Shown here piece after piece: positions 1-64,000 of a DNA stretch of 64,000 nt. The position numbers and the translations under genes were made by a program. Position 1 is the stretch's first letter; each line of letters starts with the position of its first letter. The DNA is taken from the NCBI GenBank assembly GCA_035299145.1, contig DATGWZ010000023.1, positions 681,801 to 745,800 on the forward strand, given 5' to 3'. This DNA is from Saprospiraceae bacterium (GTDB taxonomy: Bacteria > Bacteroidota > Bacteroidia > Chitinophagales > Saprospiraceae). The notes below the pieces were generated by a model. That model ran no database searches. It had not been told where the DNA came from and worked only from the letters and a program-made list of their open reading frames with translations.

Positions 1-1133
1 AGTATATTCCTGCTGATTACTATTCGTTGCATTTCTGATGTTCCTTCGTATATCTGCGTAATTTTGGCATCACGCATGAGTCTTTCTACATGGTATTCTT
101 TTACAAATCCATACCCACCGTGTACTTGTACTGCTTCTACTGTATGTTTCATGGCAACTTCTGACGCAAATAACTTTGCCATTGCTGCTGCAGAGGTGTA
201 ATCCATGCCTTGATCTTTCAGCCATGCCGCTCTATAAACAAGTAATCTTGCCGCCTCTATTTCTGTAGCCATATCGGCTAGCTTGAATGCAATGGCTTGG
301 TGCTGACTGATTGGTCTTCCGAATGCTTCTCTTTCTTTAGAGTATTTTACAGCGAGTTCGTATGCTCCTGCGGCAATACCTAGTGCTTGTGCAGCTATTC
401 CTATACGTCCACCAGATAGGACTTTCATGGCAAATTTAAAACCGAATCCATCTTCACCTATTCGGTTTTCTTTTGGTACTTTTACATCATTGTACATAAT
501 GGTATGTGTATCTGATGCTCTGATACCAAGTTTATCTTCTTTTGCTCCGATGGTAACTCCTGGCCAAGATGTCTCTATGATGAGCGCATTGATACCACGA
601 TGTCCTTTGTCGGTGTGTGTCTGAGCTATGACTAGATGGACGGATGATTTACCTCCATTAGTAATCCAGTTTTTTGTACCATTCAGCAAATAATGGTCGC
701 CCATATCTATGGCAGTAGTTCTTTGACTTGTCGCATCACTACCAGCTTCTGGTTCTGAAAGACAGAAAGAACCTATCCATTCACCTGACGTAAGTTTAGG
801 TAGGTATTTCATTTTCTGTTCTTCTGTGCCATAAGTTTCTATTCCCCAGCATACAAGTGAGTTGTTTACAGAGACGATTACTGAACAAGAGCTATCTACT
901 TTACTTATTTCTTCCATGGCCAATACATAGGATAGTGTATCCATTCCGCCACCACCATAATCTGGTGCTACCATCATACCTAAAAACCCAAGCTCACCCA
1001 TCATTTTGACTTGTTCGGTAGGATACTTCATTTCTCTATCACGATCTATGACGCCCGGTAACAATTCTCGTTGCGTAAAGTCTCTTGCTGCTTCTTGTAC
1101 TGATATTTGTTCTTCTGTTAATTCAAATTCCAT
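1..1133 (-). CDS. acyl-CoA dehydrogenase (N-terminal ~377 aa; the 3' end runs off the window)
   Basis: Own translation of the minus strand from the ATG at 1133..1131 gives MEFELTEEQ...MMVAPDYGGGGMD...FCLSEPEAGSDA...GTKNWITNG...QVHGGYGF...AKITQIYEGTSEMQ. These are hallmark ACAD motifs. It is missing from the ORF track because there is no stop codon inside the window. Confidence 0.9.
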   Translation of the reverse strand, partial: MEFELTEEQISVQEAARDFTQRELLPGVIDRDREMKYPTEQVKMMGELGFLGMMVAPDYGGGGMDTLSYVLAMEEISKVDSSCSVIVSVNNSLVCWGIETYGTEEQKMKYLPKLTSGEWIGSFCLSEPEAGSDATSQRTTAIDMGDHYLLNGTKNWITNGGKSSVHLVIAQTHTDKGHRGINALIIETSWPGVTIGAKEDKLGIRASDTHTIMYNDVKVPKENRIGEDGFGFKFAMKVLSGGRIGIAAQALGIAAGAYELAVKYSKEREAFGRPISQHQAIAFKLADMATEIEAARLLVYRAAWLKDQGMDYTSAAAMAKLFASEVAMKHTVEAVQVHGGYGFVKEYHVERLMRDAKITQIYEGTSEMQRIVISRNI

Positions 1134-1274
1134 TTGGTTAAGATATATTTTGATTTAAGAATGATTAAGGTGACACAAAAGTAAGGAAAAATACAGCAAT
1201 TTGTTTAACACAAAAACTGATATTTAATACTTACTTCTAATTGTGCGTCAATTTTATCCTAAAATCTTGTGGAA

Positions 1275-2183
1275 TTAGGAATTTGGGACCTTAATGGTAT
1301 ATTCTTTGCCTGGTGAGACAGTAAGTTTGGATGAAATCAACCATGGATTATAGAACTTAAGCATTCTGTAAGTTAGCCCATTTTCATGCGCAAAATCAGT
1401 CAAACTTGGTATGCTACTTGTGATTTTGATGTCTTTTAAGTTTTGTGGTTGATACTTATGCTCATCCTCTAGGTAATAGCCGAAATCGCTTGGGTTTTTT
1501 ACAATTTCTTTGATGGCGATGATTCTAAACAAATACCTAGATGTTTCTTCGTTAATATTCAAATCGTAGTAACTTGTTTCTTTTTGTTCTGCAAGTGACC
1601 TTGCAAACGAAGTAGGTCCTACATTATATGCTCCTGCTACATTGGTCCATGTGCCAAATCTTTTGTACATTTGTTTTACGTAGGCACATGCTGCCATAGT
1701 TGACTTCTCTAGGTGGAGCCTTTCATCTACTTCATCACTTATCTCGAGACCCATCTCCATAGCAGCAGGTTTCATAAATTGCCAAAATCCTTTAGCACTA
1801 GCTGAAGAAGTCACATTTCTCAAACCACTTTCTGCTATCGCAAGGTATTTGAAATCATCTGGCACTCCTTGTTCTTTTAGAATACGTTCTACAATTGGAA
1901 AATATTTAAAAGACATTTTTATATTGAGTAAAGTAGTTGATTGCCAATAGGCATTAACGCTCAACTCTCTATCTAATCTTTCTTTTGTATCAACATTAAT
2001 AGGAACTACTTCTCCCGCAAAATCAAACTTCTTATCCAGATTTACTGCTTTTATTTGCTGTGGCAATTCAAAAAAACGGCCTAAACTAGTATCTTTTGAA
2101 GAAAAGGACACGAATATCAATAGACAAAAGATGATACCTGATAAAAATCCGAATATTGGAAATAGGTTTTTATATTTTTCCAT
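1275..2183 (-). CDS. lytic transglycosylase (SLT/GH23 domain), membrane-anchored
   Basis: N-terminal TM helix. SLT motifs AIAESGL...AKGFWQFM...AYNVG. Confidence 0.8.
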   Translation of the reverse strand: MEKYKNLFPIFGFLSGIIFCLLIFVSFSSKDTSLGRFFELPQQIKAVNLDKKFDFAGEVVPINVDTKERLDRELSVNAYWQSTTLLNIKMSFKYFPIVERILKEQGVPDDFKYLAIAESGLRNVTSSASAKGFWQFMKPAAMEMGLEISDEVDERLHLEKSTMAACAYVKQMYKRFGTWTNVAGAYNVGPTSFARSLAEQKETSYYDLNINEETSRYLFRIIAIKEIVKNPSDFGYYLEDEHKYQPQNLKDIKITSSIPSLTDFAHENGLTYRMLKFYNPWLISSKLTVSPGKEYTIKVPNS

Positions 2184-2213
2184 GACTTTTTAATTAAAAT
2201 TTGAATGGTTAGG

Positions 2214-2732
2214 TTAAAGCACTCTTGGCCTTTTAAAAATAGGCACTGTACTGCATGGTTCGCCAAACATGATGCTCTGTGCATACGGCTGCATCATGGA
2301 TGTAATATGCGCATAAGCATTGGCAGGTACAGGTCGATTGCTGCATCCTTTTATAACGACTCTTTGATCTTTATATTGCTGATAATCAATTTTTTGGAGA
2401 GCTTCTCTATAGTACATTTTTAGATATTCTTCTTCAGTGCCATTGTATACATCAGCTGCTACATTTACTAGGTGCTGGTTGATCAGCATATAAGCCCACA
2501 GTGGGATGATGGCATCTGTACTACAACCTACCAATACTATTTTTCCTTGGTATGATGACCAGTCCATAGACTTTAGCGCATCTCTAAAATCTTTTTCTTT
2601 CAAGATCAAACCATGAAAGAGATAATCTTTGATGTCAAAAGATATAAAGTCTGCTTCGGGATAGAAATCTTCCAAATTGAAAGTGATGATGCCGCTTTCT
2701 GCTACTCTATTTATTAAAGGTGTGGATTCCAC
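2214..2732 (-). CDS. conserved hypothetical protein (resembles the Bacteroidota DUF2480 family; tentative)
   Basis: Clean 172-aa ORF, tightly packed downstream of scpB. The family call is from memory only. Confidence 0.55.
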   Translation of the reverse strand: MESTPLINRVAESGIITFNLEDFYPEADFISFDIKDYLFHGLILKEKDFRDALKSMDWSSYQGKIVLVGCSTDAIIPLWAYMLINQHLVNVAADVYNGTEEEYLKMYYREALQKIDYQQYKDQRVVIKGCSNRPVPANAYAHITSMMQPYAQSIMFGEPCSTVPIFKRPRVL

Positions 2733-2746
2733 TTTTTTATTTTTTA

Positions 2747-3379
2747 CTATTCTTCTTCTACTTTGTCTAAAGAATCAAAACCACTTTTTTTATCGTTTTG
2801 TTCTTCTTCGATAGGTGCTTGTTCTCCTATTTGGTTTTCTACAGGATCGATTTCTTTAGGTTTTGGTAGGTCCTGGATACTTTTTAGTCCAAAATAATCT
2901 GTAAATTTTGCAGTTGTGCTATAAAGAAGAGGTTTTCCTGGTCCATCACTTCTTCCAGCTATTTCAATAAGATCTTTTTCAAGGAGTTTTTGGACAGTAT
3001 AGTCACTATTCACTCCTCTAATCGATTCAAGTTCAGTTTTGGTGACAGGTTGTTTATATGCAATGATGGCCAAAGTTTCTAAAGCAGATTTACTTAATTT
3101 TTTATGGGTATTTTGTTTTAAGAATGTGCCAATGGTGCCATGATAAGCTCCTTTGGTCATAAACCTGAAGCCACCGCCAATCTCAATTATCTCAAATGAA
3201 TAATCGTCGCTGCTATATTTTTCCATAAGTGTTCCTATACAATCAGCGACTTCTTCATCTTTAAATGGAGTGCCAAGACTTTCTTCCAAAGCATTTTTGA
3301 TGTCATCAAAGCTTATAGATGGATTACCTGCAAATATGAGGCTTTCGATATGTAAGGTTAATTTTTCCAATTTTATCAA
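2747..3379 (-). CDS. scpB: SMC-Scp complex subunit ScpB
   Basis: LETLAIIAYKQPVTKTELESIRGVNSDYTVQKLLEKDLIEI winged-helix repeats, with an acidic C-terminal tail. Confidence 0.85.
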   Translation of the reverse strand: MIKLEKLTLHIESLIFAGNPSISFDDIKNALEESLGTPFKDEEVADCIGTLMEKYSSDDYSFEIIEIGGGFRFMTKGAYHGTIGTFLKQNTHKKLSKSALETLAIIAYKQPVTKTELESIRGVNSDYTVQKLLEKDLIEIAGRSDGPGKPLLYSTTAKFTDYFGLKSIQDLPKPKEIDPVENQIGEQAPIEEEQNDKKSGFDSLDKVEEE

Positions 3380-3653
3380 TTATATCATTAATCCCAATAT
3401 TGATTAGTGGAGATGCTCTTACCTAAATTATCAATCTTAAATCCTTACCTAGGAATGGAAATATTAGAAGATTTGGCAATCCCAAACAACATTGAAATAC
3501 AAATATACATAAATATTTTTGTGAATGAAATTATTTTTAGGAGTTTTCCACATTTAGATTGACATATAAATGTCGATAGGCTAATAAGATCTAAACTAAA
3601 AAGAGAGTTATTAAGATAAAAGGAACAGCACAAATTACAGAATCAAAGACTAT

Positions 3654-4013
3654 CTAATTGTTTATAAAATAAAGAATGATGAATATTATAATGCAGATCG
3701 CAAGTACTAATAATACTGCAATATGAATGTGTCGTTTGGGATAACTGCTAGTTTCAAGCTTGGATATCGTCTTATTTGTGTCTTTGTTTATTAACTTGTA
3801 TAATGGCAAACCTTTTTCAAGGATAAAACTCAATTCAAATAATTCTTCACCAAGCATAAAACTGAATATTTTGTCATTTTTGACTGAAAAATCTATGCAG
3901 ATTATGGCTTGATTAGAATAAATCAAAACGTGCCCAGATTTATCCCCATGGTACATGCTCAACTCATAGTCTATTCCTACTTTGTTTTTATAGATCCAAG
4001 AGTGTTGTGCCAT
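3654..4013 (-). CDS. hypothetical protein with a C-terminal TM anchor
   Basis: 119-aa ORF with a hydrophobic C-terminus (IAVLLVLAICIIIFIILYF). No recognisable family. Confidence 0.4.
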   Translation of the reverse strand: MAQHSWIYKNKVGIDYELSMYHGDKSGHVLIYSNQAIICIDFSVKNDKIFSFMLGEELFELSFILEKGLPLYKLINKDTNKTISKLETSSYPKRHIHIAVLLVLAICIIIFIILYFINN

Positions 4014-4089
4014 ATGGTCATGATGAATTCTAAATACAATCTAATTAGACACTTAATTGCTTATCCATCAAAGAAAATTTGAACATACC

Positions 4090-5184
4090 CTAAACATCGT
4101 ATGTCAAAACTACTTTGCTTGTTTTAGGATGTGCTTGACAAGTCAGAATATACCCTGCAGCCACTTCATCATCGTCAAGTGCATAACAACTGTCCATTAC
4201 TACTTCGCCTTCAGTTACTTTTGCCATACAGGTAGAGCATGCACCACTTGTACAAGAGTAAGGTGGATCTTTCTTAATATCTACTAGGACATCAAGGATA
4301 GTTTTACCTTTGGGTACAGTCACATCAAATGTTGACCCTTTGAGTGTTACAGACACTGTTGCTTGTGTAATGACACCTGAAGCATGTTCGCTTGATGACG
4401 ATGCAGCAGTGAAGTATTCTTTGTGGATACTTTTTTTGTCTATATGTTTATTTAATAATAAGGACTCTATCTTTTCTATAAAATCACCAGGACCACAAAT
4501 GTAATATTGTTGTTCACTGTTTTTTGGCAGGTAGGTTTTTATAAAATCTTCTACAACTGTTGCTCCGATCCGTCCTTGGGCGCCTTTCCAGTCAATGGTT
4601 TTTTTCGCAAATAAACCACCAATACCTCCAGTTTTTTTCTCTAATGGTTTGCTTAATACATAAGTGACAAATAATTGGTCTTGATATTTTGAAGCCAGAG
4701 CATCTAGTGCAGACTTAAATATAATATTGTTTTCATCTCTGCTTCCATACAATAGGTAACAAGTACTTCTAGGTTCTTCTTCTAGCAAAGTTTGAATCAT
4801 GGACATCACAGGAGTGATACCACTTCCTGCTGCTACAAAGTAATGATCTCTTGATTTCAGATGGTCCGTTTTTACTACAAAATGCCCCTCAGGTGTCATT
4901 ACATCCAGCATATCTCCGACATTTGCCTTTTCATTGAGGTAAGTAGACATAAGGCCACGACTCACTTTTTTGACAGTAACTCCGATTTTTGGTAAACCTG
5001 AGACCGTGCAAATAGAATACGCCCTACGACATTCCTGACCATTTATAGTTGTTTTAAGGGTAAGATATTGCCCTGCCGTAAATTGAAATTCTGAAGCTAA
5101 ATTGCTCGGTATTTCAAAAAAAATAGTTTTGGCATCAGATGTTTCGGAGACTATTTCGTTTATTTTTAGAGAATGAAAATTCAT
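4090..5184 (-). CDS. ferredoxin-NAD(P)+ reductase-type oxidoreductase with a C-terminal 2Fe-2S ferredoxin domain (PaaE-like)
   Basis: RRAYS FAD-binding motif, GSGITP NAD-binding motif, and a C-terminal CTSGACSTC...C plant-type 2Fe-2S cysteine pattern. Confidence 0.8.
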
Positions 5185-5352
5185 TTTTATACTTTTGTTA
5201 TTTTATTGGATATTTGCAATACTATTTGAGCGTGCGAAATTAAACATTTCTAAGCAATTGATAAGGTGTAGTGCTTCTATAAATAATATTATTAATATGC
5301 TTTTTTAATTAAATATATTGATATATAATACTTTACATAAATATTTGATTAC

Positions 5353-6072
5353 ATGTCTTTAAAACTGTCCATAATCATTCCTGCCTATAATGAAGGGAAA
5401 ACCATTCAAACAATTTTAGAAAAAGTAAGATCCGTCGAATTGATAGGACAGACGACCAAAGAAATAATTGTAGTCAACGATTGTTCAAAAGACGATACAG
5501 AAAAAAAAGTTTTTGACTATAAAGAACTTCATCCTAATATAGAAATTTCATATTATAAACATGAAGTTAATAAGGGAAAGGGTGCCGCACTGCATACAGG
5601 AATCAAGGAAGCCAAAGGCGATTTAGTAATCATACAAGATGCAGATCTTGAGTACGATCCAAATGAGTTTAACTTATTACTAAAGCCAATTTTAGATGGA
5701 TTTGCTGATGTTGTATATGGCTCTAGATTTATGGGTGGCAGACCACATAGAATATTATTTTTCTGGCATTCTATAGGAAATAAAGTATTGACAGCTTTTT
5801 CTAATATGCTCACCAATCTCAATCTTACGGATATGGAGACATGTTATAAAATGTGGAAATCAGACATCATAAAAAGTGTAAAACTAAAGGAAAATAGATT
5901 CGGTTTTGAGCCTGAAGTTACTGCTAGAATTGCCAGAATACCGAATATTAGAATCTATGAAGTAGGTATCTCGTATTACGGAAGGACATACGCGGAAGGT
6001 AAAAAAATAAATTGGAAAGACGGATTTAGAGCAATTTATTGCATTTTAAAATATAATATTTGGGCTAGGTAG
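5353..6072 (+). CDS. family 2 glycosyltransferase (polyprenol-phosphate sugar transferase-like)
   Basis: SIIIPAYNE...VVNDCSKDDT...IIQDADLEY, typical GT2 DxD architecture. Confidence 0.85.
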   Translation: MSLKLSIIIPAYNEGKTIQTILEKVRSVELIGQTTKEIIVVNDCSKDDTEKKVFDYKELHPNIEISYYKHEVNKGKGAALHTGIKEAKGDLVIIQDADLEYDPNEFNLLLKPILDGFADVVYGSRFMGGRPHRILFFWHSIGNKVLTAFSNMLTNLNLTDMETCYKMWKSDIIKSVKLKENRFGFEPEVTARIARIPNIRIYEVGISYYGRTYAEGKKINWKDGFRAIYCILKYNIWAR

Positions 6073-6163
6073 TCAACTTAGGATCAATAAGTTAAGGTAA
6101 ATTTTTTATAATACAACCAAAATATTTTTTCTATCATTAAATTGTATAAACCATAATAAATAG

Positions 6164-6934
6164 ATGATTCTAGCCATAGATATAGGAAATTCAAATATTG
6201 TGTTAGGACTCTGTCATGATGGCAAATGGAGCAATACCTTTAGATATGAAACGAAGGAAGCACAACCAGAGTTTTATTATGAGAATTCATTGAGAAATAT
6301 TCTCCTAGAATGGGGTATTTCGTCATCGGATATTATAGGCATTGTCATCAGTAGTGTTGTACCTGATTTGAATCAAAGTATCAGAGAAGCAGTTGAAAAT
6401 GTGACAGGTAAGGAACCAGTCATTTTGGGTAATGATGTTTATAAAAGTATAGATTTTCAGGTGCCTCATCCATATGAAATCGGTTCAGATATAGTTTCTA
6501 ATGCTTACGGTGCCTTGTGTTTGTATGATGACCATTGCATCATTGTAGATTTCGGCACAGCTTTGACATTTACGATTGTGGACAAAAACGAAGGAATAAA
6601 AGGTGTGTCTATCGTTCCAGGACTAAAAACAGCCATCCAATCTTTATCTACAAATACTGCATTATTACCAATTGTTCCACTAGCACTACCTTCGTCTGCT
6701 ATTGGTCATGATACTGTTTCGGCAATACAAAGTGGTGTGTTGTGGGGATATGTTGGATTGGTCACAGAACTTTTGAGAAAAATAAAATCAGAACTTCCGT
6801 ACGAGCACAAAGTCATAGCAACGGGTGGACTTTCTGATATACTACAGCCATTAGCAAACCAATTTGACCAAGTAAACAAAAATCTTACCTTAGACGGTAT
6901 GAGATTTTTGTACGAATTATACGTAAAAAAATAA
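6164..6934 (+). CDS. coaX: type III pantothenate kinase
   Basis: LAIDIGNSN phosphate-1 motif, DFGTA and ATGG motifs, 256 aa. Confidence 0.85.
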   Translation: MILAIDIGNSNIVLGLCHDGKWSNTFRYETKEAQPEFYYENSLRNILLEWGISSSDIIGIVISSVVPDLNQSIREAVENVTGKEPVILGNDVYKSIDFQVPHPYEIGSDIVSNAYGALCLYDDHCIIVDFGTALTFTIVDKNEGIKGVSIVPGLKTAIQSLSTNTALLPIVPLALPSSAIGHDTVSAIQSGVLWGYVGLVTELLRKIKSELPYEHKVIATGGLSDILQPLANQFDQVNKNLTLDGMRFLYELYVKK

Positions 6935-6945
6935 AAGACATTAGT

Positions 6946-7200
6946 ATGCTTTCAAATAATGATATCCTGAAAAAACTTCGCGTAGCTCTTCAGTTAAGAG
7001 ATGAAGATATTCTAGAGATACTAAACCTCGTGGATTTTAAAATAACAAAAGGAGCTTTAAATGATCTATTCAGAAAAGATGATCATCCTAATTATGTGGA
7101 AGCTGGCGACCAAATATTAAGAAATTTTCTGAATGGTCTCGTCATTTATAAAAGAGGAAAACCTGGTGAAGGGAAACCTGCTGAACCATCAAAAAAATAG
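6946..7200 (+). CDS. small conserved protein (DUF1456/YehS-like; tentative)
   Basis: 84-aa ORF starting MLSNNDILKKLRVALQLRDEDILEIL. The family call is from memory. Confidence 0.45.
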   Translation: MLSNNDILKKLRVALQLRDEDILEILNLVDFKITKGALNDLFRKDDHPNYVEAGDQILRNFLNGLVIYKRGKPGEGKPAEPSKK

Positions 7201-7235
7201 TGCTTTTTGATAAAATTCGTTATCAAAAAGCACTA
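7198..7235. terminator. bidirectional intrinsic terminator between convergent genes
   Basis: Perfect 16-bp inverted repeat: TAGTGCTTTTTGATAA, a 6-nt loop (AATTCG), then TTATCAAAAAGCACTA. The A/T runs inside the arms give U-tracts in both orientations. Confidence 0.6.
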
Positions 7236-7245
7236 TAACACAAAT

Positions 7246-7731
7246 TTATGCAGGCCATTTGATGGTTTCACCATCTTCTTCTACATCAGGAAGGATCTGA
7301 ATCTCGATAGCTTCACCGTCAGCAAACCATATCATAAAACCTAAATCTTCTGATTCTAAAAGCTCCAAATCTGGATTTTCATCATCTGATAGATCTTCTT
7401 CGTTTGATATCTCTATACCTTTTTCTGTAAAAAATGCAAGCACTTCTTCTTTGCTCAAACCTATCAATGATTTGCCATTTAAAGTGAAAAAAGGATCACT
7501 CACTGCGATAGACACCAATCTCCAATCGTAATCAGCATCAAAAACGATTGAAAATTCATTTTCGTCGTAATGCCATGACTCAAGTTCATCATTTACTTCT
7601 TCTTCAAAACCAGGTAAATTTTCGATTTCATCAGGTTTGCCGAGTAACTTTTTTGCTTCATCACGTGTCATACCGAATTTCAAGTCTCCAAGACCTACCC
7701 CAAATATGATTTCTTTAATTTGATTTTTCAT
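7246..7731 (-). CDS. hypothetical acidic cytoplasmic protein
   Basis: 161-aa ORF, very D/E-rich. No recognised family. Confidence 0.5.
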   Translation of the reverse strand: MKNQIKEIIFGVGLGDLKFGMTRDEAKKLLGKPDEIENLPGFEEEVNDELESWHYDENEFSIVFDADYDWRLVSIAVSDPFFTLNGKSLIGLSKEEVLAFFTEKGIEISNEEDLSDDENPDLELLESEDLGFMIWFADGEAIEIQILPDVEEDGETIKWPA

Positions 7732-7937
7732 CTACTATATTTATTTGTTTTTAATGATAATAAGTTATCAACTACTAGTTCTGAAAAAAATATTTCTAAA
7801 ATAATTTATGATCATTTTTGCCGACCATTTTATCTTAAAGTATTGATAATTATGGCACAAGGTAAGGAGATAATTATGATCAAAAATATTTTTACGTAAA
7901 AAGGTAAGATTTTATTGAAAAAACTACGATATTATTC

Positions 7938-7945
7938 TAATTTTG
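7938..7945 (+). promoter_or_regulatory. Bacteroidota sigma-A type -7 box (TAnnTTTG)
   Basis: TAATTTTG lies 18 nt upstream of the ATG at 7963. A TTG sits about 20 bp further upstream (7915-7917). Confidence 0.45.
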
Positions 7946-7962
7946 GAACAAATTAATCATTT

Positions 7963-8862
7963 ATGGCGGCATTATGGGGATTTGACCTTGGAGGTACAAA
8001 AATAGAAGGGATCATCATCGACTCGGAGACGAATCAAATTATTTCAAGGCTTAGAATTCCAACTGAAGGAGACAAAGGGTATGATCATGTAATCGTACAA
8101 ATCTGTAAATTGATCACTTTGCTAGAAACAGAAAGCGGATTAAAGCCAACAAAAATTGGTCTTGGTACACCTGGTACGATGGATCCAATTTTAAATGTCA
8201 TGAAAAACTGCAATACCACAGCACTCAATGGCAAAAACTTAAAAGCTGACTTGGAGAGTGTAGTGGGCATACCATTTAATATGAGTAATGATGCCAACTG
8301 TTTTGCGATAGCAGAAACCAAAATGGGCGTTATCAGCAAAGATATGCCTGATGCTTCTGTTGTTTTTGGAGTCATCTTAGGGACTGGAGTTGGTGGTGGT
8401 TTGGTCGTAAATGGTAAGGTGATAGGAGGTAGACAAGGTATCGGTGGCGAATGGGGACATAATTTTTTGGATGAATCTGGTGGTCAATGTTATTGTGGTA
8501 AAACTGGATGCGTAGAGACTATATTTTCTGGTCCGGCACTCGAAAGATATTATCACTCAATCAGTGGAAGCAAACAAAGACTCAAAGAAATTGTCGAAGG
8601 ATATCATTTAGGACAAGACACGTATGCTGTCGAGACGATGCAAAGACTATTTCATTATTTCGGCAAAGCAATGGCTGTAGTAATAAATATTGTGGATCCA
8701 GATGCTATTGTTATAGGTGGAGGAGTTGGTAATATTAATGAAATCTATACATTAGGAGTAGACGAAGTCAAAAAACATGTTTTTAACCATAGATTAGATA
8801 CAAAGTTTTACAAACCATTGTTGGGCGATAGTGCAGGTGTGTTTGGTGCAGCATTTTTATAG
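7963..8862 (+). CDS. ROK family sugar kinase (N-acetylglucosamine kinase-like)
   Basis: FDLGGTK ATP motif, and the ROK signature with a zinc motif, GHN...CYCGKTGCVE. Confidence 0.85.
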   Translation: MAALWGFDLGGTKIEGIIIDSETNQIISRLRIPTEGDKGYDHVIVQICKLITLLETESGLKPTKIGLGTPGTMDPILNVMKNCNTTALNGKNLKADLESVVGIPFNMSNDANCFAIAETKMGVISKDMPDASVVFGVILGTGVGGGLVVNGKVIGGRQGIGGEWGHNFLDESGGQCYCGKTGCVETIFSGPALERYYHSISGSKQRLKEIVEGYHLGQDTYAVETMQRLFHYFGKAMAVVINIVDPDAIVIGGGVGNINEIYTLGVDEVKKHVFNHRLDTKFYKPLLGDSAGVFGAAFL

Positions 8863-8961
8863 CTAAAGTTTCGTTAAAAAATCTAATTTTTTGGTTTCTA
8901 TAAAACAAGGATGGAAAGAAAACGTTATTTTTGTCACGATATAAATCAAAGATAGCAGATT

Positions 8962-9444
8962 TTGAAGACCATTTTAATAATATTGAGTTTTATGATTCCT
9001 TTAGGTTGGCCAGAAGGTCATCCTGATGAAATCTTACAATCTCAAATTATAGAATCAGTAAATAAAGTCAGAGAAAAAGGTTGTTATTGTGGTAGGAAAT
9101 ATATGCCACCTGCAGAAAAGGTCAAATGGAATGATGTACTTTATAAAAGTGCATACTCCCATGCAAACGAAATGAAGGAACACAATTTTTTTGCACATTT
9201 TTCTAAAGAAGGATTAGATATTGGGGCAAGACTGGATAGGTCGGGTTATAATTGGCTTGTAGCCGGTGAAAACTTGGGTGTGGGCCAGAAATCCTTTGAT
9301 GAAGTACTGAATGATTGGATAAAAAGCTATTCACATTGTGTCATGCTCATGAATCCTAAAGTAAACGAAATGGCTGTTGCTAAGGTTGATAAGTATTGGG
9401 TGCAGCATTTCGGCAAACAAATGCCACCGAAAAAAGGAAAATAA
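8962..9444 (+). CDS. secreted CAP/SCP (PR-1-like) domain protein
   Basis: Signal-like N-terminus. HANEM...FFAHFS...GENLG...HCVMLMNP pattern of CAP domains. TTG start as given in the ORF track; the start is uncertain. Confidence 0.65.
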   Translation: MKTILIILSFMIPLGWPEGHPDEILQSQIIESVNKVREKGCYCGRKYMPPAEKVKWNDVLYKSAYSHANEMKEHNFFAHFSKEGLDIGARLDRSGYNWLVAGENLGVGQKSFDEVLNDWIKSYSHCVMLMNPKVNEMAVAKVDKYWVQHFGKQMPPKKGK

Positions 9445-9471
9445 GCTATTATCATTTCCACTTTTCAATAT

Positions 9472-9963
9472 TTATTCAAACGATATCAGTATTTGATTTT
9501 TGTCTACGGTATTACCTTTAACGGCAGTTATGGATTTTATTACACCACTTCCAGGTGATTTTAGGATGTTTTCCATCTTCATTGCTTCTAAACTTAGCAA
9601 TTTATCACCTTCATTTACTTCTTGACCTTCTGTTACAAAAATATTTACCACCAATCCTGGCATTGGAGACTTTATTTCTTTCACAGAATGTTTTTGAGAT
9701 TTTAAGAATCCCAATTCATCTATCAATCTATCGATTTTTTCTTTTACTTTTACTTGATAATCAAAACCTGAAACATTGATGGTATATGTTTTGGTCTTTG
9801 GTTGGTAGCTTTTGACGCGTGCTTGATATTTTTTATTATTCAGCATTATGCTCCAGATATCTCCTTCTTGATGTAAGATTTGGAAATTTTTTGTGTGTAA
9901 AACTTCGTCTGTATAACTACTGAATTTATCTACTTCAAATACGGTGGTATCATTATTGTTCAT
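9472..9963 (-). CDS. biotin/lipoyl-attachment protein (biotin carboxyl carrier-like)
   Basis: C-terminal EAMKMEN biotinyl-lysine motif. Confidence 0.75.
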   Translation of the reverse strand: MNNNDTTVFEVDKFSSYTDEVLHTKNFQILHQEGDIWSIMLNNKKYQARVKSYQPKTKTYTINVSGFDYQVKVKEKIDRLIDELGFLKSQKHSVKEIKSPMPGLVVNIFVTEGQEVNEGDKLLSLEAMKMENILKSPGSGVIKSITAVKGNTVDKNQILISFE

Positions 9964-9972
9964 GGCAAATTA

Positions 9973-10359
9973 TTATGGTTTTTCGTCCGCTATTTTCAGC
10001 ATAAACGACGTCTCAAAAATAGTAAATAATACATAGATGAGCAGAAAAGGTAAGACAAATTTTCCATCTATGGGTTTAAATATTTCTCTATAGCCTAGTA
10101 ATAATACAATAGACATGACCATTCTGACGATCATATTTATTAAGGTATATGAAATAAATAATTGTTTGTTGGTACTTTTGACGCTTATTTTTAATGCTAT
10201 GAATAGTCCAATACTTAGTAAAGTAAATAAAACCACTGTCATTACACTCAGAAGAATCGTATCTGCTTGACTTTCAAAACTATGAACAAATACAAGTAAC
10301 AATACAAGACATGCTAAAAATATTAACAATTTTCTCACAAAAATAGAATACTCACTCAT
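9973..10359 (-). CDS. integral membrane protein (4 predicted TM helices)
   Basis: Hydrophobic 128-aa ORF overlapping the upstream gene by 4 nt. Confidence 0.5.
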   Translation of the reverse strand: MSEYSIFVRKLLIFLACLVLLLVFVHSFESQADTILLSVMTVVLFTLLSIGLFIALKISVKSTNKQLFISYTLINMIVRMVMSIVLLLGYREIFKPIDGKFVLPFLLIYVLFTIFETSFMLKIADEKP

Positions 10360-10580
10360 TTCGGCTTCATTAGATCTACAACCAGTTTGTACATGTATGC
10401 CCCGAATAAGAGCAACACTAATATCATAGTGGCAATAGGGACTTTAAGTCCAAAATAGGTATCTATATAGTTACCCAAATATATGCCAACAAAAATTACA
10501 AATGCTAATTGGAATGCAAGTCCAGAGTACTTCAGATAGACATTGACTTTTTTTATATTTTTTTCGTTAGGCTCTGACAT
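10356..10580 (-). CDS. AtpZ/AtpI-like small membrane protein
   Basis: 74 aa, two TM helices, YSGLAFQLAFVIFVGIYLGNYID pattern recalled from AtpZ-family proteins. Confidence 0.55.
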   Translation of the reverse strand: MSEPNEKNIKKVNVYLKYSGLAFQLAFVIFVGIYLGNYIDTYFGLKVPIATMILVLLLFGAYMYKLVVDLMKPK

Positions 10581-10591
10581 TGCTCTTTAGA

Positions 10592-11014
10592 CTAACCGCC
10601 TACTTTATTCAAAGGCTCTTTCTGAACCAACGACTTGAGCTTTTGGCCAGACATACTACATGTTACATTAAAGATTGCGCCAGTCTGTACCATGATTTTG
10701 TCTGTTACTATATCACCATTGACAATTCCAGTTTCCTTAACACTGAGTAATTCTTTGACAGAAATATTTCCTGTAAATGAGCCCTCTATAATTGCATTTA
10801 TACATGTGATATCTCCTTCTACTTTACCTTGTGGTCCTATGATGACACGACCTTTACAGTCTAATTTACCTATAAGAGACCCGTCTATTCTAATGTCGTT
10901 AGAAGCAACAATTTCTCCAATAATGTTTGTACCTTCAACAATACTATTACTGACATTAGTAGATGGTTGCGAGCCATTAGAGACATTTTGTTTTTCACTT
11001 TTATTTCCAAACAT
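10592..11014 (-). CDS. bactofilin (polymer-forming cytoskeletal protein)
   Basis: Repetitive beta-helix pattern: IRIDGSLIGKLDCKGRVIIGPQGKVEGDITC...FTGNISV. Confidence 0.8.
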   Translation of the reverse strand: MFGNKSEKQNVSNGSQPSTNVSNSIVEGTNIIGEIVASNDIRIDGSLIGKLDCKGRVIIGPQGKVEGDITCINAIIEGSFTGNISVKELLSVKETGIVNGDIVTDKIMVQTGAIFNVTCSMSGQKLKSLVQKEPLNKVGG

Positions 11015-11273
11015 TACTTTACTGTTTTTATGTCCGATTATTGGGGATAATCACGTATTAAAAAATTTACCTGAATATGATATGTTTTGCCTGGAAGGTT
11101 ACTATAATTATACCTAAAATATGATGAACACATTAATTATACTACAAAAAGATAAATAGAAGCCCGTTTTAATTTCCATTAAAGATGGTCTAATTATACT
11201 TTATCAATCTTATTTAAACGCCAGTGTATATTAAAATCAAATCTTAAGTTATGCTATTTGTTGTGTAAAAGAT

Positions 11274-12320
11274 TTAGAATCGTGGACAGTAAACACCTCT
11301 ACTTTCAGGACCACAAATATTGTAAATCAAAGAAAACTCAAATGCTCCGTTTGCAGGTGATGCTTGACGAAGACCTGAAACGTTGATATCATAACTAAAT
11401 CCAATACCAAATTGCTCATAATTAAATCTACTTGAAAGGATGACTGCATCTGAGTGAAGACCACCTTCTACTTTGTTACCTACTCTGTACCATGCACCTA
11501 CCTCAAAAGATTGATTTGTGGTTCTTGATGGTCCCATAGCAAATCTGAAGTTTGTACCAGCATTTAATGATCTGTGTGGACCCTGAGCCATATAAACTCC
11601 GAAAGGCAACATAGATATTTTTCTTGCTATCTCAAACTGTAATCCAGCATGAAGGGTATATCTGCTATATAAATTAACATCATCTCCCAAGAAAGTTACA
11701 TTAGGTCTGTTTAAATGGTGTAAAGCAGCACCAAAATACCAATTGGTATTATTGTCTATAATGCTAAACCATAACAATCCCGCAGAAATATCTGCATATA
11801 AAAAATCAAAGTCGGTAAAATTTGGCTCGTTGTTTGACAAAGTTTTGTCAAATCCTTCTGAAGTAATTTGCGAAGGCCATCTTAGATCGGTATCACTTAT
11901 ACTTCTAGATGACAAGCCAGCATCAGCACCAATTACCAAATAACTTGCTTTCTTTCTATATCCAGCCATTTTTTTGCTATATGACAAAGAAACTCTACCC
12001 TGAGTAGTACCAAATCTAGACTCTCCTGCTACATCACCCCAAAGTGATCCACCAATACCGAAATAATCTTCTCTTCCTACGGGAATTTTCTGGTCATAAG
12101 ACACAGAGTAGGTATTGTAGGCATTTGCTGTCAAAACTGCAGCCCATTGATTCCTATAATTTGCCACCATCCTGGTCTTACAATTCATTACTCCTGTCAA
12201 AGCTGGATTTAGATTCAGCGGTGACATATAAAACTGAGTAAAGTGGATATCTTGCGCATTTAATGCAAGCGAAGATAACAACAATAAGACAACACTAATC
12301 TTTGAAACTAACCTGTTCAT
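11274..12320 (-). CDS. PorP/SprF family type IX secretion system membrane protein
   Basis: Signal peptide followed by the family-defining AQDIHFTQFYMSPLNLNPALTG N-terminus. About 350 aa of beta-barrel-like sequence ending in F. Confidence 0.85.
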   Translation of the reverse strand: MNRLVSKISVVLLLLSSLALNAQDIHFTQFYMSPLNLNPALTGVMNCKTRMVANYRNQWAAVLTANAYNTYSVSYDQKIPVGREDYFGIGGSLWGDVAGESRFGTTQGRVSLSYSKKMAGYRKKASYLVIGADAGLSSRSISDTDLRWPSQITSEGFDKTLSNNEPNFTDFDFLYADISAGLLWFSIIDNNTNWYFGAALHHLNRPNVTFLGDDVNLYSRYTLHAGLQFEIARKISMLPFGVYMAQGPHRSLNAGTNFRFAMGPSRTTNQSFEVGAWYRVGNKVEGGLHSDAVILSSRFNYEQFGIGFSYDINVSGLRQASPANGAFEFSLIYNICGPESRGVYCPRF

Positions 12321-12453
12321 ATTAAATTTTTAATTAAATTGTGCTTTAAAAAGCTGCATTTATATTGCAAATGGAAGGTTAAAAATAGATATAAATTTTA
12401 AACCAACGTACAAACTAAAGAAAAAAAATTAATTTTTCTTCAATTTTTAATAT

Positions 12454-13545
12454 TTAGATTGACACTCGCTTACTCTTTCCTCCATACTTATCTATCAAGA
12501 TATTATCGTATTTATCGCTTGTATGAAGTAGATGTGTAAATAATGTAAAAACCGTCTCTACATTAATAAATTGGTCATATATCAACAATGACAAAATAAT
12601 GTCGTTATTCCTGATAGAAAAGGTGAGACCATCTAAAATATAATTCTGTTTTAATAAGAATTCATATATTACTGAAACATTATTTTCAGGCAACTCACAC
12701 ATATAAACATCACCTACTAATAAACCCGTTTTCTCATAATATGAGATACAGACATCAATACTGCCTTTTTTGATACACCAATTGTTAGGACCCTTCCTTG
12801 TAAGTGAAACATCGTACCCTAAACGGCCAATTAATGATTCGACAGTAATGCAAATACCATTCGGTTCATATGCTTTTATGTCCGATATTTTTCGAATTCC
12901 TACGCCACATAAAGAACAATTACTTTTCGGGTTATCTTCTACCTCAAAACTTATCTTTTTACATGATGTACACCGAACTCCTTTCAGACCTTTCCCTTCT
13001 TTATATTCTTTAATACAAGAAGAAAGAAGAAAACTAGGCAATGCATGACCTACATTTTTTTCTTTATGAATATTAAAAGTATTAATCCCAATAATCATGC
13101 CATCAGGTCCAATTAACGGACCTCCATTATTGACAGGATTCAAGGTGATATCGTGTAATATATAGTGGATATCGTCATTTAGATATTGAATGTCAAATAT
13201 TTTACCTTTTGTTACATTTTTGTTTTGAACTTCAATCACCATCACTTCGTCACCTTTTTTGATGACATCTAAATTGGACAACTCAATAGAAGGCATCTCA
13301 TGTGCTGAAGGTGGACTTATGAATGCAATATCATTAATCGTATCTAAATGTGCCACGGCTACCATTTGTTTCTCGAATGTAGCACCTGATATGACCACTT
13401 GTTTGTTGCCACGTACTACATGTTCATTCGTTATAATAATGTCAAATGATTTTAAATAAAATCCTGTACCCGTGCTGTATGGTGTTGCGATCTGTACGAT
13501 AATGTCAGCGCAATTATTTATAAAATGCATATTGTTAAAATTCAT
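12454..13545 (-). CDS. trypsin-fold (S1C/HtrA-like) domain protein with a substituted nucleophile, a zinc ribbon and a YbjN-like C-terminal domain
   Basis: His box GTGFYL...IITNEHVV and Asp box NDIAFI are present. The serine box GNSGGPL reads VNNGGPL; I re-translated this from the DNA at 13101-13139. Then CTSCKK...CSLCG, then a YbjN-like tail. Confidence 0.7.
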   Translation of the reverse strand: MNFNNMHFINNCADIIVQIATPYSTGTGFYLKSFDIIITNEHVVRGNKQVVISGATFEKQMVAVAHLDTINDIAFISPPSAHEMPSIELSNLDVIKKGDEVMVIEVQNKNVTKGKIFDIQYLNDDIHYILHDITLNPVNNGGPLIGPDGMIIGINTFNIHKEKNVGHALPSFLLSSCIKEYKEGKGLKGVRCTSCKKISFEVEDNPKSNCSLCGVGIRKISDIKAYEPNGICITVESLIGRLGYDVSLTRKGPNNWCIKKGSIDVCISYYEKTGLLVGDVYMCELPENNVSVIYEFLLKQNYILDGLTFSIRNNDIILSLLIYDQFINVETVFTLFTHLLHTSDKYDNILIDKYGGKSKRVSI

Positions 13546-13548
13546 AGC

Positions 13549-14865
13549 TTAAACATGATAAGTTGTTTTTTGAATCATAACAAAAAAGCTTTTATAAAAT
13601 TGGCAAGTTTTGCTGAAATCTAGTGTCTTCAATGGGATAGATAGATTAGGAAATTCAATTTGGTGTGTTGTTACAATGTTTTTAAGTGCAATTAAGATAG
13701 CTTTTTTATCCAAATGATCATCTCTTAAAAACTGCTGTTGATAACCTAACTCAACAAAAAAACCTGACTCTACGATACGGTAATATAATTGTAATAAATC
13801 TTTGGATGGTGCAGGTAGTGAATAAGAATAAAGTGAGAATCCTGCTAAATAGCCACATATAGCTTGCGCATATGCTTCATATCCTTGTTCAGCATACCAA
13901 TCAAAATCATCCATTTGCGCCTCTATAATATCAGCTAATCGTTGATGTCCTTCTGGCATAGAAGTACCGAAGGTAGAATTGACTTCATAGAGTTCTTTTC
14001 TAAATGTTTCGTAAGACATCTCATCTAGTTCTTTTATTCGAGCATAAATGATCTCGTTTTTGTTGTGGACATTTGTAATATTATCTTTAAAATATAGATC
14101 ATGACAATCTTTTATGCATTCCATTATCGTACCTTCCGGCTTCAGAAGGTAATCTATTTTGTATAACAGGTTCAGTAAAAAGTAAGATAGTCCGCCAGGA
14201 TATTGTATTTTGTCAAGATTGTTACTTTCGACTTCTATCACTACAGATTTAATCCAATTTTTAAAATACTTAAACTTCAGCTTTTTTTCTGATTCATCGA
14301 TTTTGCGAATATGGTCATAATCTACGGGGAAAACATCATCAAATTTTGCCATTAAAACATCATCCTTTCTGTCTGCTTCTGTAGCTAATTCTTTGAGTGC
14401 TTGATATATTTTGTGTGGTGAACCATCTTCTACAAAGGTATCAAAGACGAGACAAATACAGCTTTCATCATTGATAGCGTATTTTGTATATTTGAGATTG
14501 AAGTTTTCTTCTAGAAGTTGTTCCATAAGTTCAATATTTGGAACTTCGTATCTTACGATTCTTGCTTCAGCTTTAAATTGGGTAAAATTGGCTTCTCCAT
14601 TTATAATTTTCGAACCTTGATAAATTTTAAATACAATTTTGCCAGGGAGAAGCGTGTATGAAACATTTTTTTGCTCACCATGTGTCAAAAACTGCAAAAA
14701 CTCCTTGTATGATAAAATATATTTTTCATTATCAAAATATTCGATCGCTTTATCCCAATTTTTATACTTCTCTTCTTCTTTATAGGAGTCGGTATATCGA
14801 CCAAACTGAATGTCAGGATCTTTTAAATTTCCATTACGATTGAATATTTTCGAAAAAAAACTCAT
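13549..14865 (-). CDS. hypothetical 438-aa protein, operon partner of the pseudoprotease
   Basis: Stop lies 3 nt from the start of the downstream gene. No signal peptide. No recognised catalytic motifs. Confidence 0.55.
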   Translation of the reverse strand: MSFFSKIFNRNGNLKDPDIQFGRYTDSYKEEEKYKNWDKAIEYFDNEKYILSYKEFLQFLTHGEQKNVSYTLLPGKIVFKIYQGSKIINGEANFTQFKAEARIVRYEVPNIELMEQLLEENFNLKYTKYAINDESCICLVFDTFVEDGSPHKIYQALKELATEADRKDDVLMAKFDDVFPVDYDHIRKIDESEKKLKFKYFKNWIKSVVIEVESNNLDKIQYPGGLSYFLLNLLYKIDYLLKPEGTIMECIKDCHDLYFKDNITNVHNKNEIIYARIKELDEMSYETFRKELYEVNSTFGTSMPEGHQRLADIIEAQMDDFDWYAEQGYEAYAQAICGYLAGFSLYSYSLPAPSKDLLQLYYRIVESGFFVELGYQQQFLRDDHLDKKAILIALKNIVTTHQIEFPNLSIPLKTLDFSKTCQFYKSFFVMIQKTTYHV

Positions 14866-14895
14866 TTTTACATTTTGGTTTTACAACAAGACATC

Positions 14896-15873
14896 ATGGA
14901 TTTCCGAACAGCATTACAGATTGCGCCTACATCTATTCAGATTTCACATCAAGATAGCATCTTGTTGCTAGGGTCTTGTTTCTCACAGAACATCGGCGAG
15001 AGATTGCAAAAATATAAATTTAATTGTATTTCTAATCCTTTTGGTACAATCTTCAATCCGATATCTATTTCCAAACTTGTGGGTTATGCTTGCAAAAATC
15101 AGCCTGTAACTGAAGATGAACTCAAATTTTCACAAGGAGTGTATGTTCATCCTGACTTTCACAGTATCCTTTCTGATGTAAATGCGAACTTCGCTTTGGC
15201 AAAAGTAAATCACGCCATTGAATCTACACACCATTATATAAAGAAGTGTACACACCTTTTCATCACGTTAGGAACTGCCATAGCTTACAAAATGAATACT
15301 ACAGGTCAAATAGTAGCAAACTGTCACAAGTTACCTGCATCATACTTTCAGAAAGTAGATGTTAGTATAAATGATGGTCAAGAAGCACTAGAAAAAATGA
15401 TCAATGAAATAAAAGAATTTAATCCCAATGTGCACATCGTTTTTACAGCAAGTCCTGTGAGACATATCAAAGATGGTATCATAGAAAACACCAAAAGTAA
15501 GGCTAGATTACTGTGCATGATAGACGAAATAAATCGACATGATGAAGGTGTAAGTTATTTTCCAGCATATGATATTATGATGGATGATCTACGGGATTAT
15601 AGATTTTATGAAGCGGATATGATCCACCCAAATGCAGTCGCTATTGATTATATTTGGGAAAAGTTTAGTGGTCACTATTTCGCCAATGAAACTTTATCGC
15701 TGAATAAACAAATTCATAAAATACAATTGGCTAGCCTTCATTGTCCTTTTAATCCACAGAGTGAACAACATCAATCATTCATAAGACAGACATTATCTGA
15801 AATCGATGCTATCAAAGATAGGTATGAATGGTTGGATTTTGATTTGGAAATGAAAATGTTGAATCGATCGTAA
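14896..15873 (+). CDS. GSCFA domain protein
   Basis: LLLGSCFSQNIG, the family-naming GSCFA motif. I prefer the ATG at 14896 over the TTG at 14875 used in the ORF track. Confidence 0.8.
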   Translation: MDFRTALQIAPTSIQISHQDSILLLGSCFSQNIGERLQKYKFNCISNPFGTIFNPISISKLVGYACKNQPVTEDELKFSQGVYVHPDFHSILSDVNANFALAKVNHAIESTHHYIKKCTHLFITLGTAIAYKMNTTGQIVANCHKLPASYFQKVDVSINDGQEALEKMINEIKEFNPNVHIVFTASPVRHIKDGIIENTKSKARLLCMIDEINRHDEGVSYFPAYDIMMDDLRDYRFYEADMIHPNAVAIDYIWEKFSGHYFANETLSLNKQIHKIQLASLHCPFNPQSEQHQSFIRQTLSEIDAIKDRYEWLDFDLEMKMLNRS

Positions 15874-15892
15874 AATAAATAATGATCAATAA

Positions 15893-17047
15893 TCATATCA
15901 ACCTATTCACTTCCCCATTATTTCCTACATGGACCAATCCAGGTGTTTTCCCTACTTCTATACTTCCCAATCTATCATCGTAGCCCAAAGCTTGAGCGCC
16001 ATTGATCGTAGCCCACTGAATGAGTGTTTCTAATGGTACATACGAAGCATATTTTCTGATGGTCTTGACTTCTTCCCATATTGACAGTTGCCAGTTGGAT
16101 GTGAGACTATCCGTACCTAATGTTACCTTGGCGTTCGTGTCTAAGAAAACAGCATAATCGGGCATTCTATTTTCGATATAAAGATTTGCATTGGGACAAC
16201 TCGCCCAGAATACCTGATCATTCCACGTTTTTGCAGCAAGTACATCTTCTCTAGATGTGAGTGTGTTGTGCACAAAAATCGTCTTGAATTTTGGTTTAAG
16301 ATGTTGGATAGCATAGTGAATTGAAGTCCGTCCTGATGGTTTAAAATGGTCTAAAGAAAATCCAAACCCATCATAAAAATCTTTGAATCCACCCGTGCCT
16401 TTCTGAAACAACTCATCTTCAGCAGATGTCTCTTGATTATGAATGCTTATGGTTTGTCCTACTTGATTATGTTCATTTACAAAACTAAATAAATCTGGAC
16501 TTACTGTATATGGCGCATGTGGCACATAACTCTTGCGATTAAAATTAGCATCACTTTGACCAGCCATGACTTCCTGGTATTGGGCAATAGTGGCGGCGGT
16601 CATTGTAGGTTGTAGGAAATCAAACATCTCAATGAAAGAATAGTAATCTAACTTGCTTCGGTTTTTCGTAAGCGCGGTATCTGTTTTATTGGAAATGTCT
16701 CCTACAGCGACGATGCCATTTTTGTACATTTCTTCATCACCGTCTTGGATAGCTTGCAGTATCGTATCTTGATCGATATCTCTGAATCCTACTACTTTTT
16801 TTAAAAAAGGAAGTAAACCAGTACCTGTATCTACTTTGCCTTTCATGTGAGACAATTCGAGATGGCAATGTGTATTGACAAAACCAGCACAAATCATTCC
16901 ATCAAGTATTTGTACAGATGCAGCATCGTGGTCTGACAAGGAATCAATCGCTAGGATTTTACCTTTTTCATCTGTCACAATGACTTGATCAGAAAGCACT
17001 GGTCCTATAGATGTATATATCTTGTCTGCTGTAAATTTAAGGGTCAT
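15893..17047 (-). CDS. amidohydrolase family protein (chlorohydrolase/deaminase-like)
   Basis: NTHCHLELSH metal-binding HxH motif, a later HN and GTDS. Confidence 0.8.
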   Translation of the reverse strand: MTLKFTADKIYTSIGPVLSDQVIVTDEKGKILAIDSLSDHDAASVQILDGMICAGFVNTHCHLELSHMKGKVDTGTGLLPFLKKVVGFRDIDQDTILQAIQDGDEEMYKNGIVAVGDISNKTDTALTKNRSKLDYYSFIEMFDFLQPTMTAATIAQYQEVMAGQSDANFNRKSYVPHAPYTVSPDLFSFVNEHNQVGQTISIHNQETSAEDELFQKGTGGFKDFYDGFGFSLDHFKPSGRTSIHYAIQHLKPKFKTIFVHNTLTSREDVLAAKTWNDQVFWASCPNANLYIENRMPDYAVFLDTNAKVTLGTDSLTSNWQLSIWEEVKTIRKYASYVPLETLIQWATINGAQALGYDDRLGSIEVGKTPGLVHVGNNGEVNRLI

Positions 17048-17077
17048 CAGATATTACTTTTTTGATGCAATATTAGT

Positions 17078-18184
17078 TTAAAATTCTTTAATGATAAGAC
17101 CGTTTTTTATTCTTGGTTCAAACCATGTACTTTTGGGTGGTAATACATCACCTGCGTCACTTATTTTTATCATGTCATCTTTGGAAACGGGATATAGACA
17201 AAAACCTACATAGTCATTGCTTTTTCTTAGTTTTTCTTCCATCTTTTCTAGACCAGATACACCTTCGACATACATGACATCTGTGGCAGTTTTTATATCT
17301 TTGATGTTAACCACTTCTTTTAGAATATGATTATTAAATAAGTCTACATCGAGCAAGACTTCATTATTTCTAGACGACTTGAGTAGTTTTTTCTTCCATG
17401 TCAATGAAAACCATTCTTGATCAAGGATCATGGTCATTTGATGTTTTTTGTGAGGTTTGGCATGTTTGTTTATGGGTTTTATATCTACAAAGTGAGAGAT
17501 TTTTGCCATAAAGTTCAATTTGCTCATTTTTCCAGAAAGGTCTATGACTCTATTATAATCAAGGATTTCTAACTCTTTGAATGGAAAAAACACACATAAA
17601 AGTCCAGGATGCACGATATTGTCATCATGGAGATAATTTTTTCTAACCAATTTTGCCGTTATGGATGCTCTATGATGACCATCTGCAATATAAGAAGTAT
17701 GAACTTGCTGTTTGAAGAGTTCTTGAAGTCTTTCTATTTCACTTGGTTTTGATACTGCCCAAATGGTATGTTGCTCCTGATTTAAAGGCAATTCGATATC
17801 AAAAAATGGTTGATTATTTGTTACATATTTTTCTATGAAACTATCTATTTCTACTTTGTTTTCATAAGCTAATAACACAGGTTTGATCATGGCCTTTCTG
17901 GACAGCATCAATTGTAACATGGATTGTTCTTTATCCGTTAGGGTGTTTTCATGACCAAGAATCTTTTTATTTTCAATGTCTTCAATATCATTGCTAGCTA
18001 TGATGCCAGTAAATGTTTTGGAACCCTGAATTCTATAAATAAAAAGCGCCTTTTCAAGATGCGATGCAAAAAAACCTGAATGTCTAAAATTGACAAACTC
18101 AGCGCTCACGGTATCAAAAAATGATTCCGGAGAAGCAATCAGATCCGTATTGGGATATGATGCTTTGAATGGATAGATATTCAT
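17078..18184 (-). CDS. DUF1015 domain protein
   Basis: ADGHHR motif, and length and overall pattern typical of DUF1015. Confidence 0.75.
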   Translation of the reverse strand: MNIYPFKASYPNTDLIASPESFFDTVSAEFVNFRHSGFFASHLEKALFIYRIQGSKTFTGIIASNDIEDIENKKILGHENTLTDKEQSMLQLMLSRKAMIKPVLLAYENKVEIDSFIEKYVTNNQPFFDIELPLNQEQHTIWAVSKPSEIERLQELFKQQVHTSYIADGHHRASITAKLVRKNYLHDDNIVHPGLLCVFFPFKELEILDYNRVIDLSGKMSKLNFMAKISHFVDIKPINKHAKPHKKHQMTMILDQEWFSLTWKKKLLKSSRNNEVLLDVDLFNNHILKEVVNIKDIKTATDVMYVEGVSGLEKMEEKLRKSNDYVGFCLYPVSKDDMIKISDAGDVLPPKSTWFEPRIKNGLIIKEF

Positions 18185-18247
18185 TGCGAAAATGTTTGGT
18201 TAGGTGGGACGAAGATAGGCTATTTAGCGCAATTTTTACAAAAAAAA

Positions 18248-19225
18248 TTACACTGCTGCTGCTCTTCTTAATCTGTCATTGATAGCAATACCCAGATCTG
18301 TTTCAGGCAATAGTTCTGCATAAATGACATCTACTTCACAGCCATCTAAATATCTCATGCCAGCAAAAAGATTGTGCGCAGCATCTGCAAAGTTTCCAGA
18401 TGGTGACAGTACAACTTGGTGCTTGGATGGTATGTGTTGTACAAAATTTCTAAATGTAATGACACCTGTTCGTTCGGGATGAGATGTTGCGGACAACTTA
18501 TGTACATCTCCCAATATTAATGGTACCCTAGGTGCATAGTGGCTAGTGAGCATTCCAGGAGCTTCAGGATTGGAAGTAGAGATGTCACGGATTTTAACAT
18601 TACCTACCACGGATTCTATACTTTCTATAGACAAACCGCCTTTTCTTAGGACTTCTATTTCACCGTCTGTATTCATGCCTATGATCGTGCTTTCAAGTCC
18701 GACATTACATGCTCCACCATCGAGAATGTAATATATTTTGTTACCCAACTGATCTGCTACGTGCTGAGCGGTAGTGGGACTTATATATCCAAAAGGATTT
18801 GCACTTGGAGCTGCGAGTGGAAAATCGAGCTTTTCCAATAAAGCTTTGGTCACCGGATGTGCAGGTATTCTCACAGCAACAAAAGGAGATCCAGAAGTAA
18901 CGATATCTGGTACAATTTCTTTTTTACGAAGCAAAAATGTAAGTGGCCCCGGTGTAAATTTATCTGCCAACTCCCTGAAGATATTTGGTATTTCTTCCAC
19001 ATATTTTTCCACTTTGTCAAAAGATGATAAATGGATAATCAATGGGTCGAAAGTAGGTCGTTGTTTTATTTGAAATACTTTGGCTACAGCCTTGGTATCT
19101 AGTGCGTTTGCTGCTAGTCCATACACGGTTTCTGTGGGTATAGCTACTGCTTCACCTTTTTTTAATAGCGTTGCTGCTATATCTATATTATGGCCTATAA
19201 ATGATGATTCTGTCATAAGGGACAA
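18248..19225 (-). CDS. tsaC: L-threonylcarbamoyladenylate synthase, long Sua5/YwlC form
   Basis: PTETVYGLAANA...RPTFDPLI...SANPFG...ESTIIG motifs plus a C-terminal Sua5 domain. Confidence 0.9.
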   Translation of the reverse strand: MSLMTESSFIGHNIDIAATLLKKGEAVAIPTETVYGLAANALDTKAVAKVFQIKQRPTFDPLIIHLSSFDKVEKYVEEIPNIFRELADKFTPGPLTFLLRKKEIVPDIVTSGSPFVAVRIPAHPVTKALLEKLDFPLAAPSANPFGYISPTTAQHVADQLGNKIYYILDGGACNVGLESTIIGMNTDGEIEVLRKGGLSIESIESVVGNVKIRDISTSNPEAPGMLTSHYAPRVPLILGDVHKLSATSHPERTGVITFRNFVQHIPSKHQVVLSPSGNFADAAHNLFAGMRYLDGCEVDVIYAELLPETDLGIAINDRLRRAAAV

Positions 19226-19439
19226 AATTATAGTAATTCTATCAAATGTACTAATATTCAGATAAAAAAGAGAATATATATATAATGTTTTTTAAATGTA
19301 ATTGTTTTTTGACGAGATTTGTATTTCATAAATAAACTTTTGCTTGACTAAATGGTCTAACAGATTTATATAAAGAATGTCACTCTTTTGTGAACTTGTA
19401 CATATCCTTATTTCTTTATCAGAATGAAATCTTTCAAGT

Positions 19440-20738
19440 ATGAAGTCGTTATTCTTTTCAGTTGGTCTTTTTTTTATTACTACCGTCGTTCTTGGACAAA
19501 ACTTATATTTTCCACCCATTGTAGGTAATGAATGGGAAACCATCGATCCTGCTACCTTAAACTGGTGTGAAACAGGCAACAAAGCACTTGATGATTTTTT
19601 GATTGAGAAAGGGACCAAAGGGTTCATCATATTAAAAGATGGAAAAATCGTCAAAGAAACATACTTCGATACTTTTACGAAAGATAGTGTTTGGTATTGG
19701 GCATCTGCTGGTAAATCTATCACATCATTTATGGTAGGAATGGCGCAAGAAAAAGGTTTGCTCAACATAAATGACAAAACTTCCAAATACTTGGGTGAAG
19801 GCTGGACGAGCCTAACTCCTGAACAAGAAAATAAAATAACTATCTGGCATCAATTAACCATGACATCTGGACTAGATGACAGCGGAGATGATTTGGATTG
19901 CATGGTGCCTGAATGTCTCACTTATAAAGCAGATGCTGGTCAAAGATGGGCTTATCACAATGCGCCATATAGATTGCTACATAATGTTATGGCAGAAGCG
20001 TGGGGAAATACTTATCAAAACTTCATGAATACGCAACTGACCGTGAAGACTGGGATCGGCGGACTGTGGTTAGATGGTGTATTGTACAGTAAGCCTAGAA
20101 ATATGGCAAGATTCGGGCTATTGGCATTAAATAAAGGTACATGGAACGGACAAAGTATTTTAGGTGATCAGACCTATGTTGATGCAATGTCAGTACCATC
20201 GCAAATGATCAATAAATCATACGGTCTATTATGGTGGCTAAATGGTCAGGAATCGTTTATGTTGCCAGGTGTTCAATTGGCAATTAATAGATTTTTGATA
20301 CCAAATGCGCCATCAGATATGTATTGTGCATTGGGCAAAAATGATCAGAAAATATATGTTGTCCCGTCCCAAAATCTAGTGGTAGTTAGGGTAGGAAATG
20401 CTGGTGGAGAAATAGCAGGTGCCGTAAGTTCGTTTGATAACCAATTATGGGAAAAAATCAATGAACTCACTTGCACATCATCGACCCAAGAGTCATCAAA
20501 AGATAATTTCCAAATATATCCAAATCCGTTTGTTGATCAAATAGAGATTTTAAGTGACGAAAATTTTATAGATGCTGAAGTAACTATTTATAGTGTACAA
20601 GGCAGCTTAGTTTATCAAGGGAAATTTAAAAAAGATAGCTTAACTAATGTCTTAAAAGGTTTGTCTAGTGGTGTTTATTTTCTAAGATTTAAGAATGGAA
20701 AAGGCATGAATACAACCAAAAAAATAGTGAAATATTGA
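19440..20738 (+). CDS. secreted serine hydrolase (beta-lactamase fold) with a T9SS C-terminal sorting domain
   Basis: Signal peptide, SAGKS (SxxK) motif, and a C-terminal ~80 aa FQIYPNPFVDQIEI...GVYFLRFKNG...KIVKY. Confidence 0.8.
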   Translation: MKSLFFSVGLFFITTVVLGQNLYFPPIVGNEWETIDPATLNWCETGNKALDDFLIEKGTKGFIILKDGKIVKETYFDTFTKDSVWYWASAGKSITSFMVGMAQEKGLLNINDKTSKYLGEGWTSLTPEQENKITIWHQLTMTSGLDDSGDDLDCMVPECLTYKADAGQRWAYHNAPYRLLHNVMAEAWGNTYQNFMNTQLTVKTGIGGLWLDGVLYSKPRNMARFGLLALNKGTWNGQSILGDQTYVDAMSVPSQMINKSYGLLWWLNGQESFMLPGVQLAINRFLIPNAPSDMYCALGKNDQKIYVVPSQNLVVVRVGNAGGEIAGAVSSFDNQLWEKINELTCTSSTQESSKDNFQIYPNPFVDQIEILSDENFIDAEVTIYSVQGSLVYQGKFKKDSLTNVLKGLSSGVYFLRFKNGKGMNTTKKIVKY

Positions 20739-20740
20739 GT

Positions 20741-21310
20741 TTACTCCAAAGATATCTTTCTGGTCAAAATCGCTTTTTGGTATCCAATGATAGGATATGA
20801 TTTTACTTCGGGGATGTCTTCTTGACCTTCGGCCTTTATATTACCGGAGACTGTGGCAGGAACGCTTTTATTTACGATGATCTCAAAAATCATCTTATCT
20901 TCTTGTCTTTCGTAGATAGATATTAGTTGATTGCCCATTACTTCAAAATGGCTGATGAGTTTATTTTCCAACACATATGCATCAAGTAGTATCCCATTTT
21001 TTTCATCAACGACGTAGTGACCTTTGGATTTGTCTTTGGTTTTTAAGATGTAATCTCTTTTTCCTTTTATTTTATCTTCACCATAAATGATAACCCATTG
21101 AAAAATATCTGCGGAGTCCGTCCGTAGATTTTCTAAAGACATTGGGATAGATTGGAGTATGTTTTGATGGTTATAAATGTGAAGCGTTCCTTCCCAAACG
21201 CCAAGCCATTCATCAGGAAATGTTTTCAGTTGGGCAGAAGTACTATTTTGACCAATGGCAAGAGATGTAGTCACCATCGAAAAGAAGAGTATTAAGTAAC
21301 GTCTAAGCAT
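20741..21310 (-). CDS. hypothetical secreted protein
   Basis: 189-aa ORF with a signal peptide. Convergent with the preceding gene, 2 nt apart. Confidence 0.5.
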   Translation of the reverse strand: MLRRYLILFFSMVTTSLAIGQNSTSAQLKTFPDEWLGVWEGTLHIYNHQNILQSIPMSLENLRTDSADIFQWVIIYGEDKIKGKRDYILKTKDKSKGHYVVDEKNGILLDAYVLENKLISHFEVMGNQLISIYERQEDKMIFEIIVNKSVPATVSGNIKAEGQEDIPEVKSYPIIGYQKAILTRKISLE

Positions 21311-21381
21311 GGATATTTTTATTAATCAAACCCATATAAATTGTACAAAGTTCTAAACCCAAAAAAATCTAAATAAATGAC

Positions 21382-21627
21382 TTAAAGTAAAAATGTACCA
21401 ATTAATACCGCAAGTATTAGTAAACAAAAGTAACCAACGATTAGGTTATAAACATTTTGATTAAAATACTTAAACATAGTATCAGGATCTCGTTTCTTTA
21501 AGATTCCGATAAAGTCCTTTTTTTTAACTTTATTGTTAAAAGCTTTAAAAAAGAGATACCTTGTGTTAAGCCCAATACTTTTTATAATGTCTCCTCCAAA
21601 AATGAGAATCAGAAATTCCTCTAACAT
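21382..21627 (-). CDS. small hypothetical membrane protein
   Basis: 81-aa ORF with a C-terminal TM helix. Weak support. Confidence 0.3.
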   Translation of the reverse strand: MLEEFLILIFGGDIIKSIGLNTRYLFFKAFNNKVKKKDFIGILKKRDPDTMFKYFNQNVYNLIVGYFCLLILAVLIGTFLL

Positions 21628-21814
21628 TTAGGTATTCATTAATGTGCCAAATATAATAAAATTAATCATTTTTAAATGAAATAACTTCTATATTTACTTC
21701 TTGACCATCCTGTTAATTAAGGTGACATATACATTGTTACATTTGAACATAAAAAATGGTTTGCACAACACTTGTCATACAAACCATTTTTATTTATCTT
21801 CTTTTAAAAGTATA

Positions 21815-23080
21815 TCAAGGTCTAGAAACCTGAATAAAGCTACCAGGATTCACCCCTTTTTTCTCATCAATATTATTAATAGCTAGCAATTCGCCTAGCG
21901 GAATATTATAAGTTACTGCAAGGTCTGCCAATGACTCTTTTCTTCTCAACTGATGCATGACTGGCGTTTGGTTGATGATTGTAAGATCTTGAGCCAAAAG
22001 TTGTACTACCTTTCGAGATTTCATATTGTCTCTTATAGCATAAGATTTTACAGGTAACGCATCTATTTTTTCTAATGCTAAACTGTTATTTGTGCCTACA
22101 TTATATCCACCTAGAAGCCCCATGGGTTGATACTGACCATCCGTATTGGCTAACCTGAAATCTTGGGCATTATACCTATCCATATAGACCAGCATTTTTT
22201 GTTTTGGTAAAGTAAGATAATACTCACCACTTTCACTTGCTGGAATGTAATCCTTGCGATACATCGGATTAAGCACTTTTACTAGTTCAATGTCTATTTC
22301 AAATTCTTTTACTATTTTTTTGAATTCTACTTTATCAAACACCCTGACTGATGCTGCATACTTCAAGTCATCTGACGGCTCGATCGGTTGCAAATCATGG
22401 GCATAATAATAGTTCATCAAATAAGAAACAGCGATAAATTTTGGGATGTACTTTTGGGTTTCTCTAGGGAGATATTTTTGAATTTCCCAGTAATCTGTAC
22501 TCCCATTGGCTTTTTTGATGGCTTTATTTAGATTACCTGAGCCACAATTATAAGCTGTCAATGCTAATGTCCAATTTCCGTATATTTCGTATAAAAGCTT
22601 GAGATAATCCAATGCTTTGTCCGTAGACTTCATAAGGTCTTTTCTCTCGTCTATATGCTTGTCTATACGCAAACCATAGAGTTCAGCGGTACCTTTCATA
22701 AACTGCCATATACCTGCCGCGCCCTTGTGCGACTCTGTATAAGGTATCAGACCTGACTCAATAACAGCTACATATTTCAGTTCATCTGGGAGATTTTTTT
22801 CTCTGATGGCATTCTCGATAATTGGAAAATATAAAGAAGTCCTTCCTAAGATGGTCTCACTTTCTTTTCTCCGCACTTCTACCAATGCGGATATTTGTTC
22901 GGTCACCTCATCGGTCACCCTTACGTCTATGTTGGTGTTTAGGTTTTGAATTCTTTTGATGATTTCAGCATTGCTGGGGGATTTTGCAATGATAAAACCT
23001 GGTACCAAAAGAATCCAAATACACACCATCACAAGAATTCTTGTTGTCATTTTAAATGTGTTCATGGTAAAAATCAGCAT
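21815..23080 (-). CDS. membrane-bound lytic murein transglycosylase (SLT domain plus C-terminal LysM), MltD-like
   Basis: VAVIESGL...AAGIWQFM...AYNCG SLT motifs. C-terminal LysM-like HQLRRKESLADLAVTYNIPLGELLAINNI. Confidence 0.8.
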   Translation of the reverse strand: MLIFTMNTFKMTTRILVMVCIWILLVPGFIIAKSPSNAEIIKRIQNLNTNIDVRVTDEVTEQISALVEVRRKESETILGRTSLYFPIIENAIREKNLPDELKYVAVIESGLIPYTESHKGAAGIWQFMKGTAELYGLRIDKHIDERKDLMKSTDKALDYLKLLYEIYGNWTLALTAYNCGSGNLNKAIKKANGSTDYWEIQKYLPRETQKYIPKFIAVSYLMNYYYAHDLQPIEPSDDLKYAASVRVFDKVEFKKIVKEFEIDIELVKVLNPMYRKDYIPASESGEYYLTLPKQKMLVYMDRYNAQDFRLANTDGQYQPMGLLGGYNVGTNNSLALEKIDALPVKSYAIRDNMKSRKVVQLLAQDLTIINQTPVMHQLRRKESLADLAVTYNIPLGELLAINNIDEKKGVNPGSFIQVSRP

Positions 23081-23252
23081 TTTCTTGGGAGAAAAAATTA
23101 TTTAAATAAAATTATCAACATTACTTTTTAATAAGCAATATTGACAGGGTGTAAATAATTTTTGGGACGCAAAGATAGCACAAAAAGATGAATTTGTCAA
23201 ATAAATATACTTGTTAACAAAACATTATTTGTAATATACTGTAAATCAATAA

Positions 23253-24680
23253 CTATGCCAAACTATAATTTTGTACAAACTGAATTAACTTTTTATCTTC
23301 TTTCACATTTGCCATGAGTTGAACACCAAATGACAATCCATCACTATTTTTTCCACAGGGAATAGAGATCGCAGGAATACCCGCAAGATTGGCCAAAACA
23401 GTATAAATATCAGATAAATAAATTTCTAATGGGTCCGTTGGTTTCTGATCTACTGGCCATGCCACACTAGGAGCTGTAGGCAAAATGATAAAATCATACT
23501 GACTGAATATGTCTTGTATCTGTTGTTTTATCATCGTTCTTATTTGCTGAGCTTTGGTAAAATAAGCATCATAATAAGCTTCACTCAATACAAAACTGCC
23601 CAACATGATTCTTTTTTTCACCTCATCTCCAAATCCTTCTGACCTTGAATTTACATAAATTTCTTCGAGAGAATTAGCTTCAGCACTTCTATGTCCGTAT
23701 CTCACGCCGTCATATCTACTTAGATTAGAAGAAGCCTCAGCTGTTGTCAAAATATAGTAAGTGGGAACCAAATATTCTAATAATGGAAAACTTACTTTGG
23801 ATACCTGAGCACCTGATGACTTAAGCGAGTCTATGTAAGATGTTATGGATTGTTTGATATCACTATCAAGTGCATCACTATCAATGGCTTCCCCTAGGTA
23901 AGCAAATGTGTAGTCTTTAAAATCTTTTTGAAGTTCACTTTGATCACAGTATGTATCTTTTTGGAACATCGTAGCATCATATTCGTCTGTTTTAGACACT
24001 ACAGACATCACAATATCAAGGTCAGAAGCATGGTGTGCCAATAATCCCAATTGATCAAAAGACGATGCATAAGCTACCAATCCATGTCTAGAAACCATAC
24101 CATACGAAGGTTTATAACCCATTACGCCACACATACCTGCAGGCTGCCTCACTGATCCGCCCGTATCTGTGCCAAGGGCTACAAGGCAAGTATCCGTTTG
24201 AACAGAGACTGCTGCGCCACCACTCGATCCGCCAGATATTCTAGTCGTATCAGAAGCATTTTTGACAGGACCAAAATATGAATTTGTGTTGGCAGAACCC
24301 ATTCCGAATTCATCGCAGTTTGTCCTTCCGATGATGATGGCATCTTCTTTTAGTAGTAATTCTACGGCTGTAGCATTAAACTGACTTACAAAACCATCCA
24401 ATATTCTAGATCCTGCACTTACTTTATGATTTTTGTACACGATGAGATCTTTGATAGACACCACACAACCAAAAAGCTTGCCCAAAACGTCGGGATTTTC
24501 TTTTATTCGGATGTCAAGTGATCTTGCTTTTTCCAATGCTTCTTCAGCAAATACTTCTACATAGGCATTAAGATGTTCTGTAGTTTTTATATTGCCGAGA
24601 TAATACTGAATGATGTTTTCACAGCTTGTAGAACCGTTTTTTAAGGCAGTTTGTATTTGTGCTAAAGAATTATTTTGCAT
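23253..24680 (-). CDS. gatA: Asp-tRNA(Asn)/Glu-tRNA(Gln) amidotransferase subunit A
   Basis: Amidase signature GGSSGGAAVSV...GTDTGGSVRQPA, 475 aa. Confidence 0.9.
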   Translation of the reverse strand: MQNNSLAQIQTALKNGSTSCENIIQYYLGNIKTTEHLNAYVEVFAEEALEKARSLDIRIKENPDVLGKLFGCVVSIKDLIVYKNHKVSAGSRILDGFVSQFNATAVELLLKEDAIIIGRTNCDEFGMGSANTNSYFGPVKNASDTTRISGGSSGGAAVSVQTDTCLVALGTDTGGSVRQPAGMCGVMGYKPSYGMVSRHGLVAYASSFDQLGLLAHHASDLDIVMSVVSKTDEYDATMFQKDTYCDQSELQKDFKDYTFAYLGEAIDSDALDSDIKQSITSYIDSLKSSGAQVSKVSFPLLEYLVPTYYILTTAEASSNLSRYDGVRYGHRSAEANSLEEIYVNSRSEGFGDEVKKRIMLGSFVLSEAYYDAYFTKAQQIRTMIKQQIQDIFSQYDFIILPTAPSVAWPVDQKPTDPLEIYLSDIYTVLANLAGIPAISIPCGKNSDGLSFGVQLMANVKEDKKLIQFVQNYSLA

Positions 24681-25341
24681 ATGAAGATTCTTTTTTCATT
24701 TTATGTAAACCAATACCTAGATAAAAATTTATATTCTCAAAGTGAAAAGGTGGAGGTGTTTGGAATTGACTTTCATTTATAAATTCCCCTAAATCTGCTT
24801 TATACCTATTAGAAAACATCCAACCAACTTCTACAATACTCATTCGTACACCCAAAATCAGATGCATGTCTTCTTTTAGGAAGTGAATATATTCTGCCTT
24901 AAAGTTTATGCCTGCTGCAATGTTTTTAACAGTTTGCTTTTTAAGGGGATCTCTCATTGGGTCTGCATTGATGGTAACATAATCTGAGCTAAATGCTGTA
25001 CCTATAAACAAACCATTTTTATCGAAACTAAATAGTTTTTTTGTTTTTGTATAATCAAATCCAAATCCACGATATGTGAAATCATGAATCAAATTTGACT
25101 GCTTAGATTGTCTTATGTTGAAATGAAATAACCTACGTTTTTTCTCATTTTGTTTACCTATACCAAAGTCAAAAAAAAGATATCCTAAAAAATCAAGATT
25201 ATTTAATGGATAGTAGTTTCTATCTGTAAAACCACCGAGACTTCCCTCATACACCCTATGAAAATCGTTATCTTGACTCTTTGAGACAACCCAAGAGAAT
25301 ATAAATGAAATAAACAAAAACAGTTCTAGCTTTTGTCTCAT
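24670..25341 (-). CDS. hypothetical secreted, beta-barrel-like protein
   Basis: Signal peptide. Overlaps hisS by 4 nt and gatA by 11 nt, so it sits in the same operon. Confidence 0.5.
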   Translation of the reverse strand: MRQKLELFLFISFIFSWVVSKSQDNDFHRVYEGSLGGFTDRNYYPLNNLDFLGYLFFDFGIGKQNEKKRRLFHFNIRQSKQSNLIHDFTYRGFGFDYTKTKKLFSFDKNGLFIGTAFSSDYVTINADPMRDPLKKQTVKNIAAGINFKAEYIHFLKEDMHLILGVRMSIVEVGWMFSNRYKADLGEFINESQFQTPPPFHFENINFYLGIGLHKMKKESSYAK

Positions 25342-26807
25342 TGACTTACAAAATATGAAGATAAACTCGATACTTCCACATCACTTTGCTCACCCGTGAC
25401 CATATTTTTAAGACTTACTTTGCCAGCTTCTCTTTCGGTCTCACCGATAATAGCTACAAATGGTACTTTACGCGCATTGGCATAAGACATTTGTTTTTTC
25501 ATCTTGGTAGGTTCTGGATATAAATCGCAGGAAATGCCGGCTTGTCTCAAAATTGCTACCTGCTTGAATGCATATCTGTGGCTCTCCTCATCCAAGGCGA
25601 CAAATAGAACTTCGATATCTTTCTGCACATCTTCCGGAAAAAGGTTTAATTCTTCCATGACGTCATATATTCGCTCTGCACCGAAAGAGACACCTACACC
25701 CGACACGCCATTCAGTCCGAAAACACCTGTAAGATTGTCATATCTTCCGCCACCACCGATACTACCCATACGAAAACCAGGGTAATCTACGGTATCCACT
25801 TTTACTTCAAATATGCAACCAGTATAGTAATTGAGTCCTCGAGCTAAGTTTATACTAAAATCTAATGGAATAAACTGTGATTCAATATTTTCTAAATAAG
25901 TAAGTACTGATAATATTTCAAAGCATCCTTTTTTACCAATTTCAGAGCTGTCTTTAAATTTTTCAAGTAAACATGTTACCTTACAGGCATCATAAAAGTA
26001 TTTTGGGTATTCATGCATAAGATTATCTAAATCTCTTTGTCCACAATCTCTACAGATTTCATCGGTGCAATCATCAGAAGTAATGTTTAAACATGAAAAT
26101 ATACTTTCTATTGAATCAATTGAAATGCCTTTTCTTAACAAATCACCTTGAACTTCTTCAACAGAAACTTTATCTAATTTATCTAAGATTGTTACAATTT
26201 CAATAAATTTGTCTGAGCAACCACAATATTCAACTATTCCTTCTAATATCTTACGATTATTGATCAAAATACGAACTTTAATACCCAATTTACGGAAGAC
26301 TTCTGCATAAATATTGACCAATTCGGCTTCATACATTAATGATTCTGAACCCACTACATCTACGTCACACTGATAAAACTCCTGATATCTTCCACGTTGT
26401 GGACGATCGGCGCGCCATACTTGTTGGATCTGATATCGTTTAAATGGTAGGTTGATTTCGTTTTGGTTCATCACCACAAATCTCGCAAAAGGTACGGTAA
26501 GGTCATATCTTAGGCCACGTTTTGAGATAGAAGAAATCACCTTGTTGGAATCTAAGTTTTCCAATGCCGTTTTGTCCGCACCGGCCAAAAAATCTCCATT
26601 GTTTAACACTTTGAATAGCAACCGATCACCCTCTTCGCCATACTTTCCTGTAAGTGTAGCTAGGTTTTCCATCGTAGGTGTCTCGATCGGGAGGTACCCA
26701 TAAGTTTTAAATACATTTTCTATCGTATTGAAGATATACTTTCTTTTTATGACTTGTGATGGCAGAAAATCTCTTGTGCCTTTAGGTATCGATGGTTTTG
26801 AAGACAT
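25338..26807 (-). CDS. hisS: histidine--tRNA ligase (with an extra Cys-rich insertion)
   Basis: Class II motifs: KGTRDFLP, YQEFYQCDVD, ARGLNYYTG, GGGGRYD. Confidence 0.9.
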   Translation of the reverse strand: MSSKPSIPKGTRDFLPSQVIKRKYIFNTIENVFKTYGYLPIETPTMENLATLTGKYGEEGDRLLFKVLNNGDFLAGADKTALENLDSNKVISSISKRGLRYDLTVPFARFVVMNQNEINLPFKRYQIQQVWRADRPQRGRYQEFYQCDVDVVGSESLMYEAELVNIYAEVFRKLGIKVRILINNRKILEGIVEYCGCSDKFIEIVTILDKLDKVSVEEVQGDLLRKGISIDSIESIFSCLNITSDDCTDEICRDCGQRDLDNLMHEYPKYFYDACKVTCLLEKFKDSSEIGKKGCFEILSVLTYLENIESQFIPLDFSINLARGLNYYTGCIFEVKVDTVDYPGFRMGSIGGGGRYDNLTGVFGLNGVSGVGVSFGAERIYDVMEELNLFPEDVQKDIEVLFVALDEESHRYAFKQVAILRQAGISCDLYPEPTKMKKQMSYANARKVPFVAIIGETEREAGKVSLKNMVTGEQSDVEVSSLSSYFVSQ

Positions 26808-27094
26808 ATTGGTTAAGCTTAAATAAATCTTTATAAATAATATAGGACAATGTCGAATTGCTAATCTTGCCGACTAGCCTGAAATTAGTATTAATGTGTT
26901 TTTGAACGATGGTTCTTAATGTCCGCAAAGATACAAATCTTTGTTAAACCTATTGATTTCGATCAATAATTACCTTTTTAGTATACTTTTTGGTTGGTGA
27001 TTTCATTATATTTCATCAGATTACTATAAATTTGTAATTGAAATCATTTTTACTTTTTTTTTGAACAATTTAAGCAAATTTTTCTTTTGTCCAC

Positions 27095-27766
27095 ATGCAA
27101 AGTGCACGTCATACATATCTGCAATATTTTCGGTTGGGAGATACCGCATTTAGAGAGAAGGTAAGGTTTTATGAAGAAAACCCTGAAGCTTTATCTACGC
27201 TCTATTTTGATGAAAAAATAGATATTGATATTGACTATTTGATTTGTTTGTTTGAGGTAGGGCGATATGAAAGATTTCTTGAAAAAGTAGATCCAATAAT
27301 CGAAATTATCATCGAAGAAAATATTTTCGAATTCAGAAACGAAAACATATTCAACGATCTATTGCTTAAAAAAGCAGCCTGCTACTACCATACCAATCAG
27401 TTTGAAAAGGCAAATGCCATTTTAAAACAACTAATAAAAATTGCTCCTAAACATCCTTTAGCCATCGGTTTGTACGGTATTTGCAAACGCAAACAAAACA
27501 ACGATATTGCTACCACTATAAAAGCCTTGGGTATTGCAGCCTTATTGCTTGTAGTAAGTATATCTATTATTCAGATATTATTGTTTGAGCCGTTTTTTGA
27601 CGAATACATGGCCCCATTTTTGGTTTTGCGAACAATGTTGACGATGTTCTCCATATTAAGTTTCGTCTCTTTGGAGGTATATTTTCTGACTTCGATCTTT
27701 AAGGAAACAGGAAGGTTTCCTATCGCATTTCTAAATAAACTTTTTCGAATAGATAAAAATAAATAA
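27095..27766 (+). CDS. hypothetical membrane protein with a helical-repeat (TPR-like) N-terminal half
   Basis: 223-aa ORF with two or three C-terminal TM helices. Confidence 0.5.
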   Translation: MQSARHTYLQYFRLGDTAFREKVRFYEENPEALSTLYFDEKIDIDIDYLICLFEVGRYERFLEKVDPIIEIIIEENIFEFRNENIFNDLLLKKAACYYHTNQFEKANAILKQLIKIAPKHPLAIGLYGICKRKQNNDIATTIKALGIAALLLVVSISIIQILLFEPFFDEYMAPFLVLRTMLTMFSILSFVSLEVYFLTSIFKETGRFPIAFLNKLFRIDKNK

Positions 27767-27974
27767 AATACACAAAATTGTTGCATAAATTATGTTGGGA
27801 CTATTTAATTAAACTGTGTAACTATTTTATGATGGAACAATTTGTTTTATGTTCACACCCAAAGTAGTTTAAATTTTATAACATTTTCAGATACAAGCTA
27901 AATCTAGTCAAACTAATTCTACACGAATTTCAATGCTCATAAGGATTAATCTTAAATCCGAACCAACAACTTAT

Positions 27975-28009
27975 TTCCAATAATTGGAAATTTATTCCAT
28001 AATTCGGAA
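27975..28009. promoter_or_regulatory. tandem palindromic operator/UAS pair (TTCCA-N5-TGGAA)
   Basis: 27975-27989 TTCCAATAATTGGAA and 27995-28009 TTCCATAATTCGGAA. The starts are 20 bp apart. About 92-126 nt upstream of the ATG at 28101. Confidence 0.6.
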
Positions 28010-28063
28010 CATTTGGTTATATTTTATTAATATACCTTATTGATTATCAATTAGATATAAAAA

Positions 28064-28079
28064 TGGCATTACTTTGGCA
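28064..28079 (+). promoter_or_regulatory. candidate promoter: sigma-54-like TGGCAT-N5-TGGCA, overlapping a sigma-A type TACTTTGG -7 box
   Basis: TGGCATTACTTTGGCA has GG and GC at the canonical -24/-12 spacing. The same bases also contain TAnnTTTG (28070-28077). Confidence 0.4.
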
Positions 28080-28100
28080 CCCATATTACAAAATAAAGAT

Positions 28101-30461
28101 ATGGTGCGCGATATTTATAAGGTAATGGGGCTGATCCCTTCCAATAAACACGAATCAAAAGAAGTGTATGCAGTCAAAAATCCGGACGGGACTATTCGCT
28201 GGATTTGGCCAGTAGAACTTAAAAAACCAGAATTCCTGAGGTTCTATAATGAAAGCCCAACTAAAGCCGCCATTTATGTTGTTTTGATCAAATTAATATT
28301 CTCGTTTCGCTTACAGTCATGGTTTTTTAGCAAACAAAAAGTCAATGTTCCAGATATTTTAGGCGAAAAGTGGGCAATCTTTACTGGGACCATAGGAACG
28401 CAACAGAAATTGGTGATTTATGCCAATGACACTTTTGTTAAATTGCCTGTAGGTAAAAATGCAAAAGTTAGCTTAGAACGTGAAAAATCCACGCTTAATT
28501 GGCTTCAAAAGCAAACTTTTTCAACATTGAAGCATCCAAAAGTAATAGAAAATGGTGACTTTGAATATTGTCAAACTGCCTTTGATAAAAATATAAAAAG
28601 ATCTCCTATTTTAACCAATACACATTTAGATTTTACGCAAGAATTATTCAGTAAATCGCTCCAAAAAGTAACATTAAGTGAAAGTGAATCCTATGTCAAT
28701 TCAATGGCTTTGCTCCGACAATTAGAACACGATCCCAAAATGCCCAAGGGTTTACATGCAAAGCTTTATCTACTCCAATCACAATTAGATCAAGATAAAC
28801 TAACAGATTTTGGATTTGCACATGGAGATTTTACATCATGGAATATGTTTGTCTCCGAAAATAAATTATTTGTCTATGATTGGGAAGCAGCAGATGCAGA
28901 AATGCCCAAGGGATTTGATCTTTTTCATTTCATCATACAACAAGGTATTTTAGTGGACAGGAATGATTGGTCAAAAACTTATCAAGTCTTGTCAGAAAAA
29001 TTATTAAAAAGCGAAAAGCATCCTTTTTTTGAATCTATCGACGAGATGAATAGATATTTGTCCCTATATCTTTTATATCATATCACACGGTCTATGTCAA
29101 ATTATGTGGCACAGAAATGCTGGCACCCTCAGATATATTGGATGATAGATATGTGGAATACAGCATTAGATAACTTGATTGTCAATACATCTCAACGACA
29201 GCTTTTTATCAATACCCTTTTTGATCATTTAAAGCCGATTGAATATGCAGGGATAAAATTATCAGACTCTCATCCGGACTTTTGGTCAGAAGATTCTGAC
29301 ATTGATATTCTGATGAGACAAAAAGACTTAAGTTATATCACTCAATTATGCCATAATTCACCACTGAAAAACAAAGTAGTCACTACATCCAAGTCATTTA
29401 TGGAAAACATAGCTATCTACTTTCACGATGGTAGCTTTTTAAGCCTTGATTTGATACATAAATTAAAAAGAAAAAGCCAAGTATTTTTAGATGCAGACGC
29501 ATTATTAAGTAGATCAATAGTCAATGATCACGGCATCAAAACCTTGCACCCTACAGACGAAATGAGATATATCGTTTGGTTTTATGCTTTGAATAATACC
29601 CAAGTTCCATTTAAATATATGGGCAAAAAAATACATTTGCAATACGCCAATGGAAATGAAGATCTAGCTTTAATGTCATATTGCAAAGGTGATACAATGA
29701 ATGGGATGGCACTAAATAAGATTATTCTAACTAAAGCGGAAAATCGCGGGTGGAAAGGATTAAAAAATAAACTGTTTTATTATATGGATACCATACGTTC
29801 GTTTTTCCAAAATGGTGGCTTAGTCATTACTTTTAGTGGAGTAGATGGCGCCGGCAAATCTACTATTATAGAATATATCAAGTACAAATTAGAAAAAAAT
29901 CTTCGCAAAGATGTGATCGTCCTAAGACATAGACCATCTATACTTCCAATCATCAGTGCGCTAAGACATGGCAAAGAAAAGGCTGAAGCTATCTCCGTAA
30001 GCAAATTGCCGAGAACAGGTCAAAACAAAAACCTATTGTCGTCATTGTTGCGCTTTGGATACTATTATATTGATTTTATTCTAGGCCAATTTTATGTGTA
30101 TGTTAAGTATGTCATGCGCGGCAAAGTAGTGCTTTATGATAGATATTACTTTGATTTTATCAATGATGGTAAGCGATCAAACATCCTTCTACCTACTTCA
30201 TGGGTAAAATTTGGGTATCGATTTTTGCTCAAACCAGATCTTAATTATTTTTTATACGCCGAAGCAGGTACCATACTAGCTAGAAAACAGGAATTAGATA
30301 TCCAAACTATCGAAACGCTTACAAGTGATTATAAAAACCTTTTTGAACATTATGCAAATACTTATACATCAAGTGATTATATATCAATAGCAAACGAAAA
30401 ACTCGACGATACGCTTTCCATATTATTCAGAGGCGTTAAAACAAAAATATCGCAAATATGA
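28101..30461 (+). CDS. three-domain fusion: APH/choline-kinase-like phosphotransferase, nucleotidyltransferase-like middle region, thymidylate-kinase-like P-loop domain
   Basis: FAHGDFTSWNMF...VYDWE (Brenner-type kinase motifs). EDSDIDILM (pol-beta NTase-like DxD). ITFSGVDGAGKST plus LYDRYYFD (Tmk-like P-loop and DRY). I prefer the ATG at 28101; the ORF track starts at the TTG at 28074. Confidence 0.7.
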   Translation: MVRDIYKVMGLIPSNKHESKEVYAVKNPDGTIRWIWPVELKKPEFLRFYNESPTKAAIYVVLIKLIFSFRLQSWFFSKQKVNVPDILGEKWAIFTGTIGTQQKLVIYANDTFVKLPVGKNAKVSLEREKSTLNWLQKQTFSTLKHPKVIENGDFEYCQTAFDKNIKRSPILTNTHLDFTQELFSKSLQKVTLSESESYVNSMALLRQLEHDPKMPKGLHAKLYLLQSQLDQDKLTDFGFAHGDFTSWNMFVSENKLFVYDWEAADAEMPKGFDLFHFIIQQGILVDRNDWSKTYQVLSEKLLKSEKHPFFESIDEMNRYLSLYLLYHITRSMSNYVAQKCWHPQIYWMIDMWNTALDNLIVNTSQRQLFINTLFDHLKPIEYAGIKLSDSHPDFWSEDSDIDILMRQKDLSYITQLCHNSPLKNKVVTTSKSFMENIAIYFHDGSFLSLDLIHKLKRKSQVFLDADALLSRSIVNDHGIKTLHPTDEMRYIVWFYALNNTQVPFKYMGKKIHLQYANGNEDLALMSYCKGDTMNGMALNKIILTKAENRGWKGLKNKLFYYMDTIRSFFQNGGLVITFSGVDGAGKSTIIEYIKYKLEKNLRKDVIVLRHRPSILPIISALRHGKEKAEAISVSKLPRTGQNKNLLSSLLRFGYYYIDFILGQFYVYVKYVMRGKVVLYDRYYFDFINDGKRSNILLPTSWVKFGYRFLLKPDLNYFLYAEAGTILARKQELDIQTIETLTSDYKNLFEHYANTYTSSDYISIANEKLDDTLSILFRGVKTKISQI

Positions 30462-31183
30462 AAAACTTACTTCTATACTTCATTAGAAAGAGAAATCCTG
30501 ATTTTGTGATCGACAACGCTATAAGTAGTCGCTTTCTATTGGGATACATGCTTTCACTAGCTATAAAGGTGATGCGTGGTAGCAAGTTGTTTTTTATGGG
30601 TAGAAATCCCAAAGGGATGATACTTTCCTCTGGTGTAAAAATGACTTATCTATCTAAAATACAATGGGGTAAATTCCTAAAATTGGGTAAAAATGTAAGC
30701 CTAAGTGGATTGGGAAAAGAGGGCATCATCTTTGGTGACAATGTTAGTATAGGTGACTATAGTCAGATCATTGTCGCTACTACACTACAGAATATTGGAA
30801 AAGGTATTCACATCGGTCATCATGTGGGTATTGGAGAGTTTGCGTATCTTGGTGGTGCAGGTGGCTTAACTATAGGAGATGACTGTATCGTAGGTCAATA
30901 CTTTAGCTGTCATCCCGAAAACCACAATTTTAAAGATGTAGACTCACTCATCAGATTTCAAGGCGTGCAACGTAAAGGCATTATTATTGGCAAAAATTGC
31001 TGGATAGGAAGCAAAGTTACGATACTTGATGGCGTGGCAATTGGTGATGGTTGTGTAATAGCAGCAGGGGCAGTAGTCAATCAGTCTTTTCCTGCCAATA
31101 CCATCATAGGTGGTGTGCCGGCAAAAATAATAGGGCAAAGATGTCCTGAATTATCTTTTCACAAGATAAAAAATATTGCCTAA
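30458..31183 (+). CDS. hexapeptide-repeat (LbH) acyl/acetyltransferase
   Basis: Repeated [LIV]-G-x4 hexapeptides, e.g. IGKNCWIGSKVTILDGVAIGDGCVIAAGAVV. ATGA overlap with the upstream gene. Confidence 0.8.
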   Translation: MKNLLLYFIRKRNPDFVIDNAISSRFLLGYMLSLAIKVMRGSKLFFMGRNPKGMILSSGVKMTYLSKIQWGKFLKLGKNVSLSGLGKEGIIFGDNVSIGDYSQIIVATTLQNIGKGIHIGHHVGIGEFAYLGGAGGLTIGDDCIVGQYFSCHPENHNFKDVDSLIRFQGVQRKGIIIGKNCWIGSKVTILDGVAIGDGCVIAAGAVVNQSFPANTIIGGVPAKIIGQRCPELSFHKIKNIA

Positions 31184-32404
31184 ATGAAAACGATTCTTGC
31201 CACCACTTATGCAGTAAATCCATATAAAGGATCAGAAGATGGAATGGGATGGAATTTTGTGTTGCAAATAGCAAAAAACAATAAAGTCATAGCCATCACT
31301 AGGAAAAACAATAGAATGGACATTGAAAAATATATGTCTTCAAACCCAAATGATCTTTATGAAAATATGACTTTTCTTTATTTTGATTTGCCATACTGGA
31401 TGCGATGGTGGAAAAAAGGTGGCCGTGGTGCCATGCTTTATTACTGGATGTGGCAGAAAGGCATCGTTTCTTTTGTTAAAAACCAAAGTCTAGAATTTGA
31501 TATAGTGCATAACCTTAATTTTCACAATGACTGGACTCCCAGTTATTTATGGCAATTGGGCAAACCATTTGTATGGGGACCTGTAGGTCACCATCCATTG
31601 ATTCCAAGTCAATACCTTAAGGAATATTCATTCAAATATTTTTTAAAGGATCGGGCGACTTGGCTTATTAAAAATTATTTCTGGAAAGTCAATACATCCC
31701 TAAAGAATACAGCTGCAAAAGCAGATTTCGTTTGGTGCATGAATGACGCTGTACCTAGTAAACTCCATCTTAAACCAAAGCAGTACCAAATAATTCCTTC
31801 AGTAGCAACCCAAGATTTCGGTTTTATAGAAGGTTCGGAGAATGAAAATTTCACATTTATCTCTGCGGGTAGATTAGTTCCATTAAAGGGTTTTGATCTT
31901 GCTATTCGAGCTTTTACAACGTTTTATAATACCTTAAGTGATATAGAAAAAGCAAAAACAAAACTCATCATTGTTGGTAGTGGACCAGAAGATAAACTAC
32001 TTATAAAACTAGCTAGAGATTTAGGAGTAGAAAATAATATCCAATTTGTACTGTGGATGGAAAGGAATGAACTTATGAAATTATTTAAACAGTCGCAAGT
32101 ATTCCTATTCCCATCTCATGAGGGAGCTGGCATGGTCGTCCCTGAAGCTTTGTCATTCGGTCTGCCAGTGATTTGTCTCGACAATTGTGGCCCTGGTAGT
32201 TTTATAAACGAACAATGCGGTATTAAAATAAAGGAAGATACATATGATAATACCACAGTCAATCTAGCAGAAGCGATGCGAACTTTATATTCGGATAAAG
32301 CAAAATACAAAGGATTGAGACAAGGCGCAAGAGCACAGTTTGAGCATGTTTTTCATTGGGATAGACGTGGTGAACAATTGGCCAAAATTTATGACTCTTT
32401 ATAA
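31184..32404 (+). CDS. glycosyltransferase family 4 (GT-B fold)
   Basis: C-terminal FLFPSHEGAGMVVPEALSFGLPVI (EX7E motif). Confidence 0.8.
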   Translation: MKTILATTYAVNPYKGSEDGMGWNFVLQIAKNNKVIAITRKNNRMDIEKYMSSNPNDLYENMTFLYFDLPYWMRWWKKGGRGAMLYYWMWQKGIVSFVKNQSLEFDIVHNLNFHNDWTPSYLWQLGKPFVWGPVGHHPLIPSQYLKEYSFKYFLKDRATWLIKNYFWKVNTSLKNTAAKADFVWCMNDAVPSKLHLKPKQYQIIPSVATQDFGFIEGSENENFTFISAGRLVPLKGFDLAIRAFTTFYNTLSDIEKAKTKLIIVGSGPEDKLLIKLARDLGVENNIQFVLWMERNELMKLFKQSQVFLFPSHEGAGMVVPEALSFGLPVICLDNCGPGSFINEQCGIKIKEDTYDNTTVNLAEAMRTLYSDKAKYKGLRQGARAQFEHVFHWDRRGEQLAKIYDSL

Positions 32405-32411
32405 ATAAACC

Positions 32412-33497
32412 ATGAGAATATTTGCCTTTCATCTCCTAAACGATTATAGTGGTAGTCCTAAAGTATTAAAACAACTTGTCAATGGTTGGACCAATAACGG
32501 TATGGATTGTCATATAGTCACATGCAGCGGGAGAGAAGGGTTTTTGTCAGATATCAAAGGGGTAAAATATCACCATTATTGGTATAGATTTGCTCAGAAT
32601 CCATTCTTGAGATTGATTTTTCTAATGATCAGTCAGTTGCTTTTGATTATTAAAATGTATCCTGTCATCACAAAAAGCGACGTAATATACGTCAATACAG
32701 TGCTGCCCTTTGGTGCAGGAATATTAGGAAAGTTAAAAGGGTGTAAAGTCATATATCATATCCACGAAACAAGTATGAAACCTTGGATATTGAAAAAAAT
32801 TCTATTTGGAATTGCAGACGCTACATCCACAGAAGTAGTTTATGTATCCAAATATCTATCTGAACAGGAAACGATGAAAAAACCTGGACATGTGCTGTAC
32901 AATGCTTTGGAAACTTCTTTTTTGTCCAAAGCATTATTAAACAGAAAAGTGACACCTGATTATAAAAATGTGCTGATGATATGCTCCCTCAAAGCATACA
33001 AAGGTGTGAATGAGTATTTACAACTAGCAAAAAAAAATCCAGAATATGCTTTCCGACTTGTAGTGAATGCTTCTGCCATGGACATAGAAGTATATTTTGC
33101 AGGTCAAAATCTTCCGCAAAACTTAACGATATTTCCTACACAAAAAGATGTACATCCACAATATCAATGGGCTGATGTGGTCCTTAATTTGTCTCGTCCT
33201 GATGGATGGGTAGAAACATTTGGCCTTACAGTCATCGAAGCAATGGCTTATGGTCTCCCTGTCATAGTGCCTCCCGTAGGAGGAATAGCCGAGCTCGTAG
33301 AGAAAGGTGTTAATGGCTATAAAGCCGATAGCAGAAACGTCAATCACATATCACACCTGCTTGTGGATATATTGGAAGATAAAATACACTACGAAAAACT
33401 CAGTACCTACGCCAAGCAACTGATTGTCAAATATGACGAAGATAGTTTTGTGATGAAGAGTTGCGAGATGTTGAAAGATGAGCGTATTGCTCAATAA
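32412..33497 (+). CDS. glycosyltransferase family 4 (GT-B fold)
   Basis: ETFGLTVIEAMAYGLPVIVPPVGGIAELV motif. Confidence 0.8.
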   Translation: MRIFAFHLLNDYSGSPKVLKQLVNGWTNNGMDCHIVTCSGREGFLSDIKGVKYHHYWYRFAQNPFLRLIFLMISQLLLIIKMYPVITKSDVIYVNTVLPFGAGILGKLKGCKVIYHIHETSMKPWILKKILFGIADATSTEVVYVSKYLSEQETMKKPGHVLYNALETSFLSKALLNRKVTPDYKNVLMICSLKAYKGVNEYLQLAKKNPEYAFRLVVNASAMDIEVYFAGQNLPQNLTIFPTQKDVHPQYQWADVVLNLSRPDGWVETFGLTVIEAMAYGLPVIVPPVGGIAELVEKGVNGYKADSRNVNHISHLLVDILEDKIHYEKLSTYAKQLIVKYDEDSFVMKSCEMLKDERIAQ

Positions 33498-33516
33498 GTT
33501 AACTACAATTTAAGAA

Positions 33517-33551
33517 GCCCAATCGTTGGAAATGTTTTCCATTATCTGGAA
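33517..33551. promoter_or_regulatory. tandem operator/UAS pair (degenerate plus perfect TTCCA-N5-TGGAA)
   Basis: 33517-33531 GCCCAATCGTTGGAA and 33537-33551 TTCCATTATCTGGAA, in a 20-bp register. They lie in the only intergenic gap of the plus-strand glycosyltransferase arm. Confidence 0.55.
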
Positions 33552-33603
33552 AATCTAAAAAATAAAAATTACATAATAGATTGATATTCAATTATATAAA
33601 TAC

Positions 33604-33619
33604 TGGCACAGTATTGTAA
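33604..33619 (+). promoter_or_regulatory. TGGCAC box (sigma-54 -24-like; the -12 is poor)
   Basis: TGGCACAGTATTGTAA, 32 nt upstream of the ATG at 33636 and 60 nt from the centre of the proximal palindrome. Confidence 0.35.
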
Positions 33620-33635
33620 CTAGTTAAACTAAATA

Positions 33636-34856
33636 ATGAATATGACATCTTTAAAACAAAAAATAGCCATCATAGGCACAGTAGGTCTCCCAGCCAAATA
33701 TGGTGGATTCGAAACATTGGCTGAGCATCTTGTAGACAATATGAGTGATGATTATGACATCACCGTCTATTGCTCTGGAAAGAAATATGCACAGGCTGAC
33801 CGTCAACCCAAATACAAAAATGCTCATCTTGTATATTTACCTTTGGATGCCAATGGGATTCAGAGCATACCTTATGATTCTTGGTCTATAATCCATGCAT
33901 TGTTTTATGCAGATGTACTTTTGATATTAGGAGTTGCTGGAGCATGGATGCTACCGTTTGTAAAATTTTTTACAAATAAAAAGATCATTATTTCTATAGA
34001 TGGTATTGAATGGAAACGGAACAAATGGAGCAGACCTGCCAAGTGGTATCTATGGTGGGCAGAAAAAATGGCCGTAAAATATTCTCATATTGATATTTCA
34101 GATAATGAATCTATACAAGATTATACAGCGGTCAGATATGGGACTCTAAGCAGAATTATAGAATATGGAGCAGATCATACAATGACGGTTCCTGTACAAA
34201 CTTCATTAAAAACTTCTTATCCATTTCTTGGATTGCCTTACGCTTTTAAAGTATGCCGAATCGAACCAGAAAATAATGTGGATATTGTACTAAGTGCATT
34301 CTCAAAACTACCCAAACACCGTCTAGTCATCATAGGCAACTGGAATAATAGTGATTATGGCAAAAACCTTAAAAAAAAGTACAGCTCTTTTAATCATATC
34401 TTTTTGTTAGATCCAATCTATGACCAATCGACCTTAGATATGATACGTGGTAATGCATTCCTTTACATACATGGACACTCTGCCGGAGGTACCAATCCTT
34501 CCTTAGTAGAAGCTATGTATCTGGGCTTACCTATTTTTTCTTATGGTGTTACCTACAATCGCACGACAACAGAAAACAAAGCCAGATATTTTTATAATGA
34601 AGAAGAACTTATAAATCTAATTAACAATACCCAAATTGCAGAAGTAAAATCTATCGGCAATACAATGAAGGAGATTGCCTATCGTAGATATACATGGAAA
34701 ACAATAGCTGATAAATACCGGGCATTAATACGAGAAGTTTTAGTTAGCGAGCCGAAATCATCTATCACGCCTTCGGTAACTTTATTACCGGCAGGAGAGT
34801 TGCTAAAACGAGAATTATATCACCTACATTTCCAAAAACTGTTTTTCCAAAAATAA
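33636..34856 (+). CDS. DUF1972-type glycosyltransferase (rhamnosyl/glucosyltransferase WchF-like)
   Basis: N-terminal IAIIGTVGLPAKYGGFETLAEHL (DUF1972 pattern) and C-terminal GGTNPSLVEAM. Confidence 0.75.
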   Translation: MNMTSLKQKIAIIGTVGLPAKYGGFETLAEHLVDNMSDDYDITVYCSGKKYAQADRQPKYKNAHLVYLPLDANGIQSIPYDSWSIIHALFYADVLLILGVAGAWMLPFVKFFTNKKIIISIDGIEWKRNKWSRPAKWYLWWAEKMAVKYSHIDISDNESIQDYTAVRYGTLSRIIEYGADHTMTVPVQTSLKTSYPFLGLPYAFKVCRIEPENNVDIVLSAFSKLPKHRLVIIGNWNNSDYGKNLKKKYSSFNHIFLLDPIYDQSTLDMIRGNAFLYIHGHSAGGTNPSLVEAMYLGLPIFSYGVTYNRTTTENKARYFYNEEELINLINNTQIAEVKSIGNTMKEIAYRRYTWKTIADKYRALIREVLVSEPKSSITPSVTLLPAGELLKRELYHLHFQKLFFQK

Positions 34857-34862
34857 ATAATC

Positions 34863-35969
34863 ATGGCACCATCTGACATATTTTTAGTTTTAGGCATCGT
34901 ACTATCATTTTTTTTATCCATAATAGTGATGCCTATCTTTAGATCCATTGCTATTAGAATTGGTCTAGTAGATAAACCAGATCATCGCAAAATCCATCAA
35001 AACCATATTCCTTTAGTAGGTGGCTTAGCGATTGGTTTTACATTACTACTCACTTTATTGTTACTAGCAAGATTTGAGCTTATTTCAAGTGCGTTGGTAA
35101 AACTATTGGGGGGCAGTTATGTGTTGTTGATTATCGGAGCAATAGATGACAAAAAGGACATTAGAGCATCATATAAACTTGTAGTTCAGATTCTTTGCGC
35201 CATAATTATTGCTATGGCTGGTTACAGATTGACTTCATTTCATGGCATCTTAGGTATTTATGACATTTCTCTGGTCGCCCAATACATACTCTCAGTCATA
35301 CTAATTACTGGAGTCATTAATGCATTTAATCTAATGGATGGTATTGACGGTCTGGCTGGAGGATTAATGCTTATAGGTTTTATGATACTTGCTACAATCA
35401 GCTATTATATTGGGCATGAATTTTATACTTTGCTATGTTTGATCGTAGCGGGTAGCTTGATCAGTTTTTTAAGGTTCAATGTATTTAGTCCTAAAAATAA
35501 GATATTTATGGGTGATGCAGGTTCGCTTTTTTTAGGTTTTCTGATGATAGGCATAGCTATTGATTTAATAAATATTGCATCTAAGGATGCAATTGGGGCC
35601 GAAGTAATTTGGTTACTTCCTTTAATTATTGCTGTATTTATAATACCAGTTGCTGATTCTCTACGTGTGTATTTCACTAGAATCAAAAATGGTAATTCGC
35701 CATTTAAAGCAGATAGATCACATATCCATCATCTATTTCTAGAATTGGGATTGAAGCACACAAAGGTCACTTTTATCATATCAATGTTGAGCTTAAGCCT
35801 AGTAATTCTCGCATTTTTATTTCACTTTATATGGACATTAGATATCATCTTATTGGGTATAGTCGCGATGCTGAGCATCATGTATTATATTCTGAATATC
35901 AATAAACAAGTAAATGAATGGCAACAAAAAATTAAACAGATGGAGTCACAGATGGAGTCACAGATGTAG
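34863..35969 (+). CDS. MraY/WecA-family polyprenol-phosphate hexose/HexNAc-1-phosphate transferase (initiating transferase)
   Basis: About 10 TM helices, AIDDKKD, NAFNLMDGIDGLAGG, MGDAGSLFLGF motifs. Confidence 0.85.
   Translation: MAPSDIFLVLGIVLSFFLSIIVMPIFRSIAIRIGLVDKPDHRKIHQNHIPLVGGLAIGFTLLLTLLLLARFELISSALVKLLGGSYVLLIIGAIDDKKDIRASYKLVVQILCAIIIAMAGYRLTSFHGILGIYDISLVAQYILSVILITGVINAFNLMDGIDGLAGGLMLIGFMILATISYYIGHEFYTLLCLIVAGSLISFLRFNVFSPKNKIFMGDAGSLFLGFLMIGIAIDLINIASKDAIGAEVIWLLPLIIAVFIIPVADSLRVYFTRIKNGNSPFKADRSHIHHLFLELGLKHTKVTFIISMLSLSLVILAFLFHFIWTLDIILLGIVAMLSIMYYILNINKQVNEWQQKIKQMESQMESQM
35940..35966 (+). repeat. 12-bp tandem duplication (2.25 copies) at the 3' end of the WecA-like gene
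   Basis: ATGGAGTCACAG ATGGAGTCACAG ATG encodes MESQMESQM immediately before the stop. Confidence 0.9.
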
Positions 35970-36102
35970 TAGTTTTTTGTAGGCTTTATGATCATTAAGA
36001 TTTCAACCAGTTAGACATTTGTTTTTATTTCTCAGAAGATAGTCTGTGAGACACCAAATTTTAGATTAGCATATTTTTTTCTACATAAACACATTATATC
36101 CT

Positions 36103-36110
36103 TACCTTTG
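36103..36110 (+). promoter_or_regulatory. Bacteroidota sigma-A type -7 box (TAnnTTTG) for the regulatory operon
   Basis: TACCTTTG lies 15 nt upstream of the GTG at 36125. There is no TTCCA-N5-TGGAA site in this gap. Confidence 0.4.
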
Positions 36111-36124
36111 TTGGACAATTAATT

Positions 36125-37498
36125 GTGTTTATCGTGGCAAAACAACAACTATTCACCATATTCATTGTAGAAGATGATCCTTGGTATGGTCAATTATTAA
36201 GACATCATCTATCGCTCAATCCAGATTATGACATCAGACTCTTTACCACAGCAAAAGAGTGTCTGTCTGAATTGTACCACCAACCCGACGTGGTTTGTAT
36301 TGATTTTGGATTGCCTGATATGAGTGGTGATAAACTATTGACAAAAATAAAGGCTGTCAATAATCAACTACCAGTAGTTGTCATCAGTGGTCAGGAAGAG
36401 ATTGCTGTTGCTGTGGATTTATTAAAATCTGGGGCCAGAGACTACATCATCAAAGATGATCACACCAAAGATATGTTATGGCGTTCTATCATAAATATTC
36501 GTGAAAATGTCCATTTAAAACAAGAGGTAGAATCATTAAAAGAACAACTTGAAACCAAGTTTAACTTTGAAAAAACTATTATCGGTCAGAGTGACGCCTT
36601 AAAAAAGTCATTTAGACTCATCGAAAAAGCTATACATTCTAATATTAATGTATCCATTACAGGAGAGACAGGCACTGGAAAAGAAGTAGTAGCAAAAGCG
36701 ATTCATTACAATAGCGAAAGGAGAAAAAAACCATTTGTCGCTGTAAATATGGCAGCAATACCTAAAGAACTAATAGAAAGTGAGCTTTTCGGACACGAAA
36801 AAGGTGCATTCACTGGTGCGCTAAATCAGAAAAAAGGAAAATTTGAAGAAGCAGATGGCGGTACATTGTTTCTTGATGAAATAGGAGAATTAGAACTCAA
36901 TCTCCAAAGTAAAATCCTTAGAGCTTTACAAGAACGTGAAGTGACTAGAGTAGGTGGCAATAGTAGTGTAAAATTTGATGTAAGACTCATCACTGCTACC
37001 CACAAAAACTTGGCAGATGAAGTCAAAAATGGTAATTTCAGAGAAGATCTTTATTTTAGGATCATCGGTCTTCCTATAGAATTGCCACCTCTCCGTGATC
37101 GTGGACAAGACACATATATTCTAGCAAAACATTTTATCGATGAATATGCTAAAGAAAATAAAGTCAAACCACCTATCTTGACCACGTCAGCAAAAGAAAG
37201 GCTTATTAAATACCATTTTCCTGGTAATGTTCGCGAACTCAAAGCCATGATGGATCTTGCTTGCGTCATGTGTGACGGTCAAGAAATCAACGAACATGAT
37301 ATCAATTTTCATAAGGTCAGAGACAATGACCACTTTCTAGTCGGCGAGAAGACCATGAAAGAATATACAGCTGATATCATTGCCTTTTTCCTAAAAAAAT
37401 ATGACAACAATGTGGTATTGACAGCAGATAAGTTAGACATCGGAAAATCCACCATTTACAATATGATAAAAAGTGGTGAAATCTCCTTAAAAAAGTAA
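36125..37498 (+). CDS. sigma-54-dependent response regulator (REC, AAA+, Fis-type HTH), NtrC family
   Basis: REC with VVCIDFGLPDMSG. Walker A GETGTGKE. ESELFGHEKGAFTGA (GAFTGA loop). C-terminal HTH LDIGKSTIYNMIK. The GTG start is uncertain by a few codons. Confidence 0.9.
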   Translation: MFIVAKQQLFTIFIVEDDPWYGQLLRHHLSLNPDYDIRLFTTAKECLSELYHQPDVVCIDFGLPDMSGDKLLTKIKAVNNQLPVVVISGQEEIAVAVDLLKSGARDYIIKDDHTKDMLWRSIINIRENVHLKQEVESLKEQLETKFNFEKTIIGQSDALKKSFRLIEKAIHSNINVSITGETGTGKEVVAKAIHYNSERRKKPFVAVNMAAIPKELIESELFGHEKGAFTGALNQKKGKFEEADGGTLFLDEIGELELNLQSKILRALQEREVTRVGGNSSVKFDVRLITATHKNLADEVKNGNFREDLYFRIIGLPIELPPLRDRGQDTYILAKHFIDEYAKENKVKPPILTTSAKERLIKYHFPGNVRELKAMMDLACVMCDGQEINEHDINFHKVRDNDHFLVGEKTMKEYTADIIAFFLKKYDNNVVLTADKLDIGKSTIYNMIKSGEISLKK

Positions 37499-37501
37499 AA
37501 T

Positions 37502-38629
37502 ATGAAAATAAAACAGTTCCAAATTATTGATAATCAAGAGTATATAATCGAGCAAGATGATAATATAAATGTCGTTTTATGTTTTGGTAGCAAACAACTA
37601 TTGAATAACCAGAATGTGATAACTGATATATCCAAAGCATTTCCAAACGCAAATATAGCATACTGCTCTACCGCAGGAGAAATATATGATAATCAAGTCA
37701 TGGACAACAGTATTTCTGCTGTAGCTATACAATTTGGTCATACAAAGGTTCTTTCAAATAGCATTTCTATTGATCAATTTTCAAATAGTTTTGATGCAGG
37801 CAAAAGCTTAGTTTCTTGTTTTGATACGCAAGACTTACGGTATATTTTTGTATTGTCTGACGGGAGTAAAGTCAATGGAAGCGAACTCGTCAAAGGGATG
37901 AATGAAGTGATAGACGATCATATACCTATCACAGGCGGTTTGGCAGGAGACGGACCTCATTTTCAAAACACCTTGGTTGGACTGAATGAGCCACCGACTT
38001 CTGGCAAAATATTGGCTTTGGCGTTTTATGGTGTTAAATTAAAAGTATCACACAGCTCTATGGGAGGATGGGAACCTTTTGGTTTGCAAAGATTAGTAAC
38101 AAAATCTAAAGCAAACGAACTATTCGAAATAGATGGGAAAAATGCTTTAGATCTTTACAAAGAGTACCTAGGAAAATACAGTGAAGAATTGCCCGGTTCA
38201 GCACTTCTTTTTCCATTATCTGTACAACTCCATGATAGTGAAAATTCTCTTGTTCGTACCATTTTGTCTATTGATAATGAGCGCAAAAGCATGCTTTTTG
38301 CAGGCGATATCCCAGAAGGTAGCAAAGTTAGATTTATGAAAGCAAATTTTGATAGACTGATAGATGCTGCGAGTCAAGCCGCAAATGTATCAGTGACAGA
38401 TTTTAATAGTATAGAGCCTTCTTTAGCTATTCTTGTCAGTTGTGTAGGCCGCAAACTGATATTGTCAGATAGGATTGATGAAGAAGTAGAAGCCGTCAAA
38501 GATGTTTTGGGCAGTCATACTACTATTAGCGGATTCTATTCCTATGGCGAAATATCTCCTCTGTTAAAAGGCACTTCTTGTGAATTGCACAATCAAACAA
38601 TGACCATCACTTGTCTATCAGAAGAGTAA
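37502..38629 (+). CDS. FIST (N plus C) domain signal-sensing protein
   Basis: No TM or signal peptide. ILVSCVGRKL...GFYSYGEISP pattern recalled from FIST_C. 3 nt downstream of the response-regulator stop. Confidence 0.65.
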   Translation: MKIKQFQIIDNQEYIIEQDDNINVVLCFGSKQLLNNQNVITDISKAFPNANIAYCSTAGEIYDNQVMDNSISAVAIQFGHTKVLSNSISIDQFSNSFDAGKSLVSCFDTQDLRYIFVLSDGSKVNGSELVKGMNEVIDDHIPITGGLAGDGPHFQNTLVGLNEPPTSGKILALAFYGVKLKVSHSSMGGWEPFGLQRLVTKSKANELFEIDGKNALDLYKEYLGKYSEELPGSALLFPLSVQLHDSENSLVRTILSIDNERKSMLFAGDIPEGSKVRFMKANFDRLIDAASQAANVSVTDFNSIEPSLAILVSCVGRKLILSDRIDEEVEAVKDVLGSHTTISGFYSYGEISPLLKGTSCELHNQTMTITCLSEE

Positions 38630-38651
38630 TATCCACACAAAACAAAGTAAA

Positions 38652-41600
38652 ATGTATCATAAATTACTGAAAAAACAGATCAATAAGTTCCTAAATGATG
38701 ATCTACAAAAGGATGCAGAAATTCAGGAATTTCTTAAACATATCAATCAGTCATACCTATCCTTTGAGCGTGATAAAGATATAATGAATCATGCATTCAG
38801 TGTCAGTGAGAAAGAATTTCAAGAAGTAAACGAAAGTCTTAAAAAAGAATCTGAAGTAAGACAGATTACAATAGAAAAACTAAAAGAAGTTGTATTTCAA
38901 CTTGTAGATGAAGATCATTTTTTTGACAAATCTGAAAAGGATGATTTGTACAAAATTTCAGAATTTATCAACCTTCAAATACAAAAAAATAAAGGAACAG
39001 AAGAAAACCTAAAACGGACCATAAACTTATTCAAAACGCTATTAGCCAATCTCCAATCAGGTGTATTGGTTGAGAATGAAAATAGAGAAATCTTATTTAC
39101 CAATCATCTTTTTTGCAAAATGTTCGAAATACCGGCACCTCCAGATGCTTTGATAGGTGCTGACTGTTCTCAATCTGCAGAATTGAGCAAACATCTATTT
39201 TCTGATCCAGAAAGTTTTGTGTTATCAATAAATAAAATTCTTAATGAACAAATACCTGTTTACAATGAACTGATAGAAACAGTTTCTGGTCATTTCTATG
39301 AGCGCGATTACGTTCCGATCTTTATTGACAAGATATATAAAGGTCATTTATGGCAATACAAAGATATCACTGAAAGGGTCAATTACGAAAAACTCCTTCG
39401 CGAAAATGAAGAGCTAAATCGACTCATCATGGATACTGCCATGGATGCCATTACCCTGGCTGACACCAAAGGAGTTATCAGGTATTGGAATCCTGCAGCC
39501 GCTCAGTTATTTGGGTTTGCCAATGAAGATGCTATCGGAAGCAAATTGGCAGATACCATCATACCTATGAGACTTCGGGATGCGCATGAATCAGGCATGC
39601 AAAGATTTAATACAACTGGCGTAGGCAGAATATTTAACATGAGGCTAGAGTTACCAGCCTTACATGCTGACGGTCATGAGTTTCCAATAGAAATGTATAT
39701 CATAGGTTTTGAACAAAAAGGAGAGAAACTTTTTTGTGCTTTTATTAAGGATATAACTGAAAGAGTCGAAGCACAAAAAATTATTGACCAACAATTACAA
39801 CTGCAGGATTTACTCATCAATATATCATCTACATATATTAACATAGACCTTGATCAGGTCGAACACACTATAAATAAATCATTGCAAGAACTTGGCAAAT
39901 TTGTGGGAGCTGACCGGGCATATATTTTTGATTATGACTTTGAATTAAATACCACTTCCAATACTTATGAATGGTGCGAAGAAGGTACCACACCTGAATT
40001 TAATAATCTACAAAACGTTTCACTTGATTTTATGCCACAATGGGTAGAAAAACATAAGCAAGGTCTACCATTTTACATTCCCGACATGGAGTTACTTCCC
40101 TATGAAGGACCTGAAAGCCTTCGAGGCGTATTAGAGCCACAAGGAATAAAAAGTCTTATCACCATCCCAATGATAAGTAATAGTAAACTGATAGGTTTTG
40201 TAGGCTTCGATTCCGTAAAAGATAAACATGAATATTCTGAAAAAGAAATGAAGTTGTTGTCTCTTTTTGCCCAAATGTTGATTAATATATTCGAAAGAAA
40301 AAGAAAAGAAAACCTCCTTACAAAACAAGAAGAAAAATATCGTAATATTATAGCAAATATGAATCTTGGCTTATTGGAAGTGACACCAGACGAGACCATT
40401 ATTTTTGCTAATCAAAGCTTTTGTGATATGTCAGGTTATACAATTGAAGACTTGAAAGGAGAAAAAGCAATCAAATTTTTATTGTACGATGACGACCAAG
40501 AAGTATTAAACGAAAAGCTAAAACTGCGAGAAAAGGGTCAGTCAGACAGTTACGAAATAGCCGTCAAAAACAAGCAAGGTGAAATTCGCTGGTGGTTTAT
40601 CAGCGGAGCCCCAAATTATAATGATCGCAATGAATTAATTGGCTCCATAGGTATCCATCTAGACATTACCAATCAAAAAAAATTGGAAAAAGAACTGGAA
40701 AAAGCCAAACTGCAAGCTGAAGATGCATCTCGCGCCAAGGAATCTTTTCTGGCCAATATGAGTCATGAAATCCGTACACCACTTAATGCGATCATAGGTA
40801 TGATCAGAGAGTTGGGTCGTGAAGAACTGACCCCAAAACAAAACTCATACGTTAGCCATAGTGAGACAGCCGCAAGACACCTACTCACTATCGTCAATAA
40901 TATCCTTGATATGTCAAAGATCGAAGCTGGCGAATTGATTATTGATGCTAAGGAATTTAGCTTAATGTCAGTGATCGGAAATGTCATCAGTATCCTACAT
41001 TCAAAAGCACAAGAAAAGAAACTTGAACTTAATTACCATATAAGTCCTGATATCAAACCTGCCCTAATAGGCGATAGCGGTAGAGTCAGACAAATCCTTA
41101 TAAATCTAGTAGGGAATGCCATAAAATTTACCGATGCAGGCAAAATAGACCTTTCAGTAAATGTAAAACAAACCAATCAATATTTCCAACAACTAAGTTT
41201 TGAAATCAAAGACACAGGAATAGGTATGAATAAAGAATACCTAAATCAAATATTTAATAAGTTTTCGCAAGAAGAAGGGTCAGCCGCAAGAAGATACGAA
41301 GGTACTGGTCTTGGGATGACCATTACAAAAGAAATGATAAACCTTATGGGCGGAAATTGCGAAATACAAAGTGAAAAAGGAATAGGCACAACAGTAACAT
41401 TTAACCTTACACTACCTGTAGGTGACGAAAATAAACTGGTTGATAAAGATAGTTACCTTGTGGATGATAGCTTGCAAAATCTTAAGATTCTTTTGGTAGA
41501 AGATAATGAGATGAATAGCTTTATTGCATGTCAAAGTTTACATTATTTTGGGTGTATCGTAGATACTGCAAGTAACGGTATAGAAGCGATAGAAAAATTA

Positions 41601-42230
41601 GCAGTCCAAAAACCAGACCTTATTTTAATGGATATCCAAATGCCTGAAATGGACGGTATAGAAGCCACCAAATTTATTAGGGACGAAATGGCTATCTCTA
41701 CCCCAATAATCGCCTTGACGGCAAATGCATTTAAGCGCGACATAGATTTATATTTATCTATTGGTATGAATGATTATGTCACTAAACCATTCGAAGAAAA
41801 TGTACTATTTAACACCATTGCAAATACGCTAAATATTAAAACAAAAACACCAACTCTGACTAATATTTTGCAAAGCAAACCATCAAATGAGACACCATTG
41901 TATGATCTTACAAATATTAAAACATTGAGTCGTGGCGATCAGTCTTTTGTCAATAAAATGATTGAAATTTTTGTAGAACATACCCCAACTTCTGTGACTG
42001 AAATAAAAGTCGCTTTCGAAAATCAAGATTACTTGACGATCAGTAAGATAGCACACAGAATGAAACCAAGTATTGACAATATGGGCATTCATTTACTAAA
42101 AAATCCCATCAGAGAGTTGGAGTCAAGTGCCAAAATGGAAGTCGTGGATGATAAAAAGGTCGAATTATTAATAGAAAATATTGAAAATACCTTGGCAAAA
42201 GTGATAGAGGATTTGAAGGCAACAACTTAA
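38652..42230 (+). CDS. soluble hybrid sensor histidine kinase (coiled coil, PAS x2-3, GAF, HisKA, HATPase_c, REC, HPt)
   Basis: H-box MSHEIRTPLNAIIGM. N/G boxes LINLVGNAIKFT and DTGIGM...GTGLGM. REC LVEDNEMN...LILMDIQMPEMDG. HPt AHRMKPS. No TM helices. Confidence 0.9.
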   Translation: MYHKLLKKQINKFLNDDLQKDAEIQEFLKHINQSYLSFERDKDIMNHAFSVSEKEFQEVNESLKKESEVRQITIEKLKEVVFQLVDEDHFFDKSEKDDLYKISEFINLQIQKNKGTEENLKRTINLFKTLLANLQSGVLVENENREILFTNHLFCKMFEIPAPPDALIGADCSQSAELSKHLFSDPESFVLSINKILNEQIPVYNELIETVSGHFYERDYVPIFIDKIYKGHLWQYKDITERVNYEKLLRENEELNRLIMDTAMDAITLADTKGVIRYWNPAAAQLFGFANEDAIGSKLADTIIPMRLRDAHESGMQRFNTTGVGRIFNMRLELPALHADGHEFPIEMYIIGFEQKGEKLFCAFIKDITERVEAQKIIDQQLQLQDLLINISSTYINIDLDQVEHTINKSLQELGKFVGADRAYIFDYDFELNTTSNTYEWCEEGTTPEFNNLQNVSLDFMPQWVEKHKQGLPFYIPDMELLPYEGPESLRGVLEPQGIKSLITIPMISNSKLIGFVGFDSVKDKHEYSEKEMKLLSLFAQMLINIFERKRKENLLTKQEEKYRNIIANMNLGLLEVTPDETIIFANQSFCDMSGYTIEDLKGEKAIKFLLYDDDQEVLNEKLKLREKGQSDSYEIAVKNKQGEIRWWFISGAPNYNDRNELIGSIGIHLDITNQKKLEKELEKAKLQAEDASRAKESFLANMSHEIRTPLNAIIGMIRELGREELTPKQNSYVSHSETAARHLLTIVNNILDMSKIEAGELIIDAKEFSLMSVIGNVISILHSKAQEKKLELNYHISPDIKPALIGDSGRVRQILINLVGNAIKFTDAGKIDLSVNVKQTNQYFQQLSFEIKDTGIGMNKEYLNQIFNKFSQEEGSAARRYEGTGLGMTITKEMINLMGGNCEIQSEKGIGTTVTFNLTLPVGDENKLVDKDSYLVDDSLQNLKILLVEDNEMNSFIACQSLHYFGCIVDTASNGIEAIEKLAVQKPDLILMDIQMPEMDGIEATKFIRDEMAISTPIIALTANAFKRDIDLYLSIGMNDYVTKPFEENVLFNTIANTLNIKTKTPTLTNILQSKPSNETPLYDLTNIKTLSRGDQSFVNKMIEIFVEHTPTSVTEIKVAFENQDYLTISKIAHRMKPSIDNMGIHLLKNPIRELESSAKMEVVDDKKVELLIENIENTLAKVIEDLKATT

Positions 42231-42283
42231 ATTAGAGAATAGTAGAATATTTTCATAATCTTCAAAGGTTTTAATCAAATTTC

Positions 42284-42318
42284 TTCCAATAAGAAACATA
42301 AAATTCCATAATTTGGAA
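42284..42318. promoter_or_regulatory. tandem operator/UAS pair (half-site plus perfect TTCCA-N5-TGGAA)
   Basis: TTCCA at 42284-42288 (right half degenerate) and 42304-42318 TTCCATAATTTGGAA, in a 20-bp register. 107-141 nt upstream of the ATG at 42425. Confidence 0.55.
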
Positions 42319-42385
42319 TTTAAAACCTATCAATTTATTCCTATGTTATTGATAATGTGATTATTATGAAAGAGGATTGATTTTT

Positions 42386-42401
42386 GGCATACTGCTCATG
42401 T
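42386..42401 (+). promoter_or_regulatory. TGGCAT box (sigma-54 -24-like; no -12 GC)
   Basis: TGGCATACTGCTCATG, 39 nt upstream of the ATG at 42425. Confidence 0.3.
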
Positions 42402-42424
42402 ATTTACAAATAAAAAATAAACAC

Positions 42425-45400
42425 ATGAGACTCATTTTTATTATTCTATTAGCTTGGGTAGCCTTCTCCACCACATTGATTGCTGGTGGCGCACCTTCTA
42501 CCTACTTCAATATATATTTACCACCCAATAACGACCCTGTACAGCGCAATGTAGCGCTTATTGTCACGGCCATCTATGATGAAACAACATTTACCATTAC
42601 AGATGATGATGCGGATGGTGACAATGATGATACGGTGACGGGAACACTGAGCGCTGGTCAATCTTATGTACTCTACATCAAAGATAATGGTATCAATGAT
42701 GATGCTCAGTATGCTTCTGGAGGAGTACTAAAAAGAGATGGCGATTATTTTATTATCAATAGCTCAAAATTGGTTTTTGCTTCCATGTCCACGGATAGTG
42801 ATTGGCAACATGACTTTGTACCTAGTGTAAATAAGACATCCTTAGGTGGTAAATTTATCATTTATGCCCCAAAAATTACATCTTCTAAGCGTGATTTGAA
42901 TGTTTTTGCATTTGAAGACAATACAACTATTACAATATCCAAAATATCATCTGTACCAACAACTGCTACAGGGTATACAAACATAGATATTGATGCTAAA
43001 ACCATTGTAAAACAACGTACAATAAATCGAGGACAAGACATCATTCATCACTTTCAGGATGGCAGAGATGTGATGGAGACAGGAGCAACCTATATGATAG
43101 AATCCAATAAACCTGTATCTGTGCAATATGGTGCTTTATGGGCAAATGCTAGAGATGGCGGCGGGTACGTACCATCTTCTAATGGATCTTCTAGCGGAGA
43201 TCTATTCTATTTTGCAGTACCCTATCAGTCTATTGGCGAACAAGAAATAAGAATCGTGTCTTGGGATGATAATAACGCCGTTACACTTGAAAGATATGAA
43301 AATGGCAGCTGGATCAATATGAAGTCCTGGACAGTCAATCGTCTAAAGCCTGCTGACTGGATAGGAAAGAAAAATGGTAATGCGACTTATCCCACAGTGT
43401 TCAGAATTAGCTGTACACCTAATAAAAAGGTATCCGTATTTGAATGTAATTGGATGGAAACAGGTAGTCCAGGTACATCTGATATGGCATCAATGGTTTC
43501 TTCAGAAGCTGGAACAGATGCTGGCAAAGAGTTTTTAGTATACCTACTCCCTCCAGGAAATCAAAACAATGTTATAAATCCATTCACAGGTCAATTATTT
43601 GGTGGTAACTTTGCACATTGCTACATCTATGCAGGAGATCAAGCGGCAAATGTCACAATAAAGGATACTAAAACTAACGGATCGATTATCAATAGAACTT
43701 ATACTATCCAGCCAAATAGATACGTCGATGCCTTTTTTACATTGAATGAATGGAAGAGCATTTATAATGGAAATGGAAACCCAGATTCTGGACCCGATAG
43801 ACCCTATGTTTTGATAGAATCTAATCAAAATATTTCTGTTATGAACTCCAATACCAATGACAACTGGATGATGTATTTTGGGTCGTCACTTGAATCAGGA
43901 TTCTCACAAGTTGGTGATGCATCTCAGAATTCGGCTATACCTGGTGATAACATCACTTTTACATCTGTCATTACGAATGGTAGTAGCACTTTGACAAATA
44001 CAGAATTGCAAGTTGTCATTGGTTCTGGTGCCGTACCATCTTCATCTGAAGTTAATCTAGGCAATCAGAATATCCCAGGTGTCATTACATCTAATGAAAA
44101 CCAATCTACAATCACATTCAATAATGTACCAAACTTAGCTGCAAATCAACAAGTTTCTATCGTTACTGAATTAGTCATAAACCCAACTTTTAATAATGGG
44201 AATCCAATACCAAATAACACAGTCATTTCTATAGAATCTTCAGTAACTGGTCTTGTCAATGGTCAAGTGCAACAGTCAGTAATCACTGAAGGTATCCAAA
44301 ATAATTCAAGTAATCTATCTCAATTATTATTTAATCCATGCGCTACAGGTGTTTTGGGAGATGTGGCTACAGATAGCTGGAATATAGCTTGGGTAGATTA
44401 CAATAACGATGGGTGGGAAGATCTTTTTGTCACAGATCGTAATCCATCAAAACCCAATCTTTTGTTCACCAACAGTGCTGGTAATAATTTTTATAAAGCG
44501 ACCAATGGTCCACTAGTCAATTTAACAGAAAAAACAGTTGCTTCGGCATGGGGAGACTATAATAATGATGGTTTGGTAGATGTTTTTGTGGTGAATGCGA
44601 CAGGTACTCAAAGTAGATTATTCAAAAACGTTAACGGGAGCTATGTAGAAGTATCCAATACTGGACTAGATGTAGATCCACAATATTTTCATGGAGCTGC
44701 TTGGTTTGATATGGACAATGATGGTTTTCTGGATTTAATTGTTACCAATTATTTTGAGACAAAATTTCATAAAATATATCGTAATAATAAGAATGGCACC
44801 TTTACATCCCTTAAAGATAACCCTATTGCACTGGAAAGTAACAGATCCACAATGCCTGCTTTGGCAGATTATAATAATGATGGATTGGTAGATGTCTTTA
44901 TTCCGAATGGCAACGATAAGCCTAATTCTTTATTCAAAAATATAGGAAATGGTAATTTTGAAAAGATCACTCAAAGCGTACTTTCTGCCGCATCCCAAAA
45001 TAGTGTAGGTGCTTTGTGGGCCGATTATAATAATGATGGATGGGTAGATTTATATGTTTTAAATGCATCAAAACAACAAAATGAATTATTCAAAAACTTA
45101 GGTGATGGTAATTTTGAAAAAATAAACAACACTGCGCTTACTGAATCATTTGCCGACACCCATACAGCACTATGGCTAGATCATGACAATGATGGCGACT
45201 TAGATTTTTATATGTCAAATGATCAAGGTTCGAGTTTTTATTACATCAATAATGGGAATGACGATTTTACAAAAAAATTGGGTGAAATGGTAAGTTCAAA
45301 CTTTGGACATGCTATGGGAGCAGCTTCAGCCGATTATAATAGAGATGGACATATTGATATTTTTGTGGCTACACACACTAATGATAAAAATAAATTATTC

Positions 45401-47038
45401 TGTAATCAGTCTCATGAAAATAATCATTTTATCAATATTAAACTGGTAGGTACTTATAGTAATAAATCTGCTATAGGAAGCTCCATTAAAATAACTGCTA
45501 ATGGTCAGAGTCAATATCGTCAAGTGCTGCCTGTACAAGGATTGGGGAGTCAGAATAGCTTACGACAACACTTCGGTTTAGGTAATGCTACTACCGTTGC
45601 TACTATAGAAATAAAGTGGCCATCAGGATATGTTCAGATACTTAACAATATAGCAGTAGATCAGTTTGTCACCATTATAGAGGAAGCCGCAAACCTTGTC
45701 ACGGGATTTGCTTTTAGTGATGATAATGGTAATTGTACGTGGGAAGAAGGTGAACAAAAAATTGAGAATATTGCATTTACGATAGGATCTAATCAATCAA
45801 CATTCACATCCCGTAAAGATGGTATATTTGACCAGAGAATTGGAGCAGGAAATCATACAATAACGCTACAACCCAATGATTACTGGAGTCTAAACTGTTC
45901 ATCATCGGTGAATGTATCAGGAAACAATAACACTTTTAATATAAATCTGCCCCTGACAAAGATTGCAAATGGTGGTGATGCAGGTATCAGCTTTGGCGTC
46001 ACTGCTTGGAGAAGGGGATTTGCAAGCGAATCTATTCTTAGATATTACAATCAAGGTACTGCCAATGCGACAAATGCCAAAATAGAAGTAACTTACCCAT
46101 CGGGAATTGAACTGAAATCAGCAAGTATTCCTTGGACGGAGAAAATTGGTGATACTTATATATGGCAAATTGGCAATATCAATCCGGGAACAGATTTCAC
46201 CATCAATTTGCGCGATTCAGTAACTTTGGCGGTAACGGTCGGACAATTTTTGACACTAAATGCAAATATTATAACCACAAATTCAGATCTAAATCCTGCC
46301 AATAATACATTTACTGAAAATTTAGAAATAGTAGGCGCCATAGACCCGAATGACATCTTGGTTACACCGCGTGGTGAAGGCAAAGAAGGTTTTATAAAAA
46401 AAGACCAAACTTTAAAATATCATATCCGTTTCCAAAATGTGGGTACTTATGCAGCTTCTAGAATTGTATTGGAGAATCAATTATCAAAACACCTAGATTG
46501 GAATACTTTCAAAATAGAATCAGTAAGCCATGAAGGATATCACTATAGTATTGATGACAAAGGTTTATTAACTGTGAGGTTTAACAATATTGAATTACCT
46601 GACAGTACTAGCAATGAAGCGGAAAGTCACGGGTTTTTTATCTATACCATAAAGGCATTTGGAGATGTCAAGGGTGGAGAAAGAATTGAAAACAGTGTTT
46701 TAATTACATTTGATTATGAAGAATCTTTACAATCCAATGTAGTCGTAAATACTATTAAATATAATGGTAAACCTAATACAAAAAGCTTACATATATTCCC
46801 TAATCCTGCCACTGACTTGGTAAACGTTATAGGAGACGCTGGCGATATTCTGAAAGATCTTCCTTTATTACATACCATCAAAATATTAAACTTTGCAGGG
46901 AGCGTTATCAATGTAATTAACAATACTGAGAAGTATAATATTGATATTAATGTAAGCCATTTAGCGCCAGGTATTTATTATATAACTGGTTATGATTATG
47001 ACGGTCTTATTTATCAAGGGAAAATGGTGAAGATGTAA
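42425..47038 (+). CDS. ~1537-aa T9SS-secreted protein: four N-terminal ~110-aa repeats, 7 FG-GAP/VCBS repeats, an UnbV/ASPIC domain (CRTAC1-like), Ig-like/CARDB-like domains and a T9SS C-terminal domain
   Basis: Signal peptide MRLIFIILLAWVAFSTTLIAG. Seven xxDYNNDGxxDLFVxN repeats. KWPSGYVQIL UnbV-like segment. C-terminal LHIFPNPATDLVNVIG...GIYYITGYDYDGLIYQGKMVKM. I prefer the ATG at 42425 over the TTG at 42377. Confidence 0.85.
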   Translation: MRLIFIILLAWVAFSTTLIAGGAPSTYFNIYLPPNNDPVQRNVALIVTAIYDETTFTITDDDADGDNDDTVTGTLSAGQSYVLYIKDNGINDDAQYASGGVLKRDGDYFIINSSKLVFASMSTDSDWQHDFVPSVNKTSLGGKFIIYAPKITSSKRDLNVFAFEDNTTITISKISSVPTTATGYTNIDIDAKTIVKQRTINRGQDIIHHFQDGRDVMETGATYMIESNKPVSVQYGALWANARDGGGYVPSSNGSSSGDLFYFAVPYQSIGEQEIRIVSWDDNNAVTLERYENGSWINMKSWTVNRLKPADWIGKKNGNATYPTVFRISCTPNKKVSVFECNWMETGSPGTSDMASMVSSEAGTDAGKEFLVYLLPPGNQNNVINPFTGQLFGGNFAHCYIYAGDQAANVTIKDTKTNGSIINRTYTIQPNRYVDAFFTLNEWKSIYNGNGNPDSGPDRPYVLIESNQNISVMNSNTNDNWMMYFGSSLESGFSQVGDASQNSAIPGDNITFTSVITNGSSTLTNTELQVVIGSGAVPSSSEVNLGNQNIPGVITSNENQSTITFNNVPNLAANQQVSIVTELVINPTFNNGNPIPNNTVISIESSVTGLVNGQVQQSVITEGIQNNSSNLSQLLFNPCATGVLGDVATDSWNIAWVDYNNDGWEDLFVTDRNPSKPNLLFTNSAGNNFYKATNGPLVNLTEKTVASAWGDYNNDGLVDVFVVNATGTQSRLFKNVNGSYVEVSNTGLDVDPQYFHGAAWFDMDNDGFLDLIVTNYFETKFHKIYRNNKNGTFTSLKDNPIALESNRSTMPALADYNNDGLVDVFIPNGNDKPNSLFKNIGNGNFEKITQSVLSAASQNSVGALWADYNNDGWVDLYVLNASKQQNELFKNLGDGNFEKINNTALTESFADTHTALWLDHDNDGDLDFYMSNDQGSSFYYINNGNDDFTKKLGEMVSSNFGHAMGAASADYNRDGHIDIFVATHTNDKNKLFCNQSHENNHFINIKLVGTYSNKSAIGSSIKITANGQSQYRQVLPVQGLGSQNSLRQHFGLGNATTVATIEIKWPSGYVQILNNIAVDQFVTIIEEAANLVTGFAFSDDNGNCTWEEGEQKIENIAFTIGSNQSTFTSRKDGIFDQRIGAGNHTITLQPNDYWSLNCSSSVNVSGNNNTFNINLPLTKIANGGDAGISFGVTAWRRGFASESILRYYNQGTANATNAKIEVTYPSGIELKSASIPWTEKIGDTYIWQIGNINPGTDFTINLRDSVTLAVTVGQFLTLNANIITTNSDLNPANNTFTENLEIVGAIDPNDILVTPRGEGKEGFIKKDQTLKYHIRFQNVGTYAASRIVLENQLSKHLDWNTFKIESVSHEGYHYSIDDKGLLTVRFNNIELPDSTSNEAESHGFFIYTIKAFGDVKGGERIENSVLITFDYEESLQSNVVVNTIKYNGKPNTKSLHIFPNPATDLVNVIGDAGDILKDLPLLHTIKILNFAGSVINVINNTEKYNIDINVSHLAPGIYYITGYDYDGLIYQGKMVKM

Positions 47039-47063
47039 CAAAAGAAACTAATTTTTGAAAATA

Positions 47064-47102
47064 AAAGAGCCATCAGTAATAAAATACTTGAAGGCTTTTT
47101 TG
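47064..47102 (+). terminator. weak intrinsic terminator after the T9SS cargo gene
   Basis: Imperfect stem AGCC-TCAG / TTGA-GGCT followed by TTTTTTG. Confidence 0.35.
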
Positions 47103-47620
47103 TTTTAATCATATCAATTATGATCTAAATTTTTGTCATAGTAACTGATCCGCTTTATACTGGCATTGAAATAATGAATTGAAAATTCTAAATAAGCATT
47201 GCTTACTTGCCATACAGAAGCTCATTGATTATGGGTCTTTCTATATTTTTAAGTTTCGGTTTGTGTACTACAGATTTTAGTTTTATGAACGGTTTATGAT
47301 GTTTTTCAAAGTTCTGTGTTACTGAACTATATTAATTTCTGAATTGTAATTCAATCTTCAGAAAATTAAAAACAAAGGATCTAATATGCCATACATTCAG
47401 CACTTATAGTTCTGACAATTGGTAAACTCTGATTATGCGTTAGAACTTTGTAATGAGAAGCTAAAATGCAATAAATCAGCTATTTATATCCAAAAAGCGT
47501 AGCATCGCTACGGTTACAACGGAAAAATAGTCCGCCTTGGTGGATTCTGATTTTCAGACCTTGTCAAGCCAAAGGCATGAAGTTTAGCTTCGGAATTGAT
47601 TTTCTAAAGCATATTTCGGG

Positions 47621-47819
47621 CAATGTCGTTAAGTTAAGGTGTTTTTAATGTTTTTACCAATCCTAAATTGGTATCCACAAGCCGGTGTTTGTGGTTCCTT
47701 CATTATTGAGTGAAATCGTTCACTCAATTTGCTTTGCAACCATTCAGTCATCTTAAAATGGACTGTGTGACGCCATAGCGTTAAGGACTTCATAAATCTG
47801 TTTTAACTAAACGACATTG
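47621..47819. mobile_element. 199-bp MITE-like element (alternatively a structured ncRNA) with 17-bp terminal inverted repeats and a 10-bp flanking direct repeat
   Basis: Left TIR CAATGTCGTTAAGTTAA (47621-47637) and right TIR TTAACTAAACGACATTG (47803-47819) are complementary at 16 of 17 positions. An identical ATATTTCGGG lies at 47611-47620 and 47820-47829. There is no ORF inside. Confidence 0.45.
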
Positions 47820-48099
47820 ATATTTCGGGTTAAATCTAATGGTAAATTTTTATTTAGATGGTTGTAGTTTGTAACTGCCTTTTAGCTTTGCATTTTAATT
47901 AAATTGATCATAATCTTTTACTTTCGAAACGATAGTACTATCAAAGTATTTATCTAAATACACACAAAACTGACCTAAATATAGAGAAATTCATAATTGT
48001 ATGGAATCAAAGTAATAGATTTAGATCATAGCTTACCTTCGTGTTCATTTCATGAAAAATCCTTAGACTTATAATTCATAATAAAAAATCATTTCATCA

Positions 48100-49371
48100 C
48101 TACACCTTCCTAACCATCATCTTTTCTACTCTCGTTAGATACTTTCTATTATCAAAAGCAATCATAAATATCACCAATTGGTAAAAAAGTATGCCATAAT
48201 TAGACTCTCCGAAAATACCGAACTCTGTAAATGAATTGATAATCACAGGGATTAACATGCCTAGCAACATGAGTTTTATCTCTTTATTTTCCCTAAAGAT
48301 GCCGCGTAATGTAAATATCATCTGAAATATCACCAGCGTCAGTCCTACAAATCCTAAATTCATCAATACCTGCATAAAAGTATTATGAGTCATCTTGCCA
48401 GGATAAGTGTGTGTACTCTGAAAAAACTCTTTGTAGTCAATACGCATAAACCCAAAACCCAATAAAGGTTCTCTAGGCAATCCTTCACTGATAAGGGCTT
48501 TCCAGAAAGGTAACCTTCCTGTCATACTCATGACTTCTTCGAGTCTTTCTGTGTCTCCACCTTTAAGTACTACTTTCCAAATGGCAACTGGCGCAATGAT
48601 AAGCATACCCGCGATGATAAGTGCTTTGAGTTGTTTTTTGTCAGACTGACTAATATGAAAGTAAATAATTAACAAAGCTCCGATCAACGATGATCTCGAA
48701 CCTGTGGCATACAGGGCATAAAAAATGACGATTAATTTTACAATAGTCCATACTGTGTGATGCTTACGATATAAATCAAAAATCAAGCAAGCTACACCTA
48801 CACCCGCAAGCATACCGAGTTCATTGGGATTCATAATATACCCGCCAAGTCTTGCTTCTTCACCACCGTGGGTCAGCCTGTAAAATGTATCAGGATCGAC
48901 AAACATACCTACGACAAATATCAGAATAAGGATAAAAACCGTATTGCCCAATAAATTGTAGAGTTTGGTCGTATTGTTGGGAAAGTAGATATTTAATAAG
49001 GCTATACTTTTGACAAAAAAGTAACAAAATACCAGACTTTGCATCGTCATAAACCACTGCAACGCACTAAAACCTACATTTGTACTCCACAAAAAAGACA
49101 AAAATCCAAGACCAAGATAAGCAAAATACAATCTTGATGCCAATACATTCTTTGCTACCAAAGTATCTGGTGCACCATTATTTACAATTCGTCGGTAGAT
49201 TAGATAGGATCCTATCAATACACCCATGCGACCTACTACTTTGATGACTCTTGTGATGATAATATTTTCACTCCACGTAAAAAAGCCTGCCACCATTAGA
49301 AATAATAGGACAAATAACCATGTATTGATACTTTTCAGAAATTCTGCCTCATTAAAATTTTTATATCTCAT
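48100..49371 (-). CDS. O-antigen ligase/polymerase family (Wzy-like) membrane protein
   Basis: About 10-12 TM helices, ATGSRSSLIGAL motif in a periplasmic-loop context typical of the Wzy_C family. Confidence 0.7.
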   Translation of the reverse strand: MRYKNFNEAEFLKSINTWLFVLLFLMVAGFFTWSENIIITRVIKVVGRMGVLIGSYLIYRRIVNNGAPDTLVAKNVLASRLYFAYLGLGFLSFLWSTNVGFSALQWFMTMQSLVFCYFFVKSIALLNIYFPNNTTKLYNLLGNTVFILILIFVVGMFVDPDTFYRLTHGGEEARLGGYIMNPNELGMLAGVGVACLIFDLYRKHHTVWTIVKLIVIFYALYATGSRSSLIGALLIIYFHISQSDKKQLKALIIAGMLIIAPVAIWKVVLKGGDTERLEEVMSMTGRLPFWKALISEGLPREPLLGFGFMRIDYKEFFQSTHTYPGKMTHNTFMQVLMNLGFVGLTLVIFQMIFTLRGIFRENKEIKLMLLGMLIPVIINSFTEFGIFGESNYGILFYQLVIFMIAFDNRKYLTRVEKMMVRKV

Positions 49372-50477
49372 ATCCCGTACATCTCATCAAATTGTGGTAA
49401 AATTGCTGACCATGCAAAATGGGTTTTTACCATAATTTTTGCGTTTTCACCTTTGGGCAAAAGTTTATTTTTTTGCCATTCAGCGTAAAGTGTCATCAAT
49501 CCTGTGGTTATTTCTTTTGAACTTTCATTGATTACAGCTATACCAGCATCATATTTTTCTATGGTTTCGGCTACATTTGTTGCCTGACTCACAATGCAAG
49601 GCAAACCCATTGATGCTGCTTCCAATACAGAAGCCGGTAGTCCTTCGTTACGAGAAGGATGGGCAAAAACATGCATTTCAGACATGATGTTTTCTTTAAC
49701 TTGACCGAATTTACTTCCGAAAAGTTTAACTTTATTGACCAATTTTTTTTCGATTATCATAGCTTGAAGTGTCTCCCTTTCATCACTATCTCCCAATATC
49801 CAGAGCTCTGTCTGTGGCATCTGTTTTGTAAAAGCTTCAAAAGCATCGACCAATAAATCCAGACCTTTGGTATAAATATCCAGTCTTCCTACAAATCCTA
49901 TGATGAACTTCTGGCTGTCATTTGCTATTGCCAAAGTCGGTGGCTGTGACTCGAAACCATAAGGAAGAAGAAAACTCTTATTATTATCAAAGATCGTAGC
50001 CAATCCCAAAGTCTCGCTTTGTCCGATACAATGTATTTTATAAGCAGATCGAAGGACATTTTTTTCAAATAGTTGGAAATACATCTTCTTAACCAAAGCA
50101 CTCTTTTGCATGGCAATCGTATTATATCCACCATGTGGTGTCACAATATATCTAGCATTGTATTTTTTAAGTGTACTTGCTACTGCCCAAAAGGTAGATA
50201 CCCAAGATCCATGTATGTGGAAAACAGCTTTATTTGCATGGGCTTTGATGGCTGCTTTCAGTGTGCTGTCCAAGGCAAAATGATGTTTGCCCAATGGAAA
50301 TAGTAAGGTTGAAAAAGCTCGCTCTGGAAAATTTTTGATTGGATCTTTTGTGATGCCCCACACAGAGACATTTCTACCAGATTCAGCTTGTTTGGTGGCG
50401 AGTTGGAATACTACTTTATTGACGCCATTCATCCTTTCTGGATTGGCTTTACCCAAGACTATGTGAATGATTTCCAT
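49368..50477 (-). CDS. glycosyltransferase family 4 (GT-B fold)
   Basis: HPSRNEGLPASVLEAASMGLPCIVS (EX7E). 4-nt overlap with the downstream gene. Confidence 0.8.
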   Translation of the reverse strand: MEIIHIVLGKANPERMNGVNKVVFQLATKQAESGRNVSVWGITKDPIKNFPERAFSTLLFPLGKHHFALDSTLKAAIKAHANKAVFHIHGSWVSTFWAVASTLKKYNARYIVTPHGGYNTIAMQKSALVKKMYFQLFEKNVLRSAYKIHCIGQSETLGLATIFDNNKSFLLPYGFESQPPTLAIANDSQKFIIGFVGRLDIYTKGLDLLVDAFEAFTKQMPQTELWILGDSDERETLQAMIIEKKLVNKVKLFGSKFGQVKENIMSEMHVFAHPSRNEGLPASVLEAASMGLPCIVSQATNVAETIEKYDAGIAVINESSKEITTGLMTLYAEWQKNKLLPKGENAKIMVKTHFAWSAILPQFDEMYGI

Positions 50478-51709
50478 AATGATCTTTCTTTTTTATGTAA
50501 TGAATATTGCCATATGGCGAAGAGTACTAATTGGTTTAGCCCTAGGCCTATGATGGCACCTGTGAGTTGGAAATTTGAGAGTAAATATGATGCTGTCGAT
50601 AAACTTAAGGCAAAAGAGATGATATATCCACTTAGAAATAAATGATTCATTTCATGCAATCTGATAAGCATTCTGACAGGATAATTTATCAATATGATTA
50701 CATACAATATAACCATCCATCTGATCACAAAGCCATAAGTGATATATGCTTTTCCACCTGCTAAAAGTATGATTTGATCTGCAAATACAAACATGACTAA
50801 CAGAATAATAACTACTGGAAATATCGTTTTGACTATCAGTGTCTTTAAATATTCGTAAGCTACTTGTTTAGATTGCTGAAAACGGATAGACGCTTGTGGT
50901 AAAACATAACTTTCTATGCCTTGTAGCAATACATTGATCAATCCAAATAATGTCTGTACCAATCTAAATGCACCAAGTGCCTCCACACCTAAAATCAAAC
51001 CTGATGTTGCCACAAAAAAATTGGATGTCAACCATTGTACAATTGCTGTGGGAGCTAACCATTGAGCTTGTTTAAAATGGGTCTTTAGAAAATCTAAGCT
51101 TTCTGTTTTGATATATGTTGAGTTAATCAAATTACCTATAAAAAAAACAATACTTGGCAAAAAACCCAAAGTCATTAATAGTAATACCTGTGATATGCTA
51201 AGTTCTAAAAGATAGGTTATAGCAGCGGCGGCTATTTGTGAGAATGTCACCAATAATTCAATGACAACAAGTTTGTTCATCTTATTTTCGACCAACAATC
51301 TCTTGCGTACATAGTCAAAAAGGATCGTAGTTATTGCATAAGCACCTGCAGGAAATAATACCATCGACCAACCGAAATCGTAATATCTATCTAAAAAGTA
51401 AATGAAGCTCACAGCAAAAAATGTAATTAACATTACACCTAATTGCATCAGAACGGTGGCAGATAAATAGCTCTTATTTTCTTTGTGAGTACCATACAAA
51501 ACTTGCATAGGTTGTACGACAAAAGCACTAGAAATACTCATCAATAAAAAAGTATATAACTGTATCGATACAAAGACACCAAAATCATAAGCTTGTAGCG
51601 TCCGTGCAAAAATAAGAATGGTAAAAAAAGTAGTACCACTATATAATGCTTGATCTAGGATAACTTTCGTTTTGTCCGTAAATAGTATGCTTTTAAGACC
51701 AAATTTCAT
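50459..51709 (-). CDS. oligosaccharide flippase (Wzx/MOP superfamily)
   Basis: 416 aa, about 12 TM helices. Position between the wzc-like gene and the glycosyltransferase. Confidence 0.7.
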   Translation of the reverse strand: MKFGLKSILFTDKTKVILDQALYSGTTFFTILIFARTLQAYDFGVFVSIQLYTFLLMSISSAFVVQPMQVLYGTHKENKSYLSATVLMQLGVMLITFFAVSFIYFLDRYYDFGWSMVLFPAGAYAITTILFDYVRKRLLVENKMNKLVVIELLVTFSQIAAAAITYLLELSISQVLLLMTLGFLPSIVFFIGNLINSTYIKTESLDFLKTHFKQAQWLAPTAIVQWLTSNFFVATSGLILGVEALGAFRLVQTLFGLINVLLQGIESYVLPQASIRFQQSKQVAYEYLKTLIVKTIFPVVIILLVMFVFADQIILLAGGKAYITYGFVIRWMVILYVIILINYPVRMLIRLHEMNHLFLSGYIISFALSLSTASYLLSNFQLTGAIIGLGLNQLVLFAIWQYSLHKKERSLWKSFT

Positions 51710-53910
51710 ATCAAAGATTTTTTGACTGGTTTTGTCATAAATTTCTTTACTATTTGGATCATCTCAGAGATTATATTTGGATTGTATTGATATCTGTTTA
51801 ATACGAAATGTACATTAGAAAATTTAAATTCATCACACAGTAGGTTATATTGCAAGATAGCTTTTTTGGGTGTATACCTTGCATCCAAAAAAACCAAATT
51901 ACAGTCACTTAATGACATCCAGGCATTGGACAATATTCCATCTGTAACACTTTCATTATTGATTAATACGAGATCATATTGGTCTAAATGTTGGATGGTA
52001 TATGTCTCGAGAGCATCAAGTGTTTTATGAGTGAATTTTTCAATATCCAATCGTAGATAATCGACATTTGACAGCTTTGTTTTCAGCGGACTTTCGCTGA
52101 TTTCTTCGATATTGGACAATATTCCTTCAGCGTCTAGAATGAGTACTTTTCTACCCTGTAATCCCAAGACTTCTGCTACATTTACAAGATGTAATACTTT
52201 CCCTTCATTTGTTTTTGCGGACGTGAAGCACACTATTTCTTTATCTTGGATGACTTCTTTTACAAACAAATTTTGAACGGATTTTAAGAAATGCTTTCGC
52301 AAAGCTTCAGGAGATTTTAAGTACGGCGTATGTAATGTGACAGGCAAAGTAGAATTAGATTCTATACTCTCCACATCATTTACCCTTGCTTTTAAAGCAT
52401 GAACTATAGTGATCAATGCTATCGCGAAAAACATACCCAATAGCGCACATACAATGATAATTATCGGTCTATTAGGTGATACGGGATTTTTAGATATCGC
52501 AGCAGGAGTAATGATTCTATGGAATGATAATTTTGCTGCTCGCGCTATATCTGCTTCTATTTTTTTGTTATTGAGAAAATTGTAAGAACCCTGAAAAATT
52601 TCGAAGTCCCTATTCATCATATTCATAAGCTTTTCCTTTTCTGGGAGACCTATAAATACTTTTTCTGCTTCTTCGATATCGTCATTCAGATTTTTATATT
52701 TTGTGTCTAAGCTTTTTTTAGTGTTTTGTATACTTTCTACGAGATAATCCGTGTGGTCTTTGATCTTTTTGTCCACGAGTCTTACCCTTTCATCGTTAGC
52801 TGTATATGTAAGCAATAAGTCCTTTTTTTCACCCTGTAGCTGTTTTATTTTTTTAACCATCTCGGTAGAAAGCAAGTCTGTAAACGCTTCAAAATTTGGT
52901 GCCAAATCCAGAAAATTATCTTTACCACGTGCGATATAGTCATTCAATTCGTGGATAGCCTCAAGATTCATTTTTATATTGGTCTGTTGAATTTTCAGTT
53001 GAGATATTTTACGTAAATCTGTTTCTGTTTCCTGACGTATATTTATAATATTTTTATCGTCTCTATAACCTTGGATATTATTCTCTGAGTTGCTTAGCTT
53101 TTTAGACACTTCATCTATTCTATTATTAAGAAATTGTGATGTCGTCTCTGCAGCTTGATATTTAATACTGATATAATCATCGATGTAGGCACTAGCAAGA
53201 GCATTTACAAATACAGCGGCTTTTTCTGGAACAGCACTTTTGTAACTGATACGTATCACAGGCACATCTTTATCTACAGATGTTACATCAAGGTGGGTCA
53301 ATACTTCTTGTATCAGTGCCTCTTTGTTTTTTACTTGATAAACATAGGTACCTATAATAGTCATGTTTGGTTTTTCTTCCAATAATGGTCTATTTATACC
53401 TACCAAAAGTTTTCCTCCTTCAAATTGTAGACTTTCATCCATTTTTCCAGCCAGGGTGGTTCCTATATTTGGTAAGGTTAAGGTATAGTTTTCTGTATCT
53501 TTGACATTAATGATAAAATCCTTTCCATACCACTGATCGTCTTCTATCGACATTTGCAGATTGATAGGTGAGTCATTGTAAAGTTCTGTATTTTTGATGG
53601 CTCCTTTTCTATATAATGTCGTGTGATATCCTATTTTGTCTAATACTTTTTCAAGTAGTACATGAGATTTGATCACTTCTATTTCAGCCGCAATTTTATT
53701 AGCACTAGCAAACACGTCCAAGTCTTTAAATAAGTTGGCTCCTGTCACACTTTCTCCTACATCTGCAAGTCTAAGTTTTGTCGTACTTTCGTACATGGGT
53801 GTCGTGTAAGACAGATACTTTTTTGCTATCCAGATCCCTGCCACCATACACAAGATGATGATGGGTAATCCACGAAGGTAAGGTTTTAAGATTTTAAGAC
53901 TTTCTTCCAT
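51706..53910 (-). CDS. Wzc/GumC-like polysaccharide co-polymerase with a degenerate C-terminal BY-kinase-like domain
   Basis: N-terminal TM, Wzz-like domain, long coiled coil, second TM. The C-terminal P-loop region reads FTSAKTNEGKV / VLILDAEG / LVLINNES instead of GEGK[ST] / DxDxR / DTPP. Confidence 0.75.
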   Translation of the reverse strand: MEESLKILKPYLRGLPIIILCMVAGIWIAKKYLSYTTPMYESTTKLRLADVGESVTGANLFKDLDVFASANKIAAEIEVIKSHVLLEKVLDKIGYHTTLYRKGAIKNTELYNDSPINLQMSIEDDQWYGKDFIINVKDTENYTLTLPNIGTTLAGKMDESLQFEGGKLLVGINRPLLEEKPNMTIIGTYVYQVKNKEALIQEVLTHLDVTSVDKDVPVIRISYKSAVPEKAAVFVNALASAYIDDYISIKYQAAETTSQFLNNRIDEVSKKLSNSENNIQGYRDDKNIINIRQETETDLRKISQLKIQQTNIKMNLEAIHELNDYIARGKDNFLDLAPNFEAFTDLLSTEMVKKIKQLQGEKKDLLLTYTANDERVRLVDKKIKDHTDYLVESIQNTKKSLDTKYKNLNDDIEEAEKVFIGLPEKEKLMNMMNRDFEIFQGSYNFLNNKKIEADIARAAKLSFHRIITPAAISKNPVSPNRPIIIIVCALLGMFFAIALITIVHALKARVNDVESIESNSTLPVTLHTPYLKSPEALRKHFLKSVQNLFVKEVIQDKEIVCFTSAKTNEGKVLHLVNVAEVLGLQGRKVLILDAEGILSNIEEISESPLKTKLSNVDYLRLDIEKFTHKTLDALETYTIQHLDQYDLVLINNESVTDGILSNAWMSLSDCNLVFLDARYTPKKAILQYNLLCDEFKFSNVHFVLNRYQYNPNIISEMIQIVKKFMTKPVKKSLI

Positions 53911-53934
53911 TATAAAATGTTGTTAACTTGGTAT

Positions 53935-53950
53935 GTATATGATAAAGCCA
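53935..53950 (-). promoter_or_regulatory. TGGCT box (weak sigma-54 -24-like) inside the loop of an 11-bp inverted repeat
   Basis: The minus strand reads TGGCTTTATCATATAC, 40 nt upstream of the ATG at 53910. The inverted-repeat arms are 53927-53937 and 53953-53963. Confidence 0.25.
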
Positions 53951-54013
53951 TTTACATACCAAGATGTATTATATTGATAATTAATTACTTATGAAATGTT
54001 TGAATAGAATGTA

Positions 54014-54047
54014 TTCCATTTATTAGATACAAATCCAAATATTGGAA
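54014..54047. promoter_or_regulatory. operator/UAS pair (half-site plus ATCCA-N5-TGGAA) between wza and the wzc-like gene
   Basis: TTCCA at 54014-54018 (right half degenerate) and 54033-54047 ATCCAAATATTGGAA, in a 19-bp register. Confidence 0.5.
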
Positions 54048-54058
54048 ATTCAAGTTGT

Positions 54059-54808
54059 TTAAAATGCGCCTATCAAAATGGCAGCAGATGTTGCAGAAGT
54101 TGCAATAGGAATGATGGTAGAGATTCGTTTGTCAAACTCTTTATTTTTCTTTGATGGAGCTATAATGATATCTCCTGGACGCAACTGAATATTGCGAGCA
54201 CCTTCATCAGAAGCAATGGTCAGGTCTATATTTGCTATTTTAACTTTCGGACCATCTTGTCGTAATACTTTAATACTCTTCAGATTTGCATAATACTCAA
54301 ATCCCCCAGCTTTAGCTACTAGTTCTAGCAACGAATTATTATCTTTATCTACATGGATGACAGCAGGATTTCTAAATTCGCCGAGCAATGTGATTTCTTT
54401 GTTCATCACTTTGACATCTACGATGGGATTAGCTATCCATTGACTGATTAGGCTTTTTATACTATCTTTCAGCATAGGTAATGTCATACCTTTGACCATC
54501 ATGGTTCCAATTTTTGGAATTTCTATATTGCCATTTGCATCTACCATCAACCATTTTCCATAAACTTCATTAGAATTATATATCCCATATACCGATCCTA
54601 TACTAAGCTCATCTTGTCCCCAAACACTGATATTTACCTTGTTGTCTATTTCGATGATGTGTTGATAATCAGCACGATATCTAAAAATACTATCTAACTT
54701 GATCTCTTCATTTTCTTTTTCTGGAGAAAAGTGAAATAGGTTTTGGGTTTTGCATGAATCCAATAATAAGATAATACCTAAAAAGAGTATAAATTTTAGA
54801 TTTCGCAT
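54059..54808 (-). CDS. wza: polysaccharide export outer-membrane protein (Wza family: Poly_export plus SLBB)
   Basis: Lipoprotein-like signal (LLLDSC). PKIGTMMVKGMTLPMLKDSI and LRPGDIIIAP motifs. Confidence 0.8.
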   Translation of the reverse strand: MRNLKFILFLGIILLLDSCKTQNLFHFSPEKENEEIKLDSIFRYRADYQHIIEIDNKVNISVWGQDELSIGSVYGIYNSNEVYGKWLMVDANGNIEIPKIGTMMVKGMTLPMLKDSIKSLISQWIANPIVDVKVMNKEITLLGEFRNPAVIHVDKDNNSLLELVAKAGGFEYYANLKSIKVLRQDGPKVKIANIDLTIASDEGARNIQLRPGDIIIAPSKKNKEFDKRISTIIPIATSATSAAILIGAF

Positions 54809-55239
54809 TATAAGAAAAGATTTGCAAGTTTTTGAAGTGGTTTATTTTTCTTGTTGATGATCAACTGATGGATTTCACCTATTCTATATAATACTTTGGT
54901 GATTTTATCAGTAGTATCACTTCCTTTTATGATGTAATCAAAAGCACCATACTTGAGTGAGTCAATAGCTGTAGTCATATCTTCTTGTCCGGAAACCATG
55001 ACTACATAAATATTAGGATCAAATCGTTTGATTTTTTTTAATACTTCAAAACCATTTAAATCATCCATCTGATGGTCAAGAAGTACTATGCCAGGCTTTT
55101 CTGTTAATTCATTTAGACAAGAAGTCCCATTTGAAAAGCAAGTCACATCGTCATATCCTAGATTTTGGAGATGTTGTTTAAAGATTGTAGACGTAAAGAT
55201 GTCGTCGTCAGCTATAAAGATTTTTTTTGTATTGATCAT
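54808..55239 (-). CDS. stand-alone CheY-like response regulator receiver protein
   Basis: IFIADDD...VLLDHQMDDLNG...VVMVSGQ...DYIIKG. No output domain. The stop overlaps the wza start (TAATG). Confidence 0.85.
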   Translation of the reverse strand: MINTKKIFIADDDIFTSTIFKQHLQNLGYDDVTCFSNGTSCLNELTEKPGIVLLDHQMDDLNGFEVLKKIKRFDPNIYVVMVSGQEDMTTAIDSLKYGAFDYIIKGSDTTDKITKVLYRIGEIHQLIINKKNKPLQKLANLFL

Positions 55240-55267
55240 GGTAACATATTTTTGTTATGTTACTATA

Positions 55268-55283
55268 AACGAAGGTTATGCCA
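55268..55283 (-). promoter_or_regulatory. TGGCAT box (sigma-54 -24-like; the -12 reads TCGTT)
   Basis: The minus strand reads TGGCATAACCTTCGTT, 44 nt upstream of the ATG at 55239 and 60 nt from the centre of the palindrome. Confidence 0.35.
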
Positions 55284-55335
55284 ATTTACAAATAATTGAT
55301 ATACAGCTATATACAAAATAATAAAAAATTTTAAA

Positions 55336-55369
55336 TTCCATATTTTGGAATCAATTCCACATGAAAGAT
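55336..55369. promoter_or_regulatory. operator/UAS pair (perfect TTCCA-N5-TGGAA plus half-site) in the divergent receiver-wza / GH53 intergenic region
   Basis: 55336-55350 TTCCATATTTTGGAA and TTCCA at 55355-55359, in a 19-bp register. Confidence 0.55.
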
Positions 55370-55689
55370 TCTTGATAACTAAAAAAATCACCATAAAAAA
55401 CCATTCTTAAGTCTTTCAAGATCAAAAATCGTAACTTATCCAATGAAATGATTATTGGGTCGACACTTAAATTTACTTATTATGAGCTTTATTAACTGCA
55501 TTCTTAATCACAGGTGCCTTTTTACCTTAACTTATCCCATTTTTGGTAAATCCAATTAAACTATTCGTTCATAAAAGAATAAATAAATCCATTACTGTGG
55601 TCCAAAATAATCCATGTCAAAATGAACAAACATGCAAATATTCATATTGTAACACTCGTCTAAGCATAGCAAATTCACAATACCTTATC

Positions 55690-56748
55690 ATGAACAAACT
55701 TTTCAATTTTATCATCATTCTTTTGGCTGCCTGTTCTGAACCCAAAGAAGATATTAATTCAGTTTCAGACAACCTTGAAATACGGGGTGCTGACATATCC
55801 TTCCTTCCTGAACTTAGGAAATCTGGTATCACTACCCGAAATACTGCTGGTAATATAGAAGACATGCTCACAACACTTAAAGCTGAGGGTATGAACGTGG
55901 TAAGATTGCGTATTTGGAACAATCCTTCCAACGAACATTCTTCAATGGCAGAGGTCACTACCTTTGCTAAGGAAATCAAAGCTGCTGGAATGAAGGTGTG
56001 GATAACGGTGCATTACTCTGACTGGTGGGCAGACCCAGGCAAACAAAATAAACCGAATGCATGGAAAAATCTTCCGTTTCAAGTTTTAAAAGACAGTGTG
56101 TATCAATTTACAGCAAAAATTATAAAAGATATAAATCCGGAGTATATCCAAATAGGTAATGAAATCAATAATGGACTGCTATGGCCAGATGGTAATATTT
56201 CTAACCTAACTCAGATGAAAGAGTTGCTAGCAATAGGTGTAAAAGCTGTAAGGGACCAAAATCCCACTACAAAAATTATGATGCATTATGCTGGACACAA
56301 AGAAGCATTTGATTTTTTTGATAAAATTAAAGACCTTGATTACGATCTTATGGGTTTGTCTTACTACCCATTTTGGCATGGCAAAAACATGGATTCTTTA
56401 TCCACAAATTTCAAAATTCTGGGTGATACCTTCGGTAAAAACATTGTGATTGCTGAAACAGCATACCCTTTCACTTTTGGATTTAATGATGAAACTAATA
56501 ATGTGATAGGTTTACAAGAACAGATACATCCCGATTTCCCACCGACGGTACCAGGTCAACGAGACTTTTTATTTAAGGTAAGAGACATCATCGCTGATGC
56601 ACCCAAAGGAATCGGATTTTGTTATTGGGCACCTGAATGGGTTTCATTCAAAGGTAAAACAGCAACAGATGGTTCGTCTTGGGAAAATCAAGCCTTATGG
56701 GGCTTTGACAATAAAGCTTTGGCAGGTATTAAGGTGTTTAATCCTTAA
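55690..56748 (+). CDS. GH53 arabinogalactan endo-beta-1,4-galactanase, lipoprotein
   Basis: MNKLFNFIIILLAAC lipobox. GADISFLPE, VRLRIWNNP, IQIGNEINNG and IAETAYPF (the two catalytic Glu contexts of GH53). The ATG at 55690 is preferred over the TTG at 55543. Confidence 0.8.
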   Translation: MNKLFNFIIILLAACSEPKEDINSVSDNLEIRGADISFLPELRKSGITTRNTAGNIEDMLTTLKAEGMNVVRLRIWNNPSNEHSSMAEVTTFAKEIKAAGMKVWITVHYSDWWADPGKQNKPNAWKNLPFQVLKDSVYQFTAKIIKDINPEYIQIGNEINNGLLWPDGNISNLTQMKELLAIGVKAVRDQNPTTKIMMHYAGHKEAFDFFDKIKDLDYDLMGLSYYPFWHGKNMDSLSTNFKILGDTFGKNIVIAETAYPFTFGFNDETNNVIGLQEQIHPDFPPTVPGQRDFLFKVRDIIADAPKGIGFCYWAPEWVSFKGKTATDGSSWENQALWGFDNKALAGIKVFNP

Positions 56749-56753
56749 GAATC

Positions 56754-56803
56754 TATAAACAATCGTTTCCCTTAAGGGTCAGGGTAAAAAACGATTGTTT
56801 ATA
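56754..56803. terminator. bidirectional terminator-like hairpin between convergent genes
   Basis: Perfect 15-bp arms TATAAACAATCGTTT and AAACGATTGTTTATA around a 20-nt loop that itself contains the palindrome CCCTTAAGGG. Confidence 0.55.
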
Positions 56804-56849
56804 ATTTGGATAAGAAAAATTTTAATTATTTTTTATAACTCTTTTGTAC

Positions 56850-57305
56850 TTAAAAATACTTTTCGACCACTTTTTCACGATAGTCAAAGATCTCTTGGAG
56901 TTTGCTTTTGACAAAAAGCGTATTTGCTATTCTGCCTAAAAAACCCAACGGAAGGCCATAATTCACAATATCAGTCATTTCTACGCCACCTTCAACTTCT
57001 TTGAACCAATGTTGGTGGTGCCAGAAACTGTATGGTCCGAATCGCTGCTCATCCACAAAATACTTTTTGTCAATGACATGGGTAATCTCCGTTGTCCAAC
57101 TCATGGGAATGCCCAAAACTGGCGTCACAACATAAGATATAATCTGACCTGAATACATTTTGCCATCGCCAAGATCAGATGTAATCTCAAAACCCATGTA
57201 TTCAGGTGTTATCTTTTTGAGATTGACTGGTGAAGAAAAAAAATCCCATGCTTGATCCAATGTGATGGGTAAAAACTGCTTTTTTGAAAGCGTATATATT
57301 TTCAT
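56850..57305 (-). CDS. SRPBCC (START/polyketide-cyclase-like) ligand-binding domain protein
   Basis: MKIYTLSKKQFLPITLDQAWDFFSSP...WHHQH pattern. The internal ATG at 57305 is preferred; the ORF track starts at 57338. Confidence 0.65.
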   Translation of the reverse strand: MKIYTLSKKQFLPITLDQAWDFFSSPVNLKKITPEYMGFEITSDLGDGKMYSGQIISYVVTPVLGIPMSWTTEITHVIDKKYFVDEQRFGPYSFWHHQHWFKEVEGGVEMTDIVNYGLPLGFLGRIANTLFVKSKLQEIFDYREKVVEKYF

Positions 57306-57388
57306 TACTATATTTAAATTTTTGAAATGGGGTAACATAAATTGGTTACTTTTGTTCTAAATCTTTACTCAATCATAAAGCAAAAAGC

Positions 57389-57850
57389 ATGTCAATACAA
57401 AACGGATTAGCCATTACACTTCAAAATAGAAAGGCACTAAAAAAGATTTTGGACTTTCATACTTTGGATCAGATCAATCATATTCCGAATGGTTTTAATA
57501 ATAATATCCTATGGAATTGCGCCCATGTCATCGCTGTCCAACAAATGTTAACATACGGACTGAATAATCTGCCTTTTGGTATTCCCAAAGAGTTTGTGTT
57601 TAGATTTACACCTGGCACCAAGCCTGATGCTGTGTATGATGCTGCCTTAGTAGATGAAGTAAAATCTTTGTTATTTACGTCTTTCGAGCAGTTTCAAGCT
57701 GATATCAATGATAATAAGTTTGTAGCTTTTAATCCATTTATGACTGCCCTAAAATTTGAAATAAACGACTTAGAAAAAGCAGTTGCTTTTAATCAATACC
57801 ACGAATCATTGCACATGGGACACATTCTAAATTTGATGAAGTTTGTTTGA
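57389..57850 (+). CDS. DinB-superfamily protein
   Basis: 153 aa, with His residues in four-helix-bundle positions (CAHVIAV...YHESLHMGH). Confidence 0.6.
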   Translation: MSIQNGLAITLQNRKALKKILDFHTLDQINHIPNGFNNNILWNCAHVIAVQQMLTYGLNNLPFGIPKEFVFRFTPGTKPDAVYDAALVDEVKSLLFTSFEQFQADINDNKFVAFNPFMTALKFEINDLEKAVAFNQYHESLHMGHILNLMKFV

Positions 57851-57866
57851 CATCAATACCATACGC

Positions 57867-59135
57867 TTAATCTGGCATATTGTACTCCTTGATTTTACGG
57901 TATAAAGTTCTTTCTGAAATGCCTAACTCGTCCGCGGCATCTTTACGACGATTATTAAATTTTTTGAGCGCTTTGCGAATCATATCTTTCTCCATCTCTT
58001 CGATAGAAAGTATTTCTTCCACGTCTTCTGTGTCATTGTAGTTACTCCCTTTGCCAGGTAAGATGATAGGTCGGCTGTCATAAGCAGGATAATCTTCTTC
58101 TTCCATGTCTTGTGGCTTTCTATCAAAAACCTTCTTAAATACGGCATCTGTACTATATCCTTGCATGGATTTTAGTGCACCTAAATCTGGTAATGTAAGG
58201 TCATTGGCTCGTACCAATTCGTAAATAAGGGACTTCACATCACTGAGATCGCTCTTCATTTCGAGCAAGAATTTGAATAATATTTCTCTTTCTTGATAGG
58301 AAGATTCGCCACCTAGGTTAAATTCGCCACCTTTGCTCGGCAACAATCTGCTTTTGATATGTGGTACTAAATCTACCAATTCTTCTACATCGAGTTCTTT
58401 GGCTTCTGACAACACACTCAGCTGCTCCACCATATTTTTTAGCTCACGAATATTACCTGGCCATCTATAGTTTTCTATTAGTAACTTGGCTTCAGGTGTC
58501 AATGTAATAGAGTCAGATCTGTATTTTTCAGCAAAATCTCCAGAAAACTTTCTGAACAGCATGTAGATATCTTCTCTTCTTTCGTGGAGTGATGGAACTT
58601 TAATGGGCACGGTATTGAGACGGTAGTAAAGATCTTCTCTAAATCGTCCGGAATGAATTTTTTCTTCTAAATTGACATTTGTCGCTGCCACAATTCTCAC
58701 ATCCGTATTGAGTACCTTGGAAGATCCTACTCTCAGAAACTCACCACTTTCTAATATCCTTAATAAATATGCTTGCGTATCTAGCGGCATTTCACCTATC
58801 TCATCCAAAAATATCGTACCGCCATTAACCGTCTCGAAGTATCCTTTTCTTTCTGTCACAGCACCCGTAAACGATCCTTTTTCGTGGCCAAAAAGCTCAG
58901 AATTGATCGTACCCGCAGGTATTGCACCACAGTTGATCGCTATAAAATTGTTGTGTTTTCTAAGGCTCAATTCATGAATGATACGGCTGAAAATCTCTTT
59001 ACCTACACCACTTTCTCCTTGTATGAGTACAGAAAGATCAGTCGTTGCTACCCTGATTGCTGTATTGAGCGCTCTTTCCAGCAGTGGTGACCTACCGATG
59101 ATACCGAATCTTTGTTTTACGCCTTGAATATTCAT
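57867..59135 (-). CDS. sigma-54-dependent transcriptional activator without a receiver domain (AAA+ plus Fis HTH)
   Basis: GESGVGKE, ELFGHEKGSFTGA, C-terminal HTH LGISERTLYRKIK. Sits immediately upstream of miaB; the two are co-directional on the minus strand. Confidence 0.9.
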   Translation of the reverse strand: MNIQGVKQRFGIIGRSPLLERALNTAIRVATTDLSVLIQGESGVGKEIFSRIIHELSLRKHNNFIAINCGAIPAGTINSELFGHEKGSFTGAVTERKGYFETVNGGTIFLDEIGEMPLDTQAYLLRILESGEFLRVGSSKVLNTDVRIVAATNVNLEEKIHSGRFREDLYYRLNTVPIKVPSLHERREDIYMLFRKFSGDFAEKYRSDSITLTPEAKLLIENYRWPGNIRELKNMVEQLSVLSEAKELDVEELVDLVPHIKSRLLPSKGGEFNLGGESSYQEREILFKFLLEMKSDLSDVKSLIYELVRANDLTLPDLGALKSMQGYSTDAVFKKVFDRKPQDMEEEDYPAYDSRPIILPGKGSNYNDTEDVEEILSIEEMEKDMIRKALKKFNNRRKDAADELGISERTLYRKIKEYNMPD

Positions 59136-59174
59136 TTTTTGACTAAGTTATCAGTTTATGGAATTGGGTATGTA

Positions 59175-60602
59175 TTAGTCTATGATCTCACCTCTCAGTG
59201 TTCCCGTGGTTGTAGAAGTGACATGAACCATCACATAATCTCCTGGCGCATATCCTGGTTTTTTAGGAAAATTGATCATCTTGTTCTGACTATTTCTACC
59301 TTTAAACTCTTGGTCAGATTTTTTGGAATTACCTTCTATCAATACCTTAAAAGTTTGACCTACATCCTGCAAATTATGTAAATGACCGATATGTCTTTGT
59401 TTTTCGACTATCTCAGCGAGTCTTCGTTTTTTTACATCTTCTGTGATGTCGTCTTGATATTTTTTAGCGGCAGGTGTTCCCGGTCTTTCGGAGTAAGAAA
59501 ACATATAAGACATACTAAATTTTGCCCATTCTATCATGCTCAGCGTATCTTGATGTTCTTCTTCAGTCTCAGAACAAAATCCTGAAATAATATCTGACGA
59601 AATAGCACAATCTGGTATGATTCTGTAAATGGATTCCACCCTTTCCATATACCATTCGCGATCATAAGTACGATTCATCATGGCTAGAATACGACTATTG
59701 CCTGATTGTATAGGTAGGTGGATGTAGTTACAGATATTTTCGTATTTCTGTATGGTGTGGAGTACGTCGTCCGTAATATCTTTTGGATGTGAAGTAGAAA
59801 ATCTAATTCTCAAATCAGGATGAACATGGGCAACTCGCTCTAGCAATTGTGCAAAATTGACATGTTCTGATTCGTCGGGACTTGTCCATTTATATGAATC
59901 TACATTCTGTCCCAATAAGGTCACATCTCTGAATCCTCTGTCATACAGATCTTGTGCTTCAGCGACAATAGAATAAGCATCTCTGCTTCGTTCCCTACCA
60001 CGTGTGAATGGCACTACACAAAACGAACACATATTATCACATCCTCTCATGATAGATATGTAAGCAATGACACCATTGCTATCAAGTCTTAGAGGTGAGA
60101 TATCTGCATACGTTTCTTCTCTTGACAGTAGCACATTGATACCTTTGTCTCCTTCATCTGCTTTGGCTAACAAATTGGGCAAGTCTCTGTATGCATCAGG
60201 ACCGACTACAATATCTACCAACTTCTCTTGTTCTAGAAGTTTTGCTTTGAGTCGTTCAGCCATACATCCGAGTACGCCGATCAATACATCAGGTTTCTGA
60301 CGTTTTAGCTTATTAAATATACTGAGTCTTTGTCTGACATTTTCTTCTGCTTTTTCTCTTATCGAACAGGTATTTATCAGAATCAAATCTGCTTCTTCCA
60401 TATCTCTTGTAGGTCCAAAACCTGCACCTCCAAGTATGGATGCCACAATCTCCGAATCGCTAAAATTCATCGCGCATCCATAAGACTCAATATAAAATTT
60501 TCTAAGACCTTCGGCAGCTTGGTCAAAATATAAGACCTCGCCTTGTTTTGCCTCATTTATTTCTTTACTTACCCCTAGAAGGGTGACATTGTCATCGTAC
60601 AT
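59175..60602 (-). CDS. miaB: tRNA (N6-isopentenyl adenosine(37)-C2)-methylthiotransferase
   Basis: UPF0004 domain with YGCAMN. Radical-[16 protein letters not shown]-terminal TRAM domain. Confidence 0.9.
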
Positions 60603-60865
60603 ACAGGAAAAAGATATTTTTTAATTATCGGGAGTGCAAAAATACGACTTTAATTGTGGATGTGTGACAAAATGGCAGACAATTTAGATTTGATGATAAA
60701 TATTAGTGTCTTTTTGTATTGTAACTCATAATATTACACGTTTTCCTATCGAATATTTGGCCATTCTAACATCAATACATGAATGTGAAACCTTCCTTCT
60801 AATTTTATTGTTGGTTGTCTTTCAAACAAAATGAGTAATTTTGTACTTAAATTTTAATCCATACC

Positions 60866-63247
60866 ATGTTTTTATATCCGAAAGATATTAAAGAAAAGCT
60901 CGAATTTAACAAAGTCATTGAACATATCAAATTAGAATGTTTGTCTGAATTAGGCAAATCCCATTTTGACAATATAGAAATCCTGACCGATTTGGCCAGA
61001 ATAGATCGTTTGCTCAATGAAACAGAAGAATTCAAAAAATCTATGGAACGTGGCGAACATATTCCATTATCAAGATTCGAATCGATCACAGATGATGTGA
61101 AATTGCTTAGAAAGGAAGGTTATGTACTTGATATAGAAAGCATTAGGAATATATACCTAATTGTGGCCATTGGACAAGAGCTAATTAAATATTTCCTAGA
61201 TACTGAAAAAGCAAAACTCAACCCACTAGTAAATGAACTGATTTCTAATATTATTATTGATAAAAACCTAACCAAAGAAATAGATAGAGTGCTCGATGAT
61301 GAAGGCGAAGTAAGGCCAAATGCATCTGAAGAGTTACTAAAAATTTCTAAACTAATAAAGTCAAAAGAAAGAGAACTTGACAAGGTATTCAATGACGAAG
61401 TAGAGCTTTACAAAAACAAAGGTTTTCTGCTTGATTCATTGGAGAGTTTGCGTAATGGCAGGAGGGTATTGACAGTAGCAGTAGAGCACAAAAGAAAAAT
61501 CGGAGGTATCATACACGATGAATCTGCCACAGGTAAAACAGTCTTTATAGAACCTGAAAAGGTGATCGCTATAAACAATGAAGTATATAATCTTTACGCG
61601 GAAAGAAGACATGAGATATACAAGATTATCAGGGCATTGTGTGCATTTATGCGACCATATGCAGATGCGCTTCTTGTGATGCAACACACACTTGTCAAAC
61701 TAGATACGATAAGAGCTAAAGCAAAATTTGCCTATAGAATATTTGCCAGAAAACCTTACACCCAAGAGAAACCCATTTTTGCATTTAAGACAGCGTATAA
61801 TCCAATTTTAGTTTTAAAAAATGAAAATATAGCTGATGCTGTTGTTCCTTTTGACTTAGAGTTACATGGTAATAACAGGATTTTGGTACTGAGTGGTCCC
61901 AATGCGGGCGGTAAGTCCGTAGCTATGAAGTCTGTAGGTCTGATACAATTGATGTTACAGTCAGGTATGCTTGTGCCAGCAGACGAGAACTCTAAATTCG
62001 GTATTTTCCATAAAATATTTGTGGATATAGGCGATCAACAATCACTTGAAGATGACCTGAGTACCTATAGTTCTCACTTAAAAAATATGCGTGTCACGAC
62101 AGAAAACGCAGACAAATCAACGCTAGTCTTGATAGACGAGTTCGGTTCTGGTACGGATCCAAAAATAGGTGGTGCCATCGCTGAAGCAGTACTCAACGAC
62201 CTAAATCATAAAAAGATACATGGCGTCATAACTACGCACTATTCCAACTTGAAATTTTATGCTTTTAAAGCACATAATATTGTGAATGGTTCCATGGAGT
62301 TTGACAAACATAACTTACTTCCTACTTTCAGAATGCATATCGGCAAACCTGGTAGTTCTTTTGCCTATGAAATTGCAGAAAAAATAGGATTGGACCATCG
62401 CATAGTAACTTATGCGCAACACAAAACTGGCAAAAACGAAAAAGCCATAGACGACATGCTCATCACGCTCATGGCTGAGAAAAAAGAGTATGAAGATAAA
62501 CTCTCGTCTCTTATAGAAAAACAAGATAAGCTCGATAGACTCATGCAATCGTATGAAACACTAAACGCAGATCTTGAAATAAGACGTAAAAAAATAAAAC
62601 TCCAAGCTAAGGAACAAGCAGCAAGTTCGGTCATGGAGCAAAATAAGGAAATGCAAAAGATTCTAAAAGAAATCAAACATTCCAAAGATGAAGAAAAGGC
62701 AATGCAAGCATCTATCGCTCTCAAAAAGAAACAAGAAGACACCATCAAAGAGCTAGAATCGCTCAAAATGGAAGTGTTTGCCAAAGAAATAAGTGCTAGT
62801 ACTGAAAAAATAGAAGTGGGATCTTTCGTGCGAATGCGAAATGGTACGAGTACTGGCGAAATATTGAGCATCAATAAAAATATGGCTGAGATTCAGATGG
62901 GATTTATCACCTTAAAAGTGCCATTGATAGACCTAATTTCAGCCAAAGAACCCATCGAAACTCGATCTACCAAAAGTGTCACTACCAATATTTCTAAAGG
63001 TGAACGAATAGATACCCAAATCGATATCAGAGAATATACCAAAAATGATGCGCTATCGATGCTCCAAAGTTTTCTCGACAATGCCTTACTCAATAATGCA
63101 TACGAACTCAAAATCATCCATGGTGTAGGTACAGGCGTGATGAAAAACGAAGTCAAAAAAATGCTTAGACAGTATAAAGATGTCAAAGAGTTTTGGCATC
63201 CGGAGCCAGATCAAGGCGGAGAAGGTGTCACTTTGGTGAAATTTTGA
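60866..63247 (+). CDS. mutS2: endonuclease MutS2 (MutS domain V ATPase plus C-terminal Smr)
   Basis: Walker A GPNAGGKS, LIDEFGSGTDP, long coiled coil, and C-terminal Smr LKIIHGVGTGVMK. Confidence 0.9.
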   Translation: MFLYPKDIKEKLEFNKVIEHIKLECLSELGKSHFDNIEILTDLARIDRLLNETEEFKKSMERGEHIPLSRFESITDDVKLLRKEGYVLDIESIRNIYLIVAIGQELIKYFLDTEKAKLNPLVNELISNIIIDKNLTKEIDRVLDDEGEVRPNASEELLKISKLIKSKERELDKVFNDEVELYKNKGFLLDSLESLRNGRRVLTVAVEHKRKIGGIIHDESATGKTVFIEPEKVIAINNEVYNLYAERRHEIYKIIRALCAFMRPYADALLVMQHTLVKLDTIRAKAKFAYRIFARKPYTQEKPIFAFKTAYNPILVLKNENIADAVVPFDLELHGNNRILVLSGPNAGGKSVAMKSVGLIQLMLQSGMLVPADENSKFGIFHKIFVDIGDQQSLEDDLSTYSSHLKNMRVTTENADKSTLVLIDEFGSGTDPKIGGAIAEAVLNDLNHKKIHGVITTHYSNLKFYAFKAHNIVNGSMEFDKHNLLPTFRMHIGKPGSSFAYEIAEKIGLDHRIVTYAQHKTGKNEKAIDDMLITLMAEKKEYEDKLSSLIEKQDKLDRLMQSYETLNADLEIRRKKIKLQAKEQAASSVMEQNKEMQKILKEIKHSKDEEKAMQASIALKKKQEDTIKELESLKMEVFAKEISASTEKIEVGSFVRMRNGTSTGEILSINKNMAEIQMGFITLKVPLIDLISAKEPIETRSTKSVTTNISKGERIDTQIDIREYTKNDALSMLQSFLDNALLNNAYELKIIHGVGTGVMKNEVKKMLRQYKDVKEFWHPEPDQGGEGVTLVKF

Positions 63248-63377
63248 TATTAGAAAGCTGGGTGTAAGCCATTTTTTCATTCAATTTCTAAAAAATTCCT
63301 TTTGACTCCTTTCAGAGATGGGATATAACAAAAGCAATTTTTATGAAAGTGCAATTTTGGGATACACCTAGAAAGTC

Positions 63378-63860
63378 TCAAAAGCGTCTACTCACGCCAA
63401 TGTTTAGCCTATTCAAAAAGTAACCGTCACCCAATTCTTTGTTGCTGTAGATAGGACAAAATTGCATTCCGGTTGTTATGAAATGTGTTTTGTTTACATT
63501 AAATCTAAGCTCAAGTGTCGGTTCGATTGTAAAATTGTAACTGTATCCTTCTCTGCCATACCATAATTTGCTTTGATATTCTGATCTTACATCTAGCCCT
63601 GCAAATGCTTCTATCCATTTGTATGAAAGCAAATTGTATTTGTATCCTAATGTAAATCCATGACTTCTGTAAGTAGTAAAAAGGGACCCATGAATGAATT
63701 GTTTTGGAGAAATAGCCCTTTCATACCCGATGTTAAATTCTAATCCAGAATAAGCGTTATGCGAAGATCCAATCTTAACCGAATTGAGTTTCCCTGGATT
63801 GTACTGACCGAAAAGTGGAAAAGATAGTAAGCTGACCGCTAGGAAAATTAATGTTTTCAT
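63378..63860 (-). CDS. small outer-membrane beta-barrel-like hypothetical protein
   Basis: Signal peptide, alternating aromatic/hydrophilic pattern, C-terminal RRF. Confidence 0.5.
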   Translation of the reverse strand: MKTLIFLAVSLLSFPLFGQYNPGKLNSVKIGSSHNAYSGLEFNIGYERAISPKQFIHGSLFTTYRSHGFTLGYKYNLLSYKWIEAFAGLDVRSEYQSKLWYGREGYSYNFTIEPTLELRFNVNKTHFITTGMQFCPIYSNKELGDGYFLNRLNIGVSRRF

Positions 63861-64000
63861 TTATAAATATAATTTTAGTTTAACAATAATAACCTAACGA
63901 CCCACAAAAGTATCTTGTGATCGCCTTAAGATAAGTTTAACGCACAAGGAATAAAATTTTAGTTTTTCTTAACCATAAAAACGTGAAAGGACATATTAAA

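What the first reader, a model, noticed from the sequence alone, without database searches (positions are those of the whole stretch)
42425..47038. Giant T9SS cargo (CRTAC1-like FG-GAP propeller plus UnbV) inside a polysaccharide locus, carrying the same upstream operator as the EPS genes
The domain order is visible in the translation.
- A signal peptide.
- Four consecutive ~110-aa modules that share the pattern h-x-h-x-h-P ... h-x-I-x-A/S-x-x-D-x-T/A-x-V-T-I ... P-V/I-S-V. They begin near FNIYLPP, FIIYAPK, FYFAVPY and FLVYLLPP.
- A CARDB/DUF11-like segment.
- Seven DYNNDGxxDxFV FG-GAP/VCBS repeats, enough for one 7-bladed propeller.
- An UnbV/ASPIC-like segment and further Ig-like domains.
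- A T9SS sorting domain.

The gene sits between the regulatory cassette and the convergent spacer. It is preceded by the 42284/42304 dyad pair. This implies co-regulation of a secreted or cell-surface protein with EPS synthesis, for example a matrix scaffold or glycan-binding protein. The function of the N-terminal repeat family is unknown to me.
Basis: partly seen in the sequence, partly recalled or inferred. Interest (0 to 1): 0.6.

Follow-up and report, generated by a model that had tools for sequence, protein, structure and literature searches.

The report
Surface adhesin co-regulated with exopolysaccharide genes
A 1,537-residue protein exported by the Bacteroidota type IX secretion system carries the same sigma-54 enhancer and promoter as the surrounding exopolysaccharide genes, in this genome and in dozens of other species, so it is most likely the protein partner of that polysaccharide in a biofilm matrix, and its highly conserved 470-residue N-terminal head belongs to no characterised family.

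Summary
The gene at 42425-47038 (+) encodes, in order:
- a signal peptide;
- four beta-sandwich modules, the "head" (residues 24-490);
- a DUF11-like Ig domain;
- seven Dx[DN]xDG FG-GAP repeats;
- an UnbV_ASPIC domain;
- DUF11 and DUF7619 domains;
- a type A T9SS C-terminal sorting domain.

The propeller/UnbV part matches human CRTAC1 (PDB 9etn, E=6e-11). The genome has rpoN, PorU and SprA.

The upstream dyad TTCCA-N5-TGGAA is not chance. The 6.05-Mb genome holds only 8 perfect copies, and 5 lie in this 29-kb locus. In 76 other species, a dyad with at most one mismatch sits at about -110 to -140 of the orthologous gene in 50 (background 0.03 per window), also where the gene is unlinked from the EPS genes. 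A sigma-54 promoter follows about 69 nt downstream and is canonical in several orthologues.

Genomes with a ~1,540-aa orthologue almost always carry the EPS cluster marker (49 of 55 tested, against about 6% in a class sample). Most genomes with the cluster lack the protein, so it is an accessory partner.

The head has no solved relative and only a marginal PF17517 match.

EPS binding and secretion are inferred, not shown. An earlier follow-up in this scan (e1-3900313) had already noted the regulatory module on this window.

The parts
42284..42296 (.). Distal weak half-site (TTCCAATAAGAAA), 20 nt upstream of the main dyad
   Evidence: Only the left arm matches. A weaker distal site at the same -20 offset recurs in orthologous promoters.
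42304..42318 (.). Perfect dyad TTCCATAATTTGGAA, a putative enhancer (UAS) for the locus's sigma-54 activator
   Evidence: One of only 8 perfect copies in the 6.05-Mb genome, 5 of which lie in this locus. Position-conserved upstream of orthologues in 50 of 76 species.
42328..42354 (.). AT-rich inverted repeat TATCAAT/ATTGATA between the enhancer and the promoter (possible bending site)
   Evidence: Inverted repeat I9. An ATCAAT motif also lies between dyad and promoter in three of the four other regulon promoters, those at 28074, wzz and REC; the 33636 promoter has ATTGATATTCAAT instead. Its role is inferred.
42373..42389 (+). Sigma-54-type promoter: -24 AGGATT (GG at 42374-42375) and -12 TTGGCA (42384-42389)
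   Evidence: Anchored on the dyad, the GGCAY box sits +69 nt in orthologues (L025 TGGCACGTCCCTTGCA, L048 TGGCACCTGAATTGCA). Close relatives read AGGCAC-N5-TTGGCAT (L009) and TGGTAT-N5-TTGGCAT (L011). The register in this window is degenerate and therefore uncertain.
42425..47038 (+). CDS of the 1,537-aa T9SS cargo protein (stop codon included)
   Evidence: More than 100 orthologues of 1,530-1,550 aa.
42425..42490 (+). Sec signal peptide (residues 1-22, MRLIFIILLAWVAFSTTLIAGG; no lipobox Cys)
   Evidence: Read from the translation. Predicted as a helix over residues 2-16 in the model.
42494..43894 (+). N-terminal 'head': four beta-sandwich modules (residues 24-135, 136-256, 257-365, 366-490)
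   Evidence: AF2 pLDDT 77.9. 125 of about 470 positions are invariant in 30 sequences, including 6 Trp and 18 Asp. Median identity is 62.6% across 68 species, against 42% for the propeller and 32% for the C-terminal part. PF17517 gives 28.1 bits on module 2 alone and 26.7 bits over residues 138-289. No structural neighbour has TM above 0.47.
43922..44005 (+). DUF11-type repeat signature (residues 500-527) of an Ig-like linker domain
   Evidence: TIGR01451, E=1.8e-7, 31.1 bits against a cut-off of 24.
44372..45454 (+). Seven FG-GAP/VCBS repeats with Dx[DN]xDG calcium-binding motifs (about residues 650-1010), presumed 7-bladed propeller
   Evidence: FG-GAP_3 E=8e-47. Motifs at residues 658, 711, 762, 815, 867, 919 and 970. 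Matches CRTAC1 PDB 9etn_A at E=6.4e-11. The blade number was not checked by a model.
45470..45673 (+). UnbV_ASPIC domain (residues 1016-1083)
   Evidence: PF07593, 73.7 bits against a cut-off of 23.4. Aligned with the CRTAC1 structure sequence.
46046..46753 (+). DUF11 (residues 1208-1297) and DUF7619 (residues 1307-1443) stalk domains
   Evidence: PF01345 at 31.4 bits and PF24595 at 118 bits.
46793..47035 (+). Type A T9SS C-terminal sorting domain
   Evidence: PF18962 over residues 1457-1521, 34.1 bits against a cut-off of 27. The genome encodes PorU (1195 bits) and SprA (2031 bits).
47058..47106 (+). Intrinsic terminator hairpin followed by a U-run
   Evidence: Folding energy -19.4 kcal/mol, z=-5.6, 0 of 200 shuffles as stable.
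36125..37498 (+). NtrC-type response regulator and sigma-54 activator, presumed to bind the dyads
   Evidence: Response_reg, Sigma54_activat and AAA_lid_14. Adjacent to the orthologous gene in 19 of 80 loci.
27975..28078 (+). Same dyad pair plus sigma-54-like box (TGGCAT-N5-TGGC) ahead of the kinase-like/GT arm
33537..33618 (+). Same dyad plus TGGCAC box ahead of the second GT operon
53947..54047 (-). One-mismatch dyad plus TGGTAT-N5-TGGC box ahead of the wzz-like gene
55269..55350 (-). Perfect dyad plus TGGCAT box ahead of the REC-wza export arm

Best explanation
The gene encodes a monocistronic T9SS-exported surface or matrix protein that belongs to the same sigma-54 regulon as the surrounding Wzx/Wzy-type exopolysaccharide genes.

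Proposed sequence of events:
1. A signal is sensed by the FIST protein and the hybrid kinase.
2. The phosphorylated NtrC-type activator (36125-37498) binds the TTCCA-N5-TGGAA dyads about 70 nt upstream of a -24/-12 promoter.
3. The activator opens the sigma-54 holoenzyme at five promoters together. Four drive EPS synthesis and export, and one drives this gene.
4. The protein crosses the inner membrane by Sec and the outer membrane by the T9SS. Its C-terminal domain is removed by PorU, and the protein is either linked to the cell surface or released.
5. Outside the cell it works as a Bap1/RbmC-like 'double-sided tape'. One part, most likely the calcium-dependent FG-GAP/UnbV propeller, holds the co-produced EPS. 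The distal, very conserved N-terminal head binds another conserved ligand.

What is shown here: the domain architecture, the presence of T9SS and RpoN genes, shared and evolutionarily conserved promoter architecture, and genomic co-occurrence with the EPS cluster. What is inferred: actual co-expression, secretion, EPS binding, and which domain does what.
For: Architecture and secretion machinery:
- Domain calls; CRTAC1 match.
- PorU, SprA and RpoN are present.

Own promoter and terminator:
- Promoter and terminator.

The dyad:
- 5 of the genome's 8 perfect dyads lie in this locus.
- All four composites of a perfect dyad followed by TGGYAY in the genome are in this locus.
- The dyad is conserved at -109 to -141 in 50 of 76 orthologous loci, against 0.033 expected, including unlinked loci.
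- Canonical sigma-54 promoters lie 69 nt downstream in L025, L026 and L048.

Synteny:
- In Fulvivirga, Cognataquiflexum, Marivirga, Aquiflexum and others the order is EBP, kinase, this gene, REC, wza, wzz, wzx, GT, wzy, and each arm has its own dyad.

Co-occurrence with the cluster marker Kin795:
- Present in 5 of 5 and in 44 of 50 genomes carrying the gene.
- Present in 19 of 300 genomes of a class sample, where 3 of 3 orthologues of about 1,540 aa co-occur with it.
- Dyad-less variants sit in genomes without the cluster: 0 of 8 have Kin795.

Fusion partners of the head in distant relatives are display or stalk domains, with no recognised catalytic enzyme domain.

Precedent:
- The Bap1/RbmC beta-propeller binds VPS directly (PMC10102183; bioRxiv 10.64898/2026.08.03.742583).
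- The T9SS adhesin RemA interacts with EPS (PMC8481357).
- PorU-mediated anchoring of T9SS cargo (PMC5445135).
Against: - There are no expression, secretion or binding data.
- The promoter in this window is degenerate (AGGATT-N5-TTGG), and a plain sigma-54 consensus scan of the window is at chance level: 40 matches against 39 expected.
- 18 orthologous loci in cluster-bearing genomes show no dyad with at most one mismatch.
- The head is equally conserved (about 62%) in HYR/PKD-type fusion proteins of genomes that lack the EPS cluster. It is therefore probably not a lectin specific for this EPS.
- A longer propeller-bearing variant also occurs without the cluster.
- No detectable sequence homology to the Bap1 propeller.
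- About 80% of sampled genomes with the cluster marker lack the protein.
Confidence: 0.6

Rival explanations
1. It is an EPS-modifying enzyme, a lyase or hydrolase, that trims or releases the polymer at the cell surface. This would resemble PslG, AlgL or the succinoglycan glycanases. The catalytic site would lie in the conserved head or in the propeller.
For: - EPS loci commonly carry a dedicated glycanase (established knowledge).
- The head is unusually conserved for an adhesin: median 62.6% identity, with invariant Asp, Glu, His and Trp clusters such as SDWQHD and EQEIR.
- Some distant family members also hit the lambda-carrageenase propeller model PF25292.
- Beta-propeller polysaccharide lyases exist (own knowledge).
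Against: - No Pfam, NCBIfam or PDB match to any glycoside hydrolase or lyase family.
- Foldseek finds only generic beta-sandwich arrays and no enzyme core, with TM at most 0.47.
- Fusion partners of the head are stalk or display domains.
- The CRTAC1/ASPIC family has no known catalysis.
- The Ig-stalk plus CTD architecture is typical of adhesins.
Confidence: 0.15
2. It is an adhesin for an external substrate, such as a surface, prey, or an algal or plant glycan. It is merely switched on together with the EPS as part of a sessile programme and has no direct contact with the EPS.
For: - Head-family proteins, with heads still about 60% identical, occur in genomes without the EPS cluster.
- Most genomes with the cluster marker lack the protein.
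- The modular adhesin-like architecture.
Against: - The orthologue of about 1,540 aa is almost never found without the EPS cluster: 49 of 55 genomes have it, and several of the 6 that lack it are small MAGs.
- This dependence on the cluster is hard to explain if the two products never interact.
Confidence: 0.2
3. The EPS is the anchor. PorU would attach this cargo covalently to the polysaccharide made by the locus, in place of the usual anionic LPS, giving a dedicated glycan-protein conjugate.
For: - T9SS cargo is covalently linked to a specific polysaccharide (A-LPS) in Porphyromonas gingivalis (PMC5445135).
- The gene and the glycan locus are co-regulated and co-inherited.
Against: - The locus has a Wza/Wzz export arm typical of free or capsular EPS, not of LPS-linked glycan.
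- The cluster occurs without the protein in most genomes that have it.
- The genome has many other T9SS cargo proteins that would need the general anchor (CTD hits).
Confidence: 0.05

Closest known systems
Vibrio cholerae Bap1 / RbmC biofilm matrix adhesins
   Same: - A secreted modular protein with a calcium-type beta-propeller.
- Encoded between or beside the two arms of the EPS gene cluster.
- Controlled together with the EPS genes.
- The Bap1/RbmC propeller binds the EPS directly while other domains face the environment, the 'double-sided tape' model (PMC10102183; bioRxiv 10.64898/2026.08.03.742583).
   Different: - No detectable sequence homology.
- Seven FG-GAP repeats plus UnbV_ASPIC here, instead of an 8-bladed propeller with a beta-prism.
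- Export by the T9SS with a C-terminal sorting domain instead of the T2SS.
- A 470-aa head of an uncharacterised family.
- Regulation through a true sigma-54 promoter.
- EPS binding is not shown here.
Flavobacterium johnsoniae RemA (T9SS-secreted cell-surface lectin)
   Same: A Bacteroidota T9SS cargo adhesin that interacts with the cell's own galactose-containing EPS and causes aggregation (PMC8481357, citing Shrivastava et al. 2012; PMC5445135).
   Different: RemA's lectin domain and its gliding role come from the literature and my own knowledge. No homology to RemA was tested or found here. This protein has a type A CTD, sits in an EPS regulon, and has no known link to gliding.
CRTAC1 / ASPIC family (FG-GAP repeats plus UnbV_ASPIC domain)
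   Same: FG-GAP repeats with Dx[DN]xDG motifs are followed directly by UnbV_ASPIC. The sequence matches the human CRTAC1 structure 9etn_A at E=6.4e-11 over the last blades and the UnbV domain.
   Different: No EGF-like domain. The propeller is embedded in a protein of about 1,540 aa, with a 490-aa N-terminal head, Ig-like stalk domains and a T9SS sorting domain. The bacterial function of this family is unknown.
Pfam PF17517 IgGFc_binding (N-terminal domain of FCGBP and of many bacterial surface proteins)
   Same: Module 2 alone scores 28.1 bits, and residues 138-289 score 26.7 bits, against a cut-off of 25.6. 2 of 25 distant head-family proteins also match.
   Different: Only profile positions 9-158 of 297 are matched. 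The full-length protein and the whole head give no hit. The head forms a sharply bounded family of its own: 187 clusters at 50% identity among 1.84 billion representative proteins (50%-identity clusters).

Membership tests
T9SS type A cargo | N-terminal Sec signal peptide | tested here: met
   MRLIFIILLAWVAFSTTLIAGG, read from the translation. No predictor was run.
T9SS type A cargo | C-terminal sorting domain (PF18962/TIGR04183) at the extreme C-terminus | tested here: met
   PF18962 over residues 1457-1521 of 1537, 34.1 bits against a cut-off of 27.
T9SS type A cargo | T9SS machinery encoded in the same genome | tested here: met
   PorU sortase at 1195 bits and the SprA translocon at 2031 bits.
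T9SS type A cargo | T9SS-dependent secretion and CTD cleavage | not testable with these tools
   Needs proteomics of wild type against a T9SS mutant.
CRTAC1/ASPIC-like proteins | FG-GAP/VCBS repeats with Dx[DN]xDG calcium motifs | tested here: met
   Seven motifs about 52 residues apart. FG-GAP_3 E=8e-47.
CRTAC1/ASPIC-like proteins | UnbV_ASPIC domain directly after the repeats | tested here: met
   PF07593 at 73.7 bits, residues 1016-1083. Aligned to 9etn_A.
CRTAC1/ASPIC-like proteins | C-terminal EGF-like domain, as in vertebrate CRTAC1 | tested here: not met
   No EGF family among the Pfam hits. The C-terminal part is DUF11, DUF7619 and the CTD.
PF17517 IgGFc_binding | Score above the gathering threshold over the whole domain model | tested here: inconclusive
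   28.1 and 26.7 bits against a cut-off of 25.6, but only for an excised module or a genome scan, and only over profile positions 9-158 of 297. There is no hit with the whole head or the full protein.
Sigma-54-dependent promoter with an EBP enhancer | -24 GG and -12 GC elements with canonical spacing | tested here: inconclusive
   The window reads AGGATT-N5-TTGG(CA), with GG present and the -12 reading TTGG. Orthologues are canonical, for example TGGCACGTCCCTTGCA. The consensus scan of the window is at chance level.
Sigma-54-dependent promoter with an EBP enhancer | Activator-binding dyads about 70-150 nt upstream, shared by the regulon | tested here: met
Sigma-54-dependent promoter with an EBP enhancer | rpoN and a cognate EBP in the genome | tested here: met
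   rpoN at 397 bits. The EBP lies at 36125-37498.
Sigma-54-dependent promoter with an EBP enhancer | RpoN- and EBP-dependent transcription | not testable with these tools
Needs mutants and 5' end mapping.
Bap1/RbmC-type EPS-binding matrix adhesin | Sequence homology to the Bap1/RbmC propeller | tested here: not met
   A PDB sequence search at E up to 10 returns only CRTAC1 and YenB.
Bap1/RbmC-type EPS-binding matrix adhesin | Encoded within, and co-regulated with, the EPS cluster | tested here: met
   Synteny and shared promoters. This rests on sequence evidence only.
Bap1/RbmC-type EPS-binding matrix adhesin | Direct binding of the propeller to the cognate EPS | not testable with these tools
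   Needs purified EPS and recombinant domains.

The most novel reading that the evidence does not exclude
This orthogroup, together with the conserved Wzx/Wzy cluster and its sigma-54 switch, would be the first defined EPS-plus-matrix-protein module of Bacteroidota. It would be a T9SS-displayed 'double-sided tape'. Its propeller would hold the cell's own polysaccharide. Its N-terminal head would be a new four-sandwich, calcium-binding fold family with a conserved ligand of its own. The same output would be driven by interchangeable sensors in different lineages: FIST here and H-NOX in Cognataquiflexum.
Probability: 0.35. Interest if true: 0.7.

Novelty: new variant of a known kind. Interest (0 to 1): 0.55.

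Why it matters
Protein-polysaccharide pairs that build biofilm matrices are understood at the molecular level in very few bacteria, chiefly Vibrio cholerae and Pseudomonas. None is defined for Bacteroidota, although these bacteria dominate particle-attached and floc communities.

This locus offers a testable pair:
- a conserved EPS cluster;
- a dedicated sigma-54 switch;
- one large T9SS protein that follows the cluster through evolution and keeps the same enhancer even when it moves elsewhere in the genome.

Several cultured species carry it, including Marivirga, Fulvivirga, Aquiflexum, Chryseobacterium aquaticum and Flavobacterium restrictum, so genetics is feasible.

The analysis also delimits a sharply bounded, very conserved domain family of about 470 residues with no solved structure and no known function.

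Tried and rejected
- **Foldseek on the whole head.** It gave only low-TM matches (at most 0.16) to multi-sandwich proteins: Vip3 C-terminal domains, HA3/HA70, neuropilin CUB, PHM and PNGase F-II. These reflect the generic fold, not homology.
- **Foldseek on module 2 alone.** No match had E at or below 1e-3. The best were TM1070 and the Anabaena rhodopsin-transducer fold, at TM 0.44-0.47.
- **phmmer of the head and of the C-terminal third against PDB.** Nothing meaningful was found.
- **Profile-profile comparison of the four modules.** Only M2-M4 was suggestive, so a true sequence repeat could not be established.
- **Plain TGGCAC-N5-TTGC scan of the window.** It was at chance level. I first read TGGCAT at 42385 as the -24 box. 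I rejected that after aligning orthologous promoters on the dyad.
- **Sigma-70 and terminator consensus scans.** They were uninformative and missed the real hairpin.
- **Literature searches.** I searched for UnbV/FG-GAP/T9SS, IgGFc-binding in Bacteroidetes, PF17517 and ASPIC plus polysaccharide. No description of this protein or cluster turned up.
- **Cluster member names for distant head-family proteins.** They gave no taxonomy.
- **One wasted script.**

Full report
**What is there**

The window comes from a Saprospiraceae genome. It is 99% identical to the MAG UBA7687. The genome has 6.05 Mb and 35% G+C.

The ORF at 42377-47038 is best started at the ATG at 42425. Homologues align from residues 2-6, and the promoter elements lie inside the TTG-extended frame. 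The product has 1,537 residues.

- a DUF11-type repeat at residues 500-527;
- FG-GAP_3 at 158 bits;
- UnbV_ASPIC at 1016-1083;
- DUF11 at 1208-1297;
- DUF7619 at 1307-1443;
- a type A T9SS sorting domain at 1457-1521.

A regular-expression count gives exactly seven Dx[DN]xDG motifs about 52 residues apart, at residues 658-970. An eighth lies in the first N-terminal module. The region from the last blades to the UnbV domain matches the sequence of the human CRTAC1 structure 9etn at E=6.4e-11. 'CRTAC1-like' is therefore a tested statement, although the EGF domain of CRTAC1 is absent.

The genome encodes the PorU sortase, the SprA translocon and RpoN.

A strong hairpin with a U-run follows the stop codon at 47058-47106 (-19.4 kcal/mol, z=-5.6). 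The gene is therefore a transcription unit of its own.

**The N-terminal 490 residues**

No Pfam family matches the whole head, and phmmer against PDB finds nothing.

AlphaFold2, run with 30 homologues, gives pLDDT 77.9 and pTM 0.77. The sequence similarity between the modules is weak. Only M2-M4 reaches 64% probability in hhalign. They are therefore four similar sandwiches rather than a demonstrable sequence repeat.

Module 2 alone scores 28.1 bits on PF17517 (IgGFc_binding; cut-off 25.6). A scan of the genome with that model hits only this gene, at residues 138-289 with 26.7 bits, covering profile positions 9-158 of 297. That is a marginal and partial relationship.

Foldseek finds no solved structure with TM above 0.16 for the whole head or above 0.47 for one module.

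An exhaustive HMMER search of 1.84 billion cluster representatives finds only 187 clusters. Where full-length, they nearly always carry the complete unit of about 490 residues at the N-terminus. One 2,984-aa protein carries it internally, and many hits are shorter fragments.

Distant members join the head to FG-GAP, DUF4842, lamin-tail, PKD, cadherin-like, fn3, Big_9 or Cna-B domains and to T9SS tails. These are display stalks, and no recognised catalytic enzyme domain is among them.

The head is the best conserved part of the protein. Across 68 species the median identity is 62.6%, against 42.4% for the propeller and 32.5% for the C-terminal stalk. 125 positions are invariant among 30 sequences, including 6 of 9 Trp, 18 Asp and a Dx[DN]xDG motif. 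In a T9SS cargo the N-terminus is the end farthest from the membrane anchor. The most constrained part is thus the distal tip.

**The upstream element**

The dyad TTCCATAATTTGGAA at 42304-42318 is perfect. The site at 42284 is only a half-site.

The same dyad stands before the kinase-like/GT arm (27975, 27995), the second GT operon (33537), the wzz-like gene (54033, one mismatch) and the REC-wza arm (55336).

The whole genome contains just 8 perfect copies, and 5 are in this 29-kb locus. The expected number is 0.014 and the Poisson P is about 5e-12. The other three lie in what looks like coding sequence.

All four composites of a perfect dyad followed 30-85 nt later by TGGYAY are in this locus.

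**Comparative test of co-regulation**

I fetched 80 loci from different species that encode a relative of the head.

In the 76 with enough upstream DNA, a perfect dyad lies within 300 nt of the start in 27. A dyad with at most one mismatch lies there in 50. It is nearly always at -109 to -141. The rest of the same loci give 0.0065 and 0.033 per 306 bp.

This holds in loci where no EPS, kinase or activator gene lies within 10 kb. Examples are L009, L010, L017, L024-L026, L034, L051, L059 and L062.

When the sequences are aligned on the dyad, a GGCAY box lies about 69 nt downstream. In several species it is part of a canonical sigma-54 promoter, for example TGGCACGTCCCTTGCA in L025, TGGCACCTGAATTGCA in L048 and TGGTATATCACTTGCA in L040.

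In the close Saprospiraceae relatives the arrangement is AGGCAC-N5-TTGGCAT (L009) or TGGTAT-N5-TTGGCAT (L011). The window reads AGGATT-GATTT-TTGGCAT at the same place. I therefore read the conspicuous TGGCAT at 42385 as the -12 element and AGGATT at 42373 as a degenerate -24 element. The register in this genome remains uncertain, and the plain consensus scan is at chance level.

In Fulvivirga and Cognataquiflexum the three promoters each carry one perfect dyad. These are the promoters of this gene, of the REC-wza arm and of the kinase-like arm.

**Linkage and co-occurrence**

In about 32 of the 80 loci the gene lies beside the activator and kinase and/or beside REC-wza-wzz-wzx-GT-wzy. Elsewhere it is unlinked.

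I used the distinctive 795-aa kinase-like protein of the cluster (Kin795) as a marker.
- It is present elsewhere in 5 of 5 unlinked genomes tested first.
- It is present in 44 of 50 further genomes carrying the gene. Several of the six without it are small MAGs.
- In an even sample of 300 genomes of the class it occurs in 19, and the head family occurs in 6.
- The three orthologues of about 1,540 aa in that sample all co-occur with it. Of the 19 marker-positive genomes, 15 lack the head family altogether.

The protein therefore depends on the cluster, but the cluster does not depend on the protein. That is the pattern expected of an accessory matrix or surface factor, not of a biosynthetic component.

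**A complication**

Eight loci encode variants in genomes where the marker was not found (0 of 8), and none has the dyad.
- Three join the head to HYR, Ig_7 and PKD domains (L027, L028, L032). L027 lacked enough upstream sequence to be scored for the dyad.
- Five have a longer propeller-bearing form (L064, L072, L074, L075, L085).

On one hand this strengthens the link between the dyad and the cluster. On the other hand the heads of these variants are still about 60% identical to this one. The conserved function of the head is therefore probably not recognition of this particular EPS.

By analogy with Bap1 and RbmC of Vibrio cholerae, I consider the propeller/UnbV part the more likely EPS-binding element and the head the outward-facing one. 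In those proteins the propeller binds the EPS and other domains face outward (PMC10102183; bioRxiv 10.64898/2026.08.03.742583). This assignment is inference only.

The polymerase Wzy is the best conserved EPS gene (46-72% identity). That suggests a conserved repeat unit, which a conserved binding protein could recognise.

**Mechanism proposed**

1. The FIST protein and the hybrid kinase control the NtrC-type activator.
2. The activator binds the dyad pairs and activates sigma-54 holoenzyme at five promoters.
3. EPS and this protein are made together.
4. The protein leaves through Sec and the T9SS. It is then anchored after PorU removes the C-terminal domain, or it is released (mechanism from PMC5445135).
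5. It ties the EPS to the cell or to a further ligand.

The rivals are an EPS-trimming enzyme, an unrelated co-expressed adhesin, and covalent anchoring to the EPS itself. They are listed with their tests.

**Limits**

The blade number of the propeller was not modelled. MAG completeness is unknown for the genomes reached through loci. Species are related, so counts across them are not independent.

**Relation to earlier notes of this scan**

A follow-up on the neighbouring regulatory cassette (e1-3900313) had already proposed the TTCCA-N5-TGGAA enhancer and the sigma-54 switch on this same window. My tests agree with it and extend it to this gene and to its orthologues.

Noticed in passing
L004 5980-9866 (Cognataquiflexum rubidum), compared with window 37502-42230: In the orthologous cluster the stand-alone FIST protein is replaced by an H-NOX (HNOB) protein followed by an HNOBA-PAS hybrid kinase. 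The same EPS and adhesin output therefore appears to be wired to different sensors in different lineages.
   Followed up: no
L027, L028, L032 and L003 1515-5999: The head (about 62% identical) is also found fused to HYR, Ig_7 and PKD_6 domains plus a T9SS tail. These proteins have no propeller. In the two loci that could be scored there is no dyad, and the genomes lack the EPS marker. L003/L032 sits next to small REC and Hpt genes and still has a TGGCAT box 36 nt before the start.
   Followed up: partly
window 48100-49371 (-) and its orthologues: The Wzy-like polymerase is the most conserved gene of the EPS cluster, at 46-72% identity across families. That is unusual for Wzy proteins and suggests a conserved repeat unit.
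   Followed up: no
window 55543-56748 (+): A GH53 endo-beta-1,4-galactanase gene diverges from the REC-wza arm, and the perfect dyad at 55336 lies in the shared intergenic region. The enzyme might belong to the regulon or act on the polymer.
   Followed up: no
window 54505-54519: A fifth perfect dyad lies inside the wza coding sequence. Its role is unknown. It may be a remote enhancer for the wzz-like promoter, or it may be chance.
   Followed up: no
window 57867-59135 (-): A second sigma-54 activator-like gene, 36% identical to the AAA+ and C-terminal part of the locus's EBP, lies just outside the EPS locus.
   Followed up: no
L002 9649-9729 (Chryseobacterium aquaticum): The unlinked copy of the gene sits about 270 nt downstream of a tRNA-Leu(CAA) gene. 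It keeps two one-mismatch dyads 20 nt apart. This may mark an insertion site of a transferred gene.
   Followed up: partly
P0193 (2,984 aa), residues 1927-2378: In one metagenomic protein the head lies internally rather than at the N-terminus.
   Followed up: no
window 47039-48099: About 1 kb without an ORF separates the terminator of this gene from the convergent wzy end. Other notes of the scan cover it as a possible MITE. I only confirmed the terminator at its left edge.
   Followed up: partly

What the first reader, a model, noticed from the sequence alone, without database searches (positions are those of the whole stretch)
47611..47829. 199-bp element with 17-bp terminal inverted repeats, an exact 10-bp flanking direct repeat and four internal hairpins: MITE or structured RNA
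Seen directly: ATATTTCGGG at 47611-47620, then CAATGTCGTTAAGTTAA, then 165 nt, then TTAACTAAACGACATTG, then ATATTTCGGG at 47820-47829. The inverted repeats are complementary at 16 of 17 positions and the flanking 10-mers are identical. This is the signature of a transposition event with a target-site duplication. No transposase gene is present in the window, so the element is non-autonomous.

Unusually for a MITE, the interior is a chain of independent hairpins rather than one long foldback.
- 47655-47673: 7-bp stem.
- 47675-47694: 6-bp stem.
- 47705-47728: perfect 10-bp stem with an ATCG loop.
- 47745-47765: 7-bp stem with one bulge.

With the terminal repeats acting as a closing helix, this looks like a multi-branched RNA. 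It could be an RNA-based mobile or regulatory element rather than a simple MITE.
Basis: seen in the sequence. Interest (0 to 1): 0.6.

Follow-up and report, generated by a model that had tools for sequence, protein, structure and literature searches.

The report
IS4-derived MITE carrying nested mini-repeats
The 199-bp stretch is a miniature, gene-less copy of an IS4-family insertion sequence that inserted between two genes after this bacterium split from its closest sequenced relative, and its internal hairpins are smaller repeat modules nested inside it, not one purpose-built RNA.

Summary
An exact 10-bp duplication (ATATTTCGGG) flanks a 199-bp element with 16/17 terminal inverted repeats (TIRs).

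It is a MITE, on four lines of evidence.
- **Empty site.** The orthologous locus of a same-genus genome (G212, flanking genes 93-97% identical) has the 10-mer once and no element.
- **Copies.** The basic ~100-bp form occurs three more times in this genome and roughly 30-65 times in three same-genus genomes, with 10-bp AT-rich duplications.
- **Spread.** The same 18-bp TIR bounds MITEs across Bacteroidota.
- **Source.** Full-length IS4-family elements have matching ends and 10-bp duplications: 1,479 bp in a Prolixibacteraceae MAG, 1,423 bp in same-genus G235. This genome has no homologue of that transposase, so its copies look orphaned.

The "chain of hairpins" is nesting. The MITE's central REP-like hairpin carries an 84-nt module ("B") and a 21-nt hairpin ("C"). 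Each occurs elsewhere without the TIRs.

Module B shows strong covariation. In the searches run it matched only genomes of this family, where it also sits in CRISPR repeats and beside tRNA genes. It has no Rfam match, and its way of spreading is unresolved.

The TIRs show mainly single-arm, uncompensated changes, so a TIR-closed multi-branched RNA is not supported.

Verdict: an ordinary MITE, a new member of a known kind, with one interesting passenger.

The parts
47611..47620 (.). Left copy of the 10-bp target-site duplication, ATATTTCGGG.
   Evidence: A single copy (ATATTTACGG) is present at the empty orthologous site in G212.
47621..47819 (+). Composite MITE, 199 bp: an IS4-type TIR element of about 100 bp expanded by nested modules.
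47621..47638 (+). Left terminal inverted repeat, CAATGTCGTTAAGTTAAG. The family consensus is CAATGTCGTTTAGTTAAG.
47650..47668 (+). 5' part of the REP-like core (TTTTTACCAATCCTAAAT). It is shared with short MITE copies and with the TIR-less element R3.
47669..47752 (+). Module B: an 84-nt structured passenger.
- H1 at 47675-47694.
- Linker TTCCTTCATTA.
- H2 at 47705-47728.
- H3 at 47730-47738.
- 3' motif CAGTCATC at 47745-47752.
   Evidence: - Covariance model R1 scores it at 99 bits.
- Covariation is shown.
- G-U outnumbers A-C 77 to 8, which favours the + strand.
47753..47762 (+). REP-like core loop and start of its 3' arm (TTAAAATGGA).
   Evidence: Comparison with unfilled cores reading CCTTCCCTTAAAATGGAAGG.
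47763..47783 (+). Module C: a 21-nt hairpin insert, CTGTGTGACGCCATAGCGTTA, lying between GGA and AGG of the core's 3' arm.
   Evidence: - Searches show the same insert at the same position in C21:178481 and C9:26419.
- It is also present in G212 loci L102 and L103 and in the MAG copy.
- It is absent from L104, L105 and L121 and from all short MITEs.
47784..47801 (+). Remainder of the core 3' arm and the sub-terminal MITE sequence (AGGACTTCATAAATCTGT).
47802..47819 (-). Right terminal inverted repeat. Read on the - strand it is CAATGTCGTTTAGTTAAA.
47820..47829 (.). Right copy of the 10-bp target-site duplication, ATATTTCGGG.

Best explanation
The element is a non-autonomous DNA transposon (MITE) derived from an IS4-family insertion sequence. 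It belongs to a family whose basic unit is about 100-102 bp.

**Basic unit.** 18-19-bp terminal inverted repeats (CAATGTCGTTTAGTTAAG[G]) flank a short REP-like hairpin.

**Mechanism.** An IS4-type DDE transposase supplied in trans binds the two ends and inserts the element at a 10-bp staggered cut in AT-rich DNA. Repair of the gaps gives the 10-bp duplication.

**The window copy is composite.** Its central hairpin has been expanded from about 20 nt to about 125 nt by two smaller repeat modules:
- an 84-nt structured module B;
- a 21-nt hairpin C.

The composite was then transposed as one unit.

**Shown here:**
- the ends and the duplication;
- an empty site in a close relative;
- many copies elsewhere;
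- autonomous relatives with the same ends and the same duplication length;
- the modular make-up of the interior.

**Inferred:**
- mobilisation in trans;
- the order of nesting;
- that the transposase has since been lost from this genome.
For: **1. Real insertion.** G212:C650 is the orthologous locus, with flanking genes 93% and 97% identical. It reads GATTTTCTAATGC-ATATTTACGG-TTAAACTCTG, with no element.

**2. A family in this genome.** Three short copies (99-104 bp) lie at C16:66880, C30:645956 and C6:27069. Their 10-bp flanks match at 9/10 (C16) and about 7/10 (C30, C6).

**3. A family in the genus.**
- The TIR pattern hits 24 of 43 same-genus genomes.
- Hits (forward + reverse) number 60+68 in G235, 45+50 in G252 and 33+32 in G241. 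That is about 64, 48 and 33 elements.
- The reversed-pattern control gives 0-3.
- Copies are 100-102 bp, with duplications such as ATTTTAATCT 10/10 and ACTTTCAATG 10/10, and several at 9/10.

**4. The composite moved as a unit.**
- A 92%-identical long copy lies at a different site in a Saprospiraceae MAG.
- A TIR+core+B copy lacking C lies in G233 with a perfect 10-bp duplication.

**5. The source IS.**
- The exact 18-mer occurs in at least 120 stretches across many Bacteroidota families.
- Most pairs are 75-500 bp apart with 10-bp duplications.
- L189:3106-4584 is a 1,479-bp IS with these ends and the duplication ATACAGGATA, 10/10.
- It carries a 391-aa transposase that matches NF033592 (IS4 family) at 152 bits against a cut-off of 115, and PF01609.
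- Same-genus G235 holds a 1,423-bp IS with perfect TIRs CAATGTCATTAACTTAAG (15/18 to the MITE), a 9/10 10-bp duplication, and a transposase 32% identical.
- G212 holds a degraded copy with the end CAATGTCGTTAAGTAAAG.

**6. The interior is nested.**
- The core hairpin occurs alone.
- Core+B, core+C and core+B+C occur without TIRs.
- Module B occurs 13 times in this genome in unrelated contexts.
Against: - No homologue of the IS4 transposase, and no PF01609 domain at all, was found in this assembly. Trans-mobilisation in this lineage is therefore inferred, not shown. IS copies can also be missing from draft assemblies.
- The only full-length same-genus IS found has ends that differ from the MITE's at 3 of 18 positions.
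- Some copies have poorly matching flanks (C30, C6, L120).
- How B and C entered the core is not settled. They may have inserted directly, or arrived by recombination or gene conversion with the TIR-less element R3, which shares the core.
- Two copies (C6, C30) carry the same substitution on both TIR arms. This is a weak hint of arm-to-arm correction or pairing.
Confidence: 0.88

Rival explanations
1. The whole 199-nt unit is a structured non-coding RNA gene: a multi-branched fold closed by the TIR helix. It would then be an RNA-based mobile or regulatory element rather than a DNA transposon.
For: - The fold is much better than shuffles on both strands, with z about -5.
- The interior contains stems with real covariation.
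- G-U outnumbers A-C 77 to 8, so one strand is favoured.
Against: - A fixed 10-bp duplication, an empty site, and an IS4 transposon with identical ends explain the ends completely.
- Across 15 copies, most substitutions in a TIR arm are on one arm only and uncompensated.
- Most family members are about 100 bp and lack the interior hairpins.
- In other Bacteroidota the same TIRs enclose unrelated interiors.
- Hairpins 1 and 4 exist only where modules happen to abut.
- There is no Rfam match.
Confidence: 0.03
2. Module B, and the small hairpins C and D, are independently mobile very small elements. On this view they inserted directly and site-specifically into the MITE's core hairpin, by an ssDNA (HUH/Y1-type) or RNA-mediated route. 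The interior would then record several separate insertion events.
For: **All combinations occur.** Copies exist with and without B, with and without C, and with and without the TIRs, always at identical positions. This needs recurrent insertion, recurrent loss, or conversion.

**B lies in unrelated hosts.**
- CRISPR repeats of a type III-B array.
- A 487-bp element that is absent from G233.
- Beside tRNA-Asp, tRNA-Glu and tRNA-Val, often in tandem arrays of 140-180 bp period, in other genera.

**Sub-modules behave separately.** In G134 the H2-H3 units chain head to tail and H1 occurs alone.

**Another hairpin does the same.** A 30-nt hairpin D sits at another fixed position of the MITE core in G241.
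Against: - No clean orthologous filled/empty pair was found for B alone. Every recent polymorphism found involves a larger host element: the MITE, R3, or the 487-bp element.
- No protein gene recurs next to B.
- Y1 transposases occur in 102 of 151 family genomes but are missing from G020, which has 22 copies of B.
- The RAYT-like genes of this genome are flanked by other repeats.
- The shared core gives about 20 nt of homology on each side, enough for conversion between R3 and the MITE.
- Flank complementarity around B is not general (p = 0.10).
Confidence: 0.3
3. Module B is a functional structured RNA or DNA signal kept by selection for the host, for example a processing, termination or regulatory element. 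On this view it is merely carried around by several mobile elements.
For: - Covariation is very strong: H2 is paired in 98.5% of cells, and 18 of 20 pairs show double changes.
- The single-stranded motifs GGTTCCTTC and CAGTCATC are conserved.
- It is family-wide but patchy: 22 of 151 genomes.
- All three copies in the CRISPR array lie on the transcribed strand.
- H2 plus its T-rich tail scores as terminator-like.
Against: - Copy number ranges from 0 to 22 or more between genera.
- Many copies lie at contig ends and in tandem arrays, as selfish repeats do.
- There is no conserved gene neighbourhood.
- It interrupts CRISPR repeats, which is more likely damaging than useful.
Confidence: 0.15

Closest known systems
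IS4-family insertion sequences and their non-autonomous derivatives (MITEs; the IS231-derived 'mobile insertion cassettes' MIC231 of Bacillus cereus). Recalled from my own knowledge: De Palmenaer et al. 2004 and 2008.
   Same: - TIRs identical to those of a full-length IS4-family element.
- A 10-bp duplication, within the 9-13-bp range recalled for IS4/IS231-type elements.
- No transposase of its own.
- The ends enclose passenger DNA unrelated to transposition, as in MICs.
   Different: - The passengers here are not genes. They are lineage-specific small hairpin repeats.
- The family is in Bacteroidota.
- No active partner was found in the host genome.
- The subgroup within IS4 was not determined.
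Modular or mosaic small repeats: BOX elements of Streptococcus pneumoniae (boxA-boxB(n)-boxC) and BIMEs of E. coli. Recalled from my own knowledge.
   Same: Built from separable sub-modules that occur in varying combinations and numbers. They are hairpin-rich, intergenic and non-coding.
   Different: - Here the outer shell is a classical TIR/TSD transposon with an identified IS family.
- The inner modules have their own, wider distribution: CRISPR repeats and tRNA flanks.
Small dispersed repeats (SDR1-8, 21-27 nt) of Nostoc punctiforme and relatives. Elhai et al. 2008, Genome Res 18:1484. The citation was verified in the reference list of PMC3116915. The paper itself is not held, so its content is from my own knowledge.
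   Same: - Very small hairpin units. Module C is 21 nt and module D about 30 nt.
- Found nested inside MITEs and inside other repeats at fixed positions.
- Structure is supported by compensatory changes.
- Confined to one coherent clade.
   Different: - A different phylum with unrelated sequences.
- Module B is larger (84 nt, three hairpins).
- Low copy number in this genome.
- Independent mobility is not demonstrated here.
REP/REPIN elements mobilised by RAYT (Y1/HUH) transposases (Bertels & Rainey 2011, PMC3116915).
   Same: Short imperfect palindromes dispersed in intergenic DNA. Y1-type genes exist in this genome, and two of them are flanked by their own repeats.
   Different: - The repeats flanking those Y1 genes are unrelated to the core, B or C.
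- No GTAG/CGTC-type head was recognised.
- Y1 presence does not track module B.

Membership tests
MITE (non-autonomous TIR transposon) | Terminal inverted repeats. | tested here: met
   16/17 in the window. An 18-bp consensus is shared by 15 aligned copies.
MITE (non-autonomous TIR transposon) | Target-site duplication of constant length, differing in sequence between copies. | tested here: met
   10 bp in the window (10/10). 10 bp in copies from the genus and from other Bacteroidota families, many at 9-10/10.
MITE (non-autonomous TIR transposon) | Small size with no transposase. | tested here: met
   - The element is 199 bp.
- Its only ORF (47629-47793, minus strand, 54 aa) is not conserved. 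Module B copies at C16 and C10 read stop codons in that frame when translated by eye (sequences).
MITE (non-autonomous TIR transposon) | Multiple copies at unrelated loci. | tested here: met
   4 copies in this genome. About 64, 48 and 33 copies in G235, G252 and G241.
MITE (non-autonomous TIR transposon) | An empty site in a related genome. | tested here: met
   G212:C650 has a single 10-mer and no element.
MITE (non-autonomous TIR transposon) | An autonomous element with matching ends and the same duplication length. | tested here: met
   - L189: a 1,479-bp IS with an identical 18-bp end and a 10/10 duplication.
- G235 (L277): a 1,423-bp IS with ends matching at 15/18 and a 9/10 10-bp duplication.
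MITE (non-autonomous TIR transposon) | Mobilisation by that transposase. | not testable with these tools
   Needs a transposition assay.
IS4 family (for the source element) | A DDE transposase matching the IS4 models. | tested here: met
   NF033592 at 152 bits (cut-off 115). PF01609 at 46.7 bits (cut-off 23).
Any described RNA family (Rfam 15) | A match to a curated covariance model. | tested here: not met
   - No relevant hit at E<=1 in the window region.
- No hit at E<=0.1 in 11 loci holding repeat copies from this genome: short MITE copies and fragments of modules B and C.
REP/REPIN-RAYT system (for the core and module B) | A RAYT gene flanked by the same repeats, and co-occurrence of the repeat with the RAYT. 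| tested here: not met
   - The Y1 genes are flanked by other repeats.
- G020 has 22 copies of module B and no Y1 hit.
IS200/IS605-type miniature elements (PATE) (for module B) | Sub-terminal hairpins, no TIR or TSD, a fixed short target 5' of the left end, and a Y1 transposase partner. | tested here: inconclusive
   - Hairpins and a conserved 3' end (CAGTCATC) are present.
- Head-to-tail chains occur in G134.
- The left boundary and target could not be defined.
- No TnpB domain (PF07282) was found in this genome.
- There is no link to Y1 presence.
Small dispersed repeats (SDR) of cyanobacteria (for modules C and D) | 21-27-nt hairpin units nested at fixed sites in MITEs or other repeats, within one clade. 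| tested here: inconclusive
   - Size and nesting fit.
- The sequences and the phylum differ.
- The HIP1 octamer is not enriched (12 copies).
- This is a resemblance in behaviour, not membership.

The most novel reading that the evidence does not exclude
Module B, with the mini-hairpins C and D, may represent a family-restricted class of very small structured mobile elements. On this reading they home into hairpin-forming DNA: REP-like cores, CRISPR repeats and the edges of tRNA genes. They would move without a linked gene, through a single-stranded DNA or RNA intermediate.

This would be a Bacteroidota counterpart of the cyanobacterial SDRs. The tRNA-linked copies carry an inverted copy of the target next to the module.
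Probability: 0.3. Interest if true: 0.65.

Novelty: new member of a known kind. Interest (0 to 1): 0.35.

Why it matters
For this locus the element matters little. It lies between two convergent gene ends, 580 bp and 280 bp past the stop codons, and is best annotated as a repeat.

**Annotation.** One 18-bp IS4-type end defines a MITE superfamily across Bacteroidota. Its interiors are filled with each lineage's own hairpin repeats. That gives a simple rule for annotating these elements. It also warns against reading their folds as RNA genes.

**An open problem.** Module B is a strongly covarying 84-nt unit with no Rfam match. In the searches run it matched only genomes of this family. It turns up inside CRISPR repeats and in tandem arrays beside tRNA genes. 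It could be a tractable case for asking how sub-100-nt repeats spread.

Tried and rejected
**Organism and coding potential**
- Cyanobacterial origin and SDR/HIP1 membership were rejected. There are only 12 HIP1 sites, and the upstream gene carries a T9SS sorting domain.
- The 54-aa ORF inside the element is not conserved in other copies (plus reading the sequences by eye).

**RNA families**
- Rfam gave nothing relevant.

**Y1 and TnpB enzymes**
- The Y1 genes are flanked by unrelated repeats.
- There is no TnpB domain.
- Y1 distribution does not track module B.

**Search for a partner IS**
- There are no extra TIR matches in this genome.
- Two multi-copy IS of G235 were examined and rejected. 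One has ends TCACTACTAACCGAC with a 7-bp duplication. The other has ends CAATACTCCGATAAC with a 5-bp duplication.

**Tests on module B**
- No protein family recurs next to it.
- The "closing helix" or guide-like complementarity between its flanks is clear at tRNA-linked copies but not general (Mann-Whitney p = 0.10).

**Literature and earlier notes**
- Literature searches for Saprospiraceae MITEs and for insertions in CRISPR repeats found nothing relevant.
- The SDR paper is not held.
- The scan's earlier notes added only the taxon and the ORF-free status of the spacer.

**Expression**

Full report
**The observation**

- ATATTTCGGG lies at 47611-47620 and at 47820-47829.
- The arms CAATGTCGTTAAGTTAA and TTAACTAAACGACATTG are complementary at 16 of 17 positions.
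- The element between them is 199 bp.
- It folds far better than shuffles on either strand, with z about -5.

It lies in a 1.06-kb ORF-free spacer between two convergent genes. One is a T9SS-sorted FG-GAP protein ending at 47038. The other is a Wzy-like gene ending at 48100 on the minus strand.

The genome is 6.05 Mb, 35% G+C, in 30 contigs. I place it in Saprospiraceae from three observations:
- a T9SS sorting domain is present;
- HIP1 is not enriched;
- a Saprospiraceae MAG shares about 88%-identical flanking DNA.

**It is a real insertion**

The contig G212:C650, from a same-genus genome, is the orthologous locus. The upstream gene is 93% identical and the downstream gene 97%.

Where the window has 10-mer, element, 10-mer, G212 reads GATTTTCTAATGC ATATTTACGG TTAAACTCTG. 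That is one copy of the 10-mer, with two substitutions, and no element.

**It belongs to a family**

In this genome the two ends recur together as 99-104-bp elements at C16:66880, C30:645956 and C6:27069. The C16 copy is flanked by CCCACTTTAT and CCCACATTAT.

In the genus:
- The 18-mer AATGTCGTTTAGTTAAGG, allowing up to 2 mismatches, hits 24 of 43 genomes.
- Hits number 60+68 in G235, 45+50 in G252 and 33+32 in G241.
- The reversed-pattern control gives 0-3.
- Fetched copies are 100-102 bp. Their duplications are AT-rich and 10 bp long: ATTTTAATCT 10/10, ACTTTCAATG 10/10, and others at 9/10.

A 92%-identical long copy sits at another site in the MAG. G233 has a 180-bp copy with module B but not C. 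So the composite has itself transposed.

**The source element**

The exact 18-mer CAATGTCGTTTAGTTAAG occurs in at least 120 stretches. They come from Cytophagales, Chitinophagales, Bacteroidales, Saprospiraceae and other Bacteroidota.

Most end pairs are 75-500 bp apart. They have perfect or near-perfect 10-bp duplications and completely different, lineage-specific, hairpin-rich interiors.

One pair bounds a 1,479-bp element in a Prolixibacteraceae MAG (L189:3106-4584).
- Its duplication is ATACAGGATA, 10/10.
- It carries a 391-aa ORF.
- The ORF matches the IS4-family transposase model NF033592 at 152 bits (cut-off 115), and PF01609.

Within the genus:
- G235 has a 1,423-bp IS with perfect ends CAATGTCATTAACTTAAG, which match the MITE at 15 of 18 positions. 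It has a 9/10 10-bp duplication and a transposase 32% identical.
- G212 and G241 hold degraded copies.

This genome has no homologue of the transposase and no PF01609 domain. Its four copies therefore look orphaned, with the usual caveat about IS missing from draft assemblies.

**Why the interior looks like a chain of hairpins**

Short copies have a single central hairpin, CCTTCC-CTTAAAAT-GGAAGG. It sits in a roughly 45-nt "core" (TTTACCCATCCTAAATCCTTCCCTTAAAATGGAAGGACTT). The core also occurs outside any TIR.

There the core forms the 5' part of another small mobile element, R3.
- R3 insertions in G212 face empty sites in this genome, at C21:139718-139720 and C20:52333-52337.
- The duplications are TTA and ATAA.

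In the window copy the core is interrupted twice.
- An 84-nt module B lies at 47669-47752.
- A 21-nt hairpin C lies at 47763-47783, between GGA and AGG.

Every combination exists somewhere:
- core alone;
- core+B (G212 loci L104 and L105);
- core+C (C21:178481, C9:26419);
- core+B+C (L102, L103);
- the same with TIRs (short copies; L121; the window and the MAG).

G241 copies carry yet another hairpin, D, of 30 nt at ACCCATCC|TAAATCC. A G235 copy holds a further TIR element.

The other two form across module junctions.

**Module B**

Eleven seed copies gave a covariance model, R1.

Distribution of R1 matches:
- 13 copies in this genome;
- 22 of 151 genomes of the family, up to 22 per genome;
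- none of 112 genomes from 25 other families of the order.

Structure, measured on 88 matches:
- 92% of cells are paired. H2 alone is 98.5% paired.
- 18 of 20 pairs show changes on both sides.
- Controls with the partners slid out of register reach at most 48% paired.
- The alignment is fitted to the model, which inflates these figures somewhat. The seed alignment gives the same picture.

Further features:
- G-U pairs outnumber A-C 77 to 8, so the window's + strand is the one that folds.
- A third hairpin of variable length and sequence is present in 69 of 87 copies.
- The motifs GGTTCCTTC and CAGTCATC are conserved.
- There is no Rfam match.

Contexts in which B occurs:
- Inside the 36-nt repeats of a roughly 100-repeat array next to type III-B cas genes (Cmr2/Cas10, RAMP, Cas6b). 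All three copies are on the transcribed strand.
- Within a 487-bp element that G233 lacks at the orthologous site.
- In other genera, next to tRNA-Asp, tRNA-Glu and tRNA-Val. These copies are often in tandem arrays of 140-180 bp. Each unit carries an inverted copy of the tRNA segment that spans the junction, followed by a direct copy of the tRNA end.
- In G134 the H2-H3 units chain head to tail and H1 occurs alone.

**What is not resolved**

I could not define B's left boundary or its target. I also could not find an orthologous site that differs by B alone. Every recent polymorphism found involves a larger host element.
- No protein gene recurs beside B.
- Y1 transposases are too widespread to be informative (102 of 151 genomes). 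They are absent from G020, which has 22 copies of B.
- The inverted-flank pattern is not general.

B may therefore be a self-spreading mini-element, or a passenger spread by its hosts and by conversion between shared cores, or a selected RNA or DNA signal. I put these at roughly 0.3, 0.5 and 0.15.

**Against a TIR-closed RNA**

Among 15 copies, most substitutions in a TIR arm are on one arm only and uncompensated. Two copies (C6, C30) carry the same change on both arms. Elsewhere in the phylum the same ends enclose unrelated interiors. The ends are transposase sites, not a helix under selection.

**Verdict**

The reading as one multi-branched RNA is not supported.

This is a new member of a known kind: an IS4-derived MITE with nested small repeats. 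It is ordinary as a transposon. Its interest lies in the covarying module B and in the phylum-wide habit of these MITEs of carrying local hairpin repeats.

Noticed in passing
G000:C16:82000-88700 (loci L031, L032, L040); cas genes at C16:74488-81807: A CRISPR array of about 100 repeats lies next to type III-B cas genes (Cmr2/Cas10, RAMP, Cas6b). The 36-nt repeat is GTGAAAGTGATCCTTCGGGCGATAGCCCACTGAAAC.

Several repeats are interrupted by structured inserts.
- Module B lies at 83143, 88038 (truncated) and 88515. The copies at 83143 and 88515 are bounded by 11-13-nt partial repeat duplications.
- At least two other insert types of 80-150 nt are present. One contains ...GAACCGCTGG.ACACCCAGCGGC... 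at about 83876, 84900 and 85300. Another lies at 87217 and 87748.
   Followed up: partly
L020 (G172:C24:607547-607992), L021/L047 (G115:C5), L046 (G069:C47:103112-103528), L056 (G083:C69), L048, L060: In other genera of the family, module B sits beside tRNA-Asp, tRNA-Glu and tRNA-Val genes, often as 2-4 tandem units of 140-180 bp.

Each unit holds, in order:
- an inverted copy of the tRNA segment spanning the junction;
- module B;
- a direct copy of the 12-23-nt tRNA end;
- the local terminator or promoter.

The layout resembles repeated site-specific integration, or a guide-plus-scaffold arrangement.
   Followed up: partly
window 47423-47620: Another dispersed repeat (R2, about 190 nt) ends exactly at the MITE's left edge.
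- It has copies at C15:179302, C23:633548, C13:158004, C4:194817, C18:183310 and C1:156344, and in many same-genus genomes.
- It is present at the orthologous G212 locus, so it predates the MITE insertion.
   Followed up: partly
window 47197-47293 and 47857-47912: Two further short stretches of the spacer match multi-copy sequences in same-genus genomes. The whole 1.06-kb intergenic region is a mosaic of small repeats.
   Followed up: no
L102/L103 (G212) versus G000:C21:139718-139720 and C20:52333-52337: Element R3 is itself mobile.
- It is about 130 nt, or about 213 nt with B and C.
- It starts ...AAATTTACCCATCC and ends in a terminator-like AAGCC...GGCTTTTTTT.
- It is present in G212 and absent at the orthologous sites here, with 3-5-nt AT-rich duplications (TTA, ATAA).
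- No TIRs were seen.
   Followed up: partly
G000:C21:251971-252457 (L034:1224-1710): A 487-bp non-coding element containing module B is absent from the orthologous site in G233:C41. It is flanked by CTTTTAAAA and CTTATTAAAAA. Related copies lie at C10:643676 and C16:66054.
   Followed up: partly
L160-L232 (Bacteroidota MAGs and isolates): MITEs with the identical 18-bp IS4-type end and 10-bp duplications occur across many Bacteroidota families. Their interiors are unrelated between lineages and are built from local hairpin repeats.
   Followed up: partly
G000:C30:521173-522409 and C21:92029-93255: Two RAYT-like Y1 genes (192 and 182 aa) are present. The C30 gene is flanked on both sides by about 170-nt repeat units that contain the hairpin GCTTAGCGAGGACGCTAAGC. 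That hairpin is dispersed about 30-40 times in the genome, so this is a likely REP-RAYT system unrelated to the finding.
   Followed up: partly
G000:C10:520786, C10:673693, C15:58730, C3:92054: A repeat of 270 nt or more carries an H1-less variant of module B. A 21-nt hairpin (CCTGTCACNACTTTAGCGTGA) is present in it or absent from it at one fixed position.
   Followed up: no
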